Virus genome (UHGV): UHGV-0040088
Reading direction: 5' to 3' (one strand)
DNA from: a virus
Length of the DNA: 39,518 bases
In this document: positions 1 through 39,518 of the stretch, piece by piece
Layout: each line of letters begins with the position of its first letter
Numbering within the stretch: the first letter of the stretch is position 1
The notes under the pieces: model-generated
Databases searched by the model: none
What the model was told of the DNA's origin: nothing
Seen by the model: the letters and a program-made list of their open reading frames with translations, nothing else
Program-made: the position numbers and the translations under genes

Positions 1-7677: not shown

Positions 7678-8563
7678 CACCGAAGACCCGACCATGACAG
7701 GGAAGTTAAGGTCTGGTGCTATCAAGCGTTTTAAAGCCTGCCTGAAGAAAGTAGCCGATCCATATATCGCCATACTGGACAGAATACAATATAGCCTGGC
7801 TGTTAATAAAAAATACACCTTCCAGATTTACATGGATGAATTGCACGACATGCTGGAGGACGCCAGCGACATGATTGATGAGATATTCGAGCTAACCGAC
7901 CCGGAAAGTTTTTGGTTTTGGCAGGAATACGTGAAGGTGGCATATCAGCGCGGCACGGCACAGGAATACGCCAACCTTGCCAACCAGTCTGTTACTTACT
8001 CAAGCGCTTATCCTGATGTATCCGCCGTGCTATCAAGTACGACTTACCGCACGCGCCTTGCCCTTGTTCGTACCCGTGTATTTGAGGAAATGCGCGGGCT
8101 AACAGCACAGATCAAGAAGGATATGGCCCGACGATTAACCGAAGGGATGGCCCGTGGTTTAAATCCACTGGAAATAGCGCGTACATTGCAGCAGGAAACG
8201 CAATTGCCGCTATACAGGTGCAAACGTATTGCCCGTACTGAAATATGCACAGCGTTACGCACAGCGCGTATGGATGAGGCAGAAGCGGCGACAGAAGAGC
8301 TTAATCTGCGCACCATGCAAATGCACATTTCGGCATTGTCACCGACTACCAGGCTATCGCACGCGCAGCGGCACGGGAAAACATACACCATAGAAGAGCA
8401 GCGCGAATGGTGGAGTAGATCCCCTAATTCAATTAACTGCAAATGCAGCACTATTACCGTATTAGTTGACGAAGACGGTAATATATTAAACAAACGAATA
8501 TTAGAACGGGCGCAAGAAAACTATAAGGTTGCGCACGCTAAATATGGCGAAGATTGGGAGTAA
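7667..8563 (+). CDS. head morphogenesis protein (SPP1 gp7 / Mu F-like)
   Basis: Position after portal; about 300 aa with an Arg-rich region, typical of minor head morphogenesis proteins. Start ambiguous (7619, 7667 or 7694). Confidence 0.7.
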   Translation: MPSNTEDPTMTGKLRSGAIKRFKACLKKVADPYIAILDRIQYSLAVNKKYTFQIYMDELHDMLEDASDMIDEIFELTDPESFWFWQEYVKVAYQRGTAQEYANLANQSVTYSSAYPDVSAVLSSTTYRTRLALVRTRVFEEMRGLTAQIKKDMARRLTEGMARGLNPLEIARTLQQETQLPLYRCKRIARTEICTALRTARMDEAEAATEELNLRTMQMHISALSPTTRLSHAQRHGKTYTIEEQREWWSRSPNSINCKCSTITVLVDEDGNILNKRILERAQENYKVAHAKYGEDWE

Positions 8564-8568
8564 AAACC

Positions 8569-9837
8569 GTGAGTAAAGAATTGATTCAGGTTAATACCAA
8601 ATTAACCGCTAATACCATCCGCCGGGAAACGTATAACGGGCGCGAGCATATTGTAGTCCCGTCATATACATTGCCCTTCAATATCGTTATGAATCGTGAA
8701 TATTACCCGGAAGCTGAAATTATCGCTAATTATCAGTCACTGGAAGGCACGCTCGCACCGCTGGGCCATCCTACGGTTGACGGTGAATTTGTTTCCGCAT
8801 TTAGCCCTGAAGGTTTAAATATTGGGTTTTGTGGAGCGTGGAACAGAAATGTCGAATTACGCGGCAACCGTGTTTATGTGGAAAAATGGGTTGATGTTGA
8901 AACTGCCAGCCATTCAGAACAAGGCCGCGAATTATTAAGCAGACTGGAAGCGCTGGAAAAAGGCGAAAGCAAAGATCCGATCTGGTCATCTGTAGCCGTA
9001 TATCGTCAGCGTATGCCAGCCACCGAAGAGATGAAAGCCCAGGGTGCTGACAGCGTTGTCAAAATCATGTCTATCGACCATGACGCTATCTTACTGCATG
9101 AACCGCCAGCCGCATCGCCAGAACAGGGCGTTGGCCTGATGGTTAACACTGACCAGGCGAAGCCTTTAATGGCTGTGGCAATGAAAGAAAACAGCTATCG
9201 CACGCTTGAAAGACAACTGACGGAAGCGGCGCGTGAATTACTTCCTGATGCCGATTATGTCTATGTTGTGGACTTCACTGATAAAGAAGTGACAATTGCA
9301 ACCAACAAAAATTACGCGGAAAAATACAACTACCAAAAACAGGCTGATAAAATTATTCTCAATAATGGCGAGCTTGCAACCAATGAGGAAAGTAAATCAT
9401 GGTTCGCTCAGTTCGCTGAACACCTGTCTAATCTTTTCTCCCTGAATGAAAAAATTAAGGCCAATAAATCGGAGGACGATCCCATGCCTTTGACCAAAGA
9501 AGAACGCGCCGAACTGGTAAAAGAAATTAACGAAGGTTTATCCGCTAATATCGCCAGTGCAGTAGCTGAAGCACTTAAACCAGTACAGGCAAGCGTAGAA
9601 GAATTACAGACCAATCAGAAAGCGATTAAAGAAGAGATCGCAGCAAACGCAAATAAAGAAGTAGCAGAAAAACGCGCCGCAGTAGCAAAAGTACACGGCG
9701 AAATTGTTGCTAACGCATTAAGTGGTGAAGCGTTAGAAGCAATGTTTAAATCCCTGGGCAAAGCCGCGCCGATGGCAACCAATGCAGCAAGCGAAGGTAA
9801 AAAAGGCGAAGTACCAGACTTTAACACTTATTTCTAA
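8569..9837 (+). CDS. putative scaffolding protein (possibly with protease-like N-terminal domain)
   Basis: Ala/Glu/Lys-rich coiled-coil C-terminal half; sits between head morphogenesis and capsid genes. GTG 8569 with GGGAG SD, or ATG 8554. Confidence 0.5.
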   Translation: MSKELIQVNTKLTANTIRRETYNGREHIVVPSYTLPFNIVMNREYYPEAEIIANYQSLEGTLAPLGHPTVDGEFVSAFSPEGLNIGFCGAWNRNVELRGNRVYVEKWVDVETASHSEQGRELLSRLEALEKGESKDPIWSSVAVYRQRMPATEEMKAQGADSVVKIMSIDHDAILLHEPPAASPEQGVGLMVNTDQAKPLMAVAMKENSYRTLERQLTEAARELLPDADYVYVVDFTDKEVTIATNKNYAEKYNYQKQADKIILNNGELATNEESKSWFAQFAEHLSNLFSLNEKIKANKSEDDPMPLTKEERAELVKEINEGLSANIASAVAEALKPVQASVEELQTNQKAIKEEIAANANKEVAEKRAAVAKVHGEIVANALSGEALEAMFKSLGKAAPMATNAASEGKKGEVPDFNTYF

Positions 9838-9853
9838 TTAAAAGGGGATCACA

Positions 9854-10282
9854 ATGTTTCGTTTTCGTCGTGTAAATATTGATGGTAAGTCCATCACCGA
9901 AACCCGCCTTGCTGGTGCTGAATTAAAACCGGGTGAACTGGTTAAACTGGCTAGCGGTAAATTTGCTAAAGCCACCCCAACTGATGTGGGCGCAACTCAA
10001 CTGTTTGTCGTTAACCCGGCATTCCATGAAGGTAAAACCATTGCTGATGCAATTGCAGCTAATGCTACGGCTGTTGCTGATTATGTAGAACAGGGCCGTG
10101 AGTTTGCTCTTCGTGTTCCCGCTGCCACTTACACCAAAGGCGCGGCTATCGCTCTTTCTGCTACTGGCGTCAAGCTGTTTACCGCGCCGAGTGATGAGGG
10201 TACTGCGGACCCAATCATCGCATACTGCCAGGAAGACGTAACCCTGGGAGCGGAAGACTTCATTCGCGTTCGCGTAGCTTAA
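9854..10282 (+). CDS. head structural / decoration-like protein
   Basis: 142 aa directly upstream of the major capsid gene, same SD motif (AAAAGGGGA) as the capsid gene; Ala/Gly/Thr-rich. Confidence 0.4.
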   Translation: MFRFRRVNIDGKSITETRLAGAELKPGELVKLASGKFAKATPTDVGATQLFVVNPAFHEGKTIADAIAANATAVADYVEQGREFALRVPAATYTKGAAIALSATGVKLFTAPSDEGTADPIIAYCQEDVTLGAEDFIRVRVA

Positions 10283-10299
10283 TTTAAAAGGGGAAAAAC

Positions 10300-11349
10300 A
10301 TGTACTTTACTAAAGAAAACCTCGCTACCAACGCCCGTATGCAGGGCCATTGGAAAGAACTGTGGGCGCAACGCAACATCTTCAACGATCAGCATGACGC
10401 CATGATTGCAGCAAATAAAGCAAACATGACCGCTGAAATGATTGCCTGTAACGCCGTTGGTGGCTTTGCAAAAGAGTTCTGGAAAGAAATCGATAACCAG
10501 ATCATCGAACTGAACACCGAAGAAATCGGCATTGAAATCGTAAATGACCTGATGGGTGTACAAACCGTACTGCCTATCGGTAAAACACTGAAAATGTACA
10601 GCGTATCCGGCGACATCAACGATGAAGTCGTAATGTCTATGGATGGTCAGGCGCCGCACGGCTATGATCACACCGAATACGGCAGCGATGGCGACCCGAT
10701 CCCGATGTTCGCAGCGGGTTACGGTGTTAACTGGCGTTTAGCCCAGGGCTTAAATACTGTAGGCATCGACCTTGCCCTGGACAGTCAGCGCCTGAAACTG
10801 AAAAAATTCAACAAAGCACGCGTTAAATTCTACCTTGAAGGTAACGAAAACATCGTGGTTGATGGTCATAAAGCTATGGGTATTAAAAAACATAAAAACA
10901 CCCAGCAACTGACTCTGACCACTGACCTTACCACTGCAAAATTTGACGCACTGATCGACTTCTTCACCGTTGGTGAATTTGGTGTTCTGGCCCGCAATAA
11001 CTTCGTTGCAAAATATGATGTGATGTGGGTATCACCTGAAATCATGGCTAACCTGGCACGTCCGCATATCGTTAACAGTGCTGTCGTTGGCAGTGTACTT
11101 AATACGGTTATGCCGTTCGCCCCTGTTGGTGAAATCCGTCAGACCTTTGCACTGAAAGGCAACGAAATCATTGCTTATCAGCGCCGCCGTGATGTCATCA
11201 CCCCGCTGATCGGTATGACTACTGGTGTAGTTCCTGTTCCGCGCATGATGCCTACTGATAACTACAACTTCAAAATCATGTCTGCCGAAGGCTTACAAAT
11301 CACCTGCGACATGCTGGGCCGTTCCGGTGTAGTTTACGGTCACAAATAA
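10300..11349 (+). CDS. major capsid protein
   Basis: 349 aa, strong SD, followed by the strongest terminator in the window; position after scaffold/decoration genes. Confidence 0.8.
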   Translation: MYFTKENLATNARMQGHWKELWAQRNIFNDQHDAMIAANKANMTAEMIACNAVGGFAKEFWKEIDNQIIELNTEEIGIEIVNDLMGVQTVLPIGKTLKMYSVSGDINDEVVMSMDGQAPHGYDHTEYGSDGDPIPMFAAGYGVNWRLAQGLNTVGIDLALDSQRLKLKKFNKARVKFYLEGNENIVVDGHKAMGIKKHKNTQQLTLTTDLTTAKFDALIDFFTVGEFGVLARNNFVAKYDVMWVSPEIMANLARPHIVNSAVVGSVLNTVMPFAPVGEIRQTFALKGNEIIAYQRRRDVITPLIGMTTGVVPVPRMMPTDNYNFKIMSAEGLQITCDMLGRSGVVYGHK

Positions 11350-11366
11350 TTTCTTATTTCCTGTAA

Positions 11367-11397
11367 CTCCCCGGCGCGATGCCGGGGATTTTTTTTG
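11367..11397 (+). terminator. rho-independent terminator after major capsid gene
   Basis: Stem ccccggc/gccgggg, loop gcgat, then T8. Confidence 0.8.
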
Positions 11398-11414
11398 TAT
11401 GTGGAGAAAACAAA

Positions 11415-11801
11415 ATGGTCACTACAGAACAGGCGCGGGAATATCTTGAAAGCCAGGGTATTGACCTGCCAGACGTTATCTTATCTTTGCTGGTGGAGCA
11501 GGCAAACAGCGTTAACGAATGCCTTGATGCCAACTATCCGGCCTCCACTGCAACATTAATTCAACTTTACCTGATTGGCCTGTTAGGACTCACCCAGGCT
11601 AACAAGTACGTTTCCTCGCAAACTGGTCCGAACGGTGCAGGCCAGTCATACCGCTATGTCGATTTTAATAAAAAATGGAAGGCAGCCTGCTCGTTGCTTT
11701 ACTCCCTTGATAAACATCACTGTACAGCCGAACTGATTCCACCAGATCCAGAAAACACCGCACACGCTGGGCTTTGGATAGGTAAAAGCGGGAGGATGTA
11801 A
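11415..11801 (+). CDS. putative head-tail connector / DNA-packaging completion protein
   Basis: ATG 11415 lies after the terminator; the track start 11379 lies inside the hairpin. Position-based assignment. Confidence 0.45.
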   Translation: MVTTEQAREYLESQGIDLPDVILSLLVEQANSVNECLDANYPASTATLIQLYLIGLLGLTQANKYVSSQTGPNGAGQSYRYVDFNKKWKAACSLLYSLDKHHCTAELIPPDPENTAHAGLWIGKSGRM

Positions 11802-11803
11802 CA

Positions 11804-11989
11804 ATGTGGAACGACCTGACATTACCGGATCCGCTATTGCCGAAACTGTTTACCCGCGTGTGGGTGAAAACTGACACCGGGCGACAGGTGGCGGCCTATC
11901 TTAATGACGCTGGCGAATGGGTAATTCTTTGCCCGCGCGTGGCGAAAACCCATCCGAAAATTGTTAAATGGAGCTATGGCTATGAGTAA
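11804..11989 (+). CDS. hypothetical small structural-module protein (61 aa)
   Basis: GGGAGGA SD; tightly packed in the head-tail module. Confidence 0.4.
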   Translation: MWNDLTLPDPLLPKLFTRVWVKTDTGRQVAAYLNDAGEWVILCPRVAKTHPKIVKWSYGYE

Positions 11990-12350
11990 GATCGCGAGAT
12001 TCAGCTACAAGGCATTAGCCACCATTTACCCCGTAACGCGTGACGACTGGACAAACTCCGACGTATACGGAACGCCATACCTGATTGATTGTGCATGGGA
12101 ACGCACTGACGGAACCGCAACAGACGCAAACGGGAATGAGGTTAGCAACACGATAACCGTATATACAGAATTGCTTCACAAGATGCAGCCAGTGCAGCGC
12201 CCGGAAAAAGGATGGATGATTGCCACTGGCGACACCACTGTTATTACTGACCCGCTGGCGGCTGGGGCCAACTTTATAACCGGGATCGTTGAATGGGACA
12301 TGAGCATGTTTAACGACACGCCGGATTATAAGATCGTTACAGGGGGTTAA
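11982..12350 (+). CDS. putative head-tail joining protein
   Basis: Position; start uncertain (11961, 11976 or 11982). Confidence 0.4.
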   Translation: MSKIARFSYKALATIYPVTRDDWTNSDVYGTPYLIDCAWERTDGTATDANGNEVSNTITVYTELLHKMQPVQRPEKGWMIATGDTTVITDPLAAGANFITGIVEWDMSMFNDTPDYKIVTGG

Positions 12351-12352
12351 TT

Positions 12353-12793
12353 ATGCCTATTAAGGGCGTTAAACGTGTCAGGGAGCGATTAAAGCAGGAG
12401 CTAAAGGAAATCACAGATAAGAAAACTTATGAGGTGTTATGGCGAGTAGGGATGCTGGCTGGTGGCTTCGCGGCGAACATGACTCCCGTTGATACGGGTT
12501 TTTTAATTAACAGTCAATTTCAGTATATAGGTAACACGGCGGATGGTATGCAATTGCGCTTAGGGTATACGGCCCGCTACGCTGAATGGGTGCATAATAT
12601 GCCAGGTAAATTAAAAGGCCAGCCGCGCGAACATTTCGGTAAAACAAGAGAAGGCGTCGAATTTGGCGGCGGTACTGGTAAGGGTGATTACTGGGATCTA
12701 AACGCGGAACCGGAATTTTTGCGCAAGGCATTCGAAGAACCAGATAACGCCGACGATATTTATAAAACGATTGTAGAAGGTTACAAAACATGA
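12353..12793 (+). CDS. tail completion protein (HK97 gp10-like)
   Basis: Motif MTPVDTGFLINSQ resembles the HK97 gp10 family signature; AGGGGG SD. Confidence 0.55.
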   Translation: MPIKGVKRVRERLKQELKEITDKKTYEVLWRVGMLAGGFAANMTPVDTGFLINSQFQYIGNTADGMQLRLGYTARYAEWVHNMPGKLKGQPREHFGKTREGVEFGGGTGKGDYWDLNAEPEFLRKAFEEPDNADDIYKTIVEGYKT

Positions 12794-13176
12794 AACGCAG
12801 CGAAGTATACGACGAAATAAGGGATTGGATTAAATCCCACGGGTACGATGAAGGTTATATTTTGCAGGCCCGTTTCTGGAATGAGCGATTCAATTCTAAT
12901 AAAGACAGATACATTGTCATACAGCAAAACGGCGGCGCGGCGGGAGAAGAGGCGATAACCCGTGATTATTTCCGCATCCTGGTTATTTCGGCGCGTAATG
13001 ACGCAAATATCAGTGAAGTGGAAGATCTCGCCGATGCAATACGGCAAAGTATGATAACAGAGTATAAAACTGATAAAATTACATACATGAAGCCAGTAGG
13101 CGCTATTCCTGCAATGCAGACAAGAGAAGGGCGCTTTATTTTCACCGTAGCTTTCCAAACCATCATATCAAGATAA
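12790..13176 (+). CDS. putative tail terminator protein
   Basis: ATGA coupling with the upstream gene; immediately precedes the major tail protein. Confidence 0.45.
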   Translation: MKRSEVYDEIRDWIKSHGYDEGYILQARFWNERFNSNKDRYIVIQQNGGAAGEEAITRDYFRILVISARNDANISEVEDLADAIRQSMITEYKTDKITYMKPVGAIPAMQTREGRFIFTVAFQTIISR

Positions 13177-13189
13177 GAGGTAACTAAAC

Positions 13190-13666
13190 ATGTCTCAGAC
13201 TTGTGAAAAAGGTTCGTTTTTAGGCCGCGACGTTGCTGTATTCTACGCTATCGCTTGCCCTAATGCGAAACCGGAAACTGATGCGTACAAGGCGTTAGGA
13301 ATGATGCGCGGTAAATCTCTTTCCGTGGAATGGGAAACCGCAGACGCAACCGCTGATAAATCAGCAGACTATACCAAAGAATCACTGGTAACTTACAAGT
13401 CCGTTTCTTTCTCAGGTGACGGCGTATCCCGCACCGAAGAAATCCACAATCAGAAGGCACTTAAACGCCACGTTATTAACCCTGGAGAAACAACTGGATC
13501 GCAACCTTATGTGTGGCTAAAACTTGTTTCCCCGCTTGATGTGACAGAGGGTCCGTTCCTTTGCACCTCCTTTAAAGAAGAAGATCCGCATGACGATGTG
13601 TCCACCTGGTCCATTGAGTGCGAAAGCGCTGGCAAAGTCACAGTCGGCGATGTTCCGGCGGTGTAA
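13190..13666 (+). CDS. major tail (tube) protein
   Basis: 158 aa, strong SD (AAGAGGT), followed by a perfect palindromic terminator; position before chaperone and tape measure. Confidence 0.65.
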   Translation: MSQTCEKGSFLGRDVAVFYAIACPNAKPETDAYKALGMMRGKSLSVEWETADATADKSADYTKESLVTYKSVSFSGDGVSRTEEIHNQKALKRHVINPGETTGSQPYVWLKLVSPLDVTEGPFLCTSFKEEDPHDDVSTWSIECESAGKVTVGDVPAV

Positions 13667-13683
13667 TAATAAATATTAACATC

Positions 13684-13708
13684 GGGGCCATATGGCCCCT
13701 TTATTTTT
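13684..13708 (+). terminator. rho-independent terminator after major tail gene
   Basis: Perfect palindrome ggggccatatggcccc followed by TTTATTTTT. Confidence 0.75.
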
Positions 13709-13720
13709 AAGGTGACAGCT

Positions 13721-14401
13721 ATGATCCATGTTCGAACCGGACAATTTGCGGCTGTAGTCAATGGCAGGCGGTATGTGTTCAATCCCTGCTTTGCTGCAAT
13801 GGCTAAGATCGGCAGTGACAGGGAATTAGTCGAATACTTCGCAACTGTGCACGGTGGAAATTACCCACGTCGATTACCTACAGATCCAGACCTCAGCAAT
13901 CGCATTATGGCGCGGTGTTATGGTGAGTTAGTGCAAACATCCATCCACATACTGAAATGTTGCTCAGAGGAAGAAATAGGCCCGTTATTGGGTGAATGCA
14001 GGTTTACTACTTCGGGTAAGTTGAGACTAAAACCCGGATTGATGCCTACCAGTGACGTTATCACGCTGGCGCAACACTGTATGTATCACGGTTTAATTGG
14101 TGACGGTCCAGAGGAAGACACGGGCGAAAACCATGATGGCGAGTACAAGCCCGCATTCGACATCCTTGAATACGTTTACTCCGCCGTTGCTCACCTTGGA
14201 TTGTCTGAGTCTGAAGCGTGGGGCATGACAATGACCGGATACAGGGCCGCAGTACGCGCTAAAACGCCTCCAGACGAAAGAAACGAGAAACGTAAGCCAA
14301 ACGTTCAGATAAATAAACGTGATTATGATGAGCAAATGGAGGCCGCTAAGAGGGTGCTGGAATTTATGAAAAAACGCGAGCAAGAAAAAGCCCGGAATTA
14401 A
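13721..14401 (+). CDS. putative tail assembly chaperone
   Basis: Position between tail tube and tape measure; AAGGTGA SD before ATG 13721. No frameshift site confirmed. Confidence 0.4.
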   Translation: MIHVRTGQFAAVVNGRRYVFNPCFAAMAKIGSDRELVEYFATVHGGNYPRRLPTDPDLSNRIMARCYGELVQTSIHILKCCSEEEIGPLLGECRFTTSGKLRLKPGLMPTSDVITLAQHCMYHGLIGDGPEEDTGENHDGEYKPAFDILEYVYSAVAHLGLSESEAWGMTMTGYRAAVRAKTPPDERNEKRKPNVQINKRDYDEQMEAAKRVLEFMKKREQEKARN

Positions 14402-14421
14402 CCGGGCCTTTATCTTTATTT
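14390..14421. terminator. bidirectional terminator between tail chaperone gene and minus-strand cassette A
   Basis: Stem gcccgg/ccgggc, loop aattaa, A-run upstream and T-rich run downstream. Confidence 0.6.
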
Positions 14422-14718
14422 GTATGCCGCAAATCTGCATCTTGCTTCATCCAGGTCATGAATATCGTACACGTTATCGTAAATGTAAGTTGCGACCTGT
14501 GCTTTCTGTACGTCAGTTGCGTTCGGGAACTCCATGCTTACGAAAGTAACTGCATCAACGTAGTGTTTGAACATCTTTTTGTTAACGCACAGTGCGTAAA
14601 TCAATACAGCAGGCCAGCAAATCAGCGCACCAAAGAATGCCAGGAGCATATTAAGATGTTTTTTCTGAGCTACAACCATAGTTGCGATAAAGCCGATGAA
14701 GCAAATTACCAGTTCCAT
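14416..14718 (-). CDS. cassette A: small inner-membrane protein (100 aa, two predicted TM helices)
   Basis: AAGGGGTG SD; two hydrophobic segments (LVICFIGFIATMVV and LLAFFGALICWPAVLIYALCV) then a soluble tail. Confidence 0.55.
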   Translation of the reverse strand: MELVICFIGFIATMVVAQKKHLNMLLAFFGALICWPAVLIYALCVNKKMFKHYVDAVTFVSMEFPNATDVQKAQVATYIYDNVYDIHDLDEARCRFAAYK

Positions 14719-14728
14719 GATACACCCC

Positions 14729-14836
14729 TTAATTACGTTTGTCTTCGGTTGTCATTGCCAGCGCCAGTACAGCCATCACATTAAATGCTAACCATGCTGT
14801 AATATATACATCTATAACCGTTTTGATTGTTTCCAC
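14729..14836 (-). CDS. cassette A: possible 35-aa hydrophobic peptide (GTG start)
   Basis: Fills the gap between neighbouring genes; starts next to the upstream stop and its stop supplies the SD of the next gene. No ATG. Confidence 0.25.
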   Translation of the reverse strand: METIKTVIDVYITAWLAFNVMAVLALAMTTEDKRN

Positions 14837-15187
14837 TTATGCACCAGCCTTGATCCTGTTATGGATTGCGAACCCCTTAATTTCGCCGTCATGAATAACT
14901 TTGAGTACGTCAGGATCTTTTATTCCGTCAATCATATCTTTGTATTTTTCGTGGATCCTGTGTTTTTCTACAACCTCTTTATGTAGGAACGGTACTACCG
15001 CCTTATAATTGCACGCTGCGTTGTATATGACCTCCATGTACCCCATCCCTTCGCCGTATCTTATGTCGTATAGTTCTGCAGCAAATGCGCATTCACGTTC
15101 CGCTTTTTCAATCTTGTTATCTGCGTTCGCGTTGAATGCTAAACCAACCATTAACGCTACCATTGCCGCTTTGATTAACCGTTTCAT
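14837..15187 (-). CDS. cassette A: secreted (periplasmic) protein with cleavable signal peptide
   Basis: N-terminus MKRLIKAAMVALMVGLAFNANA-DN is a classic Sec signal with AxA site; mature part has two Cys; GAGCGGGGTGG SD. Confidence 0.6.
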   Translation of the reverse strand: MKRLIKAAMVALMVGLAFNANADNKIEKAERECAFAAELYDIRYGEGMGYMEVIYNAACNYKAVVPFLHKEVVEKHRIHEKYKDMIDGIKDPDVLKVIHDGEIKGFAIHNRIKAGA

Positions 15188-15199
15188 AATCCACCCCGC

Positions 15200-15286
15200 T
15201 CATTTCTTGTTTTTAAGTGCTTTCAGCATTTCTTCGATAAAGTCGGTATAGCGTTCATGCTCGTTGGGTCGGTAGTAGCCTTTCAT
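15200..15286 (-). CDS. cassette A: 28-aa leader ORF
   Basis: AAGAGGA SD then ATG; MKGYYRPNEHERYTDFIEEMLKALKNKK; its stop overlaps the SD of the secreted-protein gene. Confidence 0.35.
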   Translation of the reverse strand: MKGYYRPNEHERYTDFIEEMLKALKNKK

Positions 15287-15443
15287 TTTCTTATCCTCTT
15301 TTGCTTCCTCCGGTTAATCCGGCCTTTTAAGTCCCTTTACTCTATCCCTTTCCTTTAGCCTCTTTATACAAAATGGAGTCGTTATAGTAAAGACAATTTG
15401 TATAAAATAGAGATCTAGATCACACTTTTCATGAGGTTAAATC

Positions 15444-17792
15444 ATGGCAACTAGTTTAGGTACAATTTACTACGAAGTTGATGCAAAAACTGGTCAACTT
15501 CTCGTTGCTCAACGACAGGCAGACCAGGCTTTTGACAGCATCGAGCGTGGCGCAAAACGCGCTGACCGCCAGGTGAACACGCTTAAGACTTCAATCAAAG
15601 CGCTATCCAGGGTTATCCATTTGCTACTTGCTGCGGAGGCTGTACGCCAGTTTATTGACATGGCGGAGCAAGCGAAAATGCTTCGCGTAAAAATCAAAAT
15701 GCTTACTGGTGATACGGAGGCTGCCGGACGTGTTTTCGATGGCCTGAAAGAAATATCAAAAGAAACCGGGCAAAGCATGAAGGATACTGGCGAACTGTGG
15801 CAAGGCCTTGCTATATCGCTAAAAAACACATCCGCTACTGAAGGCCAATTGCTAAACCTGGTCGGTACGATTCAGAAAATGGGTGCATTAGGCGGAGCGT
15901 CAGCGGAACAGATGTCTAACTCTATGCGCCAGTTCCGCCAGTCTATAGACGGCGGCGTGCTGCGTGCTGAAGAGTTTAACAGTCTGCTTGAAAACACGCC
16001 AACCATCGTACAGACAATGGCTCGCCATATGGGGTTGTCAATGGGCCAGTTCCGCGCCGAAATGCTGGACGGCAAGATCACGGCTGAAAGGATGGTTAAC
16101 GCGATTCAGGCGGCTACACAGGAAACAAACGAGAAGTTCGCACAGTTGCCGCGCACATCCGGCATGGCCTTCAATGAGCTAAAAGTTGAGGTGATGGGAC
16201 TTGTCGAACAGCTTGACGATCTTTTCGGCATATCTGACGGCGTTGTGTCAGCAATAGACTTAATCACTGGCGGCGTTGAGGGATTAGGTAAGGGCGCAAA
16301 ATTCGCCGCAACATGTTTCAATACACTCAAAACCGCTGGTAGCGAGTTCATCGACATGTTTGACGATGTTGCTGTTAAGGCTGGCGAGGTTGCTGAAGAG
16401 ATTATCAGGATGGTAACGCCAATCAAGGCGCTAATGGATGGGTACAAATGGATGAAGGAGATCATTGACAAACGCAAGGAAGAGCTAAACAGCAACAACG
16501 AGAAGAAATTCGGCCCCACCATTGGCAAATTCATGACATTCAAGAATGACATAGAAAAAGCCACAGCCGCCTATGACGAGTTCATGCAGAAACAGGGTGA
16601 GGCTGACGATGGCAAGATCACCGGATTCGATCAGCCAGTTGGTAAGCCCAAAAAAGGCAAAAAGGGCAAAAATGACAAGAAATCTGAAGCTGATCGGCTT
16701 GGTGATGAAGGCATAAAAGTGTCCGACCAGTACAACAAGGACGCCGCCGCCATGCGTAAAGCGCTGGAGAACGGCAAGGCCATTGATGCTGCGTTCGCTC
16801 AGGGCAAAATAACCCTCCTTGAGTACAAGGCCGCGCAGAAAGGGATAGGCAAGGAGCTGAAGGACGAATTGGCGCAAATCCCTGTTGATGAGCTACGCGA
16901 CAAATGGGATCACATAGTCAGCCCGATGGATCAGCTTAAGGGAGAAATTGACCCAATCAAGCAGGCGCAAAATGAATGGGCCGTTCGAAAACAAATGCTG
17001 ATAGACCTTGGCGCTACAGAGGCGCAACAGAAACAGGCGCTATTGGAATACGAACAACAGATCAGAGATCTGAAATGGGAGCAATGGCAGGCGCAAAGCG
17101 AAACAAACGGCCTGATTGGTGCTTGCGTTAGTGGCCTGAAAGGTGGAATGGGCAACGCCCTTACCGGCCTACTAAACGGTACTCAATCGTTAAGCGAGGT
17201 TTTCGCCAACCTGGGAAGTAGCATACTTAACACTGTTGGCAACAAACTATCAGAAATTGCCGCCAACTGGATAGCAGATCAGTTGATGATGGAAACGCAA
17301 AGCAAGGCTACCCAGGCAAGTACAACGGCTGGCGCTGTTGCTGCCCAAGGCGAGATTGCGGCGGCGGCTATCCCGGCGGCGGCGGCAACGGCTGCGTCAA
17401 CTGGTGGTAGCTGGGCGGCGGCTGGTGCTGCGGCGCTTTCTGCGATCATGTCACTGGCAACGTCAATCTTTGGCGGCGGGCGTTATAATGGTGGCTCTGT
17501 TAATGGTGGTAGTCTGTATCGCGTAGGGGAACACGGGATTCCTGAGTTATTCCAGACTAGCAACGGGCGTCAGTATATGATTCCTGGCGAGAATGGTAGG
17601 GTAATTCCTGGTCGCGATCTCTTCAGTGGTGGCGGCATCAACATGCCTGTTAACATCACTGTCCAGACCACAAACGGATTTAGCGACGAAGACAGTCGCA
17701 GACTTGAACAGACGATGGAACGCGTCGCAATGAAAATGATGGCAAGGGAATCGCAACGGCCCGGAGGGATGTTACAACCTCGCAGGAAATAA
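15444..17792 (+). CDS. tail tape measure protein
   Basis: 782 aa, highly alpha-helical with a Gly/Ala-rich C-terminal region (GGGRYNGGSVNGGS); position upstream of M-L-K-I-J. Confidence 0.85.
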   Translation: MATSLGTIYYEVDAKTGQLLVAQRQADQAFDSIERGAKRADRQVNTLKTSIKALSRVIHLLLAAEAVRQFIDMAEQAKMLRVKIKMLTGDTEAAGRVFDGLKEISKETGQSMKDTGELWQGLAISLKNTSATEGQLLNLVGTIQKMGALGGASAEQMSNSMRQFRQSIDGGVLRAEEFNSLLENTPTIVQTMARHMGLSMGQFRAEMLDGKITAERMVNAIQAATQETNEKFAQLPRTSGMAFNELKVEVMGLVEQLDDLFGISDGVVSAIDLITGGVEGLGKGAKFAATCFNTLKTAGSEFIDMFDDVAVKAGEVAEEIIRMVTPIKALMDGYKWMKEIIDKRKEELNSNNEKKFGPTIGKFMTFKNDIEKATAAYDEFMQKQGEADDGKITGFDQPVGKPKKGKKGKNDKKSEADRLGDEGIKVSDQYNKDAAAMRKALENGKAIDAAFAQGKITLLEYKAAQKGIGKELKDELAQIPVDELRDKWDHIVSPMDQLKGEIDPIKQAQNEWAVRKQMLIDLGATEAQQKQALLEYEQQIRDLKWEQWQAQSETNGLIGACVSGLKGGMGNALTGLLNGTQSLSEVFANLGSSILNTVGNKLSEIAANWIADQLMMETQSKATQASTTAGAVAAQGEIAAAAIPAAAATAASTGGSWAAAGAAALSAIMSLATSIFGGGRYNGGSVNGGSLYRVGEHGIPELFQTSNGRQYMIPGENGRVIPGRDLFSGGGINMPVNITVQTTNGFSDEDSRRLEQTMERVAMKMMARESQRPGGMLQPRRK

Positions 17793-17796
17793 ACAA

Positions 17797-17826
17797 AACC
17801 CCGGTACAATGCCGGGGTTATCTTTC
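17797..17826. terminator. bidirectional terminator after tape measure gene
   Basis: Stem ccccgg/ccgggg flanked by an A-run and a T-rich run. Confidence 0.65.
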
Positions 17827-17936
17827 GTATTTATAACCGACCATTCCGCACGATATATCCTCTTCCGAAAATTACCTGTCAAATATTCCAGTTCCCCCCG
17901 CCTGGTGAATTTATCGTCATCCATATTTCACCTCAT

Positions 17937-18461
17937 TTATGTGCCATGATTAACACCATAATATTTTTCTTCTAAAAACATCCTGTAAGCTACTGCATCA
18001 CCGAAATCGTCAAAGTATTTATTGCTTTTTCTTTTTCCGTTCACAGCTATATACACCCTCCACTGCTCCCTAGACTTGCACCACGATACACCACGAAAAC
18101 CGCTAGTATTGTTTGACTTTATTTTCCCACTCCTTACGAAATCAGCACAGTTATCAACCTGATAACCTATGTTAAGGTTTTCTATTCTATCATCACCCCT
18201 TACGTCGTTAATGTGCCTTATTACATGCTCATCAGGTATCGGGCCGTGATGCATTACCCATATAACTTGATGTCTATAGTAATTTCTCTTTTTATACGTG
18301 AATATGTAGTAACCGTTTTTATTCCTGGCGCCCACCGGACCCGGTTTTCTTCTTCCTCCATTTTCACATATTAAAGTTTTCCAATATATGTTCCCTTCAC
18401 TGTATATAAACAAGTCATTCCAGTTTATGCTATTGACCATGTCGTGATTTATTTGTGACAT
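17937..18461 (-). CDS. HNH homing endonuclease (HNH plus AP2-like)
   Basis: Motifs HQVIWVMHHGPIP, RHINDVRGDDRIENL, FRGVSW..QWR; AT-rich relative to flanking tail genes. Confidence 0.85.
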   Translation of the reverse strand: MSQINHDMVNSINWNDLFIYSEGNIYWKTLICENGGRRKPGPVGARNKNGYYIFTYKKRNYYRHQVIWVMHHGPIPDEHVIRHINDVRGDDRIENLNIGYQVDNCADFVRSGKIKSNNTSGFRGVSWCKSREQWRVYIAVNGKRKSNKYFDDFGDAVAYRMFLEEKYYGVNHGT

Positions 18462-18703
18462 CCCTTAACCCCTGATAATTCATTAAATTTATGGTGCTCA
18501 ACTATTGCCCACACTTTTAGATCCTTGCTGTACACTCGCCAATCAAGGTTGGCACGGAATGCGTAGCCGTATCCGTCTTTCAGTTTTTTGGGTGCTACGT
18601 CTTTCCTCAAGAACGCGTCCAGAAGTTCTTTTGCTTTTTTGACTACATGATCAGGTGCGTTTTTCTGTGCTTTCAGATTTTTACCAATCGCTACCAATTT
18701 CAT
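18449..18703 (-). CDS. hypothetical protein (84 aa); faint RelE/ParE-like pattern
   Basis: GGGGTGGG SD; C-terminal pattern RANLDWRVYSKDLKVWAIVEHH loosely recalls RelE-family toxins; overlaps the HNH start by 13 nt. Confidence 0.45.
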   Translation of the reverse strand: MKLVAIGKNLKAQKNAPDHVVKKAKELLDAFLRKDVAPKKLKDGYGYAFRANLDWRVYSKDLKVWAIVEHHKFNELSGVKGCHK

Positions 18704-18721
18704 AACCCACCCCGCAATCCA

Positions 18722-18877
18722 TTAGTTGACCACTTTCAGGAAGAAATCACGGTACTCATTTTCCTTCGCGTTCATCATGAATTGACCGTATTTGAATGCG
18801 TCATCAAAGCCTTTGACTATCGCCACCTCCACCTGTTCGAATGCGTTGTTCAGCATTACCACTACATAACGCTTCAT
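18722..18877 (-). CDS. hypothetical small protein (51 aa)
   Basis: Perfect AAGGAGG SD; MKRYVVVMLNNAFEQVEVAIVKGFDDAFKYGQFMMNAKENEYRDFFLKVVN; its stop provides the SD of the 84-aa gene. Confidence 0.4.
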   Translation of the reverse strand: MKRYVVVMLNNAFEQVEVAIVKGFDDAFKYGQFMMNAKENEYRDFFLKVVN

Positions 18878-18918
18878 GTTGGCCTCCTTTGTCGGTACTG
18901 CTTTTTCTTCTTGCTTTC

Positions 18919-18947
18919 TATATACATCTTGTCACGCCATATGTGAA
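18919..18947 (-). promoter_or_regulatory. candidate sigma70 promoter for minus-strand cassette B
   Basis: On the minus strand: -35 TTCACA, 17-nt spacer, -10 TATATA, about 35 nt upstream of the 51-aa ORF. Confidence 0.4.
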
Positions 18948-19046
18948 GCCATTTTGTAAACTGGTTATAATTCTTGTGATGAATTTCTCATTTTTCGCGT
19001 AGGAGCGCGTAAAGATGTATGCAATATGTAACTTATAGGGGGAATC

Positions 19047-19400
19047 ATGCCGGAAGTTTTCAGATGGACGCCGCAAAGAAGCTACAGCGTGACCAGGGAA
19101 CCAAACGTATCTGTCATTAAACTTGGTGATGGGTATGAACAACGCCAGGCGAAAGGGATTAACACATTACTTGATAGTTACACCCTGGTTTTTAAAGGCA
19201 GTAGTGCAGGATGCGGCGATGGTGGGAATGTAGCAATCCAGGCGGAAGCATTCTTGAGGGCGCGCGGCGCGGTCGAGGCTTTTTACTGGTCGCCGTCGAT
19301 GGATAACGTGCAGAGGCTTTTTGTTTGTCGTAGCTGGAGTATGACCAAAGACGGGCCTGTGTATACGCTAAATGCAACATTTGAGCAAGTTATTAATTAG
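19047..19400 (+). CDS. M: minor tail protein M (lambda gpM-like)
   Basis: 117 aa; shares FRW, GDGYEQRQ and C-terminal FEQVIN with lambda gpM (recalled sequence FRWKV, GDGYSQR, FEQVVN). Confidence 0.85.
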   Translation: MPEVFRWTPQRSYSVTREPNVSVIKLGDGYEQRQAKGINTLLDSYTLVFKGSSAGCGDGGNVAIQAEAFLRARGAVEAFYWSPSMDNVQRLFVCRSWSMTKDGPVYTLNATFEQVIN

Positions 19401-19410
19401 GGGAGGGGAT

Positions 19411-19593
19411 ATGCCTTATTTTTGTGTAGTGGAGCGCACTGGCGCTTTTACATTATTCGCCGACTATGAAATTAATGATCTTACTGTCCGGGCTGATAAC
19501 GGTGAGACGTGGTATCTTCATGATATGGGTGATGGATATATCGGCTGTACGACTTGGGATGGCAAAGAAGTAGCATTTCTATCCTACGATTAA
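19411..19593 (+). CDS. hypothetical small protein (60 aa) inserted between M and L
   Basis: GGGGAGGGG SD before ATG 19411; followed by a terminator. Confidence 0.45.
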   Translation: MPYFCVVERTGAFTLFADYEINDLTVRADNGETWYLHDMGDGYIGCTTWDGKEVAFLSYD

Positions 19594-19623
19594 AAAAAAC
19601 ACCCCGCCACGGCGGGGTTTATA
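19593..19623. terminator. bidirectional terminator between 19411..19593 and minus-strand cassette C
   Basis: A7, stem ccccgc/gcgggg, then TTTAT. Confidence 0.65.
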
Positions 19624-19694
19624 GTGTCGATAGTAGAATGCATAACAATCCAATGATGATAATAATCATTTCTAGAACGTAATGTTCGCACATC

Positions 19695-19943
19695 TCATAA
19701 CGCACCCTTCAAATATGCCAATCCCTTATCGGTGACGAATGAATGGTTAACCTGGTTTTCATCCGTCATGATGATGAATAACTTTTCCTGTAGGTATTTC
19801 GCTTTCGGGTACAGCGTTAAACAGACCTGGTACAGTATCCCGCGCTCAATCAGCAAATCAATAAATTCGTGTTCATGATAACCGACGAGGCGGGCGGCCT
19901 GTTTCAACGTGTACACATAATCGCCGTGATTGCGCCGCCCCAT
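19695..19943 (-). CDS. cassette C: small putative HTH DNA-binding protein (82 aa)
   Basis: Segment YTLKQAARLVGYHEHEFIDLLIERGIL looks like a helix-turn-helix; AAGGCGG SD. Confidence 0.45.
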   Translation of the reverse strand: MGRRNHGDYVYTLKQAARLVGYHEHEFIDLLIERGILYQVCLTLYPKAKYLQEKLFIIMTDENQVNHSFVTDKGLAYLKGAL

Positions 19944-19952
19944 GTTGCCGCC

Positions 19953-20303
19953 TTATTTATCGAACGCAGACAAATTGTCGATACAGAAATCTTTTGCCGC
20001 TTTTTCGTATTCGCGTTTTGCTTGCGGATTGTCTGCCGGGAAACCTTTTGCGTGTATTTCACCAGGGCAAGCCTGATCCATAGAGTCGGCAAATTCAACA
20101 TTGACGTTAAAGTTAATATCTTTCGGGTTCATCTCTTCCACCTTATCCGGCACTTGCACCGGAATAACATAATAATCACGAGCACCAGACCAACAGCGGA
20201 GCAATTCACAACCTTCATTACGCGCTGATTCGAATGTGTCAAATAGTCCTATGCTTTCCCACTCACATTTATCAGTCCACACGTCTAATCTGTATTTTTG
20301 CAT
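19953..20303 (-). CDS. cassette C: hypothetical protein (about 117 aa)
   Basis: Start at MQKYR (20303) avoids overlap; alternative ATG at 20357 gives 134 aa. Several Cys; no recognised motif. Confidence 0.5.
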   Translation of the reverse strand: MQKYRLDVWTDKCEWESIGLFDTFESARNEGCELLRCWSGARDYYVIPVQVPDKVEEMNPKDINFNVNVEFADSMDQACPGEIHAKGFPADNPQAKREYEKAAKDFCIDNLSAFDK

Positions 20304-20316
20304 TTTTGTTAACCTT

Positions 20317-20472
20317 TCATTTGGCAGGTTCGATCCTGTATCCCAAAACGCGGTCATCTTCAGTAAGTAAAAGCGCGTCAGTCAGTGCCTCGCCTTCGTC
20401 TTTATACAGAGCCACAGTCATTTCCCTGCCGCCTGACAGGAATACCGTCAACCTCCACACCTTATCATCCAT
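20317..20472 (-). CDS. cassette C: hypothetical small acidic protein (51 aa)
   Basis: GGAGGTG SD before ATG 20472; MDDKVWRLTVFLSGGREMTVALYKDEGEALTDALLLTEDDRVLGYRIEPAK. Confidence 0.4.
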   Translation of the reverse strand: MDDKVWRLTVFLSGGREMTVALYKDEGEALTDALLLTEDDRVLGYRIEPAK

Positions 20473-20518
20473 ATCACACCTCCGCGCCATTTTGTTAACC
20501 ATGCTTACTTTTGAGTAC

Positions 20519-20547
20519 AATATACATATTGTAAAAATCGCTATCAA
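20519..20547 (-). promoter_or_regulatory. candidate sigma70 promoter for minus-strand cassette C
   Basis: On the minus strand: -35 TTGATA, 17-nt spacer, -10 TATATT, about 40 nt upstream of the 51-aa ORF. Confidence 0.45.
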
Positions 20548-20553
20548 CCGTTT

Positions 20554-20562
20554 TGGTATGAT
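20554..20562 (+). promoter_or_regulatory. candidate extended -10 promoter (TGgTATGAT) upstream of gene L
   Basis: TG-n-TATGAT 39 nt upstream of the L start; back-to-back with the cassette C promoter. Confidence 0.3.
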
Positions 20563-20600
20563 TTAGCGTGACGGCGATCACAAAATGACAAGGTGAAAAA

Positions 20601-21305
20601 ATGCGCAGCATACCTACAGAAATGATTATTGATTCCGTCGATGCCGGAGTCGGCGCGGTAATTGATTTGTTTGAATTAGACCTCACGCCCCTGGGTGGCG
20701 AGGTTATCCGCTTCCATTCCGGCGCGAATGGTTATTACGGCCCGGTTATCTGGAAGGGAGTGACTTACAACAGCTACCCAATCGAGGCTACTGGCTTCGA
20801 AATGAAAAACGAAGGTGTTTACTCGCGCCCGCAAATGGTAGTAGCCAACATTGGCGGGCTAATCACCGGGATGAACAACGATTTTAACGACCTGCGAGGA
20901 ATGAAGGTTACGCGCCGCCAGGTGGAAGTAAAATACCTGGACGCTGTTAACTTCCCCAACGGCAATCCAGATGCAGATCCATCTATTGAGGCTGTATCTT
21001 TTTACGTCGTTGAGACGATGAGCGAAGAAACAGCCGACCAGGTGCAATATGAACTGTCAACGCCAATTGATGCTGACAAGGCGGTTATCCCCGGGCGCAC
21101 AATTCTCGCTGACGTTTGCCAGTGGCAATATCGCGGCGACGGTTGCAGATACAGTGGCGGCCCCGTAGCTACTGACAAAGACGAGCTAACCAGTGATCCG
21201 AAGCTGGATAAATGCAGCCACCGCCTAAGCGGTTGCCGTTTGCGTTTTCCGCGCCCTAATCCGTTACCAATTTCCTGTTTCCCTGGATCCAGCAAGGTGG
21301 GTTGA
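20601..21305 (+). CDS. L: minor tail protein L (lambda gpL-like)
   Basis: 234 aa; C-terminal Cys cluster (CQWQYRGDGCRYSGG...CSHRLSGC) as in gpL; position M-L-K-I-J. Confidence 0.85.
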   Translation: MRSIPTEMIIDSVDAGVGAVIDLFELDLTPLGGEVIRFHSGANGYYGPVIWKGVTYNSYPIEATGFEMKNEGVYSRPQMVVANIGGLITGMNNDFNDLRGMKVTRRQVEVKYLDAVNFPNGNPDADPSIEAVSFYVVETMSEETADQVQYELSTPIDADKAVIPGRTILADVCQWQYRGDGCRYSGGPVATDKDELTSDPKLDKCSHRLSGCRLRFPRPNPLPISCFPGSSKVG

Positions 21306-21307
21306 TT

Positions 21308-22039
21308 ATGGCACTTGAAGATAAAATGATTCGCTATGCAGCGGCCCACCCTGACGAGGAAGTATGCGGGCTGGTGATAGATAACGATTATTTTTACCCG
21401 TGTTTAAACGTGTCTGAAACGCCGCACAACAGCTTTAAAATCTCGCCTGACGATTATATCAAAGCTGACGAATTAGGCGTTATAACAGCCGTTTTCCACT
21501 CACATACTAACGATTCATTGGTATTGTCAGCACGGGATCGACAACAGCAGGTTATTTCCGGCCTACCGTGGTTTTTATGTTCCGGTGGCAGGGTAAGAAA
21601 ATTCCGCCCGGTAGCGCACCTGTTAGGCCGTAAATTTGAGCACGGGAAAACAGACTGCTACTCGCTTTTTCGTGACGCCTATCACCTTTGCGGCGTGGAT
21701 CTGCCTGACTTTGAGCGCCGCGATGGGTGGTGGCTGCGTGGGGAAAACCTGTACATAAAAAACCTGCCATTGAACGGGTTTTTCATGGTTGACGCGCAAA
21801 ACATTCAGCCCGGTGATGTGATTATCCGCCAGCCGTTTAAAGGCGCTGACCCATGCCACGCGATGATTTACCTGGGCGATAACACTGTTTTGCATCATGA
21901 CAATGCCGGACTGTTAAGCCGCCGCGAGCAAATGCGGCCCGCGTATGTTCGACAGACCAATTCAATATGGAGATCTGACAAATGCTCAAATTTAGATTTA
22001 CGGGCAATCTTCGAAGATATTACGGCAAGGTGTGTTTAA
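21308..22039 (+). CDS. K: tail assembly protein K (lambda gpK-like, JAB/MPN plus NlpC/P60-like)
   Basis: N-terminal motif VFHSHTNDS (MPN/JAB-like); C-terminal Cys/His region; AAGGTGG SD before ATG 21308. Confidence 0.85.
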   Translation: MALEDKMIRYAAAHPDEEVCGLVIDNDYFYPCLNVSETPHNSFKISPDDYIKADELGVITAVFHSHTNDSLVLSARDRQQQVISGLPWFLCSGGRVRKFRPVAHLLGRKFEHGKTDCYSLFRDAYHLCGVDLPDFERRDGWWLRGENLYIKNLPLNGFFMVDAQNIQPGDVIIRQPFKGADPCHAMIYLGDNTVLHHDNAGLLSRREQMRPAYVRQTNSIWRSDKCSNLDLRAIFEDITARCV

Positions 22040-22512
22040 ACGTTGATACGCCAGCACAAGGACTTAGCCTATTGACCGCGCAGGATCAGGAGTTCAAGAA
22101 GGCTTTTTTAAATACACCTTTGCGCTTACGAATTGCCGGAAAAGATTATGACGAAAAGACCGCGCCCGCAGCGGTTAACAGTAAATACCCTGACGGAACA
22201 ACCATCATTATTGCCCCAGTGGTTGAAGGTGGTATTGCGGGGATTGGTGTTGTGGGTTGGATCTTGATTGGTGTTTCAGTGGTTAGCGTTGCGTTCTCGA
22301 TCTTTATGTCACGCAACATGAAGATAAAAACATCAGCAGAAAGCGCACAAGATAACACCATAACGAACAACACCTACACCAGCATTGAAAACAAGGTGGG
22401 ACAGGGCAGGCCAGTGCCAATCCTGTTGGGTGAAATGAAAATAGGTTCAAACGTCGGATCGTTAGGCATAGACACAAGCAACAACAAAGACGCCTTAGAC
22501 GTTGTAAGTTAA
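21982..22512 (+). CDS. I: tail assembly protein I (lambda gpI-like)
   Basis: 176 aa with central hydrophobic Gly-rich segment, between K and J. Start uncertain because of a 58-nt overlap with K. Confidence 0.7.
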   Translation: MLKFRFTGNLRRYYGKVCLNVDTPAQGLSLLTAQDQEFKKAFLNTPLRLRIAGKDYDEKTAPAAVNSKYPDGTTIIIAPVVEGGIAGIGVVGWILIGVSVVSVAFSIFMSRNMKIKTSAESAQDNTITNNTYTSIENKVGQGRPVPILLGEMKIGSNVGSLGIDTSNNKDALDVVS

Positions 22513-22526
22513 CAGGAGAAAAAGCC

Positions 22527-25500
22527 ATGAGTAGCGGCGGCGGCAAAGCCAAAACACCAACACTATTGAACGATAACCTGTATCACAAACAGTTTTATCG
22601 TGTTTTAGATATTCTCAGCGAAGGGCCGATATACGGTCCGGTAAACCAGAAAGCGCCACTGAATGACGTGATGCTTAATGACACACCTGTTACTGACGCA
22701 AACGGGAATACATCAATCCCCGGGATTAGTGTAGCCTGGCGCAACGGCACGGCTGACCAGTCGCCGATTAATGGTTTTAATGCCATTGAGTCAACCGTTA
22801 TTGTCAACGCAAAGGTAACTCACGACACGCCAATAATCAGGACTGTTTCAGATCCAAACGTTACCCGCGTCAGGTTAAATCTTGGTGTTGACGCTCTCGT
22901 CCAGTCAGATGAAAAGGGCAATCAATACAATACATCCGTCATGTTGATGGTTGATGTTAAACCGTCATCTTCTTCTACGTGGTCGCTGATTAAAGATATA
23001 CACATTGGTCCCGGCAAACAAAGCGGTGAGTATCTGGAAGCCCACATCATTAAAGCACCGGATGAAAAACCGTTTGATATTCGCGTTCGTCGCGTGACAG
23101 CAGACAGCCACGGCGATCTATTGCGGAACGATACGCGGTGGAGCAGTTACAGCGAAATAATTGACGATAACCTGTCTTATCCCCATACCGCTGTAGCTGG
23201 CGCGGTAATTGACCACGATCAATATACTGATACGCCTACACGTACCTATCACCTTCGCGGCCTGATTGTTGATGTTCCTGATAACTACAACACAGAAACG
23301 CGCGCGTATTCTGGTTTATGGCTTGGCGGATTCAAAAAAGCGTACACCAATAACCCTGCGTGGATTTTCCGGTATCTGGTTAAAAACGAGCGCTTCGGGC
23401 TTGCTAAACATGCTGGTTACATTGATGTTGATGATGGCGCTTTGTACGTGCTCTCCCAATACTGCGATCAGTTGGTTGATGATGGCTATGGTGGCCTTGA
23501 ACCTCGCATGACGCTTAACGCTTACATTACGGAGCAAATGAGCGCCCGCGACCTACTGGATAACATTGCAGGTATGTTCCGTGGTATCGCGTTATGGGAC
23601 GGGCAACGCCTTACCGTGATGATTGATGCACCACAGGATCCAATTGCCACCATCACAAACGCAAACGTCGTTGATGGCGCGTTTACTCGCTCAAGTCTTC
23701 CGCTTGCAGAGTGTTACAACGCCGTGATCGTATCATGGACTGACCCGGAAAACGGCTGGGAGCAATCAAAAGAATACGTGGCAGATGATGAACTAATCGC
23801 CCGCGATGGTTATAACGAAACCACGTTGGAGGCGTTCGGGTGCACGTCACGCGGGCAAGCGTACCGCGCTGGTAAATGGCTGATAGAAACAGCAAAACGC
23901 GAGCCGTCTAAATTCACGTTTAAAATGGCCCGTGACGCAATTCACTTCACCCCTGGTGATATTATCGAGATACTCGACAATAACCGCGCTGGCGCTCGTT
24001 TAGGCGGTCGCATCGTGGCAAACAACGGCAGGGTTATCACTGTCGATAAGGTTGATTCTGAATATATCGCCCCCGGCGACACCATTAGCCTGCTTGATAG
24101 TGACGGCAAATTTAAAAAACACCAGATCACCGGAGTTAGCGGAAACAAAATTACCCTTGCATCTGCCCCGGCATGGATTCGTAACGGTACTGTGTTTGCC
24201 GTGTCAACTAACGCAGCAAAACCCGTATTGTGTCGAATCGTCAGCGTGGCGGAAACTGAAAATAACAGCGTGTACACCATAGAGGCTGCACAGCATGATC
24301 CGCACAAACAGGCTGTAGTAGATAATGGCGCAATCTTTGAGGTCAACAACGATACGCTTAATCACTTCCGCGTGCCAAACATTGAAAACCTGAAGGTGTT
24401 AAACATTGGATCTGAAACAGTTCAATGCCGCGCAACATGGGAAACACTGACGACAACTCATCGCCTGACCTTTGAAATCCGCGTATACAATTCAGCGGGG
24501 GCCGTAGTTAAAAGCTACGAAACTACTAATTACAGTTATGATTTTTATGGCATTGATGCGGGAACCTACTCATTAGGCATCCGTGGCAGAAATGACACGG
24601 GCATGAAGGGTGCTGAAAGCATTGTGGATCTGGTTATTGGTGCACCAGCGGCCCCGGTAGGAGTTAACTGGGTTCCCGGTGTATTTCAGGCTACAGTTTA
24701 CCCGATCAGCAGAACAACGCTTACCACTGACACCAGTTATGAGTTTTATTACTCAGGTGAAAAACAGATCACCGATCCGGCATCAGTAACCACTAAGGCA
24801 CAATATACCGGGCGTGGTCATCAGTGGACTTTTGGCGGCATGAACACGGGGCACACCTATTACGTTTATGTGCGCACACGCAATGCTTTTGGCGTGTCTG
24901 ACTTTGTGGAGGCATCAGGTAAGCCGACAGAGAATTTTGATGAAATCAGCGATTACGTCACCAAAGACGTGATGAACTCAGAACAGTTCAAGGAAATGAT
25001 TGGTGACATCAAAGATCTTGGTGATCGCACGGATGTTATTGAAAATGCCACAAATGAACTAAAAGCAGCTACCGACAACCTCAAAACTGCAACTGATAAT
25101 CTGACCAACATAACTGACGATTTAAGAACTGAAACCGACAACCTGACTAACATAACCGAAGATTTAAGAAATGATACTGACAACCTGATTACAGAAACAG
25201 GATCAATAAAAGCTGATACAGATACGCTAAAAAAAGAAACAGAAGATCTTTATAAAAAAGTTAAGGAAAACGCCGATGATATTGGTCAGCATGAGTCAAG
25301 AATTGATTCATTAGAAGTGTCCAGCGAAAAAGTTGGCAGCGAACTGGCGCAAGCAAAAGCAAGCCTGCAAAACGCGTCATTGGCGCTTATCAACAACTCG
25401 CTTGCACAGACAAACACGCGCGTTACCCTTACCGCCCAGTACAAAAAAGGCAGAACGGAAACGAAAGCGGAAATTGACCGTATTGACAACGTTATCGCTG

Positions 25501-28076
25501 AAGAGAAAAAAGCAACGGCTGAATCACTGAAAACCATCACGGCAGAAATGAACACGATGGATTCCAACCTTAAAGGTCAGATCTCCAGTGTGGAACGCGC
25601 AGTGGCTGACGAGGCTAGTGCCCGCGCTGAAGCTATTAACGGTGTGAACGCCTCAATAAGCAATCTCGACAAGAAAACGGATGCCAGCGTCAATAGGCTT
25701 GATCAGGCTATTGCAGATGAAACGAACGCCCGCACACAGGCGGTCAGTGACGTTAACGCAAGTATCTCGGTACTTGATAAGAAAACTGACGCCAGCGTTA
25801 AACGCCTGGATCAGGCAATCGCTGACGAAACCAGCGCAAGAACCGAAGCTATCAGTGGCGTGAACGCATCAATTTCAACGCTTGATAGCAAAGTGGAAAG
25901 CAATATAACGCGCATAGATAAAGCTATTGCAGATGAAACGCAGGCGCGTACAGACGCAATAAGCGGCGTCAAAGCGAGCATTAACACACTTGAAGGCAAC
26001 ACCAATTCAGAAGTTAAACGTCTGGATCAGGCAATCGCTGACGAGGCCAGTGCCCGCACACAGGCGGTAAGTGATGTAAAAGCATCAGTAAGCAACCTTG
26101 AAAGCAAAACTGACGCCAGCGTTAAACGCCTGGATAAAGCTATTGCAGACGAAACAAGCGCACGCAGCGAAGCTATTAGTGGGGTAAATGCCTCAGTATC
26201 AGCGCTCGACAAGAAAACCGATTCAAGCATAAGCCGCCTTGATAAAGCCATTGCGGATGAAACAAGCGCGAGAACCGAAGCCATCAACGGTGTGAATGCG
26301 TCAATTTCCACACTCGACGGCAAGGTTACAAGTAACGTTAGCCGCCTTGATAAAGCAATATCAGACGAAACGAAGGCAAGAAGCGACGCAATAACAGAGG
26401 TTAAAGCAGACTTAACAACGCTTGAGAACAGCACAAACGCCAGCGTTAAGCGTCTTGATCAGGCAATTGCCGATGAATCAAGCGCCCGCGCACAAGCAAT
26501 ATCAGGACTCAGCGCAAATCTTGGCACTGTTGAAAATAATGTTGGCAAAAACAGCGACGAAATAAATCAGGCAAAAGCAAGCCTGCAAAACGCATCTATT
26601 GCACTTATCAATAACTCAATCGCTCAAACCAACACGCGTGTTACTCTTTCAGCCCAATACAAGAAAGGAATCAGAGAAACCAACGCGAAAATTGACCGCA
26701 TTGACAATGTTGTAGCAGAAGAGAAAAAAGCAACGGCAGAAGCCATTAGCGGGGTAAGCGCATCGATCACCGATCTTGATAAGAAAACTGAAGCAAGCGT
26801 TAACCGCCTTGACAGGGCGATTGCAGACGAAACAAGCGCCCGCAGCGAGGCTATCAGCGGCGTGAATGCGTCAATTTCCACGCTTGATAGTAATGTGAAA
26901 AGCGACATTACCAGGATGGACAAAGCCATCGCCGATGAAACAAAAGCACGCGCAGACGCAATAAGCGGCCTTAGCGCATCGCTTACCAGTACGATCAACT
27001 CAAAAGTGTCTGAAGTGTCAACGGCACTTTCTACGCATGAGGAATCAAGTGCAGAAAAATTTAGCCAGATCTCGGCGTCTTTCGAATCAGTAAACTCAAG
27101 CATTACAGAATGGTCGCAGGCAATGGCTACAGCAGATAAGGCGTTGTCAACGAAAATTGATCAGCTAACAGTGACTGTTAACGGGAATAAGACGGCAATA
27201 GAGACGACATCTAAAGCGTTAACCGACTTTAAGGGTAATGTTGATGCGTCATATTCAATTAAGCTCGCCACCGACAACAACGGCATGAAATACGCAACAG
27301 GTATGTCACTTGGCCTTACTGGTGATGGGACCAACTTTCAGTCGCAGTGTATTTTCCTTGTTGACCGCTTCGTGTTAATGACTGACGCTAACGGTTCGTA
27401 TCAAACGCCTTTCTATGTAACTAATGGCGCAATGTATGTAAGAGAAGCGTTTATTAAAGACGGCACTATCAACTCCGCCAAAATAGCTGATCTAATACAG
27501 TCAGTTAATTATAGCTGGGAAGGCGCGACAGGATGGGCGATAAATAAAAACGGTAACGCAGTATTTAACCAAGTAACCGTAAGGGGGACGGTATACGCTA
27601 ATGCTGGTGTGTTTAACGGTACTGTTTACGCAACTGGCGGTAAATTTACTGGAGCAGTTGAAGCCACAAGTTTTGTTGGTGACGTAGCAAGTATGTCAGT
27701 GATAAACGAGAAAGTATTTCCGTCAATGAGGGGGAGCGGCAGCAGGGAAACTTCAAAAACTTATCTTGATTCAAGTTCATCAAGTTTATCAAAAACCGTT
27801 TACGTTATGATTCCGTATGATTTGTCATACTATACACATAGTGAATCTTCTCGTATCAGCGTAACTATAAACATAAACGGACACGCAAAAACAATTAATA
27901 TAGAAAGGCCAGCATCAGGTCCATCAATGTCATCTGTCGCGGTGCACTGTGTACATGACCTAACATACCCAACAATTACAGTCAAGGTTACGGAAAACTT
28001 TACCAATACATCCGCTGCATCAATAAGAAAACCAGGCTTGATACTTATAACAAGAAGTTCAGGAACATGGGTATAA
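22527..28076 (+). CDS. J: tail tip / host specificity protein J (lambda gpJ-like) with greatly expanded central coiled-coil repeat region
   Basis: N-terminal about 800 aa align block by block with lambda J as recalled (SEGPIYGP, YHLRG..YSG, YCDQ..GYGG..EPR, FGCTSRGQAYRAGKWL). 1849 aa versus about 1130 for lambda J. Confidence 0.9.
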   Translation: MSSGGGKAKTPTLLNDNLYHKQFYRVLDILSEGPIYGPVNQKAPLNDVMLNDTPVTDANGNTSIPGISVAWRNGTADQSPINGFNAIESTVIVNAKVTHDTPIIRTVSDPNVTRVRLNLGVDALVQSDEKGNQYNTSVMLMVDVKPSSSSTWSLIKDIHIGPGKQSGEYLEAHIIKAPDEKPFDIRVRRVTADSHGDLLRNDTRWSSYSEIIDDNLSYPHTAVAGAVIDHDQYTDTPTRTYHLRGLIVDVPDNYNTETRAYSGLWLGGFKKAYTNNPAWIFRYLVKNERFGLAKHAGYIDVDDGALYVLSQYCDQLVDDGYGGLEPRMTLNAYITEQMSARDLLDNIAGMFRGIALWDGQRLTVMIDAPQDPIATITNANVVDGAFTRSSLPLAECYNAVIVSWTDPENGWEQSKEYVADDELIARDGYNETTLEAFGCTSRGQAYRAGKWLIETAKREPSKFTFKMARDAIHFTPGDIIEILDNNRAGARLGGRIVANNGRVITVDKVDSEYIAPGDTISLLDSDGKFKKHQITGVSGNKITLASAPAWIRNGTVFAVSTNAAKPVLCRIVSVAETENNSVYTIEAAQHDPHKQAVVDNGAIFEVNNDTLNHFRVPNIENLKVLNIGSETVQCRATWETLTTTHRLTFEIRVYNSAGAVVKSYETTNYSYDFYGIDAGTYSLGIRGRNDTGMKGAESIVDLVIGAPAAPVGVNWVPGVFQATVYPISRTTLTTDTSYEFYYSGEKQITDPASVTTKAQYTGRGHQWTFGGMNTGHTYYVYVRTRNAFGVSDFVEASGKPTENFDEISDYVTKDVMNSEQFKEMIGDIKDLGDRTDVIENATNELKAATDNLKTATDNLTNITDDLRTETDNLTNITEDLRNDTDNLITETGSIKADTDTLKKETEDLYKKVKENADDIGQHESRIDSLEVSSEKVGSELAQAKASLQNASLALINNSLAQTNTRVTLTAQYKKGRTETKAEIDRIDNVIAEEKKATAESLKTITAEMNTMDSNLKGQISSVERAVADEASARAEAINGVNASISNLDKKTDASVNRLDQAIADETNARTQAVSDVNASISVLDKKTDASVKRLDQAIADETSARTEAISGVNASISTLDSKVESNITRIDKAIADETQARTDAISGVKASINTLEGNTNSEVKRLDQAIADEASARTQAVSDVKASVSNLESKTDASVKRLDKAIADETSARSEAISGVNASVSALDKKTDSSISRLDKAIADETSARTEAINGVNASISTLDGKVTSNVSRLDKAISDETKARSDAITEVKADLTTLENSTNASVKRLDQAIADESSARAQAISGLSANLGTVENNVGKNSDEINQAKASLQNASIALINNSIAQTNTRVTLSAQYKKGIRETNAKIDRIDNVVAEEKKATAEAISGVSASITDLDKKTEASVNRLDRAIADETSARSEAISGVNASISTLDSNVKSDITRMDKAIADETKARADAISGLSASLTSTINSKVSEVSTALSTHEESSAEKFSQISASFESVNSSITEWSQAMATADKALSTKIDQLTVTVNGNKTAIETTSKALTDFKGNVDASYSIKLATDNNGMKYATGMSLGLTGDGTNFQSQCIFLVDRFVLMTDANGSYQTPFYVTNGAMYVREAFIKDGTINSAKIADLIQSVNYSWEGATGWAINKNGNAVFNQVTVRGTVYANAGVFNGTVYATGGKFTGAVEATSFVGDVASMSVINEKVFPSMRGSGSRETSKTYLDSSSSSLSKTVYVMIPYDLSYYTHSESSRISVTININGHAKTINIERPASGPSMSSVAVHCVHDLTYPTITVKVTENFTNTSAASIRKPGLILITRSSGTWV
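25581..27010 (+). repeat. in-frame tandem repeats (36 aa / 108 bp, about 12 copies) inside J
   Basis: Repeated unit approximately V(K/N)RLDxAIADETxARxxAIsGVNASISxLDxKTDAS; the array is split by a second copy of a block (AKASLQNAS..IDRIDNV..EEKKATAE) at about 25358 and 26570. Confidence 0.85.
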
Positions 28077-28079
28077 AAA

Positions 28080-28108
28080 TAACCCCGCTTCGCGCGGGGT
28101 TTTCTTTT
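28080..28108. terminator. bidirectional terminator between J and minus-strand lipoprotein gene
   Basis: A-rich run, stem ccccgc/gcgggg, then TTTTCTTTT. Confidence 0.65.
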
Positions 28109-28346
28109 AGTAGTTAGCTACACAGTTAGAAGGGCTACCGATGCGGCGCATGTTGTGATCGAGTTCATGACACCATTGACCAGTATAAGGCAGTTTTTCA
28201 GTGTCATAGACAAGATGACCTTCACCATCATAGACAACATCTTGTGGAATTACTCCGCTATTCGGCAGGTTATGCAATGCGGCCTCTTTGTCAACAGCGC
28301 AACCAGTAAGAGCTACGGCCGCAGAGAATAAAACCACTTTGAACAT
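28107..28346 (-). CDS. small lipoprotein (79 aa), possible receptor-blocking superinfection exclusion factor
   Basis: Signal peptide with lipobox LTGC (MFKVVLFSAAVALTGC); function inferred from position between the J and fiber genes. Confidence 0.6.
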   Translation of the reverse strand: MFKVVLFSAAVALTGCAVDKEAALHNLPNSGVIPQDVVYDGEGHLVYDTEKLPYTGQWCHELDHNMRRIGSPSNCVANY

Positions 28347-28491
28347 GTTTTTTCATTTTTTAATCCTCGTTCTTGTTAGCTCGTCCGGTTCATCCGGTGT
28401 CTTGAATATCCGACAAAACAACATTTCGTATATTGATATAAATCAACAAATACATTTTGTGTAAGCAGAAAATGCAACACAGATCACAAAA

Positions 28492-28500
28492 TGGTAGAAT
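28492..28500 (+). promoter_or_regulatory. candidate extended -10 promoter (TGgTAGAAT) upstream of tail fiber gene
   Basis: TG-n-TAGAAT 34 nt upstream of the fiber start codon. Confidence 0.3.
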
Positions 28501-28533
28501 TATTCCGTTAATTAACAAAATGGAGTCATCGAG

Positions 28534-31500
28534 ATGATTTACACAACTGGAACAGTTGCCATTAACGGCAATACTGTTAAAGGCACGGGAACAAACTTTT
28601 CCGCGCCGCTTTCTCTTATTCGTGTAGGTTGCACGCTCATTGCTGTTGGCAATCCTGTGCAGATCTTTACCATCACGGAAATTAAAAGCGGCACTGAACT
28701 GTTAGTGACGCCAGCAGCTAACCCCGCAATCCCTGCCGGGACAAAATTTAGCATCCTGCTATCTGATTCGATCTCAGTTGATGGGCTTGCTCAGGACGTA
28801 GCTGAAACCCTGCGTTACTACCAGAGCAAAGAAACAGAAATCGCCTCCGCCGTAGAGTGGTGGAATGAGATCGGCGGCGAAGGTCAGTTGGATCAGCTTC
28901 TTACCAACATTCGCGCAGAAACAGCCAAATCAACCGCTAACGCTCAAAAAACAGAAACTGACAAAAACGCAGCAGAAGCGTCAAAAACAGCGGCTGCAAA
29001 ATCCGCCACGGCAGCGAAAACATCAGAAACCAACGCTAAGGCAAGCGAGACGGCAGCGAAAACAAGCGAAACCAAAGCCAAAACATCAGAGGACAGGGCG
29101 CAAGAATATCTGAATCAAATGGGAAGGCTTACCAGCCCAATGGTCCAATGTGCTTGGCCTGTTGAAACTAGCGGTAATGGCGCTTACGTTAAGATTGCTA
29201 AACTTAGCGATCCAAAGTCATCAGACTGCCACTTAACGCTAATGGTTACAAATGGCGGTGGCTACGGTTTAAGTTACGGGAATATTGACTTTATAGAGAT
29301 CTCCGCTCGAGGTCTTAACGACACAGGCGAAGTAACCAGTGAAAATATATCTAAATTTTTAAGTATTCGCCGACTCGGTTCACCAAACCTTCCCAATAAT
29401 AGTCAAATGTGTTACGGCCTGGTTAAAGGTGACGGCTATATCGAGGTCTGGTGCTACCAGCGATCTTATATTAAAAACACAAAAGTAGCGGTGCTGGCGC
29501 AGACTGGCAACACGGAATTATACATTCCTGAAGGATTTGTTAAGCAAGCCGACGCACCCGCTGGATATATTGAAAGCCCAGCAGCAAGGATTTACGACCA
29601 GGTAAACAAACCCAGCAAGGCAGATCTGGGCCTTTCTAATGCTATGCTTACAGGCGCTTTCGGTCTTGGCGGTAGCGGGATATCAACAACCGGCAAGATG
29701 AGCGATGTAGAGATCTTAAAAGCTCTGCGTGACAAAGGTGGTCATTTCTGGCGCAGTGATAGGCCGACCGGAAGTACGGCGACCATTTATAGCCGCGGTT
29801 CTGGTATATTCTCGCGGTGCGGCGATACGTGGTCGGCGATCAATATCGACTACGGAACAGGTAAAGTCAAGGTTTACGCTGGTAACGATGGTGGACTTAA
29901 TAGTGGTAATTTTTCCGTCAATGAGCTATACGGAACCAAAAATAAACCGTCGAAATCGGACGTTGGACTTGACAACGTAACCAACGATGCACAGGTTAAA
30001 AAATCCGGCGACACCATGACTGGCGACCTGTCGATCACTAAAGCAACACCTTCGATATACATTCGTTCAAAAAGTGGAACCGCCCATGTATGGTTCCAGA
30101 ATGAGGATCAATCGGAACGCGGTGTTATCTGGGCGCCTACCAATTCCGAAGGACTTGGCGAAGTTCACATCAGGGCCAAAAATACAAAAGGTGAATCAAC
30201 TGGTGAACTCATTGTTCGTCACGACGGGGAAATTAGGGTTCCCAGTCTCACAGCGAGTAAAAAAATAAAAGGCGCAACCGCAGATTTTACAAACACATCA
30301 GAAACCACGACGGAGAACACGTTAAAAATCAGCGGTAAGCAGCATACACCGTTAGTTTTAACGCGTACCGGGTATTCTGAAAACCTGTCCATTGGCTTCA
30401 AGGTTGATAACGTTGTTCAAAAATACCTCGGTATTAATAGCGGTGGGGATCTGTGTTTTGGTGATTATGCCGATCACAAAACAAACAGCAAAGTTATCAC
30501 GCAAGCAGTGCTTGATAGCGGTGTGACGGTAGGCGGTCAGACAACCTTTTCTAAACTTGCCACATTTAGCAAAGGCATGACCGGGCCTATCGTACCGGAA
30601 GGGCTTGACTCACGTACCATTGATCTTAATGACCTAATCATCAATGGTTCAGATATAGGATCGGTCAAATACTATCAATGTACATCTTCCAGTGGTGGAG
30701 CGAACATTACCAACAAGCCTGACGGCGTAGGCGGTAACTTCTTGCTGCGTGTAGAGTCAGTCCGTAAAGTTAGTGATACTGACTATATAAGTATGCAAAC
30801 ACTGACTAGTGGCGACAAAGAACGCGTATTTGTTCGTTTTAATACTAATAGTAAGTGGACAGCATGGTGTGAACCTGTTGTATCGGGATGGAAGCAGGAT
30901 GTGTCTGTTAAGACGCTAACAGCAGCCGAAGACGTCATCCTTAAAAACAGTGATACTGGTCCGCGCCTTATTTTAAGGAACTCTAACACATCGGCGCAGT
31001 CGTGGAGTGTAAGGGTGTGGGGTGAAAGCGGAAGGGAAAGCGTTTTTGAGGTTGGTAACAGCAATAGTTACATGTTCTATGCTCAGGAAGATGCAGCAGG
31101 AAACAAGAAATTTGACTTTAACGGTGATATTTCATGTAAGACGCTATATCAAACTTCTGACCAGAGCCTTAAAGACAACATTAAGGTTATAGGTGACGCC
31201 ACCGAATCCATCCGCAAAATGAATGGGTACACCTACACGTTTAAGGACGATGGCCTGCCTTACGCTGGCGTTATTGCACAGGAAGTAATGGACGCGCTGC
31301 CTGAAGCGATAGCGTTTACCACTCTTTGCGGCAAGGAGCTACAAGGACCAACAACTGACGGCAACATCTTACGCGAGGAAATGAAGTGCCTCAGCGTTGA
31401 CTATGCGGCGGTGACTGGTTTACTTGTCCAGGTGGCACGCGAAACGGATAACCGCGTCACCGAACTGGAAGAGGAGAACGCAAGCCTGAAAGCTAACATT

Positions 31501-31569
31501 GCCGCAATGGATGAGCGGATAGCAAAACTTGAAGCGCTTATCAGTCAGTTGACCGGAAGCGAAGAATAA
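28534..31569 (+). CDS. side tail fiber protein (Stf-like N-terminus) with C-terminal intramolecular chaperone (peptidase S74-like) domain
   Basis: N-terminal KTSETNAK-type Ala/Lys/Thr/Ser repeats as in lambdoid Stf fibers; C-terminus SDQSLKDNIKVIG...NGYTYTF... then a coiled coil, as in self-cleaving chaperone domains. Confidence 0.85.
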   Translation: MIYTTGTVAINGNTVKGTGTNFSAPLSLIRVGCTLIAVGNPVQIFTITEIKSGTELLVTPAANPAIPAGTKFSILLSDSISVDGLAQDVAETLRYYQSKETEIASAVEWWNEIGGEGQLDQLLTNIRAETAKSTANAQKTETDKNAAEASKTAAAKSATAAKTSETNAKASETAAKTSETKAKTSEDRAQEYLNQMGRLTSPMVQCAWPVETSGNGAYVKIAKLSDPKSSDCHLTLMVTNGGGYGLSYGNIDFIEISARGLNDTGEVTSENISKFLSIRRLGSPNLPNNSQMCYGLVKGDGYIEVWCYQRSYIKNTKVAVLAQTGNTELYIPEGFVKQADAPAGYIESPAARIYDQVNKPSKADLGLSNAMLTGAFGLGGSGISTTGKMSDVEILKALRDKGGHFWRSDRPTGSTATIYSRGSGIFSRCGDTWSAINIDYGTGKVKVYAGNDGGLNSGNFSVNELYGTKNKPSKSDVGLDNVTNDAQVKKSGDTMTGDLSITKATPSIYIRSKSGTAHVWFQNEDQSERGVIWAPTNSEGLGEVHIRAKNTKGESTGELIVRHDGEIRVPSLTASKKIKGATADFTNTSETTTENTLKISGKQHTPLVLTRTGYSENLSIGFKVDNVVQKYLGINSGGDLCFGDYADHKTNSKVITQAVLDSGVTVGGQTTFSKLATFSKGMTGPIVPEGLDSRTIDLNDLIINGSDIGSVKYYQCTSSSGGANITNKPDGVGGNFLLRVESVRKVSDTDYISMQTLTSGDKERVFVRFNTNSKWTAWCEPVVSGWKQDVSVKTLTAAEDVILKNSDTGPRLILRNSNTSAQSWSVRVWGESGRESVFEVGNSNSYMFYAQEDAAGNKKFDFNGDISCKTLYQTSDQSLKDNIKVIGDATESIRKMNGYTYTFKDDGLPYAGVIAQEVMDALPEAIAFTTLCGKELQGPTTDGNILREEMKCLSVDYAAVTGLLVQVARETDNRVTELEEENASLKANIAAMDERIAKLEALISQLTGSEE

Positions 31570-31598
31570 GAGGTGATGTGCGAAGAACATCGCCGCGC

Positions 31599-31628
31599 GA
31601 AACGAGGCTAACGCCTCGTTTCTTTTTA
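31599..31628. terminator. terminator between tail fiber gene and convergent minus-strand early operon
   Basis: 10-bp stem gaaacgaggc/gcctcgtttc, loop taac, then TTTTTAT. Confidence 0.65.
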
Positions 31629-31773
31629 TGTACCAAATAGTGACCAAATACCCAAAACCAAAAACAAAAGCACTGTAACATACTGTTTTATAAATTATTA
31701 TTCACAAAGCTAACCATTCCAAGCATACGGCAGATGGCAGGGCGACCAAGAAGAATTGTTGTCGTTTTATCCA

Positions 31774-32436
31774 TTATCTTTTCCCCGTGTATTCAACGTG
31801 TCCGATACATCCATCAATAATAGCTTGCGCCATATTGCGATAATCGCACGAAAAATCATTGTCACGGCTAAAGTCAATCTCGCTTGCCGCATCTTCACCC
31901 ATTACCTTAGTGGCAAGTGCGAACGCTATTTCAGCGAGCGCCTTTTCTTTCGGGTCAATGTGAATGCGGTAAGAGTATTTCTTCCATGCTACAGTTGTTT
32001 CCGTTTCTGATACTAATTTACTGTGAGCGATAGCCCAATTATCACCGAGATATAAAAACTTAACGACATCGATAACCGTTCCGCTCGTAAGTCCTACACA
32101 ATCAAGCCACACACCAACCGGAGGCTTTTCACATGCCAGCCATTCCGTTTTTTCAGGTTGTGTTTCGCAATCATGGTGCTCATCTTCGATTAATTCATCA
32201 ATAATTTCACTTTCTTTATTCATACCGTCATCATCCTTATTCGATAAATTGGCGTATTTATCAAATTTCCAGCTTGCAGCCATAACCGAATAAGTGCCGC
32301 CAGTGTCAGCGCGAACACCCAATAAATAGTATGATCCAAAATTATATTCCGTGTGGCATGTTGTTACCTCAAACGATGGGTAACACTCAGGGTTGGCGCG
32401 ATGGCTAATCACGCCAATTGCTTTAAGTTTATTCAT
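31774..32436 (-). CDS. hypothetical protein (220 aa), last gene of the minus-strand operon
   Basis: ORF in track; acidic central region; no recognisable motif. Confidence 0.55.
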   Translation of the reverse strand: MNKLKAIGVISHRANPECYPSFEVTTCHTEYNFGSYYLLGVRADTGGTYSVMAASWKFDKYANLSNKDDDGMNKESEIIDELIEDEHHDCETQPEKTEWLACEKPPVGVWLDCVGLTSGTVIDVVKFLYLGDNWAIAHSKLVSETETTVAWKKYSYRIHIDPKEKALAEIAFALATKVMGEDAASEIDFSRDNDFSCDYRNMAQAIIDGCIGHVEYTGKR

Positions 32437-32450
32437 TTGCTTATCCTCAA

Positions 32451-32627
32451 TTACGCCACAGTTACATTGTCAACTTTGATAAAATATTCAGGATGGTTTT
32501 CTATTTCGTGCTGAAAGTGCGCGTGGCACAATCGCCAATCACGCGCCTGGTTGTGAAAATAGTAAACATATTCGCCATCAATCTTATATAAAATTCCTGT
32601 AGGTTTAGCCATGTAGTAACGAACCAT
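32451..32627 (-). CDS. hypothetical small protein (58 aa)
   Basis: TAATG stop/start overlap with NinB; the track start at 32681 would overlap NinB by 55 nt. Confidence 0.4.
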   Translation of the reverse strand: MVRYYMAKPTGILYKIDGEYVYYFHNQARDWRLCHAHFQHEIENHPEYFIKVDNVTVA

Positions 32628-33058
32628 TATCGCCCCCAGCGTTTTATAAATTCCTCGTTTAACTTCGTATCGCCAGACCACTGAACACCATGTTCCGCGC
32701 CGAACGAGTAGATCAGTTCGATTAATTCGCTAAATTCTGCTTTACTCATCCGGCTGGTTGACGTACCCAGCACAACAAAACCTGATTTATCCAGGTTAGG
32801 GACAACGCCATATTTCTTAAGCCCGGCAGTAAATACCGCTTTCCAGTCTTCCGACGACAGCTTTTTGCCGTACCAATTAACCTGATCGCTAACGTCTGTC
32901 AGCAGCGCCCAAAGCAACGCGTTTTGACTCAGCGAGCGGGTTTTCTCCTTGATGGTAATTACCAGCGGGCTTTTGCTATCAGGCTGGATCTCCTTTATCT
33001 GTCTGATAGCGTTTTCTTTTACGGCGTCGTTAACTATTTCAAACCTTATTTGCCGCAT
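32627..33058 (-). CDS. ninB: recombination protein NinB (lambda Orf family)
   Basis: Block similarity to lambda NinB as recalled: RSLSQNALLWALLTDVSDQVNWYGKKL / RSLDQNRKLWACLGDVSRQVEWHGRWL; VVPNLDKSGFVVLGTSTSRM / VVPNLAGNGFVVIGQSTSRM. Confidence 0.85.
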   Translation of the reverse strand: MRQIRFEIVNDAVKENAIRQIKEIQPDSKSPLVITIKEKTRSLSQNALLWALLTDVSDQVNWYGKKLSSEDWKAVFTAGLKKYGVVPNLDKSGFVVLGTSTSRMSKAEFSELIELIYSFGAEHGVQWSGDTKLNEEFIKRWGR

Positions 33059-33067
33059 AATATCAAC

Positions 33068-33628
33068 TCAAAACAATTGCAATTGAAAACGTTCGCTGAC
33101 TTCTTTCATTAACTGCTTAACATGTTTCTTATCACGCTTTCGCTGAGTTAACAGGCGGCTTCCAACCTTGCCGACCGTTTCGCTATCAGTAGCAAAACTG
33201 CTTACTGCATTCATTACCTGTTCACAGCTTGCGCCGCAACAAATAAGACCCTTAACGTGTTCAGCCATGTCATCATGTGTTTTAGGTTTTTCTCCGTAAT
33301 AGCCATTATGACGAATAGATGGCAATACTTCCTCAAACACCCAATCCTGGAAGCGTTCGGCTGATTCAAGTTTTGAATGCATAATCAAGCGGAAAACATC
33401 CGGTTCGTAAATCAGGCCAACTCCTTTCGGCTTGAATCCGAATCCTAATTCTCGCGTTTTGCGAGAATCAAGTTTAATCAATGATTTACAGTGTTTTTTA
33501 ATAGCATCATGCTCGTTCTTATAACCTAACGCGCGAGCAACATTAACAGCAACAAAAGCTGGCTTATCTGCATAAATAACCGTTTGCACTTGTTTATCAT
33601 CAAACGAGAATTTAACAACCTTATTCAT
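33068..33628 (-). CDS. Bro-N domain protein (antirepressor-like), paralog 1
   Basis: N-terminal roughly 105 aa are about 75 percent identical to 37744..38481; typical Bro-N pattern (KPAFVAVNVARALGY); unrelated C-terminus. Confidence 0.8.
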   Translation of the reverse strand: MNKVVKFSFDDKQVQTVIYADKPAFVAVNVARALGYKNEHDAIKKHCKSLIKLDSRKTRELGFGFKPKGVGLIYEPDVFRLIMHSKLESAERFQDWVFEEVLPSIRHNGYYGEKPKTHDDMAEHVKGLICCGASCEQVMNAVSSFATDSETVGKVGSRLLTQRKRDKKHVKQLMKEVSERFQLQLF

Positions 33629-33818
33629 GTTTTACCCCTTTATAACTTTCGTTTCGCGCCTTCATAATCATTTGAAGGCTGATTAATTTAGAAGAAGTCA
33701 TAAAAGCGCTTTTTAAGTACCTCATATCAACAACAACAGGATTATCAGGATCGCCGCCGCGCATGTATTCCGCAATTGTGCTTAAGTCTTCAACTGTCAA
33801 TTCCAATTCACTGTTCAT
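33621..33818 (-). CDS. hypothetical small protein (65 aa)
   Basis: AAGGGGG SD before the internal ATG; the longer track ORF lacks an RBS. Confidence 0.35.
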   Translation of the reverse strand: MNSELELTVEDLSTIAEYMRGGDPDNPVVVDMRYLKSAFMTSSKLISLQMIMKARNESYKGVKHE

Positions 33819-33828
33819 GATCGCCCCC

Positions 33829-34035
33829 TTACACAATCCGCATTGTGTTTCGTAATTCTCCGCGCAACGCCCGTAATGCATCGCGCATCGGCACGAAAAC
33901 CCGGTTAAATTTTACGTGTTTATATTTCCGCATTAGTGGCGGCGTATACACCATTGCGTCGTATACTTCCCACGGATAATAAACACGCGTATCGTCAACA
34001 AACGTTTCAACTGAATAAAAAATTACACGCCTCAT
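33829..34035 (-). CDS. hypothetical small protein (68 aa)
   Basis: ORF in track within the tightly packed operon; weak SD. Confidence 0.3.
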   Translation of the reverse strand: MRRVIFYSVETFVDDTRVYYPWEVYDAMVYTPPLMRKYKHVKFNRVFVPMRDALRALRGELRNTMRIV

Positions 34036-34049
34036 AGTTCCAACCCCGT

Positions 34050-34559
34050 TTAACCGTTAAGTTTTTCAATCTCAAATACTGGTTTATCAGGCAGTAGGCC
34101 GTTATCTTTACGGTATTCGTTTAATAAGTTACTAAAATTAAATGCGACAACATTTGAATAACCATAAAAACGCGCGTTTCTGAAAAAATATTTACCGTCA
34201 AACTTATTAACAGTTAGTAGGTTCTCACTTCCTAACATCCGCAATATTCTGCCGACCTTTCCTTTGTTTATATTAATATTCAATTCATTCTTAACATCTT
34301 CCGCTGAAAAATACCCGCTACTATTTGAAAACAAAGGGATTATATCCCTTATCGCCATTTCCCTTACTGACTTCAAGCAATATGATAATCTTTTACTATT
34401 TAGATCTACTTTTATAATAACGCCATCAGAAACCAAAGCATCCAAAGCGCAAATTATTTCACCTTCCGGTCCAGGAATAGATTTAACTATCGTTCCCTCA
34501 CCTGAAATAACAGCGTCATTTAAAAAATCAATTATTTGTTGCTGGTATGAAGTTTTCAT
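34050..34559 (-). CDS. hypothetical protein (169 aa), AT-rich, possibly two winged-helix-like segments
   Basis: GAGG SD before ATG 34559; visibly AT-richer than flanking genes; segment KGKVGRILRMLGSENLLTV resembles a recognition helix. Confidence 0.5.
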   Translation of the reverse strand: MKTSYQQQIIDFLNDAVISGEGTIVKSIPGPEGEIICALDALVSDGVIIKVDLNSKRLSYCLKSVREMAIRDIIPLFSNSSGYFSAEDVKNELNININKGKVGRILRMLGSENLLTVNKFDGKYFFRNARFYGYSNVVAFNFSNLLNEYRKDNGLLPDKPVFEIEKLNG

Positions 34560-34635
34560 TTTTAGCCTCGTTTTAAACGCGAAAACAGCCACCAGAAAGC
34601 GGTAAACTTTCCGGCAAGCTGTTTGCTAATATTGA

Positions 34636-36051
34636 TTAAAAAGATGCGTTATTCTGATTGTTTCGTTGGTTAAATCGGCTTGCGCGATGATTCATAGACT
34701 GAATACATGCAGACGCTGCGCGGGCCTGGTCACAAGGGAGGATATTGCCGTTGTCATCAAACCGCTGGTAAACAGTACCAGTTTTCCCGTGACGGTTTTT
34801 AGATACAATTATTTCCATGTATTCGCGTGCTACAGACTGCTCATCGTAATAACCATCGCGGTAAACCATGATGATCCTGTCAGCGTCTTGCTCAAGGTTC
34901 CCTGAATCTCGAAGATCTGAATTATTAGGGCGCTTGTTAGGTCGTTCCTCAACGCGGCGGGATAACTGGGCCAGCGCCAACACTGGTACGCGCAATTCTT
35001 TCGCCATCATCTTCAACGACCATGACAATTGCCCTACAGCGAGATCGTGACGTTCGGCTTTAGCCAGCTTCATTAAACCGATGTAGTCAATCATTACCAT
35101 GCCCAGGTTTGGGTGATCCTGCTTCATGCGTTCCGTTGTTGCGCGTATTTCCTCAACCGTTAACTGCGACGCGTCAACGATCCACACCTCAAGATTAGCA
35201 AGTGCGCTCATACCCTGGCCGACATGCGCCCAACCCTCATCATCAAGTTTTACCGGATTGCGCAGGCAGTCAGTTGATAAATTACCAGCGCCAGCAATGG
35301 CCCGTTCAGTCATCTGATCGAGTGACATTTCAAGCGTAAACAGCAAAACGCCTACCCGCTGACCTTCGCCACCAGGGTAAGGGCGCTCGGCAGCCTCGCG
35401 AGCAATTGCAAGCGCCAACGCAGATTTACCAGACCCAGGACGTCCGGCGAGAAGTACCAAATCAGTAGCGTTAATTCCGCCTAACATTTCGTCGAGTGGT
35501 TCTATACCTGTTTTGATGTTGTCAGAATTGACACCGCATTCCATGCGCTTGCTTAAAACGTCCGTATACTCCTGTACCGCATCACGCAACAGAACCGGAA
35601 TGATCTTGTCTTTCGTTACCTTTAATTTTGAATACCGGGAATCAAAATCTTTCATCGTCTCTTTGACGACTTCAAGCGTCCCCGTTTCCAGCTTGTAGCG
35701 CATATCGTCGATGAGTTCCAACATCTGCCGCCGCTGGTGCTCTTCACGTAGTAGCTGTGCGTATCCCTTCAGGTTGGCAGCAGAAGGACACGATCGCGCC
35801 GTTTGCATTAGCGGTACAAAGTTTTCATTGCCAATCTCATCGCCAACTAATAACGCGTCGATAAGATTCCTGTTTCTGGCTTGCGCCCGGATAACTTCAA
35901 ACGCACGTTTATAAAGCGGGATCGTGAACACTTCAGGATCAAGTGTGGCGAGAACATCTTGCGCGTTAGGAGTAAGGCCACCTAACAGTAGCCCGCCGAT
36001 AACTGACGCTTCACGTTCCTGCCGTAGTGAGTTTATTTGCTCAGTTACCAT
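34636..36051 (-). CDS. replicative DNA helicase (DnaB family)
   Basis: 471 aa; Walker A GRPGSGKSALAL; DnaB-like N-terminal domain and RecA-like core. Confidence 0.9.
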   Translation of the reverse strand: MVTEQINSLRQEREASVIGGLLLGGLTPNAQDVLATLDPEVFTIPLYKRAFEVIRAQARNRNLIDALLVGDEIGNENFVPLMQTARSCPSAANLKGYAQLLREEHQRRQMLELIDDMRYKLETGTLEVVKETMKDFDSRYSKLKVTKDKIIPVLLRDAVQEYTDVLSKRMECGVNSDNIKTGIEPLDEMLGGINATDLVLLAGRPGSGKSALALAIAREAAERPYPGGEGQRVGVLLFTLEMSLDQMTERAIAGAGNLSTDCLRNPVKLDDEGWAHVGQGMSALANLEVWIVDASQLTVEEIRATTERMKQDHPNLGMVMIDYIGLMKLAKAERHDLAVGQLSWSLKMMAKELRVPVLALAQLSRRVEERPNKRPNNSDLRDSGNLEQDADRIIMVYRDGYYDEQSVAREYMEIIVSKNRHGKTGTVYQRFDDNGNILPCDQARAASACIQSMNHRASRFNQRNNQNNASF

Positions 36052-36085
36052 TATGTTATTGCCTCCGGTTTACAAAATGGAAAAT

Positions 36086-36592
36086 TCAGGGTAAAGAAAT
36101 ACCGTGATTGCTATGAAAGTTATACATTCTTTCAGCTTCTTTTCTTGCTTTTACGGCATCATCAAATGAGTCACCGTAATAAACGTATATTGTTTTCTTT
36201 TTCCCATCAGACCCCCTTATACCTATTTGCGCGCGCCATTTATTAGTTTTCTTGTTCCATGTAACGCCAACGCATCCGCTGGTGTTACTTGATGGTATTG
36301 TTTTATTTCTGTTGTTCTCCCTCCTTGTAACCATCCTTAAGTTTTCGATTCTATCATCGCCAGGCACATGATTTATGTGATCTATTTCCATTCCATCAGG
36401 GATAGGGCCGTTAAACATTTCCCAAATAATGCGGTGACGCCATGTACAACACACACCATTAACGCGGATAGTCCAATATCCGCTATGATGCCTACTTCCA
36501 GCAACGTCACCGGCTTTTGTTTTGTTATTTGCGCGGTTACAAGACCAATATAGAACACCGTCCCTATAGGTAAATAAATCATCCCACATCAT
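36086..36592 (-). CDS. HNH homing endonuclease (HNH plus AP2-like)
   Basis: Motifs HRIIWEMFNGPIP, DHINHVPGDDRIENL, CVGVTW..KWR; start at internal ATG 36592/36589; third paralog in the window. Confidence 0.8.
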   Translation of the reverse strand: MMWDDLFTYRDGVLYWSCNRANNKTKAGDVAGSRHHSGYWTIRVNGVCCTWRHRIIWEMFNGPIPDGMEIDHINHVPGDDRIENLRMVTRRENNRNKTIPSSNTSGCVGVTWNKKTNKWRAQIGIRGSDGKKKTIYVYYGDSFDDAVKARKEAERMYNFHSNHGISLP

Positions 36593-37709
36593 GACACACC
36601 ACCATTTCAGGCCTATATACAAAGCGACCAATTTCGCCATAATCAGGACTGTAAATGATAACCGCCGCGCAACGTTGCGATCTCCATCCTCCATTAGTTG
36701 AATAAGCGTCTTTGCCCGCTAACGTGCCGTGGTGTTCAACTATGCCTATAGATGATTCTGTTACTGATTTATGGTGCAAATGTCCGACATGGACGTAAAC
36801 ATATTTCGACTTGCCGAAATCCTCGCGCCAGTCAGCTACGCAAGCAGCCAATAAATTTTCCGGCTTTTTAATAGTGTGCCCGTGGTGGTAAGCAAGAAAT
36901 GTTTTACCGTACTGCGTGTGGTGGACGATAGCAGGTGACACATCAACCGTCACGCGCGGTTCATCTTCGTAAAAAGCCGCCAGCGCCGCACGTAGCCAAA
37001 TCATGCCTGACTGATCGTGATTGCCTGACAACACCTGGATTTCAACATCCTTATGATTTAACAACATTTTACCTACCGCCCGCCGGACAGACCGGATCGC
37101 CACATAAACAAGTTTTGCGTAGCGACTATCTTGATCAAGAATGTGCCCGCTTATTGGCGTCACCGGGACCATACCGTCAGAATGAAGCAGATCGCCACCG
37201 AGGAGCAGTACGGCTTTTTCAGACATCGGAGCAGCGCCAACAGCGTAGTCAAAGAAGTCATTCAACACGCGCTCAGCGATCCCAGTGTCGTAGCTCTCGC
37301 CGCATTCAGCTTTATGAGCAAGCGCCCCGATATGCAGATCAAACACCGGATAAAGGGCCAGGCTTTTTTGAAAATCAATTTCAGGCACTGGCACAGCCTC
37401 CGCGCGTGGTATTTCATCCGTGAAAGCGTCGCGGGCCGCTTCCATTAACTGTTCCATTTCGTCGCGGTCACGGGCTGTTTTAATCCAGCGCATGATCACA
37501 TTGCCATCCTTATCGACGAGCAATGACTCAGCATTGACGCCAAAACCCGGTGCGCGACGCGTGGATATTAAACCGCGTTTCGCCAGTTTTGCGCCTAGCC
37601 GCTCGACGTTGCGTTTTGACATGCCATATTTTTCAGCGATCTGCTTGTACGTTAAACCGTTGTTATATTCAGCGATCAATTGCTCATCGCTGATTTTTCT
37701 TTGTGACAT
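36579..37709 (-). CDS. HTH domain fused to calcineurin-like metallophosphoesterase
   Basis: N-terminal HTH (LTYKQIAEKYGMSKRNVERL); phosphoesterase motifs DLH, GGDLLH, GNHD, GHLHH in canonical order. Confidence 0.75.
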   Translation of the reverse strand: MSQRKISDEQLIAEYNNGLTYKQIAEKYGMSKRNVERLGAKLAKRGLISTRRAPGFGVNAESLLVDKDGNVIMRWIKTARDRDEMEQLMEAARDAFTDEIPRAEAVPVPEIDFQKSLALYPVFDLHIGALAHKAECGESYDTGIAERVLNDFFDYAVGAAPMSEKAVLLLGGDLLHSDGMVPVTPISGHILDQDSRYAKLVYVAIRSVRRAVGKMLLNHKDVEIQVLSGNHDQSGMIWLRAALAAFYEDEPRVTVDVSPAIVHHTQYGKTFLAYHHGHTIKKPENLLAACVADWREDFGKSKYVYVHVGHLHHKSVTESSIGIVEHHGTLAGKDAYSTNGGWRSQRCAAVIIYSPDYGEIGRFVYRPEMVVCHDVG

Positions 37710-37743
37710 AGTGTCATTTCCTCACGAATAACAAATTGTATAC

Positions 37744-38481
37744 TTAGTTGCAAGTTAAAAGCTCAGTGATCCATACTTGTCCTTTAGCAGTGAATACAGC
37801 CTGCTCATATCCATCGTGAGTTACCCTCATTTCACCGTAGCCCTCATCAATAAACCACTGACTGAATACACGGCGGCGACAGCGAAGATCATAAACACCA
37901 ACCGCCGAAAGTTTTCTGTTTAATTTTACGGCTGACATTCCCAGCGGTTTAGCTACCTCTGAAGCCGTTCGGTGCATATCGTTTTTGACTATCGCGTCAC
38001 ATACAGCCGCTTTCGGAGCCAGCACTTTATTTTCAAGCGCAAGACGTTCATTTTCTTGCTTAACTAACAATTTTTGCTCGTATTCATTAGCCCACGCCCG
38101 CGCCGCTTCCGCAGGGTTAGAGAAGTCAGGCAAAGCAGGTTTGCAACCGTAACACCCATTTTCACGCAAAGCCGGAAGAACCTCCTCGCACACCCAATCC
38201 TGGAAGCGCTCGGCTGATTCTAATTTTGATCTCATAACAAGACGGTATATATCTGCCTCTCGAATTATAATTATGCCTTTTGGTCTGAACCCAAAACCTA
38301 ATTCCGTTGTTTTAACGGAATCAAGTTTAATCAATGACTTACAATGTTTTTTAATGGCCTGATGCTCGTCGTTGTACCCCAGCGCACGGGCCACATCAAC
38401 CGCAACAAAAGCAGGTTTACCGTCATAAATTACAGCAGTGATTTTATTGTCATCAAAATTAAAACACATCAACTCAGACAT
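37744..38481 (-). CDS. Bro-N / KilA-C antirepressor-like protein, paralog 2
   Basis: Bro-N N-terminus (KPAFVAVDVARALGY) and ANT/KilAC-like C-terminus; GGAGA SD before ATG 38481. Confidence 0.8.
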   Translation of the reverse strand: MSELMCFNFDDNKITAVIYDGKPAFVAVDVARALGYNDEHQAIKKHCKSLIKLDSVKTTELGFGFRPKGIIIIREADIYRLVMRSKLESAERFQDWVCEEVLPALRENGCYGCKPALPDFSNPAEAARAWANEYEQKLLVKQENERLALENKVLAPKAAVCDAIVKNDMHRTASEVAKPLGMSAVKLNRKLSAVGVYDLRCRRRVFSQWFIDEGYGEMRVTHDGYEQAVFTAKGQVWITELLTCN

Positions 38482-38729
38482 TGTAATTTCTCCGTAAAAC
38501 GCTCTACAACGCAAAAATCCCACCGCGTAACCCGTTTGCACAGGTTGCAGTGTCTTATTGCGCCAGAGGCGCTATCAGGTGGCTAATTTTCGATTTACAG
38601 ACTGGTATGTAGGTTATGGATTGATTAGCAGGTACAAACCGCCGAACAAAGCGACGTTAACAGCGATTGCAGCAGCGATGGCAAAGGCCAGGGCGAAAAC
38701 GTGTTTACCGTCCATTTTTTAAATCCTCT

Positions 38730-39368
38730 CTAAAACGAATTATTAGAAACGAATTTTCTGTATGGCTTAGGTAACGAAGGAGTGTTGCCGCCAAATAACA
38801 ACCTTATCGCATTAACAGAAAACTCAACATACATAAACGGTTCACCATCAGCATGATAGCCAACCTGTTGGCGAGCAAGCCCGCGAAGCGCCATAGACGG
38901 CGTAACAATCCAGCCATTATCAACCTTTTGAACCATGCCCAGCTTTGCAGCAGCCTTATAAACTTCACCAGACTTTCCAGGCAAGATTTTCCCTGGAGTA
39001 AGGAATACACCCTCAAGCATGTTGATCAGGCAATCATTTTCCTTGCGTAACTGCGCTGCCTCTTTCTCTCTTTCGATGAAGTAGTCACGAACCGCGCGCC
39101 CCTTAGGTGTGTGCTGGATCATCGCAATGTGTTTTGCTGCCTCAACAGTCAGAAAATATTCAGATGCTGGGCGGCCTCCATCCAGGTTATGAACATTTTT
39201 GTTCAAAACCTCAAAATCCAAAGACTTACGCAACCCGCACGCCTTTATCTGACGCTTTATCCACATGTGATAAGGAGTTTTAACACCCATTGCCTCATGT
39301 AACTGGCGACCGTCAACAGCCTCGCGCGTAACGCCGTCCATATCCTTAACAACAATATCGAACTTCAT
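38730..39368 (-). CDS. phage regulatory protein Rha-like (putative antirepressor)
   Basis: N-terminal segment VDGRQLHEAMGVKTPYHMWIKRQI matches the Rha-family pattern; GAGAGGA SD. Confidence 0.65.
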   Translation of the reverse strand: MKFDIVVKDMDGVTREAVDGRQLHEAMGVKTPYHMWIKRQIKACGLRKSLDFEVLNKNVHNLDGGRPASEYFLTVEAAKHIAMIQHTPKGRAVRDYFIEREKEAAQLRKENDCLINMLEGVFLTPGKILPGKSGEVYKAAAKLGMVQKVDNGWIVTPSMALRGLARQQVGYHADGEPFMYVEFSVNAIRLLFGGNTPSLPKPYRKFVSNNSF

Positions 39369-39518
39369 TTCAAAATCCTCTCTAAAACGCTCTCTAACGA
39401 GCTAAACCGCTAAAGATATGCAATCGTAGCACCATGCGTGTTTTAGCTCGCTGGTGAGCTTGTTTTGTGGGTAATTTTTGATTTTTGCTGATCGTGGTTG
39501 GTCAAAGAGCGCCACATC

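Follow-up and report, generated by a model that had tools for sequence, protein, structure and literature searches.

An opposite-strand accessory operon with exchangeable cargo next to the tape-measure gene of mEp021-type coliphages

The UHGV virus genome UHGV-0040088 (39,518 nt; this whole stretch is called the window below) carries four closely spaced minus-strand genes, encoding products of 28, 116, 35, and 100 aa, between a DUF6246 gene and the tape-measure gene. We found that the slot occupied by these genes is a moron-type accessory operon in a recombination hotspot, an element of a known kind. The host genome of the slot is a mEp021-type (mEpimmI) temperate coliphage or E. coli prophage, and about 55 related phages have the same slot, with a conserved promoter region and terminator and with shuffled cargo. 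Prophages of the mEp021 type are reported to occur as often as lambdoid phages in coliphage collections from the human gut (PMC11893012); their slot was previously undescribed, and it is not discussed in the mEp group's 2025 paper. [quoted passage not shown]

Genes of the cassette

The first-pass annotation of this DNA had proposed four minus-strand ORFs joined by tight stop/SD junctions, and both parts of that description were borne out (Table 1). The 28-aa ORF and the ATG of the 116-aa gene are separated by 12 nt that include GGGGTGG, the stop codon of the 116-aa gene directly abuts the GTG start of the 35-aa gene, and 10 nt containing GGGG lie between the stop codon of the 35-aa gene and the ATG of the 100-aa gene. 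Purifying selection acts on all four genes, as judged from their pN/pS ratios. The annotation had also described the cassette as splitting the chaperone and tape-measure genes; the position is correct, but "chaperone" had been deduced from position, and a family scan identifies the gene 3′ of the cassette as DUF6246, a family of unknown function.

Table 1. Features of the slot in the window
Feature	Coordinates	Strand	Basis
Bidirectional intrinsic terminator, GGCCCGG-TTAATT-CCGGGCC	14377..14412	both	scan and RNA folding; T-run on each strand
100-aa membrane protein, module C5	14416..14718	-	ORF; pN/pS 0.17; hydropathy and charge
35-aa single-pass hydrophobic peptide, module C4	14729..14836	-	ORF; pN/pS 0.36
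116-aa Sec-exported periplasmic protein, module C8	14837..15187	-	ORF; pN/pS 0.30; signal peptide read from sequence; hydropathy
28-aa hydrophilic amphipathic-helix ORF, operon gene 1	15200..15286	-	ORF; pN/pS 0.064
Purine-rich (80%) 5′ untranslated leader	15287..15362	-	alignment of 26 unique upstream regions
Predicted sigma-70 promoter inside a 13-bp inverted repeat	15363..15406	-	repeat search; -35/-10 tallies
CRP-like box TGTGATCTAGATCTCT	15409..15424	minus-strand reading	pattern match

PHANOTATE-based records place plus-strand ORFs in this region, and the minus-strand ORFs might accordingly be spurious, the DNA being either a noncoding spacer or, as in some GenBank records, the site of plus-strand genes. 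Among the six frames, however, the minus-strand frame alone is open in every homolog and has the lowest pN/pS, whereas the plus-strand frames contain stops in many homologs. The signal peptide, the SDs, and the operon spacing are also all conserved. The comparison of frames among homologs refutes the possibility that the ORFs are spurious, and we regard its probability as negligible.

The first ORF had been called a 28-aa leader. The ORF exists, but it is more than a leader: with a pN/pS of 0.064, a pS of 0.53, and variable sites distributed 7/3/16 over the codon positions, it is a strongly conserved small protein gene. It is present in about 36 of the 53 mEp021-group loci, whatever cargo lies downstream, and a search of 50,697 phage records found none outside mEp021-group loci. 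The idea that it encodes a SecM-like arrest peptide that monitors export was rejected, as it has no hydrophobic segment.

The second gene encodes module C8, which had been annotated as a Sec-signal protein with two Cys. We agree with this description: a classical Sec signal peptide (MKRLIK, a hydrophobic core, and a cut after ANA, before D) precedes a mature protein of 94 aa, and C33 and C59 are conserved without exception throughout the family, even in members at about 33% identity. The signal peptide ends in FNANA before D, with no Cys at this point, and C8 thus lacks a lipobox ([LVI][ASTVI][GAS]C). C8 is predicted to be all-helical (AF2 pLDDT 70.6, with only one of five models confident), and its family has 5–6 representatives among 1.84e9 proteins. 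Distant homology between C8 and the mEp021-type cargo C3 was considered and rejected (hhalign probability 0.3%), the signal peptide alone being common to the two.

The remaining genes encode modules C4 and C5, which co-occur in every carrier locus. Hydropathy analysis revealed one hydrophobic segment in C4 and two in the 100-aa C5, in accordance with their earlier description as a 35-aa hydrophobic peptide and a two-TM membrane protein. The start codon of C4 is GTG in the window and ATG in all 10 relatives scored, and in one locus (L069) C4 is duplicated in tandem without an extra C5 partner. The predicted hydrophobic helices of C5 (AF2 pLDDT 73) span approximately residues 3–17 and 24–45 and are followed by a net acidic helical C-terminal domain of about 50 aa; the topology of C5 is ambiguous because Lys residues cluster on both flanks. 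The AF2 models of C8 and C5 have modest confidence. Only eight C5 clusters were found among 5.8e9 proteins.

The window's slot proteins are orphans, with 7–8 clusters among 5.8 billion proteins, all of them resident in the slot. Searches of Pfam, PHROGs, NCBIfam, and PADLOC with all four proteins returned nothing above threshold, deep searches (by a word index and by an exhaustive profile search) recovered only slot-resident relatives, and profile searches of the PDB and a plasmid search gave no match. A 633-aa repetitive match at E = 7e-4 was judged to be spurious. When 50,697 phage records were searched by tblastn at E ≤ 10, only mEp021-group phages and noise were recovered, and neither T4 Imm nor T4 Sp was among the matches.

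A constant platform with exchangeable cargo

All 53 mEp021-group loci contain a filled slot of 640–1315 bp with the same ends. The cargo includes C8, C3, C2, C22, C30, C6, C9, and C4+C5 in many combinations, and it is nonhomologous between phages whose flanking genes are 90%–97% identical. The commonest alternative cargo is C2, a VasI/TagO lipoprotein (PF11319, 57.6 bits); C2 alone matched PF11319 above the gathering score, and none of the window's proteins did. Sec or lipoprotein signals are present in nearly all cargos at the first position (C2, C6, and C30 have lipoboxes), and in place of C8 and of C4+C5 unrelated exported proteins or lipoproteins are found behind the same signal peptide. 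C9 and slot proteins of 60–74 aa look cytoplasmic, and the slot is therefore not exclusively envelope-directed.

C8 occurs without C4+C5 in L004, L042, L047, L048, and L070, in the last of which it is paired with an unrelated lipoprotein, and C4+C5 occurs without C8 in mEp554, mEp044, L012–L020, L056, L068, and L069. As each occurs without the other, the cassette is not the single four-gene system that the first-pass annotation had taken it to be. In the small sample available, cargo type tracked neither the outer-membrane receptor (C3 is present both in the OmpA-dependent mEp021 and in the LamB-dependent mEp010) nor the type of the tape-measure N terminus, so that no co-variation points to a specific target.

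The slot has several of the properties that define a moron in the sense of Juhala and Hendrix, a transcription unit of its own inserted into a phage genome. The DNA is absent or different in related genomes, being empty in the distant DUF6246 phages L066 and L067 and filled with other cargo in Providencia-type relatives. Its base composition is unlike that of its neighbors, with a GC content of 0.40–0.41 in the cassette compared with 0.47–0.51 in the flanks and a GC skew that becomes negative across the cassette. It also has its own terminator, a strong T-run hairpin directly past the last cassette gene. A moron is further expected to have a promoter that works in the repressed prophage, and for this the slot offers the putative promoter described below. 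The variation of the cargo among near-identical phages and the empty slots of L066 and L067 argue that the cassette is not a conserved structural component; in the mEp021 record, the neighboring genes are flagged as virion structural proteins, but gp63 is not. These observations, together with a promoter-like region of its own, uphold the view that the cassette is an inserted opposite-strand accessory operon.

The cassette had been described as bounded by a bidirectional terminator. This holds at the 3′ side, where the terminator and the DUF6246 stop codon overlap and where the last cargo gene ends 7–10 nt before the terminator; at the 5′ side the boundary is instead a conserved promoter region that abuts the tape-measure RBS. 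The terminator RNA folds with energies of -19.5 and -17.4 kcal/mol on the two strands (z -3.4 and -3.9), and the hairpin is kept after every cargo type, with variants of loop and stem.

At the upstream end, an inverted repeat with arms at 15363–15375 and 15394–15406 (spacer 18 bp) is found in all 53 mEp021-group loci with invariant arms and spacing and a spacer of variable sequence. Embedded in it is the putative promoter of the operon, TTTACT (15391–15386), a 17-nt spacer, and TATAAA (15368–15363), which takes the group form TTyACT-N17-TATAAA. A standard promoter scan of the region did not call this minus-strand promoter because its -10 element ends in A. A plus-strand promoter arising from the mirrored TATAAA was rejected by eye, as it lacks any -35 element, and the inverted repeat was rejected as an RNA element, the RNA hairpin being unstable (z ~0). 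A search of the region with Rfam returned only subthreshold terminator look-alikes.

The CRP-like box is centered about 60.5 bp upstream of a predicted transcription start, and the norm for class I CRP-dependent promoters is near -61.5. All 22 sequence variants of the box share the left half-site TGTGAT, and its geometry is identical in the 53 loci. Most loci match the CRP consensus at 15–18 of 22 positions, although compared with TGTGA-N6-TCACA the right half is weak (TCTCT). The leader that follows the promoter has a purine content in the top 0.03% of windows of the same size and contains seven GGA motifs, a CCGG-ATTAA-CCGG hairpin at 15322–15310, and a GAGGA SD at 15298–15294.

Parts of this platform recur elsewhere in the window. 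A lipoprotein gene at 28107–28346 is 96% identical to mEp010 Lpp, which has been shown experimentally to exclude mEp010, mEp044, mEp554, and lambda (PMC11893012). The upstream regions of Lpp and of the slot have four colinear blocks in common: the TGTGATC box, the ACAAAATG motif, the CCGG hairpin, and the GAGGAT-ATGAAAAAC start. Because full-length alignment of the two upstream regions is poor, we limit the claim to short colinear blocks and do not propose full paralogy. The TATACAAAATG core occurs seven times in the window compared with 1.4 expected; two copies are the repeat arms of the slot, and three lie upstream of other antisense islands. CRP-like matches are not enriched across the window (21 compared with 17 expected) and are concentrated in these upstream regions (P = 4e-5, for regions chosen post hoc). 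The shared platform suggests that the accessory genes of mEp021-group prophages may be co-regulated, possibly by the carbon status of the host.

Possible functions of the cargo

Superinfection exclusion is the most plausible function of the cassette. We favor it because the slot has blocks of regulatory motifs in common with the proven exclusion gene Lpp and because HK97 gene 15 provides a precedent at this junction. In the mechanism that we propose, host RNA polymerase would transcribe the operon in the prophage, in the direction opposite to the silent late operon and possibly under the control of cAMP-CRP, and a fixed platform (the CRP-like box, the repeat-embedded promoter, the purine-rich leader with its hairpin, usually the 28-aa ORF, and the far terminator) would express whichever cargo has been swapped in. 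The cargo proteins would reach the periplasm and the inner membrane. The window would stack two independent modules, the disulfide-containing helical periplasmic protein C8 and the inner-membrane pair C4+C5, each of which alone could protect the lysogen at the envelope, most likely by blocking incoming phage DNA in the periplasm or as it crosses the inner membrane. In this way the slot modules may add to the protection that Lpp, the lipoprotein whose gene follows gene J, gives at the receptor level. A more ambitious proposal treats the antisense islands of the mEp021 group as one host-signal-controlled "moron regulon" in which interchangeable envelope modules are driven by a common platform: a CRP-activated promoter, a TATACAAAATG operator-like inverted repeat to which a factor of the phage or the host binds, and the conserved 28-aa peptide. 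C8 and C4+C5 would then represent two new exclusion-protein families, directed at the steps of DNA entry in the periplasm and at the inner membrane. We consider this proposal unlikely to hold.

The four genes might instead constitute one integrated injection-blocking system, like T4 Imm plus Sp, with periplasmic and membrane proteins that cooperate. The products of the single, tightly coupled operon do include one periplasmic protein and one membrane protein with two helices, and the window's four-gene arrangement is found in three other loci (L006, L011, and L027), but the separation of C8 from C4+C5 in most carriers, the joining of C8 to an unrelated lipoprotein in L070, and the lack of sequence similarity at E ≤ 10 to any phage of the T4 type make such cooperation quite improbable. 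The T4 analogy itself does not need it, because T4 Imm and Sp act independently of one another. It is unlikely, but less so, that the cargo consists of orphan immunity or envelope-protection genes directed against type VI effectors, colicins, microcins, or envelope stress, which would make the cassette a fitness factor of lysogenic conversion. Immunity proteins are typically small periplasmic disulfide proteins or small inner-membrane proteins, formats that the cassette proteins fit. The prevalence of the type VI-associated VasI/TagO lipoprotein among the alternative cargos, the failure of cargo to track phage receptor or tape-measure type, and a CRP-like box that would link expression to host physiology point the same way. 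Against this, no cassette protein matches an immunity family in Pfam or NCBIfam, there is no toxin gene near the cassette, and the regulatory platform is shared with a gene whose proven role is phage exclusion.

C4, a single hydrophobic helix like those of type I toxins, could depolarize the membrane and be restrained by C5 until infection, so that the pair would act as a membrane toxin and antidote or in abortive infection. C4 and C5 are always inherited together, and their genes are translationally adjacent; a ParE-like toxin module in the next antisense island indicates that addiction modules do reside in such islands. The tandem duplication of C4 in L069, however, argues against a dose-sensitive toxin; moreover, C4 is preceded by other genes in a sense operon and is not under antisense-RNA control, and the pair has no PADLOC or Pfam match, so that we think this role improbable. 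There is only a slim chance that the cassette serves the lytic cycle of the phage that carries it, through tail assembly, help with injection, the timing of lysis, or a receptor block that spares progeny. The cassette does lie inside the tail operon and adjoins the tape-measure gene, and receptor masking that preserves progeny is documented for some prophage envelope genes (cited in PMC12952977). The cassette is antisense to the late operon, however, so that late transcription would oppose it; cargo is nonhomologous among phages whose tails are nearly identical, related tail modules have an empty slot, and the mEp021 record shows no virion-associated flag.

Should the modules prove to act in exclusion or immunity, the slot would add at least two new protein families and several alternative cargos to envelope-level defense. 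With its swapped cargo on isogenic backbones, it also forms a natural comparison set for finding what each module blocks.

Relation to known exclusion systems and hotspots

T4 Imm is a small two-helix inner-membrane protein and Sp is an envelope protein that acts in the periplasm, and each blocks a step of DNA entry. The first-pass annotation had likened the cassette to this pair, a likeness that finds no counterpart in sequence similarity among the 50,697 phage records at E ≤ 10. Imm has two membrane helices and C5 has two predicted hydrophobic helices, with ambiguous topology; the genes for Imm and Sp come from a lytic phage and not, like the operon of the slot, from a prophage moron.

Accessory and defense hotspots of temperate phages are known in P2/P4 (Rousset et al. 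2022, as cited in PMC12952977) and at P-FimU, between the tube and chaperone genes of Pseudomonas F10-like phages (PMC12952977). Like the slot, these hotspots have fixed flanks and cargo that varies among close relatives, and their prophage-expressed genes give protection at the cell surface (PMC12952977). They belong to another phage lineage than the mEp021-group slot and carry other cargo, and a nonexhaustive literature search found no description of a conserved 28-aa first ORF or an invariant inverted repeat for the P2/P4 or P-FimU hotspots.

The precedent closest in position is HK97 gene 15, the archetypal and first-described moron, which is followed by its own terminator and encodes a small, YebO-like inner-membrane superinfection-exclusion protein that is expressed from the prophage and blocks DNA entry (PMC3594210). 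The first-pass annotation, in calling the chaperone and tape-measure genes normally contiguous, overlooked this gene, which lies at the same junction as the slot (with the tail-assembly-chaperone position on one side and the tape-measure gene on the other) and is likewise extra DNA with its own terminator. HK97 gp15 is a single 62-aa, one-helix protein encoded on the tail-gene strand, whereas the slot is a four-gene opposite-strand operon with swappable modules and a periplasmic protein. The gp15/YebO family is further marked by a block of DNA entry that depends on the tape measure. The architecture also differs, gp15 and YebO having one N-terminal transmembrane helix and a cytoplasmic helix, C5 having two hydrophobic helices, and C4 having one helix and almost no tail; BLASTP of both membrane proteins against HK97 gp15 gave no alignment at E ≤ 100, and neither has a Pfam match. 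Within the same phage group, the slot resembles the Cor-like mEpimmI Lpp genes (mEp021 gp81 and mEp010 gp116), which also lie on the minus strand in the tail region and target the envelope. The Lpp proteins are lipoproteins whose genes follow gene J, whereas C8 of the window has a signal-peptidase-I site and an unrelated mature sequence.

The minus-strand genes and their products

The window derives from a temperate coliphage of the mEp021 ("mEpimmI") group, and mEp554, mEp044, mEp021, mEp010, and MagusPhagus are 82–92% identical to it across the region. Four minus-strand ORFs occupy the slot between the gene for the DUF6246 protein, in the tail-chaperone position, and the tape-measure gene, and their positions and sizes (28, 116, 35, and 100 aa) are exactly those of the first-pass annotation. 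Every gene of this cassette has a G-rich SD, the intergenic gaps are 0–12 nt, and GC content drops to 0.40–0.41 with a reversed GC skew. In a six-frame conservation test, the minus-strand frame was the only one open in all homologs. Among homologous loci, pN/pS was 0.064 for the 28-aa ORF (at pS 0.53) and 0.30, 0.36, and 0.17 for the 116-, 35-, and 100-aa genes, respectively. The four minus-strand genes are real. The GTG start of the 35-aa gene is specific to the window, because all 10 relatives scored have ATG. A strong hairpin 7–10 nt past the end of the operon overlaps the DUF6246 stop codon and is predicted to be capable of termination in both directions.

Plus-strand ORFs of some GenBank records were rejected because they contain stops in relatives, and the six-frame test indicates that the deposited plus-strand calls in the slot are wrong. 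Such calls are found in mEp554 (L001, 2259-2810), MagusPhagus (L003, 2743-2847), and mEp010 (L073, 1429-1530). The annotations of all three phages miss the 28-aa gene, and that of mEp554 also lacks the 35- and 100-aa genes.

Positions of the features discussed in the text (in the window unless stated)
Feature	Position	Strand	Remarks
Tail-tube gene	13190-13666		upstream of cassette
DUF6246 gene	13712-14401		PF19759; upstream of cassette
100-aa ORF (C5)	14718-14416	minus
35-aa ORF (C4)	14836-14729	minus	GTG start
116-aa ORF (C8)	15187-14837	minus
28-aa ORF	15286-15200	minus
Tape-measure gene	15444-17792		PF20155; downstream of cassette
Endonuclease/ParE island	17937-18877	minus	HNH_3 + AP2 endonuclease (174 aa), ParE-like toxin (84 aa), 51-aa possible partner; directly after tape-measure gene
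KilAC-like island	19695-20357	minus	short KilAC/ANT-like protein (82 aa), 134-aa protein
CRP-like site CGTGACGGCGATCACA	20567-20582		near consensus; upstream of KilAC-like island
Lipoprotein gene (Lpp)	28107-28346	minus
11-mer TATACAAAATG	15365, 15394, 18950, 28422, 28453, 36069
11-mer TATACAAAATG in mEp021 (L075)	2376, 11925, 20144

The 116-aa protein (family C8) begins with a signal peptide (MKRLIK, a hydrophobic stretch, and ANA|D), and its two cysteines are invariant among relatives down to ~33% identity. The 35-aa peptide (C4) has one hydrophobic helix and the 100-aa protein (C5) has two, with an acidic helical domain of ~50 aa behind them; the topology of the 100-aa protein is ambiguous because Lys clusters occur in the loop between the helices as well as in the flank after them. 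The cassette proteins are orphans: they had zero matches in Pfam, PHROGs, NCBIfam, and PADLOC, no match in a sequence search of the PDB, and no similarity at E ≤ 10 in phages outside the mEp021 group, T4 Imm and Sp included, and the membrane proteins showed no similarity to HK97 gp15. Among 5.8 billion proteins there are 7 clusters for the 116-aa protein and 8 for the 100-aa protein, an exhaustive profile search of 1.84 billion representatives yielded only five credible C8 relatives, and all genomic contexts examined for relatives of either protein were the same slot. AF2 models are all-helical and of modest confidence, with only generic bundles as structural matches. One metagenomic contig (L069, 407-633) carries the 35-aa gene as two identical tandem copies ahead of the 100-aa gene.

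About 36 of the 53 loci have the 28-aa ORF; the remainder have either a short leader that runs directly to the exported-protein gene or a different small ORF in its stead. The peptide is hydrophilic and amphipathic, and a search of phage records found it nowhere outside the mEp021-group slot.

Cargo turnover in the slot

To survey the slot, we anchored on the DUF6246 protein, which gave about 60 related loci, and retrieved from these the sequence lying between its gene and the one for the tape measure. The slot is filled in 53/53 mEp021-group loci (640-1315 bp), with both ends constant and the cargo shuffled. First-position cargo is almost always an exported protein: C8 (8 loci), C3 (the mEp021 gp63 type, 16 loci), C2 (a VasI/TagO-family lipoprotein, PF11319, 57.6 bits, 18 loci), or C22 or C30 (one locus each). 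The second position holds C4+C5 (12 loci, never apart), a lipoprotein (C6), a 106-aa protein (C9), or nothing. C8 and C3 have a signal peptide in common and are unrelated beyond it (hhalign probability 0.3%), which implies that unrelated domains are swapped behind one export signal. Cargo fails to match even among phages with 90–97% identical flanks, and turnover is therefore fast.

C8 occurs without C4+C5 in L004, L042, L047, and L048, and also in L070, where it pairs with C6. Conversely, C4+C5 occurs without C8 in mEp554, mEp044, L012-L020, L056, L068, and L069, and the two are combined in only four loci, the window included. The slot is a modular hotspot, and the window's four genes are not one system. 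The proposal of a single four-gene system resembling T4 Imm/Sp thus fails, on this separate distribution and on the lack of T4 Imm/Sp similarity at E ≤ 10.

Distant phages with a DUF6246 gene either have the flanking genes directly adjacent (L066, L067) or carry different, larger cargo at the junction. Providencia-type phages (L008, L057-L063), whose DUF6246 is ~40% identical, have several kb of different cargo there, with Arc-like ribbon-helix-helix proteins, BRO/KilAC-like proteins, and a BamE-like lipoprotein, which indicates that the hotspot spans a wider clade. The type VI secretion-associated C2 family is the commonest alternative cargo (L007 1868-2527 and 17 other loci, e.g., L021 and L031), and RefSeq labels the slot lipoprotein TagO, within a prophage tail operon.

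The expression platform and other antisense islands

The 157 bp from the leader ATG to the tape-measure ATG are highly conserved and contain, in order, a TGTGAT box, an inverted repeat, a promoter, a purine-rich leader, and a GAGGA SD. The TGTGAT box is invariant, and the full box matches the CRP consensus at 15-18 of 22 positions in most loci. Relative to the start that the -10 predicts, the box is centred at -60.5, and this geometry is the same in 53/53 loci; the CRP site of lac is at -61.5. The 13-bp perfect inverted repeat, TTTATACAAAATG-N18-CATTTTGTATAAA, has invariant arms and spacing and a variable spacer sequence, with one mismatch in one arm of the window's copy. The predicted promoter is TTyACT-N17-TATAAA, with its -10 inside one repeat arm. 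As the repeat is unstable as RNA, it is more likely to be a protein-binding DNA element than an RNA element. The 5' leader has a CCGG-loop-CCGG hairpin and, being 80% purine with seven GGA motifs, may be a CsrA target. In L014, L027, and L056, a purine-rich insertion of ~93 bp lies in the untranslated leader between promoter and hairpin.

The window's tail operon contains three further minus-strand islands. The lipoprotein of one (Lpp) is 96% identical to mEp010 gp116, a type-C Lpp that experimentally excludes mEp010, mEp044, mEp554, and lambda (PMC11893012). The region upstream of Lpp and the slot platform have four colinear blocks in common (a TGTGATC box, ACAAAATG, a CCGGATGAACCGG hairpin, and GAGGAT-N-ATGAAAAAC), and a 16/16 block, TACAAAATGGCTTCAC, is found in both the slot promoter and the promoter region of the endonuclease/ParE island. 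Five of the window's 21 CRP-like matches fall within four upstream regions, picked post hoc, that together cover 1.9% of its length (P = 4e-5). This concentration and the common blocks suggest that the slot may be co-regulated with the known exclusion gene.

At ≤ 1 mismatch, the 11-mer TATACAAAATG has 7 copies in the window versus 1.4 expected, a number reached in 0/100 shuffles. The slot repeat accounts for two of them, one per arm, and three are found in the regions upstream of Lpp and the endonuclease/ParE island. The mEp021 early region has three exact copies versus none expected, one adjoining a strong early promoter (TTGACT-N17-TATATT) beside the repressor gene. The 11-mer may be a shared operator.

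In the Lpp gene (28107-28360, minus), the A-run after the SD-proximal ATG is A6 in the window versus A5 in mEp010 and MagusPhagus. The extra A, which could reflect a frameshift, phase variation, or a sequencing error, puts that ATG out of frame and yields a 21-codon upstream ORF, and the only in-frame start is an internal ATG (MFKVV..., 79 aa versus 82).

Function and precedent

The best-supported interpretation is that the cassette is an accessory operon of the moron type that occupies a recombination hotspot and carries two independent envelope modules. Its most likely function is superinfection exclusion, given the envelope targeting, the fast cargo turnover, the platform common to Lpp, and the HK97 precedent. 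The first-pass annotation's accessory cassette with a possible role in exclusion stands, shorn of its single Imm/Sp-like system. Among the rival explanations, orphan immunity against bacterial weapons is prompted by the VasI/TagO cargo; C4+C5 might instead form a membrane toxin/antidote pair, or the cassette might serve the lytic cycle. C3 is found in both OmpA- and LamB-dependent phages, and in this small sample cargo type tracks neither receptor use nor tape-measure N-terminal type, so co-variation points to no target.

The split chaperone/tape-measure junction, which had been considered unusual, has a precedent: HK97 gene 15 lies between these genes and encodes a prophage-expressed inner-membrane exclusion protein (PMC3594210). 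The cassette sits at the same junction, the one for which the term "moron" was coined, and the moron hotspot position is of a known kind. New here are the families of orphan proteins, an architecture in which cargo is plugged in behind a common signal peptide, a first ORF of 28 aa under constraint, and a platform, defined by motifs, that antisense islands have in common. Unlike HK97 gene 15, the cassette is on the opposite strand, comprises several genes, and is modular.

Follow-up and report, generated by a model that had tools for sequence, protein, structure and literature searches.

The question raised by this locus is whether a short minus-strand unit embedded in the tail genes of a phage is a toxin-antitoxin module brought in by an HNH endonuclease gene, or an accessory operon of another kind. 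The window, that is the whole stretch of 39,518 nucleotides analysed here (UHGV-0040088), belongs to a mEp021-type (mEpimmI) temperate E. coli phage; mEpimmI phages are reported to be prevalent in human gut E. coli, and the paper on them does not discuss this cassette (PMC11893012). The unit lies antisense to the late tail operon and had been described in the initial annotation as two small genes, encoding proteins of 51 and 84 amino acids (hereafter p51 and p84), with an HNH gene between tape measure and M. This description, positions included, was confirmed: both small genes are real and the HNH gene is in place (Table 1). The cassette is a fairly ordinary phage accessory operon and not a clear toxin-antitoxin pair, as detailed below.

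Table 1. Features of the minus-strand cassette and of its flanks, in positions of the window.
Feature	Position	Strand	Remark
Tape measure gene	15444-17792		flanks the cassette
Decayed third small ORF, 50 aa in the window	17772-17924	minus	no family match
Intrinsic terminator hairpin, bidirectional	17797-17819	both	common to the tape measure gene end
HNH endonuclease gene	17937-18461	minus	HNH_3 and weak AP2 match; at the p84 stop codon
p84, 84 aa	18449-18703	minus	ORF; PF24732 ParE-like match (RelE/ParE-type)
p84 junction and start context GCGGGGTGGGTTATGAAA	18698-18715	minus	18-mer
p51, 51 aa	18722-18877	minus	ORF; PHROG 29810
Divergent intergenic region p51/M, highly conserved	18878-19046		from the alignment of relatives
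Shine-Dalgarno AAGGAGG of p51	18883-18889	minus	5 nt upstream of ATG
-10-like hexamer TATATA	18919-18924	minus	17 nt after the -35
-35-like hexamer TTCACA	18942-18947	minus	read from the sequence
Gene M	19047-19400		flanks the cassette on the other side

The composition of the cassette sets it apart, with a G+C content of 0.38-0.42 vs 0.46-0.55 in the flanks, and the HNH gene is as AT-rich as had been noted (0.38 in 18001-18500 vs about 0.47-0.50 around). The perfect Shine-Dalgarno sequence announced for p51 is likewise present, and reads AAGGGGG in some relatives. The description of p84 as coupled to p51 was loosely worded, since the two genes are close and do not overlap: p84 starts 18 nt past the p51 stop and has a ribosome-binding site of its own (GGGGTGG). 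In the window both genes are in the same frame, with a spacer made of TAA and six codons; a read-through or fusion of p51 and p84 was considered and rejected, because the two starts are 173 to 179 nt apart depending on the relative and the frame is therefore not conserved.

The promoter called near-consensus in the initial annotation was overstated. The two hexamers exist at a 17-nt spacing, and only 9 of the 12 consensus positions are matched, with 4 of 6 for TATATA against TATAAT and no T at -7 (position 6 of the -10 hexamer); the site was not called by a promoter scanner run on the region, where promoter-like sites are not above chance (7 found vs 10.8 expected). What stands is their conservation. 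The -35 hexamer reads TTCACA in 10 aligned relatives and TTCACT in L045, L048 and UMNK88, the -10 hexamer reads TATATA or, in some relatives, TATACA, and the pair TTCAC(A/T) and TATA(T/C)A keeps its 17-nt spacing despite a diverged spacer. In the alignment of relatives the intergenic region between p51 and M is better conserved than the body of p84, and the segment from about 18650 to 19392 is covered by all 34 E. coli genome matches that contain p51.

Both small ORFs had been put forward as coding, and this is borne out by their median pairwise dN/dS of 0.045 (p51) and 0.072 (p84) over about 55 loci: they are real genes under strong purifying selection. p51 belongs to phrog_29810 (E 1.8e-36) and has no match in Pfam, NCBIfam, PADLOC or the PDB; its relatives are 76-98% identical, with one frameshifted relative at 60%. 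Its AlphaFold2 model consists of one long helix (pLDDT 85, pTM 0.43), and no DNA-binding domain is recognised in it by Pfam or NCBIfam. N-terminal extensions of p51 to 68-89 aa, found in many gene calls, were rejected as artefacts, as they differ in sequence and frame and the upstream ATG of the window is out of frame. A DNA pattern scan anchored on p51 gave 51 matches, 13 of which are chance 17-mer matches, and showed that at all complete loci p51 is followed downstream by a p84 gene, mostly intact. Such fixation of the core pair in the whole phage group means that it probably matters for the fitness of the phage or of the lysogen.

The HNH gene, on the other hand, is not a fixed part of the unit. 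Its product matches Pfam PF13392 HNH_3 (51.8 bits, cut-off 24.8) and phrog_99 (E 1.2e-41), while its AP2 match stays below the threshold (21.2 vs 33.3 bits); among phages its nearest relatives do not exceed 42% identity, and matches occur in 874 records. At this junction the pair is usually found without it: p51-p84 was found at about 55 related loci, whereas only 4 of about 57 have an HNH gene in this position, and minimal cassettes carrying the pair and no HNH gene are found in E. coli N921, LSU61 and 2-331. The HNH genes of those 4 loci are 32-36% identical to that of the window, so that either different lineages colonised the site or the genes have become very divergent. When the window is compared with the HNH-less LSU61, homology ends at ...TG(T/C)CA(C/T)AA and starts again with TGAGG(T/C)G right after the HNH stop, the putative uninterrupted target of LSU61 type reading ...GGTTGCCATAAGTGAGGCGG..., and the first 13 nt of the HNH gene lie within the end of p84. 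Among loci, 89 to 1479 bp with different cargo separate the stop codons of p84 and of the tape measure gene. The suggestion that the HNH gene had carried the pair as its cargo is thus refuted by a constant pair, a sporadic HNH gene and an ORF-precise junction; the HNH gene is instead a later, sporadic and ORF-precise insertion at the p84 stop codon.

By all these features the HNH gene would be classified as a free-standing homing endonuclease. Phage enzymes of this kind combine HNH_3 with an AP2-type DNA-binding domain, and the HNH protein of the window shares with them the PF13392 domain above threshold, an AT-rich composition, a sporadic distribution and the form of a bare ORF between genes with a start overlapping the upstream gene. 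It differs from them by its AP2 match, which lies below the Pfam threshold.

Downstream of the HNH gene, a fourth small ORF and the terminator close the unit, both of which had been overlooked. The terminator (-18 kcal/mol, z -2.0) has its T-run (TTGTTTATTT) on the minus strand only; it is kept in most relatives, and in some another terminator hairpin takes its position. An Rfam search of 17600-19200 gave sub-threshold noise at the terminator only. In relatives the ORF, the third small one of the unit, is about 30 aa long (M-DDKFTWREIWNIW...), and in the window it is shifted by a 1-nt indel relative to the LSU61/L045 frame and passes through the terminator. No family match was obtained for it in Pfam and PHROG searches, and none of the four ORFs was assigned to a family by NCBIfam or PADLOC; the copy in the window is a decayed remnant.

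The resemblance of p84 to RelE/ParE proteins, initially described as faint, turned out to be better than that at the level of the Pfam family. p84 matches the curated family PF24732 ParE_like with 34.4 bits (gathering threshold 24.4, E 2.3e-8), residues 19-74 aligning to profile positions 2-66 of 67, and the same family is matched by all 17 full-length close relatives and by 5 distant ones; p84 can accordingly be assigned by profile to Pfam PF24732 (ParE-like). Relatives are named 'ParE family toxin-like protein' by RefSeq/PGAP, and the PHROG to which p84 belongs (phrog_1525) is annotated as function unknown. No detectable similarity to characterised members of RelE/ParE was found by sequence or profile: with phmmer and hmmsearch no RelE/ParE match was obtained in the PDB up to E 10, the PF24732 alignment compared with a RelE alignment by hhalign showed a plausible register without significance (probability 0.5%, E 0.11), and hhalign against an approximate RK2 ParE sequence gave no match. 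The fold prediction proposed in the initial annotation gave a poor model of p84 (pLDDT 61) to set against the RelE/ParE fold, in which beta-alpha-alpha precedes an antiparallel sheet. An exhaustive HMM search of 1.84 billion representatives retrieved 9 clusters only at E up to 0.001, so that the reachable family is small, and viral contigs scanned with P0109 gave no match. Across the p84 family R56 and H70 are invariant and K40, W65 and N74 nearly so; the invariant R56 and H70 together with K40 and N74 would be more in keeping with a nuclease site of RelE/YoeB type than with a gyrase poison such as ParE.

The surroundings of the PF24732 relatives are also informative. They lie within early or accessory gene regions and their neighbours differ, as in Sortsne, KMB41, OS31, the N4-like PhiImVa-1, 140-kb contigs, ENT39118 and phi467, and in a Klebsiella lambdoid phage the relative adjoins kil. 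Among the other lytic and temperate phages examined, no p51 homologue was found beside a PF24732 gene.

If p51-p84 were a minimal type II toxin-antitoxin module, p51 would be a helical antitoxin without a DNA-binding domain, comparable to PaaA2, and p84 a ParE/RelE toxin, the pair serving prophage stabilisation or the abortion of superinfection. The layout agrees with this: a small protein predicted to be all-helical precedes a toxin-fold protein, as expected of a minimal pair, the gene order and spacing are suitable, the strong ribosome-binding site of p51 is followed by a weaker one for p84, the two genes are tightly linked in the phage group, the unit has its own promoter-like site and terminator, and p84 has its Pfam ParE_like match; prophage-borne ParE systems with unusual antitoxins are also known (PMC8630535, PMC8706911). 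However, p51 has been lost or broken in at least four independent events while p84 remained full-length, including in sequenced living isolates. These are a precise deletion that fuses the ribosome-binding site of p51 to the start of p84 (L045, L048 and E. coli UMNK88, a complete genome), a +1 frameshift (L009, isolate assembly GCA_003357765.1), a nonsense mutation Q32* (L063, a 178-kb contig) and a -1 frameshift (L064), and in all of them p84 retains the same promoter region and ribosome-binding site. An adjacent antitoxin should be indispensable when its toxin is intact, and p51 is not. On a rough count, 4-5 null alleles of p51 stand against about 12 truncated p84 clusters, which approximates the ratio of gene lengths: once length is considered, the supposed antitoxin is not lost more rarely than the supposed toxin. 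Moreover, p51 alleles and p84 types assort freely over the about 55 loci, without co-variation, and p51 is the better conserved protein of the two, the reverse of what is usual for antitoxins, which tend to evolve faster. The missing p51 homologue beside the other PF24732 members examined and the lack of a PADLOC match point the same way. Neither an antitoxin DNA-binding domain nor a separate regulator, as in type II systems, was found, the minimal cassettes of N921, LSU61 and 2-331 having no third regulator gene; this trait is not universal, PaaA2 having no such domain either. Lysogens without p51 might survive by a silent promoter, a weak toxin or an unseen compensating change. With four null alleles beside intact p84, free assortment and the higher conservation of p51, the toxin-antitoxin pairing first suggested is not supported, and such a module would be a weak and doubtful reading of this locus.

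Two other explanations dispense with a toxin-antitoxin function. p84 could be a non-toxic ParE/RelE-fold decoy or inhibitor directed at the toxin-antitoxin or abortive-infection defences of the host; it might, for instance, sequester an antitoxin or toxin partner made by the host or occupy the target of the toxin, with p51 as an unrelated accessory protein. The commonness of PF24732 in strictly lytic phages, to which an addiction module would be useless, the tolerance of p84 without partner in the p51 deletion alleles and the PHROG listing as unknown function, not toxin, are in line with it; as it is pure inference and the invariant Arg and His suggest an active site over a passive decoy, it is judged improbable. 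p51 and its junction could also serve as a generic 'expression leader' for cassette cargo, through translational coupling or regulation, p84 being one interchangeable cargo. In favour of this, the 18-mer GCGGGGTGGGTTATGAAA is found again at 15182-15199 (0.01 expected by chance), ahead of the second gene in the cassette that lies upstream of the tape measure gene; there this junction of 18 nt, GCGGGGTGGRTTATGAAA, stands together with the LKAL-coding bases in front of it before an unrelated 116-aa secreted protein. Also in favour, a mosaic boundary lies within p84 at codon 17. The junction is nevertheless seen in two instances only, the lead ORF of that other cassette is 28 aa long without BLASTP similarity to p51, and the strong purifying selection on the amino-acid sequence of p51 argues for a protein with a function of its own and against a mere leader, which makes this explanation very improbable. 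p51 has no similarity either to the 51-aa lead ORF of the M-L cassette.

Taken together, these data favour an accessory unit, or 'moron', with a conserved p51-p84 core, a later HNH gene, p84 as a solitary RelE/ParE-fold effector and p51 as a separate helical protein, a reading to which a probability of about one half is given. The unit comprises, in order, a conserved sigma70-like promoter region, a strong ribosome-binding site, p51, p84, variable cargo and a bidirectional terminator, with p51 and p84 as its constant core. p84 would be a phage-type effector acting alone, probably on host translation or mRNA, like its relatives in early or accessory arrays of lytic and lambdoid phages, and the host would tolerate it without a dedicated antitoxin; p51 would be a small helical protein that perhaps modulates p84 or the expression of the cassette, and not an indispensable antidote. 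Extended to the family, PF24732 might form a phage-specific, antitoxin-independent branch of the RelE/ParE fold, made of early host-takeover nucleases or anti-abortive-infection decoys, to which the mEp021-type phages have added p51 as an acquired, lineage-specific modulator that is not needed for host survival; this extension is put forward tentatively and is rather unlikely to hold as a whole. If p84 is an active antitoxin-free RelE/ParE effector, a fold annotated as 'TA' would often be a stand-alone infection tool in phages, and an automated name like 'ParE family toxin-like' would then be a poor guide to the presence of an addiction or defence module. The cassette also illustrates layered mobile DNA, a putative homing endonuclease within an accessory operon within a tail operon. 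Current understanding is not overturned by any result here.

Among known systems, the PaaR2-PaaA2-ParE2 module of cryptic prophage CP-933P in E. coli O157:H7 possesses a third gene for a regulator, and its toxicity and neutralisation were demonstrated (PMC8630535). The cassette is similar in being prophage-borne and in placing a small helical protein without DNA-binding domain, the antitoxin in that system, upstream of a ParE-family protein, a toxin of about 90 aa in that system. ParE2 belongs to the classical ParE family, whereas p84 is a PF24732 protein for which searches against solved ParE/RelE proteins detected no similarity; the cassette also has no regulator gene, and its putative antitoxin p51 is dispensable in nature. 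ParESO-CopASO of the Shewanella prophage CP4So (PMC8706911) and PfiAT of Pf4 (PMC13048266) likewise associate a prophage-encoded toxin of the ParE/RelE superfamily with an adjacent small partner and affect prophage maintenance or production, and their antitoxins bind DNA and are required, whereas no DNA-binding domain is recognised in p51.

The closest parallels for the preferred reading as an accessory unit are found in the phage moron concept (PMC3594210). The atypical G+C content of the cassette and the presence/absence variation of its cargo are those of a moron. HK97 gp15 is such a moron located between tail genes, and the cassette resembles it as an independent unit between tail genes with its own promoter-like site and terminator, a G+C content below that of the flanks and a content that varies between related phages. 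gp15 is a membrane superinfection-exclusion protein, whereas a cytoplasmic ParE-like protein and a 51-aa helical protein are predicted here, and the p51-p84 core is nearly fixed in the phage group, the distal cargo alone being variable. For p84 itself, the comparison is with RegB of phage T4, a protein of about 150 aa which, in work attributed to Odaert et al. 2007, is said to be a RelE/YoeB-like endoribonuclease without an antitoxin. RegB has no sequence relationship to p84, for which an RNase activity is only proposed, and it provides the working model for PF24732, that of a solitary phage protein with a RelE-type fold used for infection and not for addiction.

The window is a temperate coliphage or prophage of mEp021 type (mEpimmI): the region under study is 86-92% identical to mEp010, mEp044, mEp554, mEp515, mEp013, mEp021 and MagusPhagus. 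Among 5,426 complete E. coli genomes, 35 carry prophages that also match it. In the minus-strand cassette between tape measure gene and M, the genes of the initial annotation (51-aa p51, 84-aa p84 and an AT-rich HNH endonuclease) were all found as described, with AAGGAGG 5 nt upstream of the p51 start and a G+C content of 38% in the HNH stretch against 46-55% in its flanks.

Features of the tail region of the window
Feature	Coordinates	Strand	Remarks
116-aa ORF	14837-15187	minus	first cassette; N-terminal signal peptide
28-aa lead ORF	about 15199-15285	minus	first cassette; MKGYYRPNEHERYTDFIEEMLKALKNKK
Tape measure gene	15444-17792	plus	PF20155
50-aa ORF	17772-17924	minus
G+C-rich hairpin	17797-17819		TTGTTTATTT follows it on the minus strand
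HNH gene	17937-18461	minus	start overlaps p84 end by 13 nt
p84	18449-18703	minus
p51	18722-18877	minus
Promoter-like site	18947-18919		TTCACA, 17 nt, TATATA
Minor tail gene M	19047-19400	plus	PF05939
ORF of 61-73 aa	19372-19593	plus	directly after M
Third cassette	19601-20547	minus	between M and L
Strong terminator	19601-19618		third cassette
51-aa lead ORF	20317-20472	minus	third cassette; unrelated to p51

Both small ORFs are coding, as had been supposed, with median pairwise dN/dS values over about 55 loci of 0.045 for p51 and 0.072 for p84. p51 is the better conserved (76-98% identity among relatives, and 60% in one frameshifted relative, compared with 58-89% for p84). Gene calls of 68-89 aa for p51 were rejected as artefacts of an ATG within the -10 region. 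In the window p51 and p84 share a reading frame, with TAA and six codons between them, which is coincidental given a spacing of 173-179 nt among relatives. A mosaic (recombination) boundary lies inside p84 near 18655 (about codon 17): codons 1-16 go with p51 and M, with a mean nucleotide identity of 87%, and in codons 17-84 the figure falls to 73%. Upstream of this boundary, p51 and M included, relatives are 85-94% identical; beyond it the alleles form two or more strongly diverged types, YAFRAN and YKFDIN/YKMDIN.

The near-consensus promoter proposed earlier holds in part. Its hexamers are present but match the consensus at only 9/12 positions, the -10 hexamer lacking the near-universal T at its last position, and a promoter scanner did not report the site. 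Promoter-like sites are not enriched in 14500-21000 (7 against 10.8 expected from shuffles). Few stretches of the locus are as well conserved in the relatives' alignment as the 169-bp intergenic region, and a lineage comprising two viral contigs (L045, L048) and the complete E. coli UMNK88 genome retains TTCACT, 17 nt and TATACA with the spacer diverged at most positions. A predicted sigma70-type promoter upstream of p51 is therefore likely.

Comparison with related phages for HNH alone or the full unit identified the p51-p84 pair as the fixed core and the HNH gene as sporadic, so that the suggestion that HNH had brought the pair as cargo is refuted. In E. coli N921, LSU61 and 2-331 the cassette has its minimal form of p51, p84 and terminator, and only 4 of about 57 loci hold an HNH gene at the p84 stop, those of the relatives being 32-36% identical to that of the window. 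Homology between the window and LSU61 ends at the last p84 codons and restarts at TGAGG(T/C)G right after the HNH stop, implying that the insert is essentially a bare 525-bp HNH ORF. Its product matches PF13392 (51.8 bits; an AP2 match was sub-threshold) and belongs to a very large phage homing endonuclease family, with a best identity there of 42%. Two further sites around the cassette hold other HNH genes in relatives. Such a pattern is characteristic of free-standing homing endonucleases that colonise a hot spot. HNH insertion sites, at least three including the p84 stop, cluster around the cassette: in some relatives (L010 2182-2655, L034, L186) M and p51 are separated by an HNH_3 gene (about 157 aa) in the orientation of M, and another lies beyond M in L012 (1300-1716). 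The 50-aa ORF is a frameshifted remnant of an ORF of about 30 aa in relatives and extends through the terminator.

The resemblance of p84 to RelE/ParE toxins was borne out at the family level only. p84 scores 34.4 bits against PF24732 ('ParE_like'), above the curated threshold of 24.4, and many relatives are named 'ParE family toxin-like protein' by the RefSeq pipeline, but neither searching PDB by sequence and by profile nor comparing p84 with a RelE alignment in hhalign gave anything significant. Its PHROGs assignment is phrog_1525, of unknown function, and its AlphaFold2 model is poor (pLDDT 61), with an order of secondary-structure elements compatible with RelE/ParE. The p84 family proved small in an exhaustive search, in which only 9 of 1.84 billion representative clusters matched at E up to 0.001, but by tblastn many enterobacterial and Vibrio phages encode PF24732-type proteins. 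Throughout the family R56 and H70 do not vary, and K40, W65 and N74 hardly do. Two viral contigs of about 140 kb (L057 3001-3267; L058) encode an 88-aa relative (51% identity) in a same-strand small-gene array, where a 69-aa Lys/Ala-rich ORF precedes it, an 85-aa ORF comes next and p51 is absent. p51 itself matches only phrog_29810 (function unknown), with no match in Pfam, NCBIfam, PADLOC or PDB, and its predicted structure is a lone, long helix (pLDDT 85, pTM 0.43).

The layout of the two genes is suggestive of a toxin-antitoxin pair and recalls PaaA2-ParE2 of prophage CP-933P, whose antitoxin PaaA2 is small, helical and without a DNA-binding domain (PMC8630535). The presence of a p84 gene, in most cases intact, at every complete p51 locus found likewise speaks for some functional tie; all these loci, however, belong to one phage lineage, so that the linkage may reflect common descent. 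Against an obligate pair, at least four independent events have inactivated p51, with p84 full length each time: a deletion joining the p51 ribosome-binding site precisely to the p84 start (L045, L048 and UMNK88), a +1 frameshift in an isolate assembly, a Q32 stop on a 178-kb contig and a -1 frameshift in a fourth lineage. A p51-specific DNA pattern had no match elsewhere on the deletion-lineage contigs. Truncated p84 genes are common too (about 12 of the 47 clusters), and p51 and p84 losses stand roughly in the ratio of gene lengths, a semi-quantitative figure as cluster counts are not independent events; the strong asymmetry expected from lethal antitoxin loss was not seen.

p51 alleles and p84 types moreover assort freely, and PF24732 homologues elsewhere lack a p51 homologue, as in the lytic examples Sortsne, KMB41, N4-like PhiImVa-1 and 140-kb contigs and the temperate OS31, ENT39118, phi467 and a Klebsiella lambdoid phage. 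The genes beside these homologues vary: a ParB-like gene, kil, repressor/antirepressor genes, lysis genes and N4-like early genes. Comparative genomics thus argues against an obligate pair, and we consider p51-p84 unlikely to be a toxin-antitoxin system; that p84 is a non-toxic decoy seems less likely still.

Two other cassettes lie in the tail region. The first immediately precedes the tape measure gene, a position analogous to that of the HK97 gp15 moron. The 18-nt GCGGGGTGGRTTATGAAA occurs in exactly two copies in the window (15182-15199 and 18698-18715, minus; chance 0.01), marking the second-gene starts of two minus-strand cassettes, the 116-aa ORF and p84, and the bases before it, which encode LKAL, recur in common p51 alleles. 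The two cassettes appear to have in common a module of lead-ORF end and junction. The best of the region's promoter-like sites (TTGATA, 17 nt, TATATT; 10/12) belongs to the third cassette, which also has a 134-aa ORF and an 82-aa protein whose relatives bear the RefSeq name 'antirepressor KilAC domain-containing'. The ORF directly after M, hypothetical in all relatives' annotation, is a small conserved late gene and precedes the terminator common with the third cassette.

Pfam and RefSeq already use the ParE-like label, and neither HNH homing endonucleases nor morons in tail regions are new. The cassette is not treated in the mEpimmI paper (PMC11893012), and no mention of PF24732 was found in the literature searched. 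Modestly new are the p51-p84 pair, rather than HNH, as fixed core, the dispensability in nature of the supposed antitoxin p51 and the typically partner-less state of PF24732 in phages.

Taken together, we infer an accessory operon that would be read against the late tail operon and stop at a bidirectional terminator, whose plus-strand side has no T-run, so that late transcription can pass. p84 would be a solitary phage-type effector of RelE/ParE fold, and p51 a small helical protein in its own right that may act as a modulator. The invariant Arg and His of p84 favour a nuclease-like site, by analogy with RegB, the RelE-like protein used by T4.

Follow-up and report, generated by a model that had tools for sequence, protein, structure and literature searches.

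Phage P22 has a secondary immunity region, immI (mnt, arc, and ant), that is surrounded by late genes, and paaR-paaA-parE is a three-component toxin-antitoxin operon of Escherichia coli prophages. One moron of a lambdoid tail operon, HK97 gene 15, is flanked by the gene for the tail chaperone and that for the tape measure (Juhala et al. 2000; Cumby et al. 2012; PMC3594210). In the Listeria phage protein AriS, the isolated ANT/KilAC domain suffices to inhibit the SOS response; AriS comes from a Gram-positive phage, and the KilAC activity was seen on overexpression (PMC9043618). The phages considered here belong to the mEp021-like group, which is reported to match lambdoid phages in abundance in E. 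coli of the human gut. UV does not induce mEpimmI lysogens, whose repressor has no Ala-Gly cleavage site (PMC11893012).

The locus described below separates the minor tail genes M and L in UHGV-0040088, a 39,518-nucleotide sequence that was analyzed over its whole length (the window) and is a mEp021-like (mEpimmI) temperate coliphage, an E. coli prophage. It contains a sense gene, p60, and three antisense genes, p51, p116, and p82. Like the lambdoid tail-operon morons, it consists of extra DNA between tail genes that adjoin each other in relatives, with its own predicted promoter and terminator and a lower G+C content, and it appears not to be needed for the tail. It differs from them in being a three-gene antisense operon with a sense gene, and in occupying a single junction throughout almost all of the family and not being found elsewhere. 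Its products appear cytoplasmic and soluble, unlike the membrane exclusion protein encoded by HK97 gene 15. The resemblance to AriS is that p82 passes the Pfam threshold for ANT/KilAC; the relatedness is distant and at the family level only, p82 is not built on the two-domain AriS plan (N-terminal AntA/AntB, Bro-N, or pRha followed by a C-terminal KilAC domain), and its gene is in the tail operon and not in the early region. The locus resembles P22 immI in that a late gene cluster encloses a cassette of regulator type, which encodes an Ant-family protein alongside small proteins and has a palindrome overlapping its promoter. However, no Arc or Mnt matches were found in the locus, p82 is far smaller than P22 Ant, and p51 probably adopts a β-β-α-β fold (by its probable paralogy to the modeled N-terminal domain of p116) in place of the ribbon-helix-helix of Arc and Mnt. 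The paaR-paaA-parE operon is similar in having three small genes in one prophage operon, one of them with a helix-turn-helix (HTH), and the locus lies next to a ParE-like cassette; the HTH-last gene order is atypical of such operons, and p51, p116, and p82 have no recognizable toxin or antitoxin domain.

Results

M (19047-19400, + strand; PF05939, E 1.5e-28) and L (20601-21305, + strand; PF05100, E 6.8e-71) are strongly conserved among relatives, with identities of 85-99% and 84-100% and dN/dS values of 0.07 and 0.04, respectively. In the window, they are 1,200 bp apart, consistent with the 1.2-kb separation noted in a preliminary description of this DNA; in lambda, the two genes overlap by 1 nt. 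p60 (19411-19593, + strand) encodes a 60-residue acidic accessory protein and directly follows M, with the ribosome-binding site GGGGAGGGG. The minus strand carries p51 (20317-20472; operon gene 1, 51 residues, acidic, GGAGG ribosome-binding site; phrog_29559, E 2.6e-23), p116 (19953-20303; the middle gene, 116 residues in two parts; phrog_38567, E 2.4e-43), and p82 (19695-19943; gene 3, 82 residues, a stand-alone ANT/KilAC domain). The preliminary description had located the same trio with products of 51, about 117, and 82 residues; the positions were correct, and the middle product has 116 residues. Its account of an acidic first protein and a Cys-containing middle protein agrees with the calculated pI of 4.5 for p51 and the five Cys residues of p116; across p60, p51, and p116, the pI values are 4.1-4.5. 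A 134-residue reading of the middle gene, from an ATG at 20357, was rejected because homologues are 115-120 residues long and phrog_38567 aligns from residue 19. Computed over ~40 distinct alleles per gene, dN/dS was 0.09 for p60, 0.10 for p82, 0.09 and 0.23 for the C- and N-terminal parts of p116, and 0.24 for p51. Purifying selection in this range (0.09-0.24) identifies all four as real genes. The difference in base composition from the surrounding tail genes is modest (G+C 0.439 for 19594-20600 versus 0.489 for M, 0.521 for L, and 0.509 for the tape-measure gene).

The antisense operon has its own predicted promoter and intrinsic terminator, both recognized at the sequence level only. The sigma-70 promoter (20519-20547, minus strand; TTGATA-17-TATATT, matching 10 of 12 consensus positions) is the best such match within 17500-21000. 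Promoter-like sites overall are no more numerous there than in shuffled sequence, and the promoter, assigned to the minus-strand genes in the preliminary description, is credible because it is conserved: the form TTGAT(A/C)-17-TATATT is shared by 41 of 42 distinct relatives. Being near consensus, it may work without an activator. The predicted terminator (19601-19618, minus strand) has a 7-bp G+C stem followed by U8, and should halt antisense transcription ahead of p60 and M. The hairpin, which gave the single, sub-threshold match of an Rfam scan, was reported by the terminator scan on the minus strand only; it folds with -13.9 kcal/mol and is followed by GUUUUUUUU on that strand, and by only UUUAUAG on the + strand side. 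The plus-strand open reading frame, first described as having a terminator of its own, stands as a gene, but the hairpin is weak on that strand and mainly serves the opposite one.

Two candidate regulatory sites accompany the promoter, and related sites occur at cassette B, the neighboring antisense cassette in the tail operon. A perfect 7+7 inverted repeat, ACAATAT-AC-ATATTGT (20517-20532), lies across the -10 hexamer as an operator-like palindrome and has 0 or 1 mismatch in 42/42 distinct relatives; the related sequence TCTATATACATCTTGT is located upstream of cassette B. A LexA box was also weighed for the palindrome ACAATATACATATTGT but discarded on visual inspection, as the CTGT and ACAG arms are absent. 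The core TATACAT(A/C)TTGT, previously reported as common to the M-L and cassette B promoters, indeed has exactly two copies in the window (18921 and 20521), each upstream of a minus-strand cassette; any chance estimate for it is not independent because these very copies were used to define the pattern. Class I sites for the cAMP receptor protein (CRP) have the consensus TGTGA-N6-TCACA and are centered near -61.5 or -71.5. A CRP-like site, CGTGA-CGGCGA-TCACA (20567-20582), is centered at about -62.5 from the predicted antisense start near 20512; its arms are conserved and its spacer is variable, with ≤1 mismatch in 39 of 42 relatives. The only other site in the window with ≤1 mismatch is at 18975-18990, in the cassette B promoter region, where conservation is moderate (≤1 mismatch in 26/42 relatives). 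Such cores are expected by chance ~1.3 times per window, and the two best of the 39.5 kb both lie in the two antisense promoter regions, which together cover 297 nt. Cassette A has a further, weaker CRP-like site at about -42.5. Folding of the GTGA...TCAC repeat at the M-L site gave no stable RNA hairpin.

Comparison of the M-L junction across related phages, as had been suggested for this locus, showed a near-universal trio and one deletion. The p51-p116-p82 genes are found at this junction in ~75 relatives, including 7 of 7 related phages with 88-90% DNA identity and every viral contig extending to the junction; the KilAC gene is there in 34 of 35 E. coli genome matches, and KilAC and p116 are present at 53 of the 54 junctions analyzed. 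No copy of the trio in another genomic context was found among the related phages, E. coli genomes, and viral contigs searched. The exception is the prophage of E. coli MS 21-1, in which all four genes are deleted and the M-L gap is 124 bp. MS 21-1 retains the antisense promoter, which now points into M; for this reason, and because the prophage may be defective, it is no proof that the genes are dispensable. Three more distant prophages, from Franconibacter, Intestinirhabdus, and Lonsdalea, encode M and L proteins that are 61-69% and 68-72% identical, respectively, and have M-L gaps of 5-45 bp; in other distant prophages whose M and L are related, unrelated small genes occupy the junction. 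Gene content within the locus itself varies through optional slots (tm45, x67, x77-93, x85, x49, and x58), whose genes gave no informative Pfam or PHROG match.

By these comparisons, the M-L interval is an accessory, moron-type locus and is not tail machinery: M and L are adjacent in lambda and in more distant prophages, one relative lacks all four genes, and Pfam and PHROG searches with p60, p82, p116, and p51 returned no similarity to structural proteins. This much of the moron-type proposal in the preliminary description is upheld by the extra DNA, the predicted promoter and terminator, and the lower G+C. The independent, traveling insertion that it also implied is contradicted for the trio, which lacks the sporadic distribution expected of horizontal transfer; the conservation pattern is that of a family-wide, position-locked module. 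Judging from the same data, mobile-cargo behavior is limited to p60 and the optional slot genes. The locus is an ordinary moron-type locus, unusual only in its near-fixed position in the sampled relatives and in two very fast-evolving proteins.

The 82-residue protein had been described as a putative HTH protein. Its structure model, with a MerR/excisionase-like HTH, supports that assignment, and p82 also matches the Pfam ANT/KilAC profile PF03374 (27.5 bits against a gathering threshold of 25.3; E 4.1e-6; profile positions 23-102 of 108). Precomputed PF03374 matches are likewise carried by its homologues, and a KilAC-like gene is among the near-core genes of the published pangenome (PMC11893012). 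The domain stands alone in p82, with none of the N-terminal domains noted above. A separate 186-residue protein consisting of Bro-N only is encoded 13 kb away, at 33068-33628, and has no similarity to p82.

An alignment of 28 homologues divides p116 into a hypervariable N-terminal domain (residues 1-56) and a nearly invariant C-terminal tail containing Cys and His (residues 73-116), in which C79, H84, and C107 are located. AlphaFold2 models residues 1-50 as β-β-α-β with a pLDDT of ~94, and the C-terminal half falls below 60. An exhaustive search of 1.84 billion representatives with the p116 profile recovered members of the family, fragments, and two long repetitive proteins but nothing else, and no structural relative was found among solved structures. 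Comparison by sequence with solved structures gave matches at chance level only (an exact DSMDQSC in a cytochrome c nitrite reductase, E 0.18; HepS, E 0.26). p51 is 43-96% identical across relatives and is confined to Escherichia and Shigella, invariably at the M-L junction, even for the most divergent homologues. In hhalign, p51 aligned with the p116 N-terminal domain over 46 of 51 columns (probability 65%, P 6e-5; control pairs, P 0.007-0.66), and from this profile comparison the two are probably paralogues. A 51-residue protein of cassette B appeared by eye to be a plausible further homologue of p51 and the p116 domain but was rejected because hhalign was unsupportive (P 0.16-0.41). Both p51 and the p116 N-terminal domain evolve 3-5 times faster than their neighbors and are shuffled at a sub-gene scale. 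Their co-variation is weak (r 0.35) and no better than that with L, so a specific pairing of the two is unsupported.

p60 has a different distribution. It matches phrog_3249 (E 2e-16), and an intact p60 open reading frame is present at 52 of the 54 junctions. Homologues with 40-51% identity occur in virulent T1-like phages (Rtp, as rtp57, and SU57), where they are located outside the tail cluster, among small hypothetical genes between the helicase/VRR-NUC and lysis genes. Neither p60 nor p116 and p51 matched any Pfam entry. For all four proteins, NCBIfam gave no match and PADLOC-DB 2.0 returned no family at E values up to 1, so that neither these libraries nor the solved structures lend support to the phage resistance or immune inhibition for which the preliminary description proposed to test. 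No toxin or antitoxin domain was detected in p51, p116, or p82 with Pfam or NCBIfam; cassette B alone carries a ParE-like domain (PF24732), in a gene behind that for its 51-residue protein.

Discussion

The reading we favor, with a probability of roughly 0.55, is a conserved accessory locus with a regulatory or host-modulating operon that would be expressed in the lysogen or early in infection. Host RNA polymerase would transcribe the operon at times when the late operon is off, in a lysogen or soon after infection, and converging late transcription would later damp it. Binding to the palindrome over the -10 hexamer would repress the operon promoter, and cAMP-CRP bound near -62 would modulate it. 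As the conserved effector or regulator, p82 would bind DNA, possibly at its own operator; alternatively, it could act as the AriS KilAC domain does, on a conserved target, for instance the SOS/RecA pathway or the phage repressor. Variable specificity would be supplied by p116 and p51 through the small, fast-evolving β-β-α-β domain that they appear to share, and the invariant p116 tail, predicted to be disordered alone, would probably dock on a conserved partner, possibly p82. p60 would be a separate, late-expressed accessory gene common to this family and virulent T1-like phages.

Several of these features could instead belong to a prophage anti-phage defense or toxin-antitoxin-like module. 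An operon antisense to late genes with its own sigma-70 promoter and terminator has the classical layout of a lysogen-expressed moron (PMC3594210); p116 or p82 would be a growth-arresting effector, p51 would restrain it or act as a decoy, and the hypervariable domains would sense proteins of invading phages. The fast evolution and sub-gene shuffling of p51 and the p116 N-terminal domain fit an arms race, the architecture of p116, a variable domain with an invariant tail, recalls that of sensor-effector proteins, and the adjoining cassette B, with its similar promoter core, encodes the ParE-like toxin. We nevertheless consider such a module unlikely, given the negative PADLOC, NCBIfam, and Pfam toxin searches, the lack of a structural relative for p116, co-variation between p51 and the p116 domain that does not exceed linkage, and fixation of the trio in nearly the whole family, whereas defense cargo is usually sporadic.

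If the proteins instead acted during infection, as counter-defense or host-takeover factors such as small acidic inhibitors of host immune proteins, the hypervariable domains would track variable host targets. The small, soluble, acidic nature of p51, p116, and p60 recalls many anti-restriction and anti-CRISPR proteins, the trio was found only in the mEp021-like family, with rapid divergence of p51 and the p116 N-terminal domain, and the T1-like phages that encode p60 homologues are strictly virulent, so a lysogeny function is impossible there. The antisense position within the late operon, however, is far from the usual early regions; the host-type promoter, CRP-like site, and operator-like palindrome suggest regulated and not immediate-early expression, and p82 comes from a regulator-associated family, all of which makes this role quite improbable. 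Very little weight is given to the idea that the genes between M and L have become fixed there because they serve tail assembly, or an accessory tail role, in this family alone. The genes are almost always present, the KilAC-like gene is near-core (PMC11893012), and p60, sense-oriented and tightly coupled to M, would be made with the tail proteins; uniform presence as essential tail components was also what the preliminary description had named as evidence against its own proposal. Near-uniform presence was found, but related M/L modules that function without the insert in lambda and three other genera speak against a tail role, as does MS 21-1, which lacks all four genes. Three of these are antisense genes under a host-type promoter, the products do not resemble structural proteins, and the T1-like homologues of p60 are encoded away from the tail genes.

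The M-L locus has so far been annotated merely as hypothetical proteins. Were its operon expressed in lysogens, as in the favored reading of a regulatory or host-modulating operon, it would be a candidate for tuning the induction of prophages that do not respond to UV, altering host physiology, or interacting with other phages. The locus may also offer a clean natural system for studying how accessory genes persist and diversify inside an essential structural operon, since it combines a conserved putative effector with two probably paralogous domains that diversify rapidly, has optional slots that are defined, and is deleted in one natural relative. If none of these proposals is true, it is one more uncharacterized moron gene set. 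CRP-like sites precede all three antisense cassettes and would tie the expression of prophage accessory genes to nutrient conditions in the gut, a connection that is simple to test. A bolder extension, which we regard as a long shot, is that the three cassettes form a catabolite-controlled (cAMP-CRP) prophage regulon in which the M-L operon is a new switch: p82 would be held or released by the p116 tail, and the β-β-α-β domains of p116 and p51 would be sensors, for SOS-independent control of induction or for detection of incoming phages.

One further element lies between p51 and L. A promoter-like site facing L (20492-20521, + strand; TTGTTA-18-TACAAT, matching 9 of 12 positions) is a weak prediction; it is conserved among relatives and is also kept in the deletion variant MS 21-1.

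Conserved Accessory Genes between Tail Genes M and L

The window belongs to a temperate E. coli siphophage of the mEp021-like (mEpimmI) group. Region 19000-20700 shares 88-90% DNA identity with seven mEp021-like phages, and among 5,426 complete E. coli genomes it was matched in 35, at 84-95% identity. Plus-strand tail genes include the tape measure gene (15444-17792) and the minor tail protein genes M (19047-19400; PF05939) and L (20601-21305; PF05100). A preliminary description, made from the sequence alone, set the separation of M and L against their adjacency in lambda. This was confirmed; 1,200 bp lie between M and L here, whereas the genes H, M, and L of lambda overlap. The interval begins with p60, a plus-strand gene for 60 amino acids (19411-19593), which starts 10 nt past the M stop codon and has the ribosome-binding site GGGGAGGGG. 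The minus-strand operon comprises p51 (20317-20472), p116 (19953-20303), and p82 (19695-19943), in order of transcription, and an intergenic region of 128 nt separates p51 from L. The earlier account of this layout was accurate except in two respects. All three minus-strand genes are present, but the middle one encodes 116 rather than about 117 residues (a 134-residue ORF was rejected as longer than the conserved form). The G+C hairpin at 19601-19618, previously assigned to p60 as its own terminator, is followed by U8 on the minus strand but by no more than UUUAU on the plus strand, which makes it the terminator of the antisense operon and not of p60.

The junction was extracted from 54 related loci in phage records, E. 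coli chromosomes, and IMG/VR contigs, and dN/dS was computed over about 40 distinct alleles per gene. All four ORFs are real genes under purifying selection, with values of 0.09 for both p60 and p116 residues 73-116, 0.10 for p82, 0.23 for p116 residues 1-56, and 0.24 for p51; M and L gave 0.07 and 0.04, respectively. Of the 54 junctions, 53 carry both p82 and p116, 52 carry p60, and 50 carry p51, in the invariant order p60>, <p82, <p116, <p51. Small optional genes fill defined positions, either downstream of p82 (tm45, 27 loci; x67, 10 loci; x49; x58) or between p116 and p82 (x77-93, seven loci), and an unrelated gene replaces p51 in three loci. Even the p51 homologues of lowest identity (38-43%) retain their position between L and p116-p82. 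In exhaustive or indexed searches, p116, p82, and p51 were restricted to Escherichia and Shigella. All four genes have been lost from a prophage of E. coli MS 21-1 (NZ_CP146670.1; positions 4400-4525 of the extracted locus), which retains the sequence from ATTTTGTTAAC on, including the antisense promoter. That promoter now faces M with no terminator between, so this could be a defective or recently derived prophage.

An L gene at 68-72% identity occurs in ten prophages from other Enterobacterales (one record is titled Chryseobacterium). M and L are essentially adjacent in three of these (gaps of 5-45 bp); in six, gaps of 335-527 bp hold unrelated small ORFs, as a rule one in each orientation; no M match was found in the remaining prophage. 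Because junctions are empty or differently filled across relatives, the M-L junction is a recurrent cargo site in such tail modules, and one particular cargo is now fixed there in mEpimmI phages. This agrees with a published pangenome that places a "KilAC-like antirepressor" among the near-core genes and does not discuss the cassette itself (PMC11893012). The preliminary description had proposed moron-type accessory functions, a moron being extra DNA with its own transcription signals inserted between genes adjacent in relatives. The accessory reading is broadly right, but the minus-strand trio stands in nearly all 54 junctions; the cassette is a module kept throughout the family at one fixed position, not a sporadic insertion. 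The locus is unusual in being persistent at one position yet hypervariable.

Transcription Signals of the Antisense Operon

The promoter proposed for the antisense operon, TTGATA-17-TATATT (20547..20519, minus strand), is the top sigma-70 match in 17500-21000, and TTGAT(A/C)-17-TATATT is retained in 41 of 42 distinct relatives. Its -10 hexamer is covered by a perfect 7+7 palindrome, ACAATAT-AC-ATATTGT (20517-20532), which all the relatives compared keep with no more than one mismatch. The core TATACAT(A/C)TTGT, already noticed as common to this promoter and that of cassette B, is the right half of the palindrome, a degenerate copy of which lies upstream of cassette B. (Cassettes A and B are two other antisense cassettes in the tail operon, left of the M-L locus.) A second promoter-like site, TTGTTA-18-TACAAT, is oriented toward L. 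The -35 hexamer (20542-20547; TTGATA in the window) reads TTGATC in 33 of 42 relatives, creating a GATC (Dam) site, and another GATC lies at 20576-20579, within a CRP-like site; methylation-sensitive control of the operon is conceivable.

That CRP-like site, CGTGA-CGGCGA-TCACA (20567-20582), resembles the CRP consensus TGTGA-N6-TCACA. Its arms are conserved and its spacer is variable, with at most one mismatch to the core in 39 of 42 relatives, and folding gave no stable RNA hairpin. Only one other core with at most one mismatch occurs in the 39.5-kb window (about 1.3 per window are expected by chance), at 18975-18990 in the cassette B promoter region; both fall inside the 297 nt made up by the two antisense promoter regions. 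Cassette A has a weaker site, TGTGA-TCTAGA-TCTCT (15424-15409, minus strand; promoter region 15375-15430), before a TATAAC -10 promoter without a -35 hexamer, the layout of a class II CRP promoter. With transcript starts assumed 7 nt past each -10 hexamer, the sites are centered at about -62.5 (M-L), -70.5 (cassette B), and -42.5 (cassette A), each no more than about one base off a classical position for CRP activation. The occurrence of such sites before all three antisense cassettes is noteworthy and leads to the hypothesis that they are under CRP control.

Properties of the Encoded Proteins

The p82 product scores above the Pfam gathering threshold for the ANT/KilAC domain (27.5 versus 25.3 bits) and is conserved on par with tail proteins (87-98% identity). 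Its AlphaFold model (pLDDT 82, from only eight close sequences) begins strand-helix-turn-helix, supporting at the fold level the helix-turn-helix assignment made earlier. In the single functional study found on an isolated ANT/KilAC domain, that of AriS from a Listeria phage, the domain alone suppressed the SOS response, probably via RecA (PMC9043618). Lysogens of mEpimmI phages are not UV-inducible, and their repressor has no Ala-Gly cleavage site (PMC11893012); a stand-alone KilAC protein in such phages is noteworthy, and by analogy with AriS p82 could plausibly take part in controlling induction. The window also encodes a 186-residue Bro-N-only protein (33068-33628, minus strand) that shows no similarity to p82; its matches are to the N-terminal halves of Ant-type anti-repressor families. 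Ant proteins usually combine Bro-N and KilAC in one chain, but here the two domains are encoded by separate genes 13 kb apart.

In residues 1-56 of p116, relatives differ on average at 40% of positions, yet this part is predicted with confidence to adopt a β-β-α-β fold (pLDDT about 94). The stretch 73-116 is nearly invariant, including C79, C107, and the nearly invariant H84, but is predicted to be disordered apart from one helix, which suggests a tail that becomes folded on binding a conserved partner or a metal. Structural and sequence searches found no relative of p116 beyond its family. In hhalign, p51 aligns over its full length to the N-domain of p116 at 65% probability (P 6e-5, against 0.007-0.66 for controls); the two are probably tandem paralogues. 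Sequence distances in adjacent segments (p51; p116 N, middle, and C-tail; p82) barely correlate (r 0.01 to 0.35), so the locus has been reshuffled at a sub-gene scale, and no specific p51/p116 pairing is demonstrable from them. The NCBI label "transporter" for p51 (homologues P0071-P0139) looks spurious, since the protein is small, soluble, and acidic and has no membrane segment.

Possible Functions

The genes between M and L form a genuine accessory locus, conserved and non-structural, that has transcription signals of its own. In the proposed mechanism, host polymerase would transcribe the antisense operon while late transcription is off, under control exerted via the palindrome and possibly also by CRP; p82 would act as the conserved effector or regulator, with fast-evolving specificity supplied by p116 and p51. 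A role in tail assembly is unlikely. Homologues of p60, 40-51% identical, occur in virulent T1-like phages, within a group of uncharacterized small genes that separates the helicase/VRR-NUC genes from the lysis genes. This marks p60 as a mobile accessory gene rather than a tail part; judging from these phages, it must be useful in lytic growth. This occurrence in virulent phages, together with the small, acidic proteins, would fit a counter-defense role, a less likely alternative to the proposed mechanism. Another such alternative is a defense or toxin-antitoxin-like module, given its arms-race signature and its ParE-like neighbor in cassette B, but PADLOC and NCBIfam gave no defense or toxin match.

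In cassette B (17937-18877, minus strand), a 51-residue gene precedes that of the 84-residue ParE-like toxin (PF24732), and the two are probably a toxin-antitoxin pair. The third gene, after the ParE-like gene, encodes a 174-residue HNH_3/AP2 homing-endonuclease-like protein and is present in only a few relatives. Cassettes A and B share an 18-nt stretch, TTTCATAA[T/C]CCACCCCGC (plus strand; 15182-15199 and 18698-18715), which is 94% identical and in both spans the ribosome-binding site and start codon of the second gene; it is possibly a shared junction used in recombination.

Follow-up and report, generated by a model that had tools for sequence, protein, structure and literature searches.

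A temperate coliphage of the mEpimmI group whose central tail fibre has a long, modular and predicted helical shaft

The J gene, its receptor-binding end and the adjoining lipoprotein gene

The window, a stretch of 39,518 nucleotides from the virus genome UHGV-0040088, carries a gene for a J-type central tail fibre protein (Table 1), which matched phrog_31 'central tail fiber J' with E = 0. ORF order and synteny with annotated relatives place this gene after those for the tape measure and the M, L, K, and I tail-tip proteins, and a TMP_3 domain was found in the ORF at 15444-17792. Positions 1-22500 of the window were 85% covered at 90% identity by mEp010, and six other phages gave similar results, which assigns the virus to the mEpimmI group. 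The J gene showed nucleotide identities of ~85% to J of phages mEp554 and mEp044, and 93-94% to J genes of E. coli prophages.

Curated Pfam J domains span aa 88-811 and PF09327 (Phage_Tail_Tip) spans aa 1557-1694, while no curated Pfam family rose above its cut-off in aa 812-1556. Hits to SF-assemblin, Baculo_PEP_C, and DUF4806 in this insert were all below the curated cut-offs, and we regarded them as compositional coiled-coil noise. Using phmmer against the lambda J structure (8iyk_J), we aligned aa 1-851 with lambda J 1-858 (E = 1.5e-179) and aa 1553-1736 with lambda J 840-1010, in agreement with an earlier note on this DNA, which had matched the N-terminal 800 aa and the region near 27250-27500 to lambda J. 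The two alignments flank the insert, indicating that ~700 aa were added where lambda has a 53-aa helical segment. The expansion of about 700 aa that the same note had placed at 24960-27200 (aa 812-1558), in lieu of the short helical linker of lambda J, is thus borne out. With its hub and FNIII domains, its beta-prism and receptor-binding domain (RBD), and its place in the gene order, the protein is a central tail fibre of the lambda-J/TipJ type. In shorter homologs, precomputed annotations put PF28217 just upstream of PF09327.

Table 1. Features of the J gene and the adjoining lipoprotein gene, with positions in the window.
Feature	Position	Strand	Evidence
J-type central tail fibre (tip attachment) protein gene, 1849 aa	22527..28076	+	One intact ORF, 5550 nt
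Hub and FNIII/Ig part, aa 1-811, collinear with lambda J 1-~815	22527..24959	+	Pfam FNIII-A_GpJ, Phage-tail_3, Ig_J, Ig_J_second
Predicted helix 1, heptad tract xDNLxxT, period 7/14 aa, aa 835-928	25029..25310	+	AF2 helix (model residues 36-129); autocorrelation; TRF period 42 nt; hydrophobic period 3.53
Predicted helix break 1, VSSEKVGSEL, aa 929-938	25311..25340	+	AF2 non-helical residues 130-139; pLDDT <50 over 128-145
Duplicated block B1, AQAKASLQNAS...EEKKATAE..., aa 941-1010	25347..25556	+	Pairs with B2, 73% nt identity
Array 1, nine 36-aa (108-nt) units, aa 1011-1334	25557..26528	+	Register; HMM 59-73 bits; TRF period 108; hydrophobic period 3.60
30-bp exact repeat in unit C, partner 26106-26135 in unit F	25782..25811	+	Crossover site of 3-unit deletion in E. 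coli strain 127; C/F chimeric unit in L012
Unit H, recombinant, scar of 2-unit deletion	26313..26420	+	5' 44 nt as in NRZ96606 unit 8; nt 31-108 as in its unit 10
Predicted helix break 2, VGKNS, aa 1339-1343	26541..26555	+	AF2 non-helical residues 540-544; pLDDT <50 over 529-546
Duplicated block B2, aa 1347-1416	26565..26774	+	Pairs with B1; single block of HK639 J aligned via B2 copy
Array 2, two 36-aa units, aa 1417-1488	26775..26990	+	HMM 70 and 63 bits; aligns with F2-pyocin central fibre shaft and T1 gp33
Pre-tip segment, predicted helical, aa 1489-1556	26991..27194	+	Helical to aa 1545 in AF2 model 1
Central straight fibre beta-prism domain, aa 1557-1694	27195..27608	+	PF09327, E = 9e-39; beta strands in both AF2 models; Foldseek match to lambda gpJ713
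C-terminal receptor-binding knob, aa 1695-1849	27609..28073	+	AF2 pLDDT 90-97; Foldseek: lambda central fibre, TNF-like or needle-knob folds
Exclusion-type lipoprotein, lipobox LTGC, linked to receptor specificity	28107..28346	-	ORF; 96% identity to type-C Lpp of mEp010

The AF2 model of the last 310 aa best fitted lambda gpJ713 (Foldseek E = 2e-14), whereas the knob gave no BLAST match to lambda. The receptor-binding end is thus predicted to have the lambda fold despite its unrelated sequence. The knob was 97% identical to that of a prophage in E. coli 2-331 and ~32% identical to those of LamB-using mEp phages; outside some prophages, this RBD allele had a counterpart only in MagusPhagus, at 56%. 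LamB is used by relatives whose RBD sequences are just as unlike that of lambda (PMC11893012), and the type-C Lpp of mEp010 excludes LamB-dependent phages, lambda included. From its sequence, the linked exclusion lipoprotein points to LamB as the receptor. The C-terminal sequence does differ from the lambda RBD, as had been noted before, but the proposal that the receptor is therefore probably different does not follow, given the lambda-like fold, the LamB-using relatives, and the type-C-like lipoprotein. A receptor assignment through a 46% match to phage CAjan was dropped, since the BASEL paper names no receptor for that allele.

Repeat modules and their turnover

The insert comprises a heptad tract, followed by a block with nine 36-aa units and then by a second block with two. 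The motif R[LI]DxAIADE returns at an exact spacing of 36 aa, and an HMM of the unit detected 11 clean and 2 degenerate copies. The earlier note had described about 12 tandem 36-aa repeats, an 11-aa repeat (TDNLTNITDDL), and a duplicated block of about 30 aa. The 36-aa period held, although the units form two arrays (9 + 2) rather than one. The supposed 11-aa repeat turned out to be the heptad tract, with autocorrelation identities at lags of 7, 14, and 21 of 0.28, 0.34, and 0.28, compared with 0.10 at lag 11, and a TRF period of 42 nt. The block is indeed duplicated, but its size is ~56-70 aa (aa 941-1010 and 1347-1416). It occurs once in shorter J proteins, such as that of HK639, and tandem amplification of its C-terminal half gave the 36-aa unit. 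Measured from FDEI (aa 804) up to the first KASLQNAS, the tract that encloses the heptads has 140 aa here and varies by multiples of 7 aa among relatives.

At the DNA level the 36-aa units are highly diverged, with 44-81% nucleotide identity. Codon positions 1 and 2 are far better conserved than position 3, where identity between units is 34%, and exact repeats in the J gene reach at most 30 bp. Antisense ORFs lie inside the repeats at 26027-26434 and 26624-27103; the third positions of the sense frame are near-random, which speaks against a further coding constraint there.

Full-length relatives were drawn from annotated genome collections, as the homologous-protein search yielded only proteins of up to 1304 aa or fragments. 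Among 21 relatives, the shaft ranged from 262 to 839 aa and the number of units from 0 to 13, and this architecture recurred in a further 20 complete genomes of phages or prophages. The shaft measures 753 aa in mEp044 and mEp554, for a predicted length of about 110 nm, 631 aa in mEp010, 419 aa in mEp515, and 262 aa, or about 39 nm, in the prophage-derived MLI107 type. Inserts with a 36-aa period directly ahead of PF09327 also occur in other J-like proteins, of 1922-2411 aa. Across the relatives, the length of the heptad tract scaled with the number of units (rho 0.91, 4.7 aa per unit, with kinship ignored in the statistic). J proteins of LamB-using relatives measure 1504-1828 aa, which was counted against a link between shaft length and host range.

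Two chimeric units (Table 1) are, as read from their sequences, products of in-register unequal recombination between units, and recombination of this kind between diverged units accounts for the range of shafts in the relatives. Such length-changing events are rare and are not phase variation. The earlier note had suggested that the 108-bp repeats allow length variation by recombination or slippage; the chimeric junction units and the 0-13 units of the relatives support recombination, whereas the nucleotide divergence of the units and the 30-bp limit on exact runs speak against frequent slippage. A contingency locus, in which high-frequency slippage would generate fibre-length variants within a population, is accordingly very improbable, even though copy number differs by whole units among relatives. 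Near-identical tandem DNA units, as such a locus would have, are absent, and units A-E are positionally orthologous to units of mEp phages at 83-92%, indicating that the arrays are old and stable.

The divergence of the units also makes assembly error unlikely as a source of the repeats, and we give almost no credence to an assembly artefact or a decaying pseudogene. Beyond the repeats themselves, nothing favors either. The reading frame is intact, codon positions 1 and 2 are conserved well above position 3, and the long J protein of mEp021 has been detected in virions by mass spectrometry. An artefact, which the earlier note had named as a possible objection, is excluded by the lack of any exact repeat above 30 bp and by the 20 other independent complete genomes with the same architecture. 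The novelty implied by that note is lowered, because the mEpimmI paper (PMC11893012, 2025) already reports that the J proteins of the group differ in size and have 'repeats of different length (positions 950-1,475)'. The J protein in the window is one more allele of this published family.

Structure and likely action of the shaft

The insert (aa 812-1556) contains no proline in 745 aa, compared with 4.3% in the N-terminal part, and its hydrophobic period is 3.53-3.60. An AF2 run on the monomer (mean pLDDT 63) predicted helices at aa 835-928, 939-1338, and 1344-1545, or ~696 residues in total. The model thereby supports the previous suggestion that a helical insert would make the central fibre much longer than that of lambda. 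Two AF2 models disagreed between helix and strand at aa 1541-1545, a stretch of five residues that we judged insignificant. The 36-aa unit corresponds to exactly 10 helical turns. Among 66 distinct units, R11, D13, A15, I16, D18, E19, A22, R23, and A26 were the same residue in 94-100% (R11 and D13, 94% each), with L12 in the core. The unit thus has the form R-x-D with a core x, an interchain motif known from trimeric coiled coils. Together with the period of 3.60 and the lack of proline, this conservation is consistent with a trimeric coiled coil. As only the monomer was modelled, at the above pLDDT, we infer the trimeric state, straightness, and total length of the shaft. Its best conserved part is the pre-tip segment, with 92-97% identity in most relatives and 72% in mEp013, which aligns with the distal shaft of the F2 pyocin (roughly residues 1000-1065).

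These results make it likely that the central tail fibre of this mEpimmI-group temperate coliphage has an exceptionally long, modular alpha-helical shaft that evolves by unequal recombination. The shaft lies between the last FNIII/Ig hub domain and the beta-prism with its receptor-binding knob, and three parallel chains would wind into a trimeric coiled coil like that solved for the homologous F-pyocin shaft. Fully extended, this coil would place the knob ~100 nm beyond the tail tip, a distance of roughly one tail-tube length, and the extra reach might allow the knob to find an outer-membrane protein through surface polysaccharide. Against a long extended shaft, published electron microscopy of six relatives describes ~130-nm tails and mentions no long tip fibre. 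In view of the two predicted breaks, the shaft could double back and fall far short of 100 nm. The part at aa ~1401-1556 shares homology with the pyocin shaft, which refolds into a beta-prism when the pyocin fires, and probably participates in a triggering rearrangement like that of lambda or the pyocins.

Extending such refolding to the whole repeat region would turn the shaft into a metastable spring. Receptor binding would convert the coiled coil of blocks and 36-aa arrays into a beta-prism, with the heptad tract as an external 'spine'; the fibre would become several-fold shorter, draw the tail tip up to the membrane, and drive ejection of the tape measure. We consider this rather unlikely. 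For the 163-aa shaft of the F7 pyocin a fold switch is established, and 21 of 24 phage fibres, HK639 among them, are predicted to undergo one; the unit derives from the strand pair homologous to HK639. Every 36-aa unit contains one reversed (R) and one forward (F) copy of the published strand motif SxSxxMxxLxS, in R/F alternation. The same regular expression applied to HK639 gave six alternating copies, which fits the 5-6 strands reported. The 43 motif matches in the shaft, compared with 10.8 ± 3.2 in shuffles, are inflated, and we discounted these statistics because the units are copies of one another. The six S positions are at least 98% small in the 66 diverged units, including the helix-exposed positions 7 and 32, and the scaling of tract length with unit number is as expected of a spine matched to a prism. 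It is speculative, and on balance doubtful, that the 36-aa arrays are an enlarged form of the F-pyocin fold-switch element, with each unit a two-strand hairpin of a latent beta-prism and the tract as its matching spine, so that a ~100-nm coil collapses and reels the tail onto the outer membrane. The AF2 monomer models gave nothing but helix for aa 835-1545, although a monomer run is no test of the beta-prism state. Predictions for the T1-like phages TLS and Shfl1 kept repeat-like segments (33-40 aa) helical within the prism, and the RxD motif and an adhesin homolog point to a stable coiled coil. In addition, mEp515, in which a 140-aa tract accompanies only 4 units, is viable, and common selection on total length could also produce the covariation of tract and units, which was uncorrected for phylogeny.

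The predicted breaks at aa 929-938 and 1339-1343, each of which precedes a block, allow another reading, in which the shaft is mainly a docking platform. The breaks would be kinks that receive side tail fibre trimers, and the duplication would provide two tiers. In the F2 and F-type pyocins, a kink in the central shaft is where the side fibres bind; He et al. proposed that non-coiled-coil interruptions may be side-fibre sites; and a 1011-aa side fibre gene follows J. However, the side fibres of Ur-lambda attach through a collar that touches gpV and gpM, not the J shaft. Relatives with one or two blocks have similar side fibre genes, and the N-terminus of the side fibre matches the N-terminal adaptor of a phage depolymerase, not pyocin PyoF13. 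A docking role is therefore unlikely.

In F-pyocins, the coiled-coil shaft of the central fibre was recently implicated as the energy store, which bears on the open question of how a non-contractile tail gets to the cell envelope and through it. The present phage group supplies a natural series of 262-839-aa shafts whose modules can be counted, in K-12 phages that can be cultivated and have known receptors (LamB, OmpA). With this series, effects of shaft length on reach through surface polysaccharide and on stored energy become testable. If the shaft were a spring, reach and stored energy would both be tuned by the number of units, in step with tract length, and the 21 natural variants (0-13 units) would be a ready length series for force generation by non-contractile tails.

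Comparison with known systems

The J proteins of mEp554, mEp044, mEp010, mEp013, mEp021, and mEp515 and of related prophages share with the present protein the gene position after L-K-I and the domain order, as well as the heptad tract, blocks, and 36-aa units. They differ in the split of the units, which is 9 + 2 here, 7 + 4, 4 + 4, 4 + 0, or 3 + 0 in the phage relatives checked, and 7 + 2, 8 + 2, or 11 + 2 in most prophages. The recombinant unit H also sets the present J apart from these relatives.

Lambda gpJ (PDB 8IYK, 8XCK, 8XCJ) is collinear in its hub, FNIII domains, helical segment, beta-prism, and C-terminal knob. Its helical segment comprises residues 809-861, in contrast to the 745 aa found here, and the two RBDs lack detectable sequence similarity.

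The F-type pyocin central fibre (PA0641/PyoF10; PDB 25VF) is related through aa 1401-1679, which are homologous to residues 914-1187 of the F2-pyocin fibre (E = 1.6e-30), a region solved as a three-stranded coiled coil. In phmmer searches of the PDB, the pyocin match was obtained with aa 1340-1849 as the query, but not with the full insert. Homology to the switching region of the pyocin and HK639 was found in the pre-prism shaft, at aa ~1350-1556, and the upstream arrays are related to it only as amplified copies. The pyocin strand motif is also common to both proteins. Unlike the present shaft, that of the F-pyocins is ~170-260 aa long, mostly heptad-based, and without 36-aa tandem arrays, and receptor binding is given to separate proteins. 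The fold switch has been demonstrated for the F7 pyocin (preprint PMC12874032), whereas the present J is known from sequence and models.

T1 gp33 (PDB 9L9P) matched aa 1401-1679 with E = 1.9e-31, and it was the only PDB entry found with the unit profile (residues 882-1009, E = 1.8e-8). HK639 J has one copy of the block and a strand pair, and gave matches with E = 5e-35 and 4e-11. Both phages have an extended distal fibre like that proposed here, predicted at ~37 nm for T1. The number of units is about four (33 aa each) in T1 and essentially one in HK639, compared with 9 + 2 here, and neither has the duplicated higher-order module or the 20-repeat heptad tract.

The YadA-anchored adhesin P0086 has the same RLDxAIxDE core as the 36-aa unit, with a period of 18 or 36 residues (3.6 residues per turn). 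The phage shaft differs from YadA-type adhesins in having neither a membrane anchor nor autotransport, and the likeness may stem from a coiled-coil module that is shared or convergent, without membership of the family. By analogy, it suggests that the shaft serves as a rigid trimeric stalk for holding out a binding head, as in the YadA adhesins.

The J protein and its helical insert

Sequence comparison assigns the phage to the published mEpimmI group; it is a temperate siphophage, and the window contains its structural region. mEp010 covers 85% of window 1-22500 at ~90% identity, and six other group members are similar. PHROG 31 ('central tail fiber J') matches the 1849-aa protein (E=0). The J gene begins 15 nt after gene I, with no HNH endonuclease gene between them; mEp021 (L005 3437-4003) and mEp515 (L006 3437-4003) carry such a gene between I and J.

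In a search against solved structures, lambda gpJ 1-858 aligned with aa 1-851 (domain E=1.5e-179) and gpJ 840-1010 with aa 1553-1736. Since lambda has only an α-helical segment, residues 809-861, between these regions, the ~700-residue insertion proposed in the earlier note at 24960-27200 (aa 812-1558) is real and exactly positioned. Residues 812-1556 gave no Pfam match over the curated cut-off. Precomputed annotations of the shorter homologs P0009, P0024, P0035, and P0036 list PF28217.1 just upstream of PF09327, so part of the shaft may already fall within a more recent curated family.

The insert contains no proline in 745 residues, compared with 4.3% upstream, and its hydrophobic periodicity is 3.53 (aa 830-935) and 3.60 (repeat arrays). 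An AlphaFold2 monomer model (42-sequence alignment, mean pLDDT 63) predicted three long helices (Table). Heptads of the form DNLxxxT make up helix 1. The autocorrelation maxima at lags 7, 14, and 21, the background value at lag 11, and the TRF period of 42 nt indicate that its earlier description as an 11-aa repeat was a misreading. Helices 2 and 3 open with the same block, duplicated as first noted but of ~70 rather than ~30 aa (73% nucleotide identity); in both copies, the C-terminal half is a degenerate 36-aa unit. The tandem 36-aa units, initially counted as ~12 in one series, form two arrays of nine and two clean copies.

Features of the J gene, its protein product and the adjoining genes (nucleotide positions in the window; aa, residues of J; helices, breaks and beta structure as predicted by the AlphaFold2 monomer)
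Feature	Position	Strand	Description
J gene	22527-28076	+	ORF, 1849 aa
FNIII-A_GpJ	aa 88-214		Pfam
Phage-tail_3	aa 335-492		Pfam
Ig_J	aa 609-707		Pfam
Ig_J_second	aa 709-811		Pfam
Helix 1	aa 835-928		heptad tract
Helix break	aa 929-938
Helix 2	aa 939-1338
First block	aa 941-1010		opens helix 2
Array 1	aa 1011-1334		nine clean 36-aa units, behind first block
Helix break	aa 1339-1343
Helix 3	aa 1344-1545
Second block	aa 1347-1416		opens helix 3
Array 2	aa 1417-1488		two clean 36-aa units, behind second block
Pre-tip helix	aa 1489-1545		conserved; leads into beta-prism
Beta structure	from aa 1548
Phage_Tail_Tip (PF09327)	aa 1557-1694		Pfam
Lipoprotein	28107-28346	-	79 aa, lipobox LTGC; between J and side fibre gene
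Side tail fibre	28534-31569	+	ORF, 1011 aa

Repeat units, length variation and recombination scars

At 3.6 residues per turn, the 36-aa unit makes exactly ten helical turns. Comparison of 66 distinct units, taken from 13 proteins, shows 94-100% conservation at each of R11, D13, A15, I16, D18, E19, A22, R23, and A26. R11-L12-D13 constitutes the RxD motif, described as an interchain clamp in trimeric coiled coils. The window units share 44-81% nucleotide identity (71%, 79%, and 34% at codon positions 1, 2, and 3), indicating old copies held by protein-level selection. Mis-assembly of the repeats is ruled out, as the longest exact repeat anywhere in the J gene is 30 bp. The same architecture occurs in 20 other complete genomes (7 phages and 13 E. 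coli prophages), and the 1727-aa J of mEp021 has been identified in virions by mass spectrometry. Two antisense ORFs lie within the arrays (26027-26434, minus strand, 135 aa; 26624-27103, minus strand, 159 aa), probably because the repetitive sequence has few stop codons; in the mEp554 and mEp044 records, J contains an annotated minus-strand terminator.

Across the group, J has 1358-1935 aa, of which the shaft (FDEI to AIETT) makes up 262-839 aa with 0-13 units. The 2025 mEpimmI paper (PMC11893012) noted differing J sizes with 'repeats of different length (positions 950-1,475)', without a structural interpretation. The window J adds one more allele to this published family. Central fibres whose helical shaft is extended are a known kind; it lies at the long extreme and is unusually clean in its modular build. 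What the present analysis adds is the map of modules, the scars of recombination, the link to the pyocin shaft, and the covariation of tract and units.

Units A and B of array 1 are 100% identical to those of E. coli strain 127, whose third unit is a C/F chimera; the crossover falls in the longest exact repeat, that of 30 bp (window 25782 and 26106), and three units were lost. In window unit H (26313-26420), the first 44 nt match unit 8 of NRZ96606 and nt 31 onward match its unit 10. These matches mark unit H as the scar left when two units were deleted through a shared stretch of 15 bp. Units A-E remain positional orthologs of mEp phage units (83-92%). Of the suggestion that repeat number changes by recombination or slippage, recombination therefore holds on an evolutionary time scale, while frequent slippage is implausible given the low DNA identity of the units.

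In all 21 proteins (window 24936-25355, and loci L001-L012 and L015-L022 of relatives), the heptad tract has a length in aa divisible by 7. Tracts of 91 aa accompany 0-2 units, 98 aa 2, 105 aa 3-4, 126 aa 7-8, 140 aa 9-11, and 154 aa 13 (Spearman's rho 0.91, slope 4.7 aa per unit, uncorrected for phylogeny), mEp515 being the only outlier. This covariation could stem from shared ancestry or from common selection for total length, or from a structural link in which the tract forms a spine that fits a prism.

The receptor-binding end and neighbouring genes

The last 155 aa showed no BLAST similarity to the lambda receptor-binding domain and none to the OmpA-using mEp021 and mEp515; they share ~32% identity with the LamB-using mEp010, mEp044, and mEp554, and 88-97% with four prophages. 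The AlphaFold2 model of aa 1540-1849 (pLDDT 80; knob 90-97) found its best structural match in lambda gpJ713 (E=2e-14), and also resembled TNF-like knobs. The adjacent lipoprotein shares 96% identity with the mEp010 Lpp of type C, which excludes LamB-dependent phages, lambda included. A receptor probably different from that of lambda, as once proposed, thus does not follow; the type-C-like lipoprotein hints at LamB as a candidate.

In some relatives, two small ORFs (~100 and ~210 aa) behind J replace the integral knob (L015, E. coli UMNK88, 8595-9774, which adds cor; L014, HK639, 14631-15571), a layout resembling HK639 and the separate pyocin adaptor proteins PyoF11/F12. Group members appear to exchange their distal receptor modules. 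The side fibre matches a phage depolymerase N-terminus at residues 3-237 (7vyv_A, E=4.5e-37), has a Peptidase_S74 intramolecular chaperone at aa 875-925, and is encoded with an Ala/Thr/Lys-rich 7-aa/21-nt repeat at 29026-29085.

Shaft function and comparison with other fibres

The insert, which is helical and periodic, carries the RxD motif, and is homologous to a solved coiled coil, is best explained as a parallel trimeric coiled-coil shaft that would carry the receptor-binding knob a long way out from the tail tip. A straight shaft would, with ~696 helical residues at 0.15 nm each, measure ~100 nm, about as long as the tube whose length the 782-aa tape measure protein sets. We infer its trimeric state, its straightness, and the biological value of its reach. 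Published micrographs of relatives show tails of ~130 nm and leave the tip fibre unmentioned.

Residues 1401-1679 align with F2-pyocin central fibre 914-1187 (E=1.6e-30) and T1 gp33 891-1133 (E=1.9e-31). A solved structure shows the pyocin segment as a three-stranded coiled coil, to which side fibres also attach; the T1 distal fibre, predicted at ~37 nm, was unresolved by cryo-EM, and gp33 882-1009 matches the unit profile (E=1.8e-8). The block occurs once in HK639 J (1154 aa), and the window modules are therefore amplifications of an ancestral shaft. Scanning 1.84 billion representative proteins yielded 209 clusters at E<=1e-3, many with the 36-aa period; among them are further giant J-like proteins (1922, 2006, and 2411 aa) with a helical insert immediately before PF09327. 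P0086, a YadA-anchored trimeric autotransporter adhesin (1834 aa), contains ~12 copies of an 18-aa repeat, RLDTAISDEKTKREQEVS, and shares the RLDxAIxDE core with the phage unit; module exchange between phage fibres and bacterial adhesins or convergence could account for this likeness.

When the F7 pyocin binds its target (PMC12874032), a 163-residue shaft turns into a beta-prism and drives ejection of the tape measure; comparable switches are predicted in 21 of 24 phage fibres, including HK639, with the strand motif SxSxxMxxLxS alternating in direction along the switching regions. Every 36-aa unit contains one reversed (ASVKRLDQAIA) and one forward (ARTEAISGVNA) motif, corresponding to the HK639 strand pair 935/950, and the blocks contain four further copies; the same regular expression recovered six alternating copies in HK639, in agreement with the reported five to six strands. 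Also supporting a switch here, the six 'small' positions, including 7 and 32 opposite the helical core, are at least 98% A/S/T/G in diverged units, although the units are non-independent samples. The monomer model, however, is helix only, T1-like repeat segments are predicted to remain helical, and the RxD motif and adhesin homology point to a stable coiled coil. Conversion of the full arrays to beta-prism is improbable. A switch of the prism-proximal part (aa ~1350-1556) is plausible; lambda represents a small version, in which residues 841-861 pass from helix to strand.

Follow-up and report, generated by a model that had tools for sequence, protein, structure and literature searches.

The window analyzed in this study is the whole 39,518-nt stretch of the UHGV virus genome UHGV-0040088. 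When the initial 25 kb of the window was compared with phage genomes, 87% of this segment matched mEp010 with approximately 90% identity, and 74–87% of it matched mEp044, mEp554, mEp021, mEp515, mEp013, and MagusPhagus with 88–89% identity. Based on this match to mEp010 and its relatives, we regard the window as a temperate siphophage of Escherichia coli belonging to the mEpimmI group (mEp021-like). Related prophages were detected in 20 of the 5426 complete E. coli genomes, and the one in strain 2-331 was found to be the closest (96.8% over positions 27400–28700).

The locus of interest comprises three genes (Table 1). The product of the first gene bears the FNIII-A_GpJ, Phage-tail_3, Ig_J, Ig_J_second, and Phage_Tail_Tip domains and is a bona fide gpJ, while the third gene encodes a lateral tail fibre. 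Between the two, the sequence-only reading had placed a lipoprotein gene of 79 codons on the opposite strand, and its coordinates turned out to be exact. The J gene and the lipoprotein gene are convergent with 30 nt between their stop codons, and the lipoprotein gene and the tail fibre gene are divergent with 187 nt in between. The bidirectional terminator, which had also been proposed in that reading, was located in the gap between J and the lipoprotein gene, where a stem of 8 bp (6 of them GC pairs) is accompanied by T-runs on both strands. A terminator at the corresponding place is annotated in the records of mEp010 and mEp013 as well. The lipoprotein gene, running in the opposite direction, forms a transcription unit by itself and ends at this bidirectional terminator.

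Table 1. Features at the J–lipoprotein–tail fibre locus, with positions numbered along the window.
Feature	Coordinates	Strand	Basis
gpJ-like central tail fibre/host-specificity protein, 1849 aa	22527..28076	+	Domain matches
C-terminal receptor-binding end of J (last 135 aa), CAjan/Bas21 type	27669..28073	+	Sequence comparison
Bidirectional intrinsic terminator common to J (+) and the lipoprotein gene (-)	28081..28101	both	Terminator scan
Lipoprotein ORF, 79 aa + stop (mEpimmI "type-C Lpp", homologue of mEp010 Lpp010/gp116, PHROG 12984)	28107..28346	-	Sequence, profile match, selection
Mature lipoprotein, 64 aa	28110..28301	-	Conserved motifs across homologues
Variable patch of the lipoprotein, aa 36–44 (QDVVYDGEG)	28215..28241	-	Alignment with close relatives
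Signal peptide (aa 1–15) and lipobox L-T-G-C	28299..28346	-	Read from the sequence; codon of Cys16 at 28301..28299
Out-of-frame ORF of 21 codons, MKKHVQSGFILCGRSSYWLRC and stop, overlapping the lipoprotein start	28291..28356	-	Opened by the canonical ATG
Canonical start of the family (SD GAGGA at 28368..28364, ATG at 28356..28354), out of frame here	28347..28368	-	Alignment of relatives
Weak, overlapping divergent promoter candidates	28472..28518	both	Relaxed scan, 8/12 matches each; not significant against shuffles
Lateral tail fibre gene, 1011 aa, with C-terminal Peptidase_S74 intramolecular chaperone	28534..31569	+	Domain match

The minus-strand ORF is a real gene under purifying selection. 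The ratio dN/dS ranged from 0.07 to 0.16 in the comparisons with five relatives, and the lipoprotein of the sixth relative, the prophage of E. coli 2-331, was identical with a single synonymous difference in the gene. Furthermore, the HMM of PHROG 12984, annotated as "lipoprotein," matched residues 5–79 of the window protein with an E-value of 1.3e-26.

The translation begins with MFKVVLFSAAVALTGC and contains the lipobox L13-T14-G15-C16, in agreement with the pattern [LVI][ASTVI][GAS]C, of which the Cys residue was invariant in 25 out of the 25 family members examined. The residue at position +2 is Ala in the window lipoprotein, and no family member was found to possess Asp at this position. 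Under the +2 rule of the Lol pathway, lipoproteins without Asp at +2 are sorted to the outer membrane, and the residue found here predicts the same destination for the window lipoprotein. Three motifs in the mature domain (PNSGVxP, DTEKLPxTGQWC, and RRIGSPSNC..Y) are invariant or nearly so among the 25 homologues, and the conserved pair of Cys59 (28172..28170) and Cys75 (28124..28122) probably forms a disulfide in the periplasm. The amino acid differences among the close relatives fall mostly in the patch of residues 36–44. Searches of Pfam, NCBIfam, and PADLOC with the window protein gave no match, a profile search of PDB returned noise only (E > 0.4) and no sequence relative, and RefSeq labels this lipoprotein as "hypothetical protein." When 1.84 billion representative proteins were searched exhaustively with HMMER, the family was represented by only 3 clusters at the 50% identity level, and remote relatives were lacking. 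Altogether, the lipoprotein family is narrow and confined to the phages of enterobacteria. AlphaFold2 yielded models of low confidence for both the full protein and the mature part (pLDDT of 61 and 53, and pTM of 0.30 and 0.27, respectively, from 25-sequence alignments each), values too low for a comparison with the fold of Llp (PDB 7QJF and 8A60).

The lipoprotein had been read from the sequence as a possible exclusion factor that masks a receptor, and this reading gains support from the literature. The window protein shares 96% identity with mEp010_116 (gp116, termed Lpp010), and 63 of the 64 mature residues are the same, the exception being E44 in place of Ser. The identities to mEp013_104 and to the "lipoprotein" of MagusPhagus were 96 and 92%, respectively. 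Lpp010 belongs to the "type-C" lipoproteins of the mEpimmI phages named by Negrete-Mendez et al. (2025), who cloned it under Ptac (PMC11893012). In their spot assays with plasmid over-expression, Lpp010 excluded the LamB-dependent phages mEp010, mEp044, and mEp554 and, unexpectedly, lambda, while OmpA-dependent phages were not excluded (PMC11893012). LamB was needed by mEp010, mEp013, mEp044, and mEp554, as infection was abolished by the Keio lamB knockout, and mEp013 escaped both Lpp010 and the type-A lipoprotein Lpp021 (PMC11893012). The exclusion function proposed for the window lipoprotein has thus already been published, in 2025, for an almost identical protein. We searched the literature for other LamB-directed exclusion lipoproteins and found none beyond the above-mentioned study. 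Lpp010 and the window lipoprotein belong to the same family, to the same phage group, and to loci of the same order, in which J is followed by the terminator, the oppositely oriented lipoprotein gene, and the tail fibre gene. The two differ at the N-terminus, as the window gene lacks an in-frame canonical start and begins at residue 4 of the family, and in the signal peptide, in which S8 replaces Ala.

The difference at the N-terminus stems from a single nucleotide. In all of the six close relatives, the lipoprotein is 82 aa long (MKN/MGN...) and starts from an ATG located 9 nt further upstream, 7 nt from the SD sequence GAGGA. The A-run at positions 28348–28353 is A6 in the window and A5 in the six relatives, and this state is unique among the seven sequences compared (ATGAAAAAAC in the window versus ATGAAAAAC in the relatives, with ATGGGAAAC in mEp013). 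Because of the extra A, the canonical ATG no longer shares the frame of the lipoprotein, for which the ATG at codon 4 of the family is left as the only possible start. This second ATG (28346) is 17 nt away from the SD sequence and lies inside the competing ORF opened by the canonical ATG. As initiation would have to occur without a nearby SD sequence and in competition with the upstream ORF, the A6 allele probably lowers the yield of the lipoprotein.

An error in sequencing or assembly was considered as the source of the extra A and rejected, since the identical allele is shared by three assemblies that stem from different studies and include a mosaic genome. The exact 79-aa product was called on five metagenome contigs. 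Two of the three metagenome loci bearing A6, from different studies, showed 100% identity with the window along 3.2 kb. In the third one, a base-by-base comparison found no difference from the window across a stretch of at least 500 bases with the gene at its centre (approximately 1.8 kb by a coarser binned comparison, which was partly inconsistent), while its flanks are only ~70–83% identical. The A6 allele therefore circulates in gut metagenomes.

Would the A6 allele then represent a decaying or silenced copy in this lineage, in which the frameshift at the start abolishes useful expression and no exclusion takes place? Such a possibility agrees with the displacement of the canonical ATG and its SD sequence from the reading frame, found in the window alone among the seven sequences compared, with the lack of an SD sequence at a functional distance from the remaining ATG, and with the fact that ribosomes translating the 21-codon ORF cross that ATG. 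Nevertheless, the ORF is otherwise intact, and its product equals the protein encoded by the prophage of E. coli 2-331 without the three N-terminal residues. The shortened signal peptide (MFKVVLF...LTGC) is still complete, and the recovery of the allele from three or more independent metagenome assemblies, a mosaic genome among them, does not fit well with a decaying copy. Moreover, initiation can occur on an A-rich leader independently of an SD sequence, and one may speculate that slippage by +1 along the A-run would bring back the canonical N-terminus MKNMFK. For these reasons, we regard the loss of function in this lineage as unlikely.

We surveyed 50,697 phage records by tblastn to examine the distribution of the family, and detected it in 44 records, all of which were of enterobacterial siphophages. 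The 44 records comprise the mEp group, Seuratvirus (CAjan, Seurat, Skure, the SLUR phages, and Bas21–24 of the BASEL collection), Nonagvirus 9g, Dhillonvirus (EP23, PNS1, HH3, Maverick, and CS16), Salmonella phage STP-SP5, Cronobacter phage CSP1, and Enterobacter phage AS5. Wherever the coordinates of both genes were compared, the lipoprotein gene was found ~40–45 nt past the stop codon of J on the opposite strand, and the layout was the same as that of the window in mEp010, mEp013, MagusPhagus, CAjan, Bas21, Bas22, and AS5. The lipoproteins of CAjan (gp19), Seurat, Bas21–24, 9g, EP23, PNS1, and HH3 are homologous to the window protein with 50–58% identity and share the motifs, the Cys pair, the position, and the orientation of the gene. 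On the other hand, these homologues bear a shorter linker after the lipidated Cys (GNGxNTG in place of AVDKEAALHN in the window) and are carried by obligately lytic phages. In the BASEL papers, the locus beside J is described generically as encoding "superinfection exclusion proteins."

According to the BASEL table, the terminal receptor is LamB for Bas21 (GottfriedDienst), Bas22 (KurtStettler), Bas23 (WildeMaa), and Bas24 (SeppeHuegi), all of which possess the lipoprotein. The table lists LptD for Bas20, a Nonagvirus, and for Bas25, a Seuratvirus. No lipoprotein match was found by tblastn for these two LptD-dependent phages, whose genera are also those of phages with a match.

We then compared the receptor-binding ends of J. 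The J protein of the window was 82% identical to that of mEp010 over the first ~1370 residues, but only ~25% identical over the last ~130. The last 135 residues of J fell into two distantly related subtypes, which were 25–30% identical to each other. The HK97-like subtype comprises mEp010, mEp013, Bas22, and HK97 (62–68% identity among themselves), and the window J end is 25–26% identical to those of mEp010 and mEp013 and 25–30% identical to those of mEp010, Bas22, and HK97, all of which are LamB-dependent. The window itself belongs to the CAjan-like subtype, together with the prophages of E. coli 2-331 (96% identity to the window), MIN12 (86%), and N1286 (66%), and with MagusPhagus (55%), and CAjan and Bas21 (43%). 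Neither lambda J nor the OmpA-type J of mEp021 showed similarity to either subtype in this comparison. LamB serves HK97 as well as lambda for adsorption (PMC6832061), and every member of the two J subtypes with a known receptor uses LamB. Thus, we infer from the J end that the window phage uses LamB as well.

The two J subtypes are not mirrored by the lipoproteins. The mEp-type lipoprotein is present with both J subtypes, and the mature lipoproteins of Bas21 and Bas22 are nearly identical, while their J ends are of the CAjan type and the HK97 type, respectively. Judged from these comparisons, the lipoprotein is not matched to the receptor-binding subtype of J, and the common denominator is the receptor LamB. 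As the lipoprotein is uncoupled from the J subtype and lambda, with its unrelated J end, is nevertheless excluded, its action is argued to be on the host side, that is, on LamB, rather than on a particular phage protein. The sequence-only reading had left the target receptor open; this statement is outdated, as both the published work on Lpp010 and the co-occurrence with LamB-type J termini point to LamB. Altogether, the original interpretation is supported and sharpened, with LamB as the most likely target, albeit the kind of element has already been published.

Thus, we propose that the lipoprotein closes the entry route of the phage itself by inactivating LamB as a phage receptor and thereby excludes LamB-dependent siphophages, which we regard as the likely function. 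A prophage or an infecting phage would produce the lipoprotein, which would be processed by Lsp and lipidated at Cys16. The mature protein of 64 residues would then be delivered by the Lol system to the periplasmic face (inner leaflet) of the outer membrane, where it would inactivate the maltoporin LamB as a receptor. Consequently, superinfection by phages of its own kind, by those with J ends of the HK97 and CAjan types, and by lambda would be prevented, and the progeny would not be wasted on cell debris. The allele in the window would act in the same manner as Lpp010, with the block set at LamB itself and not further along the infection. By analogy with Llp, direct binding to LamB, which would make its surface unrecognisable, would be the most likely mode of action, albeit with details that must differ. 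The escape of mEp013, which depends on LamB, implies that LamB is neither simply removed nor fully occluded and stays partly usable. As the phages tested against Lpp010 bore no CAjan/Bas21-like J end, self-exclusion in the case of the window phage can only be inferred.

It is also conceivable that the exclusion takes place after adsorption, by a block of tail-tip opening, of periplasmic transit, or of DNA entry at the inner membrane, instead of the masking of LamB. The authors who characterized Lpp010 by spot assays allow for either interference with DNA ejection or a receptor block (PMC11893012). The escape of mEp013 in spite of its requirement for LamB can also be accommodated by a block after adsorption. 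Nevertheless, we consider this explanation improbable, even more so than the decay of the gene discussed above. The residue at +2 predicts anchoring in the outer membrane but not in the inner membrane, and the gene is genetically coupled to the receptor-binding end of J rather than to the tape-measure gene. Furthermore, the excluded phages have LamB in common but differ in their requirements at the inner membrane, which are ManYZ for lambda and PtsG for HK97-type phages. In line with this difference, DicB affects lambda but not HK97 (PMC6832061).

The lipoprotein was compared with Cor and Llp, the receptor-inactivating lipoproteins to which its position had been likened. The position is indeed equivalent, as cor of T1 has the same layout, on the opposite strand, beside the receptor-binding gene, and with a bidirectional terminator. 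The protein had been described as not recognisably Cor or Llp, and our profile comparisons agree with this description. T1 Cor (taken from the T1 record) and T5 Llp (checked against chain B of PDB 8A60) matched PHROG 1119 with E-values of 3.3e-30 and 1.1e-19, respectively, whereas the window protein gave no match to PHROG 1119 even at E<=10. When the family alignment was compared with Llp and with Cor by hhalign, only columns 1–24, corresponding to the signal peptide, were aligned.

The likeness is thus one of function, drawn by analogy. Cor (T1, phi80, N15, HK022, and mEp167) and Llp (T5) are lipobox lipoproteins of 75–77 aa that inactivate the outer-membrane receptor of their own phage, and the window gene may do the same. 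Cor and Llp possess one Cys near the N-terminus and another at the C-terminus, whereas the paired Cys residues of the window protein both fall within its C-terminal third. Cor and Llp act on FhuA, a TonB-dependent transporter, while indirect evidence on the window protein points to LamB. LamB is a plug-less porin, and the jamming of the plug as seen for Llp and FhuA cannot apply literally to a protein without a plug domain. Llp, which binds the plug of FhuA from the periplasm and refolds the surface loops, is the only structurally understood precedent (PMC9586334).

Lpp021 (gp81 of mEp021) is closer to the window lipoprotein in its setting. This type-A lipoprotein (PF24052, PHROG 4281) shares the phage group, a gene position between J and the tail fibre genes, a similar size, and the role in exclusion. 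In contrast to Lpp010, however, it excludes phages dependent on OmpA, namely mEp021 and mEp515, but not those dependent on LamB (PMC11893012). The window protein aligned with Lpp021 at 26% identity, and hhalign of the window family against Lpp021 gave a probability of 19% with the signal peptide only. The relatives of Lpp021 carry PF24052, while the window protein has no Pfam match. A C-terminal pattern in an alignment of 5 sequences (K-x-P..G..C...D...G....C...Y) raised the idea of a common origin with the type-A lipoprotein, which was rejected as hhalign gave no support.

A lysis or envelope lipoprotein (e.g., an o-spanin-like one) or a virion-associated lipoprotein, unrelated to exclusion, is effectively refuted: small phage lipoproteins with conserved cysteines do include Rz1-type o-spanins, but the search of the window protein against the spanin PHROGs yielded nothing even at E<=10, the gene lies outside the lysis cassette, has no overlapping i-spanin and always adjoins J, and the near-identical Lpp010 alone confers exclusion.

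Returning to the inactivation of LamB as the preferred reading, we tentatively extend it as follows. The family may silence the trimeric LamB, which lacks a plug, from the periplasmic face and thus in a manner different from that of Llp on FhuA, for instance by the insertion of the disulfide-bonded C-terminal loop into the LamB channel or by an allosteric repositioning of the surface loops. The variable patch at residues 36–44 and the escape of mEp013 may then reflect an arms race at the contact with LamB, and the A6 allele may be a deliberately attenuated or slippage-dependent variant rather than a defect. Such an extension appears possible, albeit it is far less secure than the inactivation of LamB itself.

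If the proposal is correct, neither lambda nor many other LamB-dependent coliphages, some of them in the BASEL collection, would be able to infect the lysogens, which bears on the prediction of host ranges and on the design of phage cocktails. For annotation, the gene is of value as a determinant of phage resistance for which Pfam, NCBIfam, and PADLOC hold no model. How a lipoprotein of 64 residues disables a porin without a plug, and how mEp013 escapes, make up a mechanistic puzzle. The window contributes little to this puzzle, but it shows one and the same lipoprotein in company with two LamB-type J ends of distant relationship, as well as a start-frameshift allele that circulates in gut metagenomes.

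As for the transcription of the gene, the sequence-only reading had assumed a divergent promoter region between the lipoprotein gene and the tail fibre gene, which found no support in our scans: the standard consensus scan of the spacer (28347–28533) detected no site, and the promoter-like sites were not more numerous than expected from shuffles. The minus-strand candidate from the relaxed scan is TTGTTA-16-TACCAT (28518..28491), and the plus-strand candidate is ATGCAA-17-TAGAAT (28472..28500), of which the extended -10 element TGgTAGAAT ends at 28500. Apart from the scans, the region in which the two candidates overlap was observed to be conserved in the relatives.

Compared with the mEp phages that have been studied in experiments, the window carries an exchanged receptor-binding end in J, the gene for the gpJ-like host-specificity protein. 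Nucleotide similarity between the window and mEp010, mEp013, mEp044, and mEp554 begins only at the stop codon of J, and the last 135 amino acids of the window's J are of the CAjan/Bas21-like subtype (43%), not the HK97-like subtype. The lipoprotein encoded next to the exchanged end remains about 96% identical. These sequence comparisons suggest a recombination boundary exactly at the end of J.

A mosaic relative found in a metagenome (L017; ERZ28614608 scaffold_15933) was set against positions 26607-29846 of the window. In a base-by-base comparison, this locus was identical to a second metagenome locus (L015), itself identical to the window, across 500 bases centered on the lipoprotein gene. 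A coarser, binned comparison, in which one bin was inconsistent, suggested an identical stretch of roughly 1.8 kb that takes in the C-terminus of J and the N-terminus of the tail fiber, while the flanking J and tail fiber sequences were only about 70-83% identical. As judged from these alignments, the host-recognition module seems to travel as a cassette. The distal parts of the tail fiber differ considerably among relatives; mEp010 has 655 amino acids and mEp013 has 849, and the prophage versions carry the annotation 'pyocin knob domain-containing S74 family peptidase.'

Features noted in the window
Feature	Position	Strand	Remarks
Putative homing endonuclease ORF, 174 aa	17937-18461	-	Opposite strand within the tail-gene block; HNH_3 endonuclease domain (6e-14)
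Imperfect coiled-coil repeats of J	about 25000-27100	+	Long block; J aa about 840-1500
J receptor-binding end	27669-28076	+	Compared with the experimentally studied mEp phages
Variable patch of the lipoprotein	28215-28241	-	QDVVYDGEG, aa 36-44; close relatives compared
Lipoprotein start region with the A6 allele	28347-28368	-	A-run compared with six relatives
Spacer ORF, 42 aa	28390-28518	-	TTG-initiated; between the lipoprotein and tail fiber genes
Tail fiber gene	28534-31569	+	N-terminus conserved; Peptidase_S74 intramolecular chaperone at the C-terminus (aa 875-925)

Most of the amino acid differences between the lipoproteins of close relatives fell in a single short patch, with the variants QEIVYDADG, DVNG, DANG, and DGSG, and the rest of the mature protein was invariant among them. 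Possibly the patch forms an interface on which diversifying pressure acts. In the A-run downstream of the canonical ATG of the family, the window bears one additional A (A6, versus A5 in the six relatives). This base shifts the ATG out of the lipoprotein frame, and the upstream ORF of 21 codons that arises overlaps the start of the lipoprotein. The A6 allele is also carried by three metagenome assemblies (L015, L016, and L017, at about 1485-1503), which are independent and come from the gut or other sources; this makes it a genuine circulating variant. Codon 4 of the family is ATG in only a part of its members, being GTG or GTA in mEp013, the N1286 prophage, and mEp010.

The spacer ORF corresponds to the 'hypothetical proteins' in the PHANOTATE-based records of the mEp phages and MagusPhagus, was not called by PGAP in prophages, and overlaps candidate promoters; it is probably not a gene.

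The repeats of J follow the pattern ...RLDQAIADETSAR..AISGVNASIS.LD.... Since J of the window, with 1849 amino acids, is 142 longer than that of mEp010 (1707), the repeat number differs between relatives. The HNH_3 ORF, which also gave a weak AP2 DNA-binding match, probably encodes a homing endonuclease. In contrast to the window, mEp021 carries an HNH gene elsewhere, directly before J.

Follow-up and report, generated by a model that had tools for sequence, protein, structure and literature searches.

Tail fibres of the lambda type depend on a separate downstream tfa gene. The side tail fibre gene described here lies on the plus strand at positions 28534–31569 of a viral DNA stretch of 39,518 nucleotides (the window). 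The original prediction, made from the DNA letters, held that the fibre ends in a probable self-cleaving chaperone domain.

The fibre gene and its phage

The open reading frame is intact and encodes a protein of 1011 amino acids with a computed precursor mass of 108.4 kDa. It is the side tail fibre gene of a temperate coliphage of the mEpimmI (mEp021) group, as illustrated by matches to tail-fibre PHROG families (E as low as 1.7e-276) and by an orthologue in E. coli 2-331 that is identical at 91.6% of nucleotides and 89% of amino acids. The copy of this mEp021-group gene analysed here comes from a contig of a human-gut metagenome. In RefSeq, the 89%-identical orthologue bears the name "pyocin knob domain-containing S74 family peptidase", in which 'pyocin knob' is a PGAP label. 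In the paper on the mEpimmI group, the fibre is called "tail tip protein" and the S74 domain is unmentioned. NCBIfam models gave zero matches to the fibre, and no enzymatic domain was detected in it.

The N-terminal tail-attachment module comprises residues 1–237 (28534–29244). In a phmmer search, residues 3–237 match the PDB entries 7VYV, 7VZ3 and 7LZJ, labelled 'Depolymerase' (E 4.5e-37); 7VYV and 7VZ3 represent Depo32 from Klebsiella phage GH-K3 (PMC10581125). The mEp554 and mEp044 fibres have N-termini that share 80–87% amino acid identity with the module. Judged by sequence, this module is common to other mEpimmI fibres and to Klebsiella siphophage depolymerases. Towards the other end, residues 819–867 (30988–31134) form a shaft repeat resembling T4 gp34, matching 4UXE and 5NXF in the PDB (phmmer, E 2e-4), directly upstream of the C-terminal domain. 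An AF2 model of residues 600–1011, made for the fold of the receptor-binding tip and its contacts with the chaperone, had a pLDDT below 50 over most of residues 600–815; the C-terminal part of this model was again confident.

A peptidase S74 domain at the C-terminus

Both sequence and predicted fold support the assignment of residues 875–1011 to the peptidase S74, or intramolecular chaperone (IMC), domains of the type found in K1F endosialidase and T5 pb1. These residues are the last 137 of the 1011, at the extreme C-terminus of the tail-fibre protein. The S74 call is already present in public annotation, and the family is well established, as are its mechanism and broad distribution. The HMM search for peptidase S74 that had been proposed as a check returns Pfam PF13884 (Peptidase_S74) at residues 875–925 (31156–31308) with 47.6 bits (E 2.1e-12, model positions 1–56 of 58), for a gathering score of 22 bits; a public collection also lists a precomputed PF13884 assignment for the exact fibre protein. 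This core, a small alpha/beta body in the AF2 model, carries the invariant GYTYT and AGVIAQE motifs. SDQSLKDNIK begins at residue 875, NGYTYTF at residue 897 and GVIAQEV at residue 912.

The original prediction was right that the C-terminus has the pattern of a self-cleaving chaperone domain, namely the PF13884 match, a Ser-x4-Lys dyad, the C-terminal location and the IMC fold, and the motifs and the coiled coil that it quoted lie where it placed them. Of the span that it gave, 31155–31569, the end is exact, being the last base of the stop codon, but the start falls one base early, on the third base of the Thr874 codon.

When the single sequence was compared with the PDB by phmmer, T5 and endoNF were missed and S16 gp37 was matched weakly, so that a profile of 55 homologous sequences was needed. 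Against solved IMC domains, this profile matches S16 gp37 (6F45, E 6e-22), MyRF (7DC3, E 2e-11), 8JOV (E 1e-11) and GA-1 (3GUD, E 1e-3).

The alpha/beta body, beta-hairpin and C-terminal helix expected for the S74/IMC fold are all present in the AF2 models, which are monomers. The core consists of helices at residues 889–893 and 915–921 and strands at residues 899–902 and 909–912, with pLDDT values above 90. It is followed by a long beta-hairpin at residues 926–955 (31309–31398; strands 926–939 and 945–955). The T5 pb1 chaperone has tentacle hairpins (PMC4690869), and by analogy the hairpin here is likely a 'tentacle' that grips the fibre tip while it folds. The C-terminal helix, at residues ~957–1008 (31402–31557), is modelled with a pLDDT of 97–98 and shows heptad periodicity, with V975/L978, N982/L985, I989/M992, I996/L999 and I1003/L1006 in the a/d register. 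In phmmer searches this region matches designed coiled coils and P22 gp26. It is predicted to be the trimerising coiled coil of the chaperone; trimerisation of MyRF is driven by a coiled coil as well (PMC8326128). Fold matches of the predicted domain in the PDB are to IMC domains only, among them endoNF (3GW6; Foldseek E 6e-4, probability 1.0). The profile and fold matches to IMC structures extend over 97–126 residues and include the alpha/beta body.

Predicted self-cleavage and gene context

In this family, a Ser-Lys dyad has been defined in which the serine opens the domain and the lysine follows five residues on (PMC8326128, PMC4690869). The corresponding motif in the fibre, S875-D-Q-S-L-K880, is encoded at 31156–31173, with the Ser875 codon at 31156–31158 and the Lys880 codon at 31171–31173. 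Across the 55 homologues Lys880 is invariant and Ser875 at least 90% conserved, and in a 9-sequence core alignment both are invariant. Profile alignment pairs SDQSLK with SSDRRIKK of S16 gp37, SDERHK of GA-1 and the S587A/K592 segment of MyRF, and Tyr901 with MyRF Tyr615 (PMC8326128). The known dyads include S911/K916 in endoNF and S587/K592 in MyRF, and mass spectrometry located the MyRF cut between P586 and S587 (PMC8326128). In T5 pb1, Thr1263 directly precedes the catalytic Ser1264, Lys1269 completes the dyad, and the serine departs with the chaperone (PMC4690869). SDERHK stands at the start of the released GA-1 chaperone chain of 3GUD.

Thr874 likewise directly precedes Ser875, and these parallels with T5, MyRF and GA-1 place the predicted scissile bond at Thr874|Ser875 (31153–31158), within one residue of the mature end near residue 875 that had been anticipated. 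A cut at this bond would give, by computation, a mature fibre of 93.5 kDa (residues 1–874) and a fragment of 14.9 kDa. The literature is split on whether the serine remains on the fibre or departs together with the chaperone, and in the GenBank record of T5 ltf the mature peptide runs to residue 1264; these differences between sources leave an uncertainty of one residue in the cut site. The proteomics paper on the mEpimmI group contains, in its text and two supplements, nothing on fibre size, peptide coverage or processing.

A further residue may take part in catalysis. In T5 pb1, an arginine from a neighbouring chain completes the active site (PMC4690869), and this protein has a WGSGR segment with Arg1250. 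The fibre has WGESGR, with Arg834, and family alignment A1 shows conservation of the pattern WG.S..R, so Arg834 could tentatively be put forward, with low confidence, as a candidate equivalent of Arg1250. WGESGR is located in the generic T4 gp34-like shaft repeat, which calls for caution with this candidate.

Taken with the domain, dyad, fold, gene context and modular conservation observed here, the analogy with T5 pb1, endoNF and MyRF suggests a chaperone role, cleavage at this site and unmasking of the tip, and residues 875–1011 very probably are a functional S74/IMC domain that folds the fibre trimer and then cleaves itself off at Thr874|Ser875. In such a scheme, the C-terminal coiled coil would align three nascent chains in register, after which the alpha/beta body and the hairpin would serve as a template on which the intertwined distal fibre folds. 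Once the trimer is correct, Ser875, activated by Lys880, would attack the Thr874-Ser875 peptide bond. The small fragment would then leave, and the receptor-binding tip of the 93.5-kDa fibre would be uncovered.

The gene context agrees with the earlier observation that no tfa-type gene is seen downstream. The fibre gene is the final gene of the late operon and, in phage and prophage relatives, the last before the prophage end. The operon is closed by a strong intrinsic terminator at 31599–31622, or 31599–31632 in its wider delimitation, on the plus strand (a 10-bp stem with 6 GC pairs, then TTTTTAT), 30 nt past the fibre stop codon; terminators are annotated at the equivalent position in mEp044 and mEp554. 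The genes after it are early genes on the minus strand, encoding NinB, Bro-N and DnaB or having no Pfam or PHROG match. The only plus-strand open reading frame of at least 50 aa downstream is an 84-aa one with a TTG start (31756–32010), which is nested entirely within a minus-strand gene of 220 aa. A minus-strand open reading frame at 31420–31647 (75 aa, TTG start), which overlaps the S74 domain, was judged to be spurious, being wholly overlapped by a strongly supported gene. Neither the window nor the relatives have a tfa-type gene adjoining the fibre, so the arrangement of the lambda Stf/Tfa type, with a separate tfa right after the fibre, is not found here. It is proposed that the built-in chaperone makes such a gene unnecessary, since the chaperone would be part of the fibre itself.

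Three other explanations have to be weighed against self-cleavage by a functional chaperone. That the S74 domain is absent, the match being due to chance or to the low complexity of the coiled coil, has next to no probability: the Pfam match at 875–925 lies outside the coiled coil, 25 bits over threshold, and this reading is refuted by the Pfam, profile and fold matches to IMC structures. It is very unlikely that the domain stays uncleaved on the virion, permanently capping the distal end or forming an additional coiled-coil knob. Chaperone 'caps', transient or retained, have reportedly been discussed for Alteromonas phage fibres, which counts for such a cap, as does the phi29 appendage, in which exactly where the mature chain ends was ambiguous (PMC4690869). 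However, Thr874, both residues of the Ser/Lys dyad and Tyr901 are conserved and intact here, and the uncleaved form of T5 cannot compete for the receptor (PMC4690869), so that a retained domain would probably block adsorption.

Alternatively, the domain would cleave itself while assembly needs a chaperone in trans, encoded elsewhere in the phage or supplied by the host, in which case the proposal that no tfa gene is needed would be overstated. There is some room for this, as the window covers 39.5 kb of a genome of roughly 52–54 kb and several small open reading frames of the tail region lack a functional assignment. It is nevertheless highly improbable given the lack of a tfa-like neighbour, and in E. 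coli, expressed C-terminal fragments of T5 pb1 folded and processed themselves (PMC4690869).

At this slot, all four mEpimmI-group fibres that were checked have an S74 domain at their end, while their lengths range from 449 to 1014 aa and their middles differ. Nucleotide similarity to the otherwise different fibres of mEp044, PhiR70_1 and mEp460 begins 0–11 nt from the Ser875 codon, which indicates that the IMC behaves as a conserved module. A wider view, in which the S74 chaperone is a universal portable folding cassette, the cleavage site doubles as a recombination joint for tip swaps without a matching chaperone gene, and the released 15-kDa coiled-coil trimer perhaps has a role of its own, is speculative and unlikely to hold.

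The main value of the analysis lies in correct annotation, as the fibre on the virion is predicted to have 874 residues instead of 1011. The receptor-binding tip would then end at Thr874, which bears on proteomics, structural work and host-range engineering. The S74 domain would also account for the missing tfa in the mEpimmI group. This is a small added detail for that group and opens no new question. RefSeq already names the orthologues S74 family peptidases.

Comparison with known systems

The closest solved structure by sequence is S16 gp37, the distal subunit of the long tail fibre of a Salmonella phage, which is matched with an E of 5.6e-4 by the single sequence and across ~150 residues by the family profile. 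Its SSDRRIKKDIK aligns with TSDQSLKDNIK of the fibre, and its AGLIAQEV with AGVIAQEV. S16 is a T4-like myovirus, whereas the present fibre belongs to a lambda-like siphovirus tail. The T5 pb1 chaperone (residues 1264–1396; PDB 4UW8) resembles the fibre at the level of motif, profile and fold only, and pairwise BLASTP of the fibre C-terminus against T5 pb1 1200–1396 gave nothing significant. The upstream receptor-binding tips are unrelated, and T5 is virulent while the present group consists of temperate coliphages. The spacing from arginine to serine differs as well, being 14 residues in T5 and 41 for the candidate Arg834.

The K1F endoNF chaperone, founder of MEROPS S74, belongs to the same Pfam family, with Ser911/Lys916 corresponding to Ser875/Lys880 (PMC8326128). 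There the domain follows an enzymatic tailspike and a triple beta-helix stalk, and its identity to the fibre domain is 14%. The MyRF domain (ICA) is found in a eukaryotic membrane-bound transcription factor, mouse myelin regulatory factor; its cleavage frees the transcription factor, while cleavage of the fibre is predicted to mature a virion component. Lambda Stf likewise follows J in a lambda-like tail module and apparently shares the role of accessory side fibre. Compared to Stf with its separate Tfa, the chaperone of the present fibre is fused to the fibre itself and predicted to be removed from it.

Chaperone domain at the fibre C-terminus

The tail fibre gene (28534-31569, plus strand) encodes a 1011-aa product that is assigned to tail fibres in PHROGs (best family E 1.7e-276). 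Its C-terminus had been read as a chaperone domain from the motifs SDQSLKDNIK, NGYTYTF and GVIAQEV, which are indeed present from residues 875, 897 and 912, respectively. From the interval originally assigned to the domain, 31155-31569, the end is correct, as the stop codon ends at 31569, and the start lies one base early, the Ser875 codon being 31156-31158. The HMM search proposed as a check for peptidase S74 matches PF13884 (Peptidase_S74, "Chaperone of endosialidase"; Pfam) to residues 875-925 with 47.6 bits (E 2.1e-12), the gathering score being 22.

In a collection of 5.8 billion proteins, almost every homologue found comes from E. coli and carries the name "tail fiber domain-containing protein" or "peptidase S74". 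In an alignment of 55 sequences, with identity down to about 25%, Lys880 is invariant and Ser875, Asp876, Asn882 and Ile883 are each at least 90% conserved. The profile of this alignment matches the solved intramolecular chaperone (IMC) domains of S16 gp37 (6F45, E 6e-22), a putative tail fibre (8JOV, E 1e-11), the ICA of mouse MyRF (7DC3, E 2e-11) and the GA-1 neck appendage (3GUD, E 1e-3). Its column block SSDrrLKdNI is placed over SSDRRIKKDI, ASDERLKREI, pADLRAKEHV and SDERHKTDI in these structures, the third being that of a MyRF S587A mutant. Among the E. coli relatives, the coiled coil occurs in two length variants that are exactly one heptad apart (insertion NQVSELV; fibre residues ~997-1000), and a third, shorter domain variant is found without the LQGPT.DG loop.

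The AlphaFold2 monomer model of residues 860-1011, built with the 55-sequence alignment, has a mean pLDDT of 86.7. It consists of a small alpha/beta body (889-921), a long beta-hairpin (926-939 and 945-955) and a single long helix (957-1008) with clean a/d heptads (V975/L978, N982/L985, I989/M992, I996/L999, I1003/L1006). For the receptor-binding tip (~600-815), no confident model was obtained. In a Foldseek search of the PDB, the only matches below E 0.004 are the IMC domains of MyRF (7DC3), GA-1 (3GUD) and K1F endosialidase (endoNF, 3GW6), the next match having E 1. Additionally, 298 viral models in BFVD match at E ≤ 1e-3, with T5-like tail fibres, gp37 proteins and S74- or IMC-named proteins at the top. 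TM-scores against the crystal structures are moderate (0.39-0.60), as is to be expected, since the model is a monomer and the crystal chains belong to intertwined trimers. Pfam, profile, dyad and fold evidence thus agree in supporting the interpretation as a chaperone domain.

Catalytic dyad and predicted cut

S74 domains carry a Ser-Lys dyad, which is S911/K916 in endoNF and S587/K592 in MyRF, where mass spectrometry placed the cut at P586|S587 (PMC8326128). In T5 pb1, the dyad is Ser1264/Lys1269 with Thr1263 directly ahead of the serine, which seems to depart with the chaperone; an S1264A mutation blocks processing (PMC4690869). The T5 site (...AVNGTINT|SDARLKNDV) and that of the fibre (...DISCKTLYQT|SDQSLKDNI) share the same Thr-Ser...Lys arrangement with the same spacing. 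Because of this match, and because the released GA-1 chain (3GUD) begins at Ser, the fibre is predicted to be cut at Thr874|Ser875, plus or minus one residue. In the GenBank record of T5 ltf, residue 1264 is the last of the mature peptide, one residue off this type of cut. Assuming the predicted cut, a precursor of 108.4 kDa would yield a mature fibre of 93.5 kDa and a released domain of 14.9 kDa. Tyr901 of the invariant GYTYT motif is aligned to Tyr615 of MyRF, and among the aromatic residues of MyRF this is the one at which mutation impairs cleavage most (PMC8326128). Altogether, self-cleavage of the fibre is predicted as very probable.

Gene neighbourhood and exchange of fibre parts

The window is approximately 89% identical to temperate coliphages of the mEp021 group (mEpimmI), and lambda-like tail genes precede the fibre gene: the tape measure gene (15444-17792), homologues of M, L, K and I, and the J gene (22527-28076, plus strand). 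J, the central tail fibre protein, is unusually long (1849 aa) and contains at residues ~1000-1480 a long series of coiled-coil-like repeats of about 36 aa (…RLDQAIADETSARTEAISGVNASIS.LD.KTDASVK…), inserted ahead of the Phage_Tail_Tip domain (1557-1694) and visible as a 108-nt period at 25773-26281 (TRF). J repeats of variable length have also been noted in the group (PMC11893012). Antisense between J and the fibre gene, beside a bidirectional terminator (28081-28101), lies a 79-aa lipoprotein gene (28107-28346, minus strand; lipobox LTGC, phrog_12984 'lipoprotein'). Its position corresponds to that of the mEpimmI Lpp lipoproteins, which have been associated with superinfection exclusion (PMC11893012). 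Of two minus-strand HNH endonuclease genes, one (17937-18461) is antisense within the tail operon, between the tape measure gene and the M homologue, and the other (36086-36694) adjoins the DnaB-type helicase gene, while mEp021 has one between I and J; these differing sites suggest mobile homing-endonuclease insertions.

A strong intrinsic terminator (31599-31622; 10-bp stem, then a T-run) follows 30 nt past the fibre stop codon. All genes beyond it are on the minus strand and encode a 220-aa protein without assigned function, NinB, Bro-N proteins, the helicase and the HNH endonuclease. Neither beside the fibre gene nor among ten ORFs of the tail region and its flanks did a PHROGs scan reveal a tail-fibre-assembly family, so the original observation that no tfa gene, a separate lambda-type assembly chaperone, is seen downstream holds. 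It extends to the group, as the fibre gene is the last in the mEp044 and mEp554 records, followed by a terminator, and adjoins host ydaN/zntB in the E. coli 2-331 prophage. The exact fibre protein is also present on human-gut metagenome contigs with unchanged neighbours.

At 31723-31766, past the fibre terminator and before the 220-aa ORF, the window has no integrase where its relatives have one. Similarity to mEp044 covers the fibre 3' end up to mEp044 position 26 and picks up at 1554, so that the window has about 44 nt in place of some 1.5 kb that carries, in mEp044, the integrase gene (186-1385) and one small ORF. This layout recurs on an independent gut-metagenome contig with the exact fibre protein. 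An integrase was reported in all 48 genomes analysed for the group (PMC11893012), and one may lie elsewhere in the genome, beyond the window.

Peptidase_S74 is C-terminal in all four fibres that were checked for this slot, mEp021 gp82 (449 aa), mEp554 (841 aa), mEp044 (854 aa) and E. coli 2-331 (1014 aa), which have the N-terminal attachment module and the IMC domain in common and differ in their middles. The Klebsiella phage depolymerases 7VYV and 7LZJ have an N-terminus that likewise matches this attachment module. By megablast, of which the boundaries are approximate, nucleotide similarity to mEp044 starts at fibre-gene base 2623, exactly the Ser875 codon, with weaker protein similarity extending about 100 residues further upstream; for PhiR70_1 and mEp460 it starts at base 2634. 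Judged from these alignments, the IMC domain behaves like a conserved cassette with a boundary near the predicted cleavage site.

After the attachment domain, residues ~125-195 (28900-29120) are of low complexity and rich in Ala, Lys, Thr and Glu (…KSTANAQKTETDKNAAEASKTAAAKSATAAKTSETNAKASETAAKTSETKAKTSEDRAQ…), and a weak tandem period of 21 nt is seen at 29026-29085; both depolymerases have the same kind of stretch. Further on, 72 nt (29940-30011; gene nt 1407-1478) are 90% identical to T5 ltf, and 28981-30011 (gene nt 448-1478) shows an identity of about 80-82% to the gene for the long tail fibre of GEC_vB_N5, a T5-like Salmonella phage. Such nucleotide identity indicates exchange of shaft segments between temperate mEpimmI and virulent T5-like phages.

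Proposed maturation and comparison with known systems

The domain, dyad, fold, C-terminal position, terminator and lack of a tfa gene are established by the analysis, and a maturation pathway is inferred on the model of T5 pb1, endoNF and MyRF. The coiled coil would bring the chains together as a trimer, the hairpins would cradle the distal fibre during folding and the active site would be completed once the trimer is correctly formed. In T5, an Arg of the neighbouring chain completes it (PMC4690869), for which Arg834 in WGESGR is a tentative counterpart. Ser875 and Lys880 would then cleave the Thr874-Ser875 bond, and departure of the chaperone would expose the receptor-binding tip; competition for the receptor is seen in T5 with the processed fragment alone (PMC4690869).

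The only small gap concerns the description of the mEpimmI group, which names the protein "tail tip protein" without mention of S74, chaperone or processing (PMC11893012); no processed size of any mEpimmI fibre was found there. PF13884 is already precomputed for the exact protein in a public collection, and an 89%-identical orthologue is named "pyocin knob domain-containing S74 family peptidase" (RefSeq/PGAP). The domain is an ordinary representative of a large, well-studied family, and both its kind and its annotation are already known.

Follow-up and report, generated by a model that had tools for sequence, protein, structure and literature searches.

The shuffling of domains within the Bro/KilA-N family of DNA viruses and phages was reportedly described by Iyer, Koonin and Aravind in 2002. 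For bro families, loss, duplication and horizontal transfer by recombination have been described (PMC3230853). A related combinatorial system is formed by the AriS-like/Ant-type regulators, such as AriS of Listeria phi10403S, Lin2418 of L. innocua, Gp07 of S. aureus phi11 and Ant1/Ant2 of P1. The KilAC domain of the AriS-like proteins inhibits the SOS response and is joined to an N-terminal domain that alternates between AntA, Bro-N and pRha, the KilAC-dependent inhibition having been established for the Listeria proteins only (PMC9043618). At a finer scale, Rad52-like mosaicism (De Paepe et al. 2014) leaves short intragenic patches between diverged sequences; patches of ~100 bp within genes are common, and orf (NinB family) contributes to the mosaicism (PMC3945230). 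Finally, the mEpimmI group of Nus-dependent, non-lambdoid temperate phages was described in 2025, and a KilAC-like antirepressor is among the proteins on which two mEpimmI phage comparisons disagreed (PMC11893012).

Here we analyse the 39,518-nt virus genome UHGV-0040088 (the window), in which two minus-strand genes, 33068-33628 and 37744-38481, have a homologous in-frame 5′ part of ~345 nt in direct orientation. The genes occupy two variable positions, slot A and slot B, respectively, and the homologous part encodes a Bro-N domain. The slot-B gene has the same Bro-N + ANT/KilAC composition as the AriS-like/Ant-type proteins, and the Bro-N/pRha alternation on KilAC seen by Azulay et al. (PMC9043618) recurs at this slot, the suggested likeness being one of domain architecture. 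The differences are that the slot-B gene belongs to the early-left operon for replication in a coliphage that is Nus-dependent and non-lambdoid, and that the slot-A gene is devoid of KilAC altogether. As in the Bro/KilA-N families (baculovirus bro), the same conserved N-terminal DNA-binding-type domain is found on unrelated C-termini, and there are likewise several copies per genome with a copy number that varies between close relatives. Unlike that shuffling, exchange here occurs below the domain level, in patches of ~120-240 nt inside Bro-N, has breakpoints at the gene start and the linker, and links a temperate group of siphoviruses with a lineage of virulent myoviruses. The patches resemble those of De Paepe et al. 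2014, and genes for Erf, SSB and NinB/Orf occur in the phage family; the exchanges here, however, are ectopic (between paralogues at different positions) rather than allelic, and would presumably depend on such a recombinase. The window has the same early-left gene order as the mEpimmI phages mEp021, mEp010, mEp013, mEp044, mEp515 and mEp554 at 86-91% nt identity. It differs from them in having no integrase, in retaining 22 codons of a xis-like gene and in an additional AntA gene, and it carries a Bro-N gene at slot A, where mEp021 and mEp515 have a methyltransferase or methyltransferase-like gene. It is already established that phage antirepressor-type genes include pairs of Bro-N paralogues that differ in their tails, as well as KilAC parts with alternating N-domains; the window adds a further case, from a coliphage group described only recently, and matters little as such. 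The interest of the locus lies in direct repeats that have diverged, lie on either side of essential replication genes and are tolerated without deletion or homogenization in two unrelated phage lineages, and in a well-resolved case of ectopic patch exchange below the domain level that fits the relaxed homologous-recombination model of phage mosaicism.

Geometry and age of the repeat

The sequence-only reading had placed a diverged direct repeat at 33313-33628 and 38166-38481, i.e. the first 105 codons of the two leftward genes, and both an in-window repeat search and tblastn agree with these coordinates. The independent repeat search returned 33284-33583 versus 38137-38436 (300 nt, 72% identical, spacing 4,853), and only one other dispersed repeat pair of the window, a 174-nt pair inside the tail gene, is of comparable length. 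With copy B as the tblastn query, a match is obtained at 33628-33272 (68%), and exactly two Bro-N copies are found in the whole window. The starts of the two minus-strand copies lie 4,853 bp from each other, in agreement with direct repeats 4.9 kb apart. The slot-A and slot-B proteins share 81/119 identical residues (68%, BLASTP, E = 2e-60) in an ungapped alignment that ends at approximately residue 119, and over the first 105 residues the identity is 73/105 = 69.5%, lower than the value of about 75% put forward at first sight. At the nucleotide level, the ungapped in-frame alignment of the two copies is 70% identical over 345 nt, compared with a mean of 27.6% (sd 2.4, max 35%) in codon-shuffled controls; the repeat is real and far beyond chance. 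Long matching nucleotide runs had also been described, and matching runs do exist, but the longest exact run is 20 nt (33465-33484/38318-38337) and the next is 19 nt (33337-33355/38190-38208). The identity at third codon positions is ~50% (range 44-57%), and NG86 estimates give a dN of 0.24 and a dS of 1.63, with segment values of dS ranging from 1.0 to 4.0 and saturation in the central segment (dS about 4). The saturated dS and the ~50% third-position identity indicate an old repeat that is apparently upheld by protein-level constraint. The 30-nt identity between the copies reaches a maximum of 0.87, and together with the saturated synonymous sites this implies no recent exchange between them. 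The features of the locus are collected in Table 1.

Table 1. Features of the early-left region of the window and of the two variable slots.
Feature	Position	Strand	Family or remark
NinB/Orf recombination mediator, directly downstream of slot A	32627..33058	-	PF05772, 161 bits
Slot-A gene, C-terminal 68 residues, three predicted helices	33068..33271	-	without known family
Copy A: codons 1-119 of slot-A gene, Bro-N domain	33272..33628	-	PF02498
Slot A	between o86 and NinB		empty in most of 58 loci
Whole interval between copies	33621..37709	-	order kept in related loci spanning the interval
o86, interval gene	33621-33881	-	
o68, interval gene	33829-34035	-	
o180, interval gene, AT-rich (34% GC)	34050-34592	-	
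DnaB helicase, interval gene	34636-36051	-	
HNH endonuclease, interval gene	36086-36694	-	start uncertain
HTH + metallophosphoesterase/exonuclease-like protein, interval gene	36579-37709	-	
Slot B	between replication gene and phosphoesterase gene		contents vary across 58 loci
Linker + KilAC (ANT) domain of slot-B gene	37744..38124	-	PF03374
Copy B: codons 1-119 of slot-B gene, Bro-N domain	38125..38481	-	PF02498
33-aa strongly hydrophobic ORF (MDGKHVFALAFAIAAAIAVNVALFGGLYLLINP), between AntA and slot-B genes	38614..38715	-	own Shine-Dalgarno
AntA-domain protein, third antirepressor-type gene, slot-B region	38730..39368	-	PF08346, 71 bits

Domain content of the two genes

Both proteins are Bro-N members, with scores against PF02498 of 73.0 bits for the slot-A protein (186 aa) and 78.1 bits for the slot-B protein (245 aa) at a gathering cutoff of 25.6, and both matches span profile positions 1-96 or 2-96 of 96. 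The slot-B protein also matches PF03374 over residues 150-243 (42.7 bits, cutoff 25.3), and by its sequence has the architecture of an AriS/Ant-type two-domain regulator. Its gene is taken to start at the ATG at 38481 and not at the GTG at 38541, as P0023 and other homologues begin with MSELM and a GGAG lies upstream. The slot-A protein, in contrast, has no ANT/KilAC (PF03374) match and is therefore not an AriS-like/Ant-type member; its tail gives no Pfam or PHROG match beyond residue ~125, and the C-termini are, as had been recognized, unrelated. The putative antirepressor or regulator role of both proteins is borrowed from the names of their families. The slot-A tail is nonetheless 85-90% conserved in the orthologues L007, L008 and L056-L060, of which L008 encodes the closest relative of the whole protein (91% identity). 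An IMG/VR scan with the slot-A protein gave no additional A-type genes in mEpimmI phages; the genes obtained were all of the A2 type, on contigs of ~120 kb.

An AF2 model of Bro-N (residues 1-108, pLDDT 81-90) consists of three strands, three short helices, one strand and two longer helices, and the tail helices at 118-130, 135-154 and 160-181 are low-confidence predictions. A phmmer search of the PDB gave no match for the Bro-N protein. Foldseek against the PDB gave weak matches to the DdrC N-domain, the SKI/Dachshund DHD, the CpGV Orf22 N-domain and the Mbp1 APSES domain, with TM scores on the target of 0.42-0.64 and none with E below 1e-3; the modelled fold is compatible with a winged-helix/APSES relationship.

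The N-terminal domain on the conserved KilAC part alternates between Bro-N and pRha among related phages. Five E. coli prophages have a slot-B gene that is without Bro-N and matches the window over the KilAC part at 90.5% nt identity, and one of these (L005) retains the first seven codons (MSDLMVF) and the linker around a different N-domain, which places the breakpoints of the swap after codon 7 and within the linker. The slot-B genes of L057 and L058 encode 246-aa pRha + ANT proteins. Such comparisons show genuine whole-domain swapping at slot B, in which KilAC is the constant part. The identical starts are seen directly in L004 and L005, where a Bro-N and a pRha-type gene both begin with MSDLMVF. 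Domain shuffling by 'Bro-N-mediated' recombination had been proposed from the sequence; shuffling as such is borne out by these swaps and by the internal mosaicism described below, but the attribute is a misnomer, as the Bro-N domain is not a recombinase and any exchange is ordinary homology-driven recombination acting on DNA.

Two variable slots in a conserved operon

The early-left region is 86-91% nt identical to mEp515, mEp010, mEp021 and MagusPhagus and to E. coli prophages, the latter in 35 of 5,426 complete E. coli genomes. With an 8-kb query, each of the six mEp phages and MagusPhagus aligns over 54-73% of the query length at 86-91% identity, and the gene order matches that of mEp021-type genomes; on these grounds the window is assigned to a coliphage of the temperate mEpimmI (mEp021-like) group. 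For comparison 58 loci were assembled, consisting of the window, 9 annotated or metagenomic loci, 43 from IMG/VR found via the helicase and 5 found via the slot-A protein. Because the set combines IMG/VR, Logan and RefSeq loci without de-replication, the counts given here are not independent. The backbone (Lin1244-type replication gene, phosphoesterase-like gene, an optional HNH gene, DnaB, o180, o68, o86, NinB) is colinear in every locus that spans it. Between the copies, in the direction of transcription, the order is the HTH + phosphoesterase/exonuclease-like gene, HNH, DnaB and three small ORFs, and the open reading frames and domain matches are as expected from the earlier description of phosphoesterase, HNH, helicase and AT-rich genes flanked by the repeat.

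A comparison of Bro gene content across the 58 related loci resolves two slots with variable contents. Slot A holds a methyltransferase in three loci (L001, L002 and L018) and the Bro-A gene in eight (the window, L007, L008 and L056-L060), five of these eight having been found through Bro-A itself. At slot B, KilAC is joined to Bro-N in 11 loci and to another N-domain in a further 11, and 18 loci have a zinc-ribbon protein; none of the three is detected in 17 loci, and in one (L008) the slot is cut off. The window is the only locus (1/58) with both Bro-N genes, the L008 contig starting inside the phosphoesterase gene with slot B beyond its end. Full-length orthologues of each gene occur at 83-88% nt identity in genomes without the other, and because each is found without the other the slot-A and slot-B Bro genes assort independently. 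The replication module itself is 88-99% identical among relatives.

Different cargo genes of slot A have common first codons: the Bro-A gene (start at 33609-33628) and the methyltransferase gene of mEp021 (L002) share ATGAATAA.G.TGTTA.ATT (MNKV/MNKD), and the left recombination breakpoint of the cargo genes seems to lie just inside the ORF. Truncated or frameshifted homologues of both Bro genes are present in the databases (P0014, P0022, P0026 and P0042; 137, 129, 163 and 182 aa), and a premature stop is found in the Bro gene at 8001-8531 of L062, a virulent myovirus described below. These truncations fit the decay of dispensable accessory genes.

Mosaic tracts inside Bro-N

Different segments of the Bro-N coding sequence cluster differently. 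Nucleotides 1-75 and 226-345 cluster by slot, with 84-97% identity within a slot and about 60-72% between slots, whereas nucleotides 76-225 cluster across slots: L007 slot A is 79% identical to mEp515 slot B compared with 69% to the slot A of the window. Maximum chi-square analysis (max-chi2) places the breakpoints at nt 81-109 and 202-234, and the value observed for each of the four cassette-type triplets exceeds those of all 300 permutations. A fifth triplet, comparing copy A of the window with its same-cassette orthologue L008, is weaker (17/300); with a 30-nt identity of at most 0.87 and a saturated central dS, recent conversion between the window copies was rejected. L007 slot A and L012 slot B are 87% identical over nt 61-225 and 53% and 71% in the flanks. 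The dS of this tract is 0.75, indicating that conversion tracts between A and B are not very recent. Another sharp case is the pair L010 (A2 type) and L011 (C type), in which the identity of 30-nt windows is 87-100% over nt 60-300 and 37-67% in the flanks. The breakpoints coincide with nucleotide blocks encoding KPAF, HCKSLI and ERFQDWV that are conserved even at third positions.

Across 61 close homologues, the first 22 residues go with the C-terminal type in nearly every case, the one exception being shortened at its 5′ end, and no hybrid of a B-type leader and an A-type tail was found among those classified. The central part behaves differently: five cassette types are resolved, of which the two commonest occur with all three C-terminal groups and a third with two, the recurring copies being sometimes nearly identical in protein. 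In protein terms, the central cassettes of copies A and B are of the same type. According to max-chi2 (0/300 permutations), the central patch of Bro-N (about nt 80-225) has a history separate from that of its flanks, and it is common to different gene types, to both slots and to a virulent myovirus lineage. A third-party donor, rather than direct A-to-B exchange, could lie behind the slot A/B tracts. The AF2 model positions the mosaic tract over helices a1-a3 and the following loop.

The virulent lineage (L062, L010, L011 and L061) is Vequintavirinae-like, with a ligase 72% nt identical to the phiWec191/PDX-type. It has two Bro slots of its own, which in L062 are at 3483-4298 and 8001-8531, ~4.5 kb apart around the DNA ligase. 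At one slot of the lineage, Bro-N and pRha alternate on a common C-terminal domain; at the other, a 190-aa Bro gene is present or absent, and its tail is distantly related (37%) to the slot-A tail of the window. The two copies in L062 stand at 65% identity with the interval between them intact.

Origin and activity of the repeat pair

We consider it most likely that the window carries old paralogous regulator genes that are held independently of each other, with a domain kept by selection and patches swapped by homology-driven recombination. The repeat would then be the Bro-N part of two accessory genes that are paralogues of ancient divergence; each would fill a variable cargo slot of its own in the early-left (replication/recombination) operon and would have been acquired or retained independently of the other. 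The similarity would be upheld by purifying selection on the Bro-N fold and not by recent duplication. Over evolutionary time, Bro-N sequences of this subfamily would swap entire domains as well as short internal stretches, either in co-infections or with prophages, the exchange being anchored on the KPAF, HCKSLI and ERFQDWV blocks, the gene start and the inter-domain linker. Likely agents would be the components of a relaxed-fidelity phage system, i.e. Erf/SSB in relatives and NinB in the window. NinB is encoded in the window and ERF and SSB genes in relatives; no ERF gene lies inside the window, and its presence in this phage would be expected from the relatives. Since a crossover between the direct copies would delete the DnaB helicase module, presumably with lethal effect, only non-crossover patches would survive, and only such products are seen.

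The sequence-only reading had seen in the two copies a pair that could promote deletion or exchange of the replication module. Active substrates of this kind, whether deleting the module or serving as portable homology arms for swapping it, would be in the same orientation, and the copies are indeed direct, 4,853 bp apart, in a phage family with relaxed-fidelity recombination functions and with demonstrated past recombination of Bro-N sequences. Their uninterrupted identity is nonetheless low. The minimal efficient processing segment for RecA is reportedly roughly 23-27 bp (Shen and Huang 1986), longer than the 20-nt longest run found here. Erf-type recombinases work on 78%-identical substrates, the lowest identity at which Erf/Red have been shown to act (PMC3945230), and with 70% identity and exact runs of no more than 20 and 19 nt the copies are poor substrates even for these enzymes. 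No related locus spanning the interval is without it among the 58, and the helicase is retained in 35 of 35 E. coli prophage matches. A deletion would take out DnaB and other family-conserved genes, and the 88-99% identity of the module between relatives would permit its exchange without Bro-N arms. Both arms are present in only one of the 58 loci, and L062, the second two-copy genome, keeps its copies at 65% with the interval intact. We therefore regard recombination between this pair as a very unlikely source of deletion or module exchange: the low identity, the short runs, the lack of a recent tract and the retained interval all oppose it. Still less credible is a recent duplication within the genome followed by fusion to different C-termini. 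The common strand and operon, and the fact that each copy is the closest Bro-N relative of the other outside its own orthologues, are in its favour, but a dS of 1.63 with third-position identity of ~50%, orthologues of each gene at 83-88% nt identity in genomes without the other, and the same two architectures plus two more in an unrelated virulent myovirus lineage are not. Recent segmental duplication was rejected on the dS and on the single occurrence of orthologues. Concerted evolution of co-resident copies is likewise not seen in the two two-copy genomes (the window and L062, 65-70% identity), a number too small for statistics.

A further proposal, compatible with the independently held paralogues favoured here, concerns the central patch (about residues 27-73, helices a1-a3), which might be a specificity cassette kept polymorphic by selection on targets. 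The five cassette types, with the two commonest in all three C-terminal groups and a third in two, agree with this idea, as does the dN between types of 0.29-0.41 compared with 0.00-0.10 in the flanks, and the tract would cover the helix-rich core of a modelled winged-helix/APSES-like fold. However, pairwise dN/dS between types is below 1 (about 0.2-0.5), conversion patches are expected in the middle of a homology block regardless of function, and the structural matches to this fold are all weak, with E values never below 1e-3; we consider the proposal rather improbable. Positive selection on the cassette was rejected, pairwise dN/dS being <1. Extended to all Bro-N genes of enterobacterial phages, the same idea would describe a gene-conversion network in which a ~45-residue cassette (a1-a3) acts as the target-specificity determinant and is kept polymorphic by selection; we put this forward tentatively, as a reading with a small share of the probability. 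The cassette would move from one C-terminal effector or slot to another, and also between temperate phages (mEpimmI) and virulent ones (Vequintavirinae-like), with three short nucleotide blocks, in which even synonymous sites are conserved, as the anchors of these moves. Were this so, Bro-N would be a naturally 're-programmable' recognition module, and a cassette that sets target specificity would offer a handle on the function of the domain.

Other features of the early-left region and beyond

The AntA gene has no match in the other 57 loci of the family and constitutes extra cargo seen only in the window. On either side of it lies one copy of a 22-nt direct repeat of the ribosome-binding region CGTTTTAGAGAGGATTT (38716-38737 and 39368-39389, 91% identical), and a third, related copy precedes the slot-B gene (38485-38511). 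The slot-A methyltransferase of mEp021 is likewise bracketed, by a duplicated ATGAGGCAA (NinB start). To judge from these repeats, the AntA cargo looks like an insertion by recombination at a conserved translation-initiation sequence. The hydrophobic 33-aa ORF may encode a small membrane peptide, and ORFs of 33 aa/102 nt at the equivalent position in mEp515, L009, L056 and L057 are matched to it by length and position alone. A scan of 31400-39518 revealed 5 promoter-like sites (16 expected) and 8 terminator-like sites (8.4 expected), with no mark at either Bro gene, and the idea that these genes are autonomous 'morons' was set aside.

The integrase gene is missing between the tail-fibre gene (ending at 31569) and the early-left operon (window 31570-31774), and of the xis/AlpA-like gene only the first 22 codons are present (31709-31774, 82% to mEp021_02). 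A 1.2-kb int gene is found at the equivalent site in mEp021, MagusPhagus and E. coli prophages. Because the metagenomic loci L057 and L058 have the int-less junction seen in the window, a non-integrating sub-lineage seems to exist.

The HNH gene of the interval is present or absent among related loci, as expected of a free-standing homing endonuclease. A second HNH paralogue in the late region (17937-18461) shares with it an 89-nt stretch of 71% identity. The L008 contig has extra HNH genes after NinB and next to the tail gene, and its DnaB gene (1468-3933) encodes 821 aa, to which the window helicase matches in two parts (residues 1-210 and 210-471) ~1 kb apart; this arrangement suggests a helicase gene split by an intein or an inserted mobile ORF. 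The tail gene of the window (1,849 aa, 22527-28076) contains seven diverged 269-nt units at 25350-26969, mostly at 108-nt spacing and 60-73% identical, and the same segment also holds the 174-nt repeat pair, which is 81% identical.

Follow-up and report, generated by a model that had tools for sequence, protein, structure and literature searches.

What is the most GC-poor gene of a temperate phage, placed directly after a replicative helicase gene, and does its base composition betray a foreign origin? The DNA considered here, referred to below as the window, is the whole 39,518-nt stretch recorded as UHGV virus genome UHGV-0040088. Megablast groups it with the mEp021-type temperate phages of E. 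coli, namely mEp021, mEp010, mEp013, mEp044, mEp515, mEp554 and MagusPhagus. This group has been described as 'mEpimmI', Nus-dependent and non-lambdoid (PMC11893012). The original prediction for this locus was of a gene island, AT-richer than the neighboring helicase and Bro genes and recently acquired from a lower-GC source, that encodes two winged-helix-like segments without a catalytic motif and might act in replication or anti-defense.

The gene is a 169-codon ORF on the minus strand, with an ATG at 34559 and a TAA at 34050–34052, as read from the ORF list and the sequence. Its main elements are as follows.

34050..34559, minus strand: coding sequence of a predicted tandem winged-helix, Ren-related protein, allele A (ORF and sequence; E. 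coli records; dN/dS 0.03–0.16)
34566..34569, minus strand: putative Shine-Dalgarno sequence GAGG, 6 nt 5′ of the ATG (sequence reading; kept in relatives)
34050..34052, minus strand: premature TAA, which is GAA in relatives (DNA and protein alignments)

The exact 169-aa allele A protein is on record from E. coli, in 24 contigs. Two other ORFs in the same place were considered. A longer, GTG-started version (to 34592) was rejected as the true gene, since the homologues in databases all begin at the ATG of MKTSYQ. An antisense ORF on the plus strand (34264–34605) is unsupported and is best regarded as a shadow of the AT-rich coding strand.

The change of GAA to TAA removes the last six residues, ETGLEL. 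In the window, 14 nt separate the TAA from the ATG of the next gene, and relatives have an ATGA stop/start overlap there. The MagusPhagus homologue also lacks the extreme tail, in its case by a frameshift. Because MagusPhagus and the window protein both do without them, the last residues of the tail are dispensable.

To quantify composition, we slid 510-nt windows across the whole 39.5-kb stretch. The gene has a GC content of 33.1%, compared to a mean of 46.4% (sd 3.7%; z = –3.57). Just 0.03% of all 510-nt windows are equally GC-poor, and the global minimum, 32.9%, begins at 34055. GC at codon positions 1, 2 and 3 is 40.6, 30.6 and 28.2%, respectively, and the gene ranks lowest in both GC and GC3 among 54 crude ORFs, for which gene-level GC averages 45.7% (sd 4.0). 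As originally claimed, it is AT-richer than its helicase and Bro neighbors (49.4% GC upstream and 40.3% for the Bro-N gene downstream). These data confirm that the low GC is real and beyond chance.

The gene lies in an early operon on the minus strand, which begins with Ant/Bro-like genes, a gene for a 376-aa phrog_704 protein, an HNH endonuclease gene and the DnaB-type helicase gene. After the helicase come the gene at 34050–34559, ORFs of 68 and 86 codons, the Bro-N gene and NinB. Its immediate surroundings, which are constant among relatives, are listed here.

34636..36051, minus strand: DnaB-type replicative helicase, constant upstream neighbor (Pfam DnaB_C, 1e-75; phrog_19, 1e-109)
34589..34617, minus strand: conserved stem-loop within the 76 nt that separate the gene from the helicase stop codon (pattern scan, RNA fold)
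33829..34035, minus strand: 68-aa ORF, constant downstream neighbor (ORF list; conserved flank)

In 42 of 42 IMG/VR relatives, the helicase gene is 84–94% identical in nucleotide sequence to that of the window. The 68-aa ORF is translationally coupled to the gene under study in relatives, and its product has no family match in Pfam, PHROGs or NCBIfam. The stem-loop folds at –26.8 kcal/mol (z = –3.8), has a weak U tract, and is near-invariant in 27 distinct relatives; this terminator-like hairpin just upstream of the gene belongs to the conserved left-hand flank of the variable DNA described below. Promoter-like matches in the region number two (4.2 expected), and a single 9-of-12 sigma-70-like match on the gene's own strand starts at the ATG. 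Rfam and tRNA scans of the window gave no match. With the gene at 34050–34559, the conserved part of the replication module ends.

How widely is the gene conserved? Searching with tblastn, we found a homologue at the same site in all seven sequenced phage relatives, at only 33–35% identity. Similarly, a homologue lies directly 3′ of the DnaB-type helicase gene in 42/42 IMG/VR relatives, and also in E. coli prophages. Nucleotide homology to mEp021 (about 92–93%) spans the helicase gene and the spacer, stops at 34559, the first base of the start codon, and restarts at 34121 at 82% identity. Between these breakpoints there is no nucleotide homology to mEp021-type alleles. The gene thus divides into two parts.

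34122..34558, minus strand: allelic cassette, codons 1–146, 437 bp, 32.7% GC (blastn breakpoints, multiple DNA alignment)
34053..34121, minus strand: conserved 3′ end, encoding NEYRK(D/N)NGLLPDKPVFEIEKLNG (alignments)

Three allele classes can be distinguished among the 42 IMG/VR loci. Allele A, the class of the window, is found at three of them and has a GC content of 32–33%. Allele A2 (six loci; 36% GC) encodes proteins with about 68–70% amino acid identity to A, and allele B (33 loci) has a GC content of 43–46%. The B class includes mEp021 gp08 and its homologues, recorded as 'hypothetical protein'. It shares with allele A the locus, flanks of about 90% nucleotide identity, the start position, the C-terminal 24 residues and, probably, the predicted fold. 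The first 146 residues, by contrast, are only 33–35% identical and differ by several indels, and the GC contents are far apart (43–46% versus 33%). The last 23–24 residues hardly differ between alleles A, A2 and B, and a distant group typified by P0027 keeps them in part. Helicase similarity does not follow allele class: the closest helicase gene in IMG/VR (94.1%) belongs to an allele-B locus, L044. It follows that the cassette moves among backbones. From the alignments, it has been swapped by recombination between the spacer or start codon and the 3′ tail, independently of the helicase backbone, with the conserved 3′ end as the right-hand recombination boundary. The locus occurs in 17 of 5,426 complete E. 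coli genomes, with allele A in seven and A2 in three; the others match in the flanks only.

Synonymous divergence between A and A2 is saturated (dS 1.3–1.8), with dN/dS ratios of 0.12–0.16, and within-class dN/dS is 0.03–0.06. These values are those of a functional gene on which purifying selection acts. As A and A2 are both AT-rich yet saturated at synonymous sites, the AT-rich A/A2 lineage must be old, and low GC appears to be a long-standing property of this lineage, with no sign of a fresh insertion. In the conserved tail, dN/dS is 0.04 and dS (0.45) is lower than elsewhere in the gene, and tail conservation could be due in part to its role as a recombination boundary. A separate observation is that dN/dS ratios well below 1 give no direct sign of arms-race positive selection, the diversity coming from cassette exchange.

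To assess the architecture of the protein, we built an AlphaFold2 model from an 11-sequence alignment (mean pLDDT 80.6, pTM 0.68). The model has three ordered elements.

34374..34559, minus strand: predicted winged-helix domain 1 (WH1), residues 1–62 (AlphaFold2 model)
34176..34373, minus strand: predicted winged-helix domain 2 (WH2), residues 63–128 (AlphaFold2 model)
34104..34151, minus strand: predicted C-terminal helix, residues 137–152, common to the phrog_1687-type family (AlphaFold2 model, hhalign)

Two winged helices and no catalytic motif are what had been proposed from the sequence, and both parts of that claim are upheld by the model. The tail (residues 153–169) is disordered, with pLDDT values below 50 at residues 159–169. 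The two domains are predicted to differ in surface charge. The recognition helix of WH1 is acidic (net –3), and WH1 is the fastest-evolving part of the protein (dN/dS 0.31 between A and A2). In WH2, the recognition helix KGKVGRILRMLGS is basic (net +4) and the wing has a net charge of +2; this helix and wing likely form a nucleic-acid-binding surface. Arg104 and Leu106 are near-invariant (at least 90% of 13 aligned sequences across alleles). The best match to the model in BFVD is a 185-aa protein (TMq 0.61, E = 1e-9), which is the length of the mEp021-type allele. Other fold matches are to the tandem winged helices of SelB (WH3-WH4), ESCRT-II subunits and RPC34, with identities of 8–17% and Foldseek TM scores of 0.3–0.5; the biology of these proteins is unrelated, and the likeness is one of fold class only. 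Searches of Pfam, NCBIfam and PADLOC with the window protein returned only sub-threshold generic wHTH noise, and a PDB sequence search, with either the family profile or lambda Ren, gave nothing significant. The window protein also lacks the Z-alpha signature (Asn and Tyr in the recognition helix, Pro-Pro-x-Trp in the wing).

The family of the window protein is tiny, with eight representatives among 1.84 billion cluster representatives, of which P0027 represents a distant third group. Searched with hmmscan, the window protein matches phrog_1687 over its full length at E = 7e-3 (residues 16–165 of the 180-aa GTG-started ORF, equivalent to 5–154 of the 169 residues, against profile positions 3–153 of 162). 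Matches of its relatives to the same profile are stronger: 1.8e-4 for A2, 2.7e-10 for B and 1e-17 for P0027. Lambda Ren also matches phrog_1687 (1.5e-10). With the profile of Ren itself, phrog_142 ('Ren-like exclusion protein'), the window protein gives no match at E ≤ 0.1, and allele B and P0027 match weakly (2e-4 to 2e-3). A protein of Enterobacter phage vB_Ecl_MII_001, a strong member of phrog_1687 (9e-55), matches phrog_142 at 9.6e-11 in two stretches.

Profile–profile comparisons extend this chain. Aligned with hhalign, the window family (13 sequences) and 19 members from Enterobacter and Citrobacter prophages give a probability of 99.2% (E = 8.5e-20) over 149 columns, which span both WH domains and the C-terminal helix. 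When the phrog_1687-type family is compared to the single sequence of lambda Ren, the probability is 87.8% (E = 3.3e-6), over WH1. The narrow family (11 sequences) compared directly to the Ren sequence gives a probability of 2.9%. Since this direct comparison is uninformative, the link to Ren is transitive and appears only via the wider phrog_1687 family. Both WH domains of that family appear to be related to lambda Ren.

The Enterobacter and Citrobacter prophage proteins of PHROG 1687, about 150 aa long and annotated 'MarR family' or 'transcriptional regulator', align with the window protein in a WH1-WH2-helix layout and, like it, are encoded directly 3′ of a helicase or primase-helicase gene. 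They differ from the window family in sequence (13% identity over the hhalign columns), in lacking the NGLLPDKPVFEIEKLN tail, and in GC content (about 51% versus 33%).

Gene order adds a second line of evidence. On the P0027 contig, a cI-like/cro-like pair is followed by genes for an HTH_36 initiator, DnaB and P0027, two small ORFs, NinB and, further along, an integrase; this is one arrangement, of HTH_36 initiator, DnaB and tandem WH. Another (O-like protein, helicase, tandem WH) is seen in vB_Ecl_MII_001, where the family member, mis-annotated as an ABC transporter, follows an O-like gene, the helicase gene and a 92-aa ORF and heads the nin region. The third consists of Phage_rep_O, a Toprim/AAA_25 primase-helicase and an abutting tandem-WH gene, with NinB and Q further on. 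It is found in classical lambdoid prophages, where the tandem-WH gene abuts the stop codon of the gene for the 626-aa Toprim/AAA_25 primase-helicase and precedes NinB, NinF, NinG and Q. The fourth is lambda itself, with O-P-ren-ninB. Tandem-WH proteins of PHROG 1687 thus follow a phage helicase or primase-helicase directly in several unrelated lambdoid replication modules.

Based on this profile chain and on position (O-P-ren-ninB), the window gene appears to descend from a duplicated and strongly diverged Ren-type gene and to occupy the position of ren. Like the window gene, lambda ren (96 aa; PHROG 142) sits at the end of the early replication module, before ninB, where it is co-transcribed with the replication genes, and its product is likewise small and non-catalytic, being wHTH-like by sequence profile. 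There are also differences. Lambda Ren and other PHROG 142 members are single WH proteins of about 96–116 aa, compared to two WH domains, 169 aa and a family-specific conserved tail in the window protein. Ren also follows the loader P, which recruits host DnaB, whereas the window family follows a phage-encoded helicase.

Published work on Ren (Thomason et al., bioRxiv 10.1101/2021.04.19.439022) places it close to replication. According to these authors, O, P and ren overlap at their ends and are co-translated in lambda, and ren is present in all phages with initiator and helicase-loader modules. They also relate that lambda lacking ren grows poorly on Rex+ lysogens, with suppressors mapping to O and P (Toothman and Herskowitz 1980), and that two-hybrid assays detect interactions of Ren with RexA and RexB. 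They give the function of Ren as 'as yet unidentified', with a presumed tie to replication, and name only O and P as known lambda replication genes.

Several other explanations of the locus need to be weighed. A foreign island of recent arrival, in the form of a moron from a lower-GC organism with no relation to the phage backbone, is in our judgment very improbable. GC and GC3 values that are the lowest in the window, a cassette devoid of nucleotide homology to the commoner allele, and the minority status of A and A2 (9/42 in IMG/VR) are all as expected of an island. Yet mapping of presence and absence shows the gene slot to be broadly conserved: a homologous gene occupies it in all relatives (seven phage records, 42 IMG/VR contigs and E. 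coli prophages), sharing the start position and the last 24 encoded residues, and only the N-terminal 146 codons are replaced. Recent acquisition is at odds with low GC in both A and A2 despite dS values above 1.3 and strong purifying selection. A lower-GC source also fails to appear. Allele A homologues all come from E. coli and known carriers are all E. coli phages or prophages; no donor was found in searches of 5.8 billion proteins, of 1.84 billion representatives or of one genome per species; outside E. coli phage contexts, these searches detected the family in a single distant Logan contig. Neither a flanking repeat nor a separate strong promoter accompanies the gene. The original notion of a recently acquired island is therefore largely refuted, and a lower-GC source finds no support in these searches.

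Two further alternatives concern the protein rather than its origin. It might be a sequence-specific wHTH regulator of the MarR, ArsR or IclR type that controls delayed-early or nin genes through allele-specific operators. Existing labels point this way, as phrog_1687 is named 'MarR family transcription regulator' and the MagusPhagus record (an allele B homologue) is annotated likewise; the Enterobacter member barely exceeds the thresholds of Pfam MarR_2 (29.3 versus 27 bits) and HTH_IclR (28.8 versus 22), and the recognition helix and wing of WH2 are basic. We nonetheless regard this explanation as unlikely. The window protein falls below every Pfam and NCBIfam threshold, with no match to MarR (PF01047) or MarR_2 (PF12802) even at E ≤ 1, and the predicted architecture, two WH domains per chain, differs from the one wHTH per chain and dimerizing N- and C-terminal helices of MarR, helices that the model lacks. 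Moreover, the recognition helix of WH1 is acidic, no palindrome or inverted or direct repeat rises above chance in 33900–34800, and strict linkage to the helicase across different regulatory backgrounds would be unexpected for a repressor. Less probable still is an essential replication protein, either a two-WH origin-binding initiator (of the plasmid RepA/RepE or lambda O type), with the AT-rich cassette as origin, or a helicase loader. The two-WH architecture does resemble that of iteron initiators, a variable N-terminal and constant C-terminal part recalls lambda O, low-GC DNA could serve as an unwinding element, and in each of five module types the gene invariably lies next to one for a phage helicase. 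In a k-mer family test, however, iteron families were at null level in alleles A, A2 and B; the control, lambda gene O, gave four iteron copies compared to a null maximum of two. Allele B is not AT-rich (43–46% GC), separate initiator-type genes (Lin1244-type organizer, Phage_rep_O, HTH_36) lie upstream in every module, and in Pfam and PHROGs no Rep_3, Phage_rep_O or loader profile matches beyond generic wHTH noise. In lambda, ren is dispensable for replication. The preprint cited above also argues against an initiator, in that it calls the role of Ren unidentified and names only O and P (bioRxiv 10.1101/2021.04.19.439022). We infer that the protein acts neither as an initiator nor as a MarR repressor of the classical kind.

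The explanation we favor, and consider probable, is that mEp021-like phages share a core gene, of which the one at 34050–34559 is the AT-rich allele A, and that the product, by analogy to Ren, would assist the replication module as an accessory protein without enzymatic activity and might counter exclusion. The original suggestion of a replication or anti-defense role is plausible in this light, backed as it is by homology to lambda Ren and by the position shared with it. In the scheme we envisage, basic WH2 would contact nucleic acid in the replication complex or close to it, and acidic, fast-evolving WH1 would contact a variable protein partner. The conserved, disordered tail would contact a constant phage partner, which might be the helicase or else the product of the coupled 68-aa ORF. 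As a result, phage replication would be modulated or shielded from Rex-type exclusion systems, as may be the case for Ren; both the binding partners and the anti-exclusion role are ones that we infer by this analogy.

What sets the region 34050–34559 apart is thus an AT-rich cassette, exchanged between alleles of a conserved gene for a tandem winged-helix protein with an apparent relation to Ren. The gene itself is a case of ordinary phage mosaicism, and nothing suggests a new enzymatic or defense system. In annotation, the low GC of this locus should be read as the mark of an allelic cassette rather than of an island, and names such as 'hypothetical protein', 'MarR family regulator' and 'arginine/ornithine ABC transporter' should give way to 'Ren-like tandem winged-helix protein'.

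One broader idea is a long shot, namely that Ren-type winged-helix proteins are a general, hitherto unrecognized third component of lambdoid replication modules, single where a loader borrows host DnaB and duplicated where the phage has its own helicase, with the exchangeable cassette acting as a specificity adaptor. If this were true, the cassette (A, A2 or B) would couple a constant replisome, via the tail, to a variable target such as a Rex-like abortive-infection sensor. Allele swapping would then change which exclusion systems a phage escapes, and the AT-rich allele would have evolved among phages that infect lower-GC hosts.

Alleles that differ so strongly, and that can be exchanged on one near-identical backbone, amount to a natural experiment on what the Ren class does. 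For lambda ren, a Rex-sensitivity phenotype has been known since 1980; the natural allele series described here, together with its apparent link to Ren, may provide a handle on the mechanism behind it.

In the winged-helix gene (34050-34559, minus strand), a nonsense change from GAA to TAA at 34050-34052 shortens the encoded protein by six residues. The change also breaks an ATGA translational coupling, present in relatives, to the downstream 68-aa ORF (start at 34035). The same truncated protein, in identical form, is found on 24 E. coli contigs. Many prophage homologues of this tandem winged-helix protein are annotated at 223 aa, apparently because an upstream start was chosen. The label carried by the following homologue is an evident annotation error.

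4983-5435 of locus L006 (Enterobacter phage vB_Ecl_MII_001, PQ039552.1): tandem winged-helix homologue annotated as 'arginine/ornithine ABC transporter'

The 76-nt spacer from the helicase stop to the winged-helix gene holds a conserved structure (–26.8 kcal/mol, z = –3.8).

34589-34617, minus strand: stem-loop

It is near-invariant in 27 distinct relatives, regardless of which allele of the winged-helix gene they carry, and the U tract that follows is only weak (UUUUCGCG or UUAUCGCG). Possible roles for this stem-loop are Nus-sensitive termination, RNA stabilisation and anchoring of recombination.

Genes of the Bro/Ant type lie on either side of the helicase region.

33068-33628, minus strand: Bro-N/Ant-like gene, 40% GC
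37744-38541: Ant-like gene
38730-39368: Ant-like gene

The first of these is replaced at the same place in the related phage mEp021 by an N4/N6 DNA methyltransferase gene; it thus lies in a further non-homologous cassette, which spans 33059-33695.

Two HNH endonuclease genes were identified.

36086-36694, minus strand: HNH (HNH_3 plus AP2-like) homing-endonuclease gene, between the 376-aa protein gene and the helicase gene
17937-18461, minus strand: second HNH endonuclease gene (phrog_99, 1e-41)

The former is a free-standing mobile insertion; mEp021 carries it, but MagusPhagus and the prophages of CP030768 and E. coli 190 lack it. The latter sits inside the late region on the opposite strand and marks the second compositional trough of the window (17787-18613). 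At 37.5%, its GC content is the third-lowest among the 54 crude ORFs, above only the winged-helix gene and a 69-aa ORF (36037-36246). An 84-aa phrog_1525 ORF adjoins it.

The tail-fibre gene ends at 31569, and the stretch from there to the early genes (about 31570-31770) contains neither an integrase nor an excisionase gene. Homology of prophage right ends to the window stops near 31722, and that of mEp021 restarts at 31719, within an xis-like HTH gene, so that this genome seems to have lost or rearranged its int-xis-att segment. Just past the tail-fibre gene is a clean hairpin, followed by TCTTTTT, that is probably the late-operon terminator.

31601-31627, plus strand: hairpin AACGAGGC-TAAC-GCCTCGTT

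Besides the winged-helix gene, only one gene constantly adjoins the helicase gene in the mEp021-like group.

36579-37709, minus strand: 376-aa protein gene, phrog_704 'DNA repair exonuclease' (3e-143)

The genes upstream of it are mosaic, comprising either a Lin1244 organiser and a zinc ribbon or Rha and HTH proteins. At its N-terminus the 376-aa protein has an HTH with weak similarity to O-like and DnaD-like proteins, and the true initiator or loader may be this protein.
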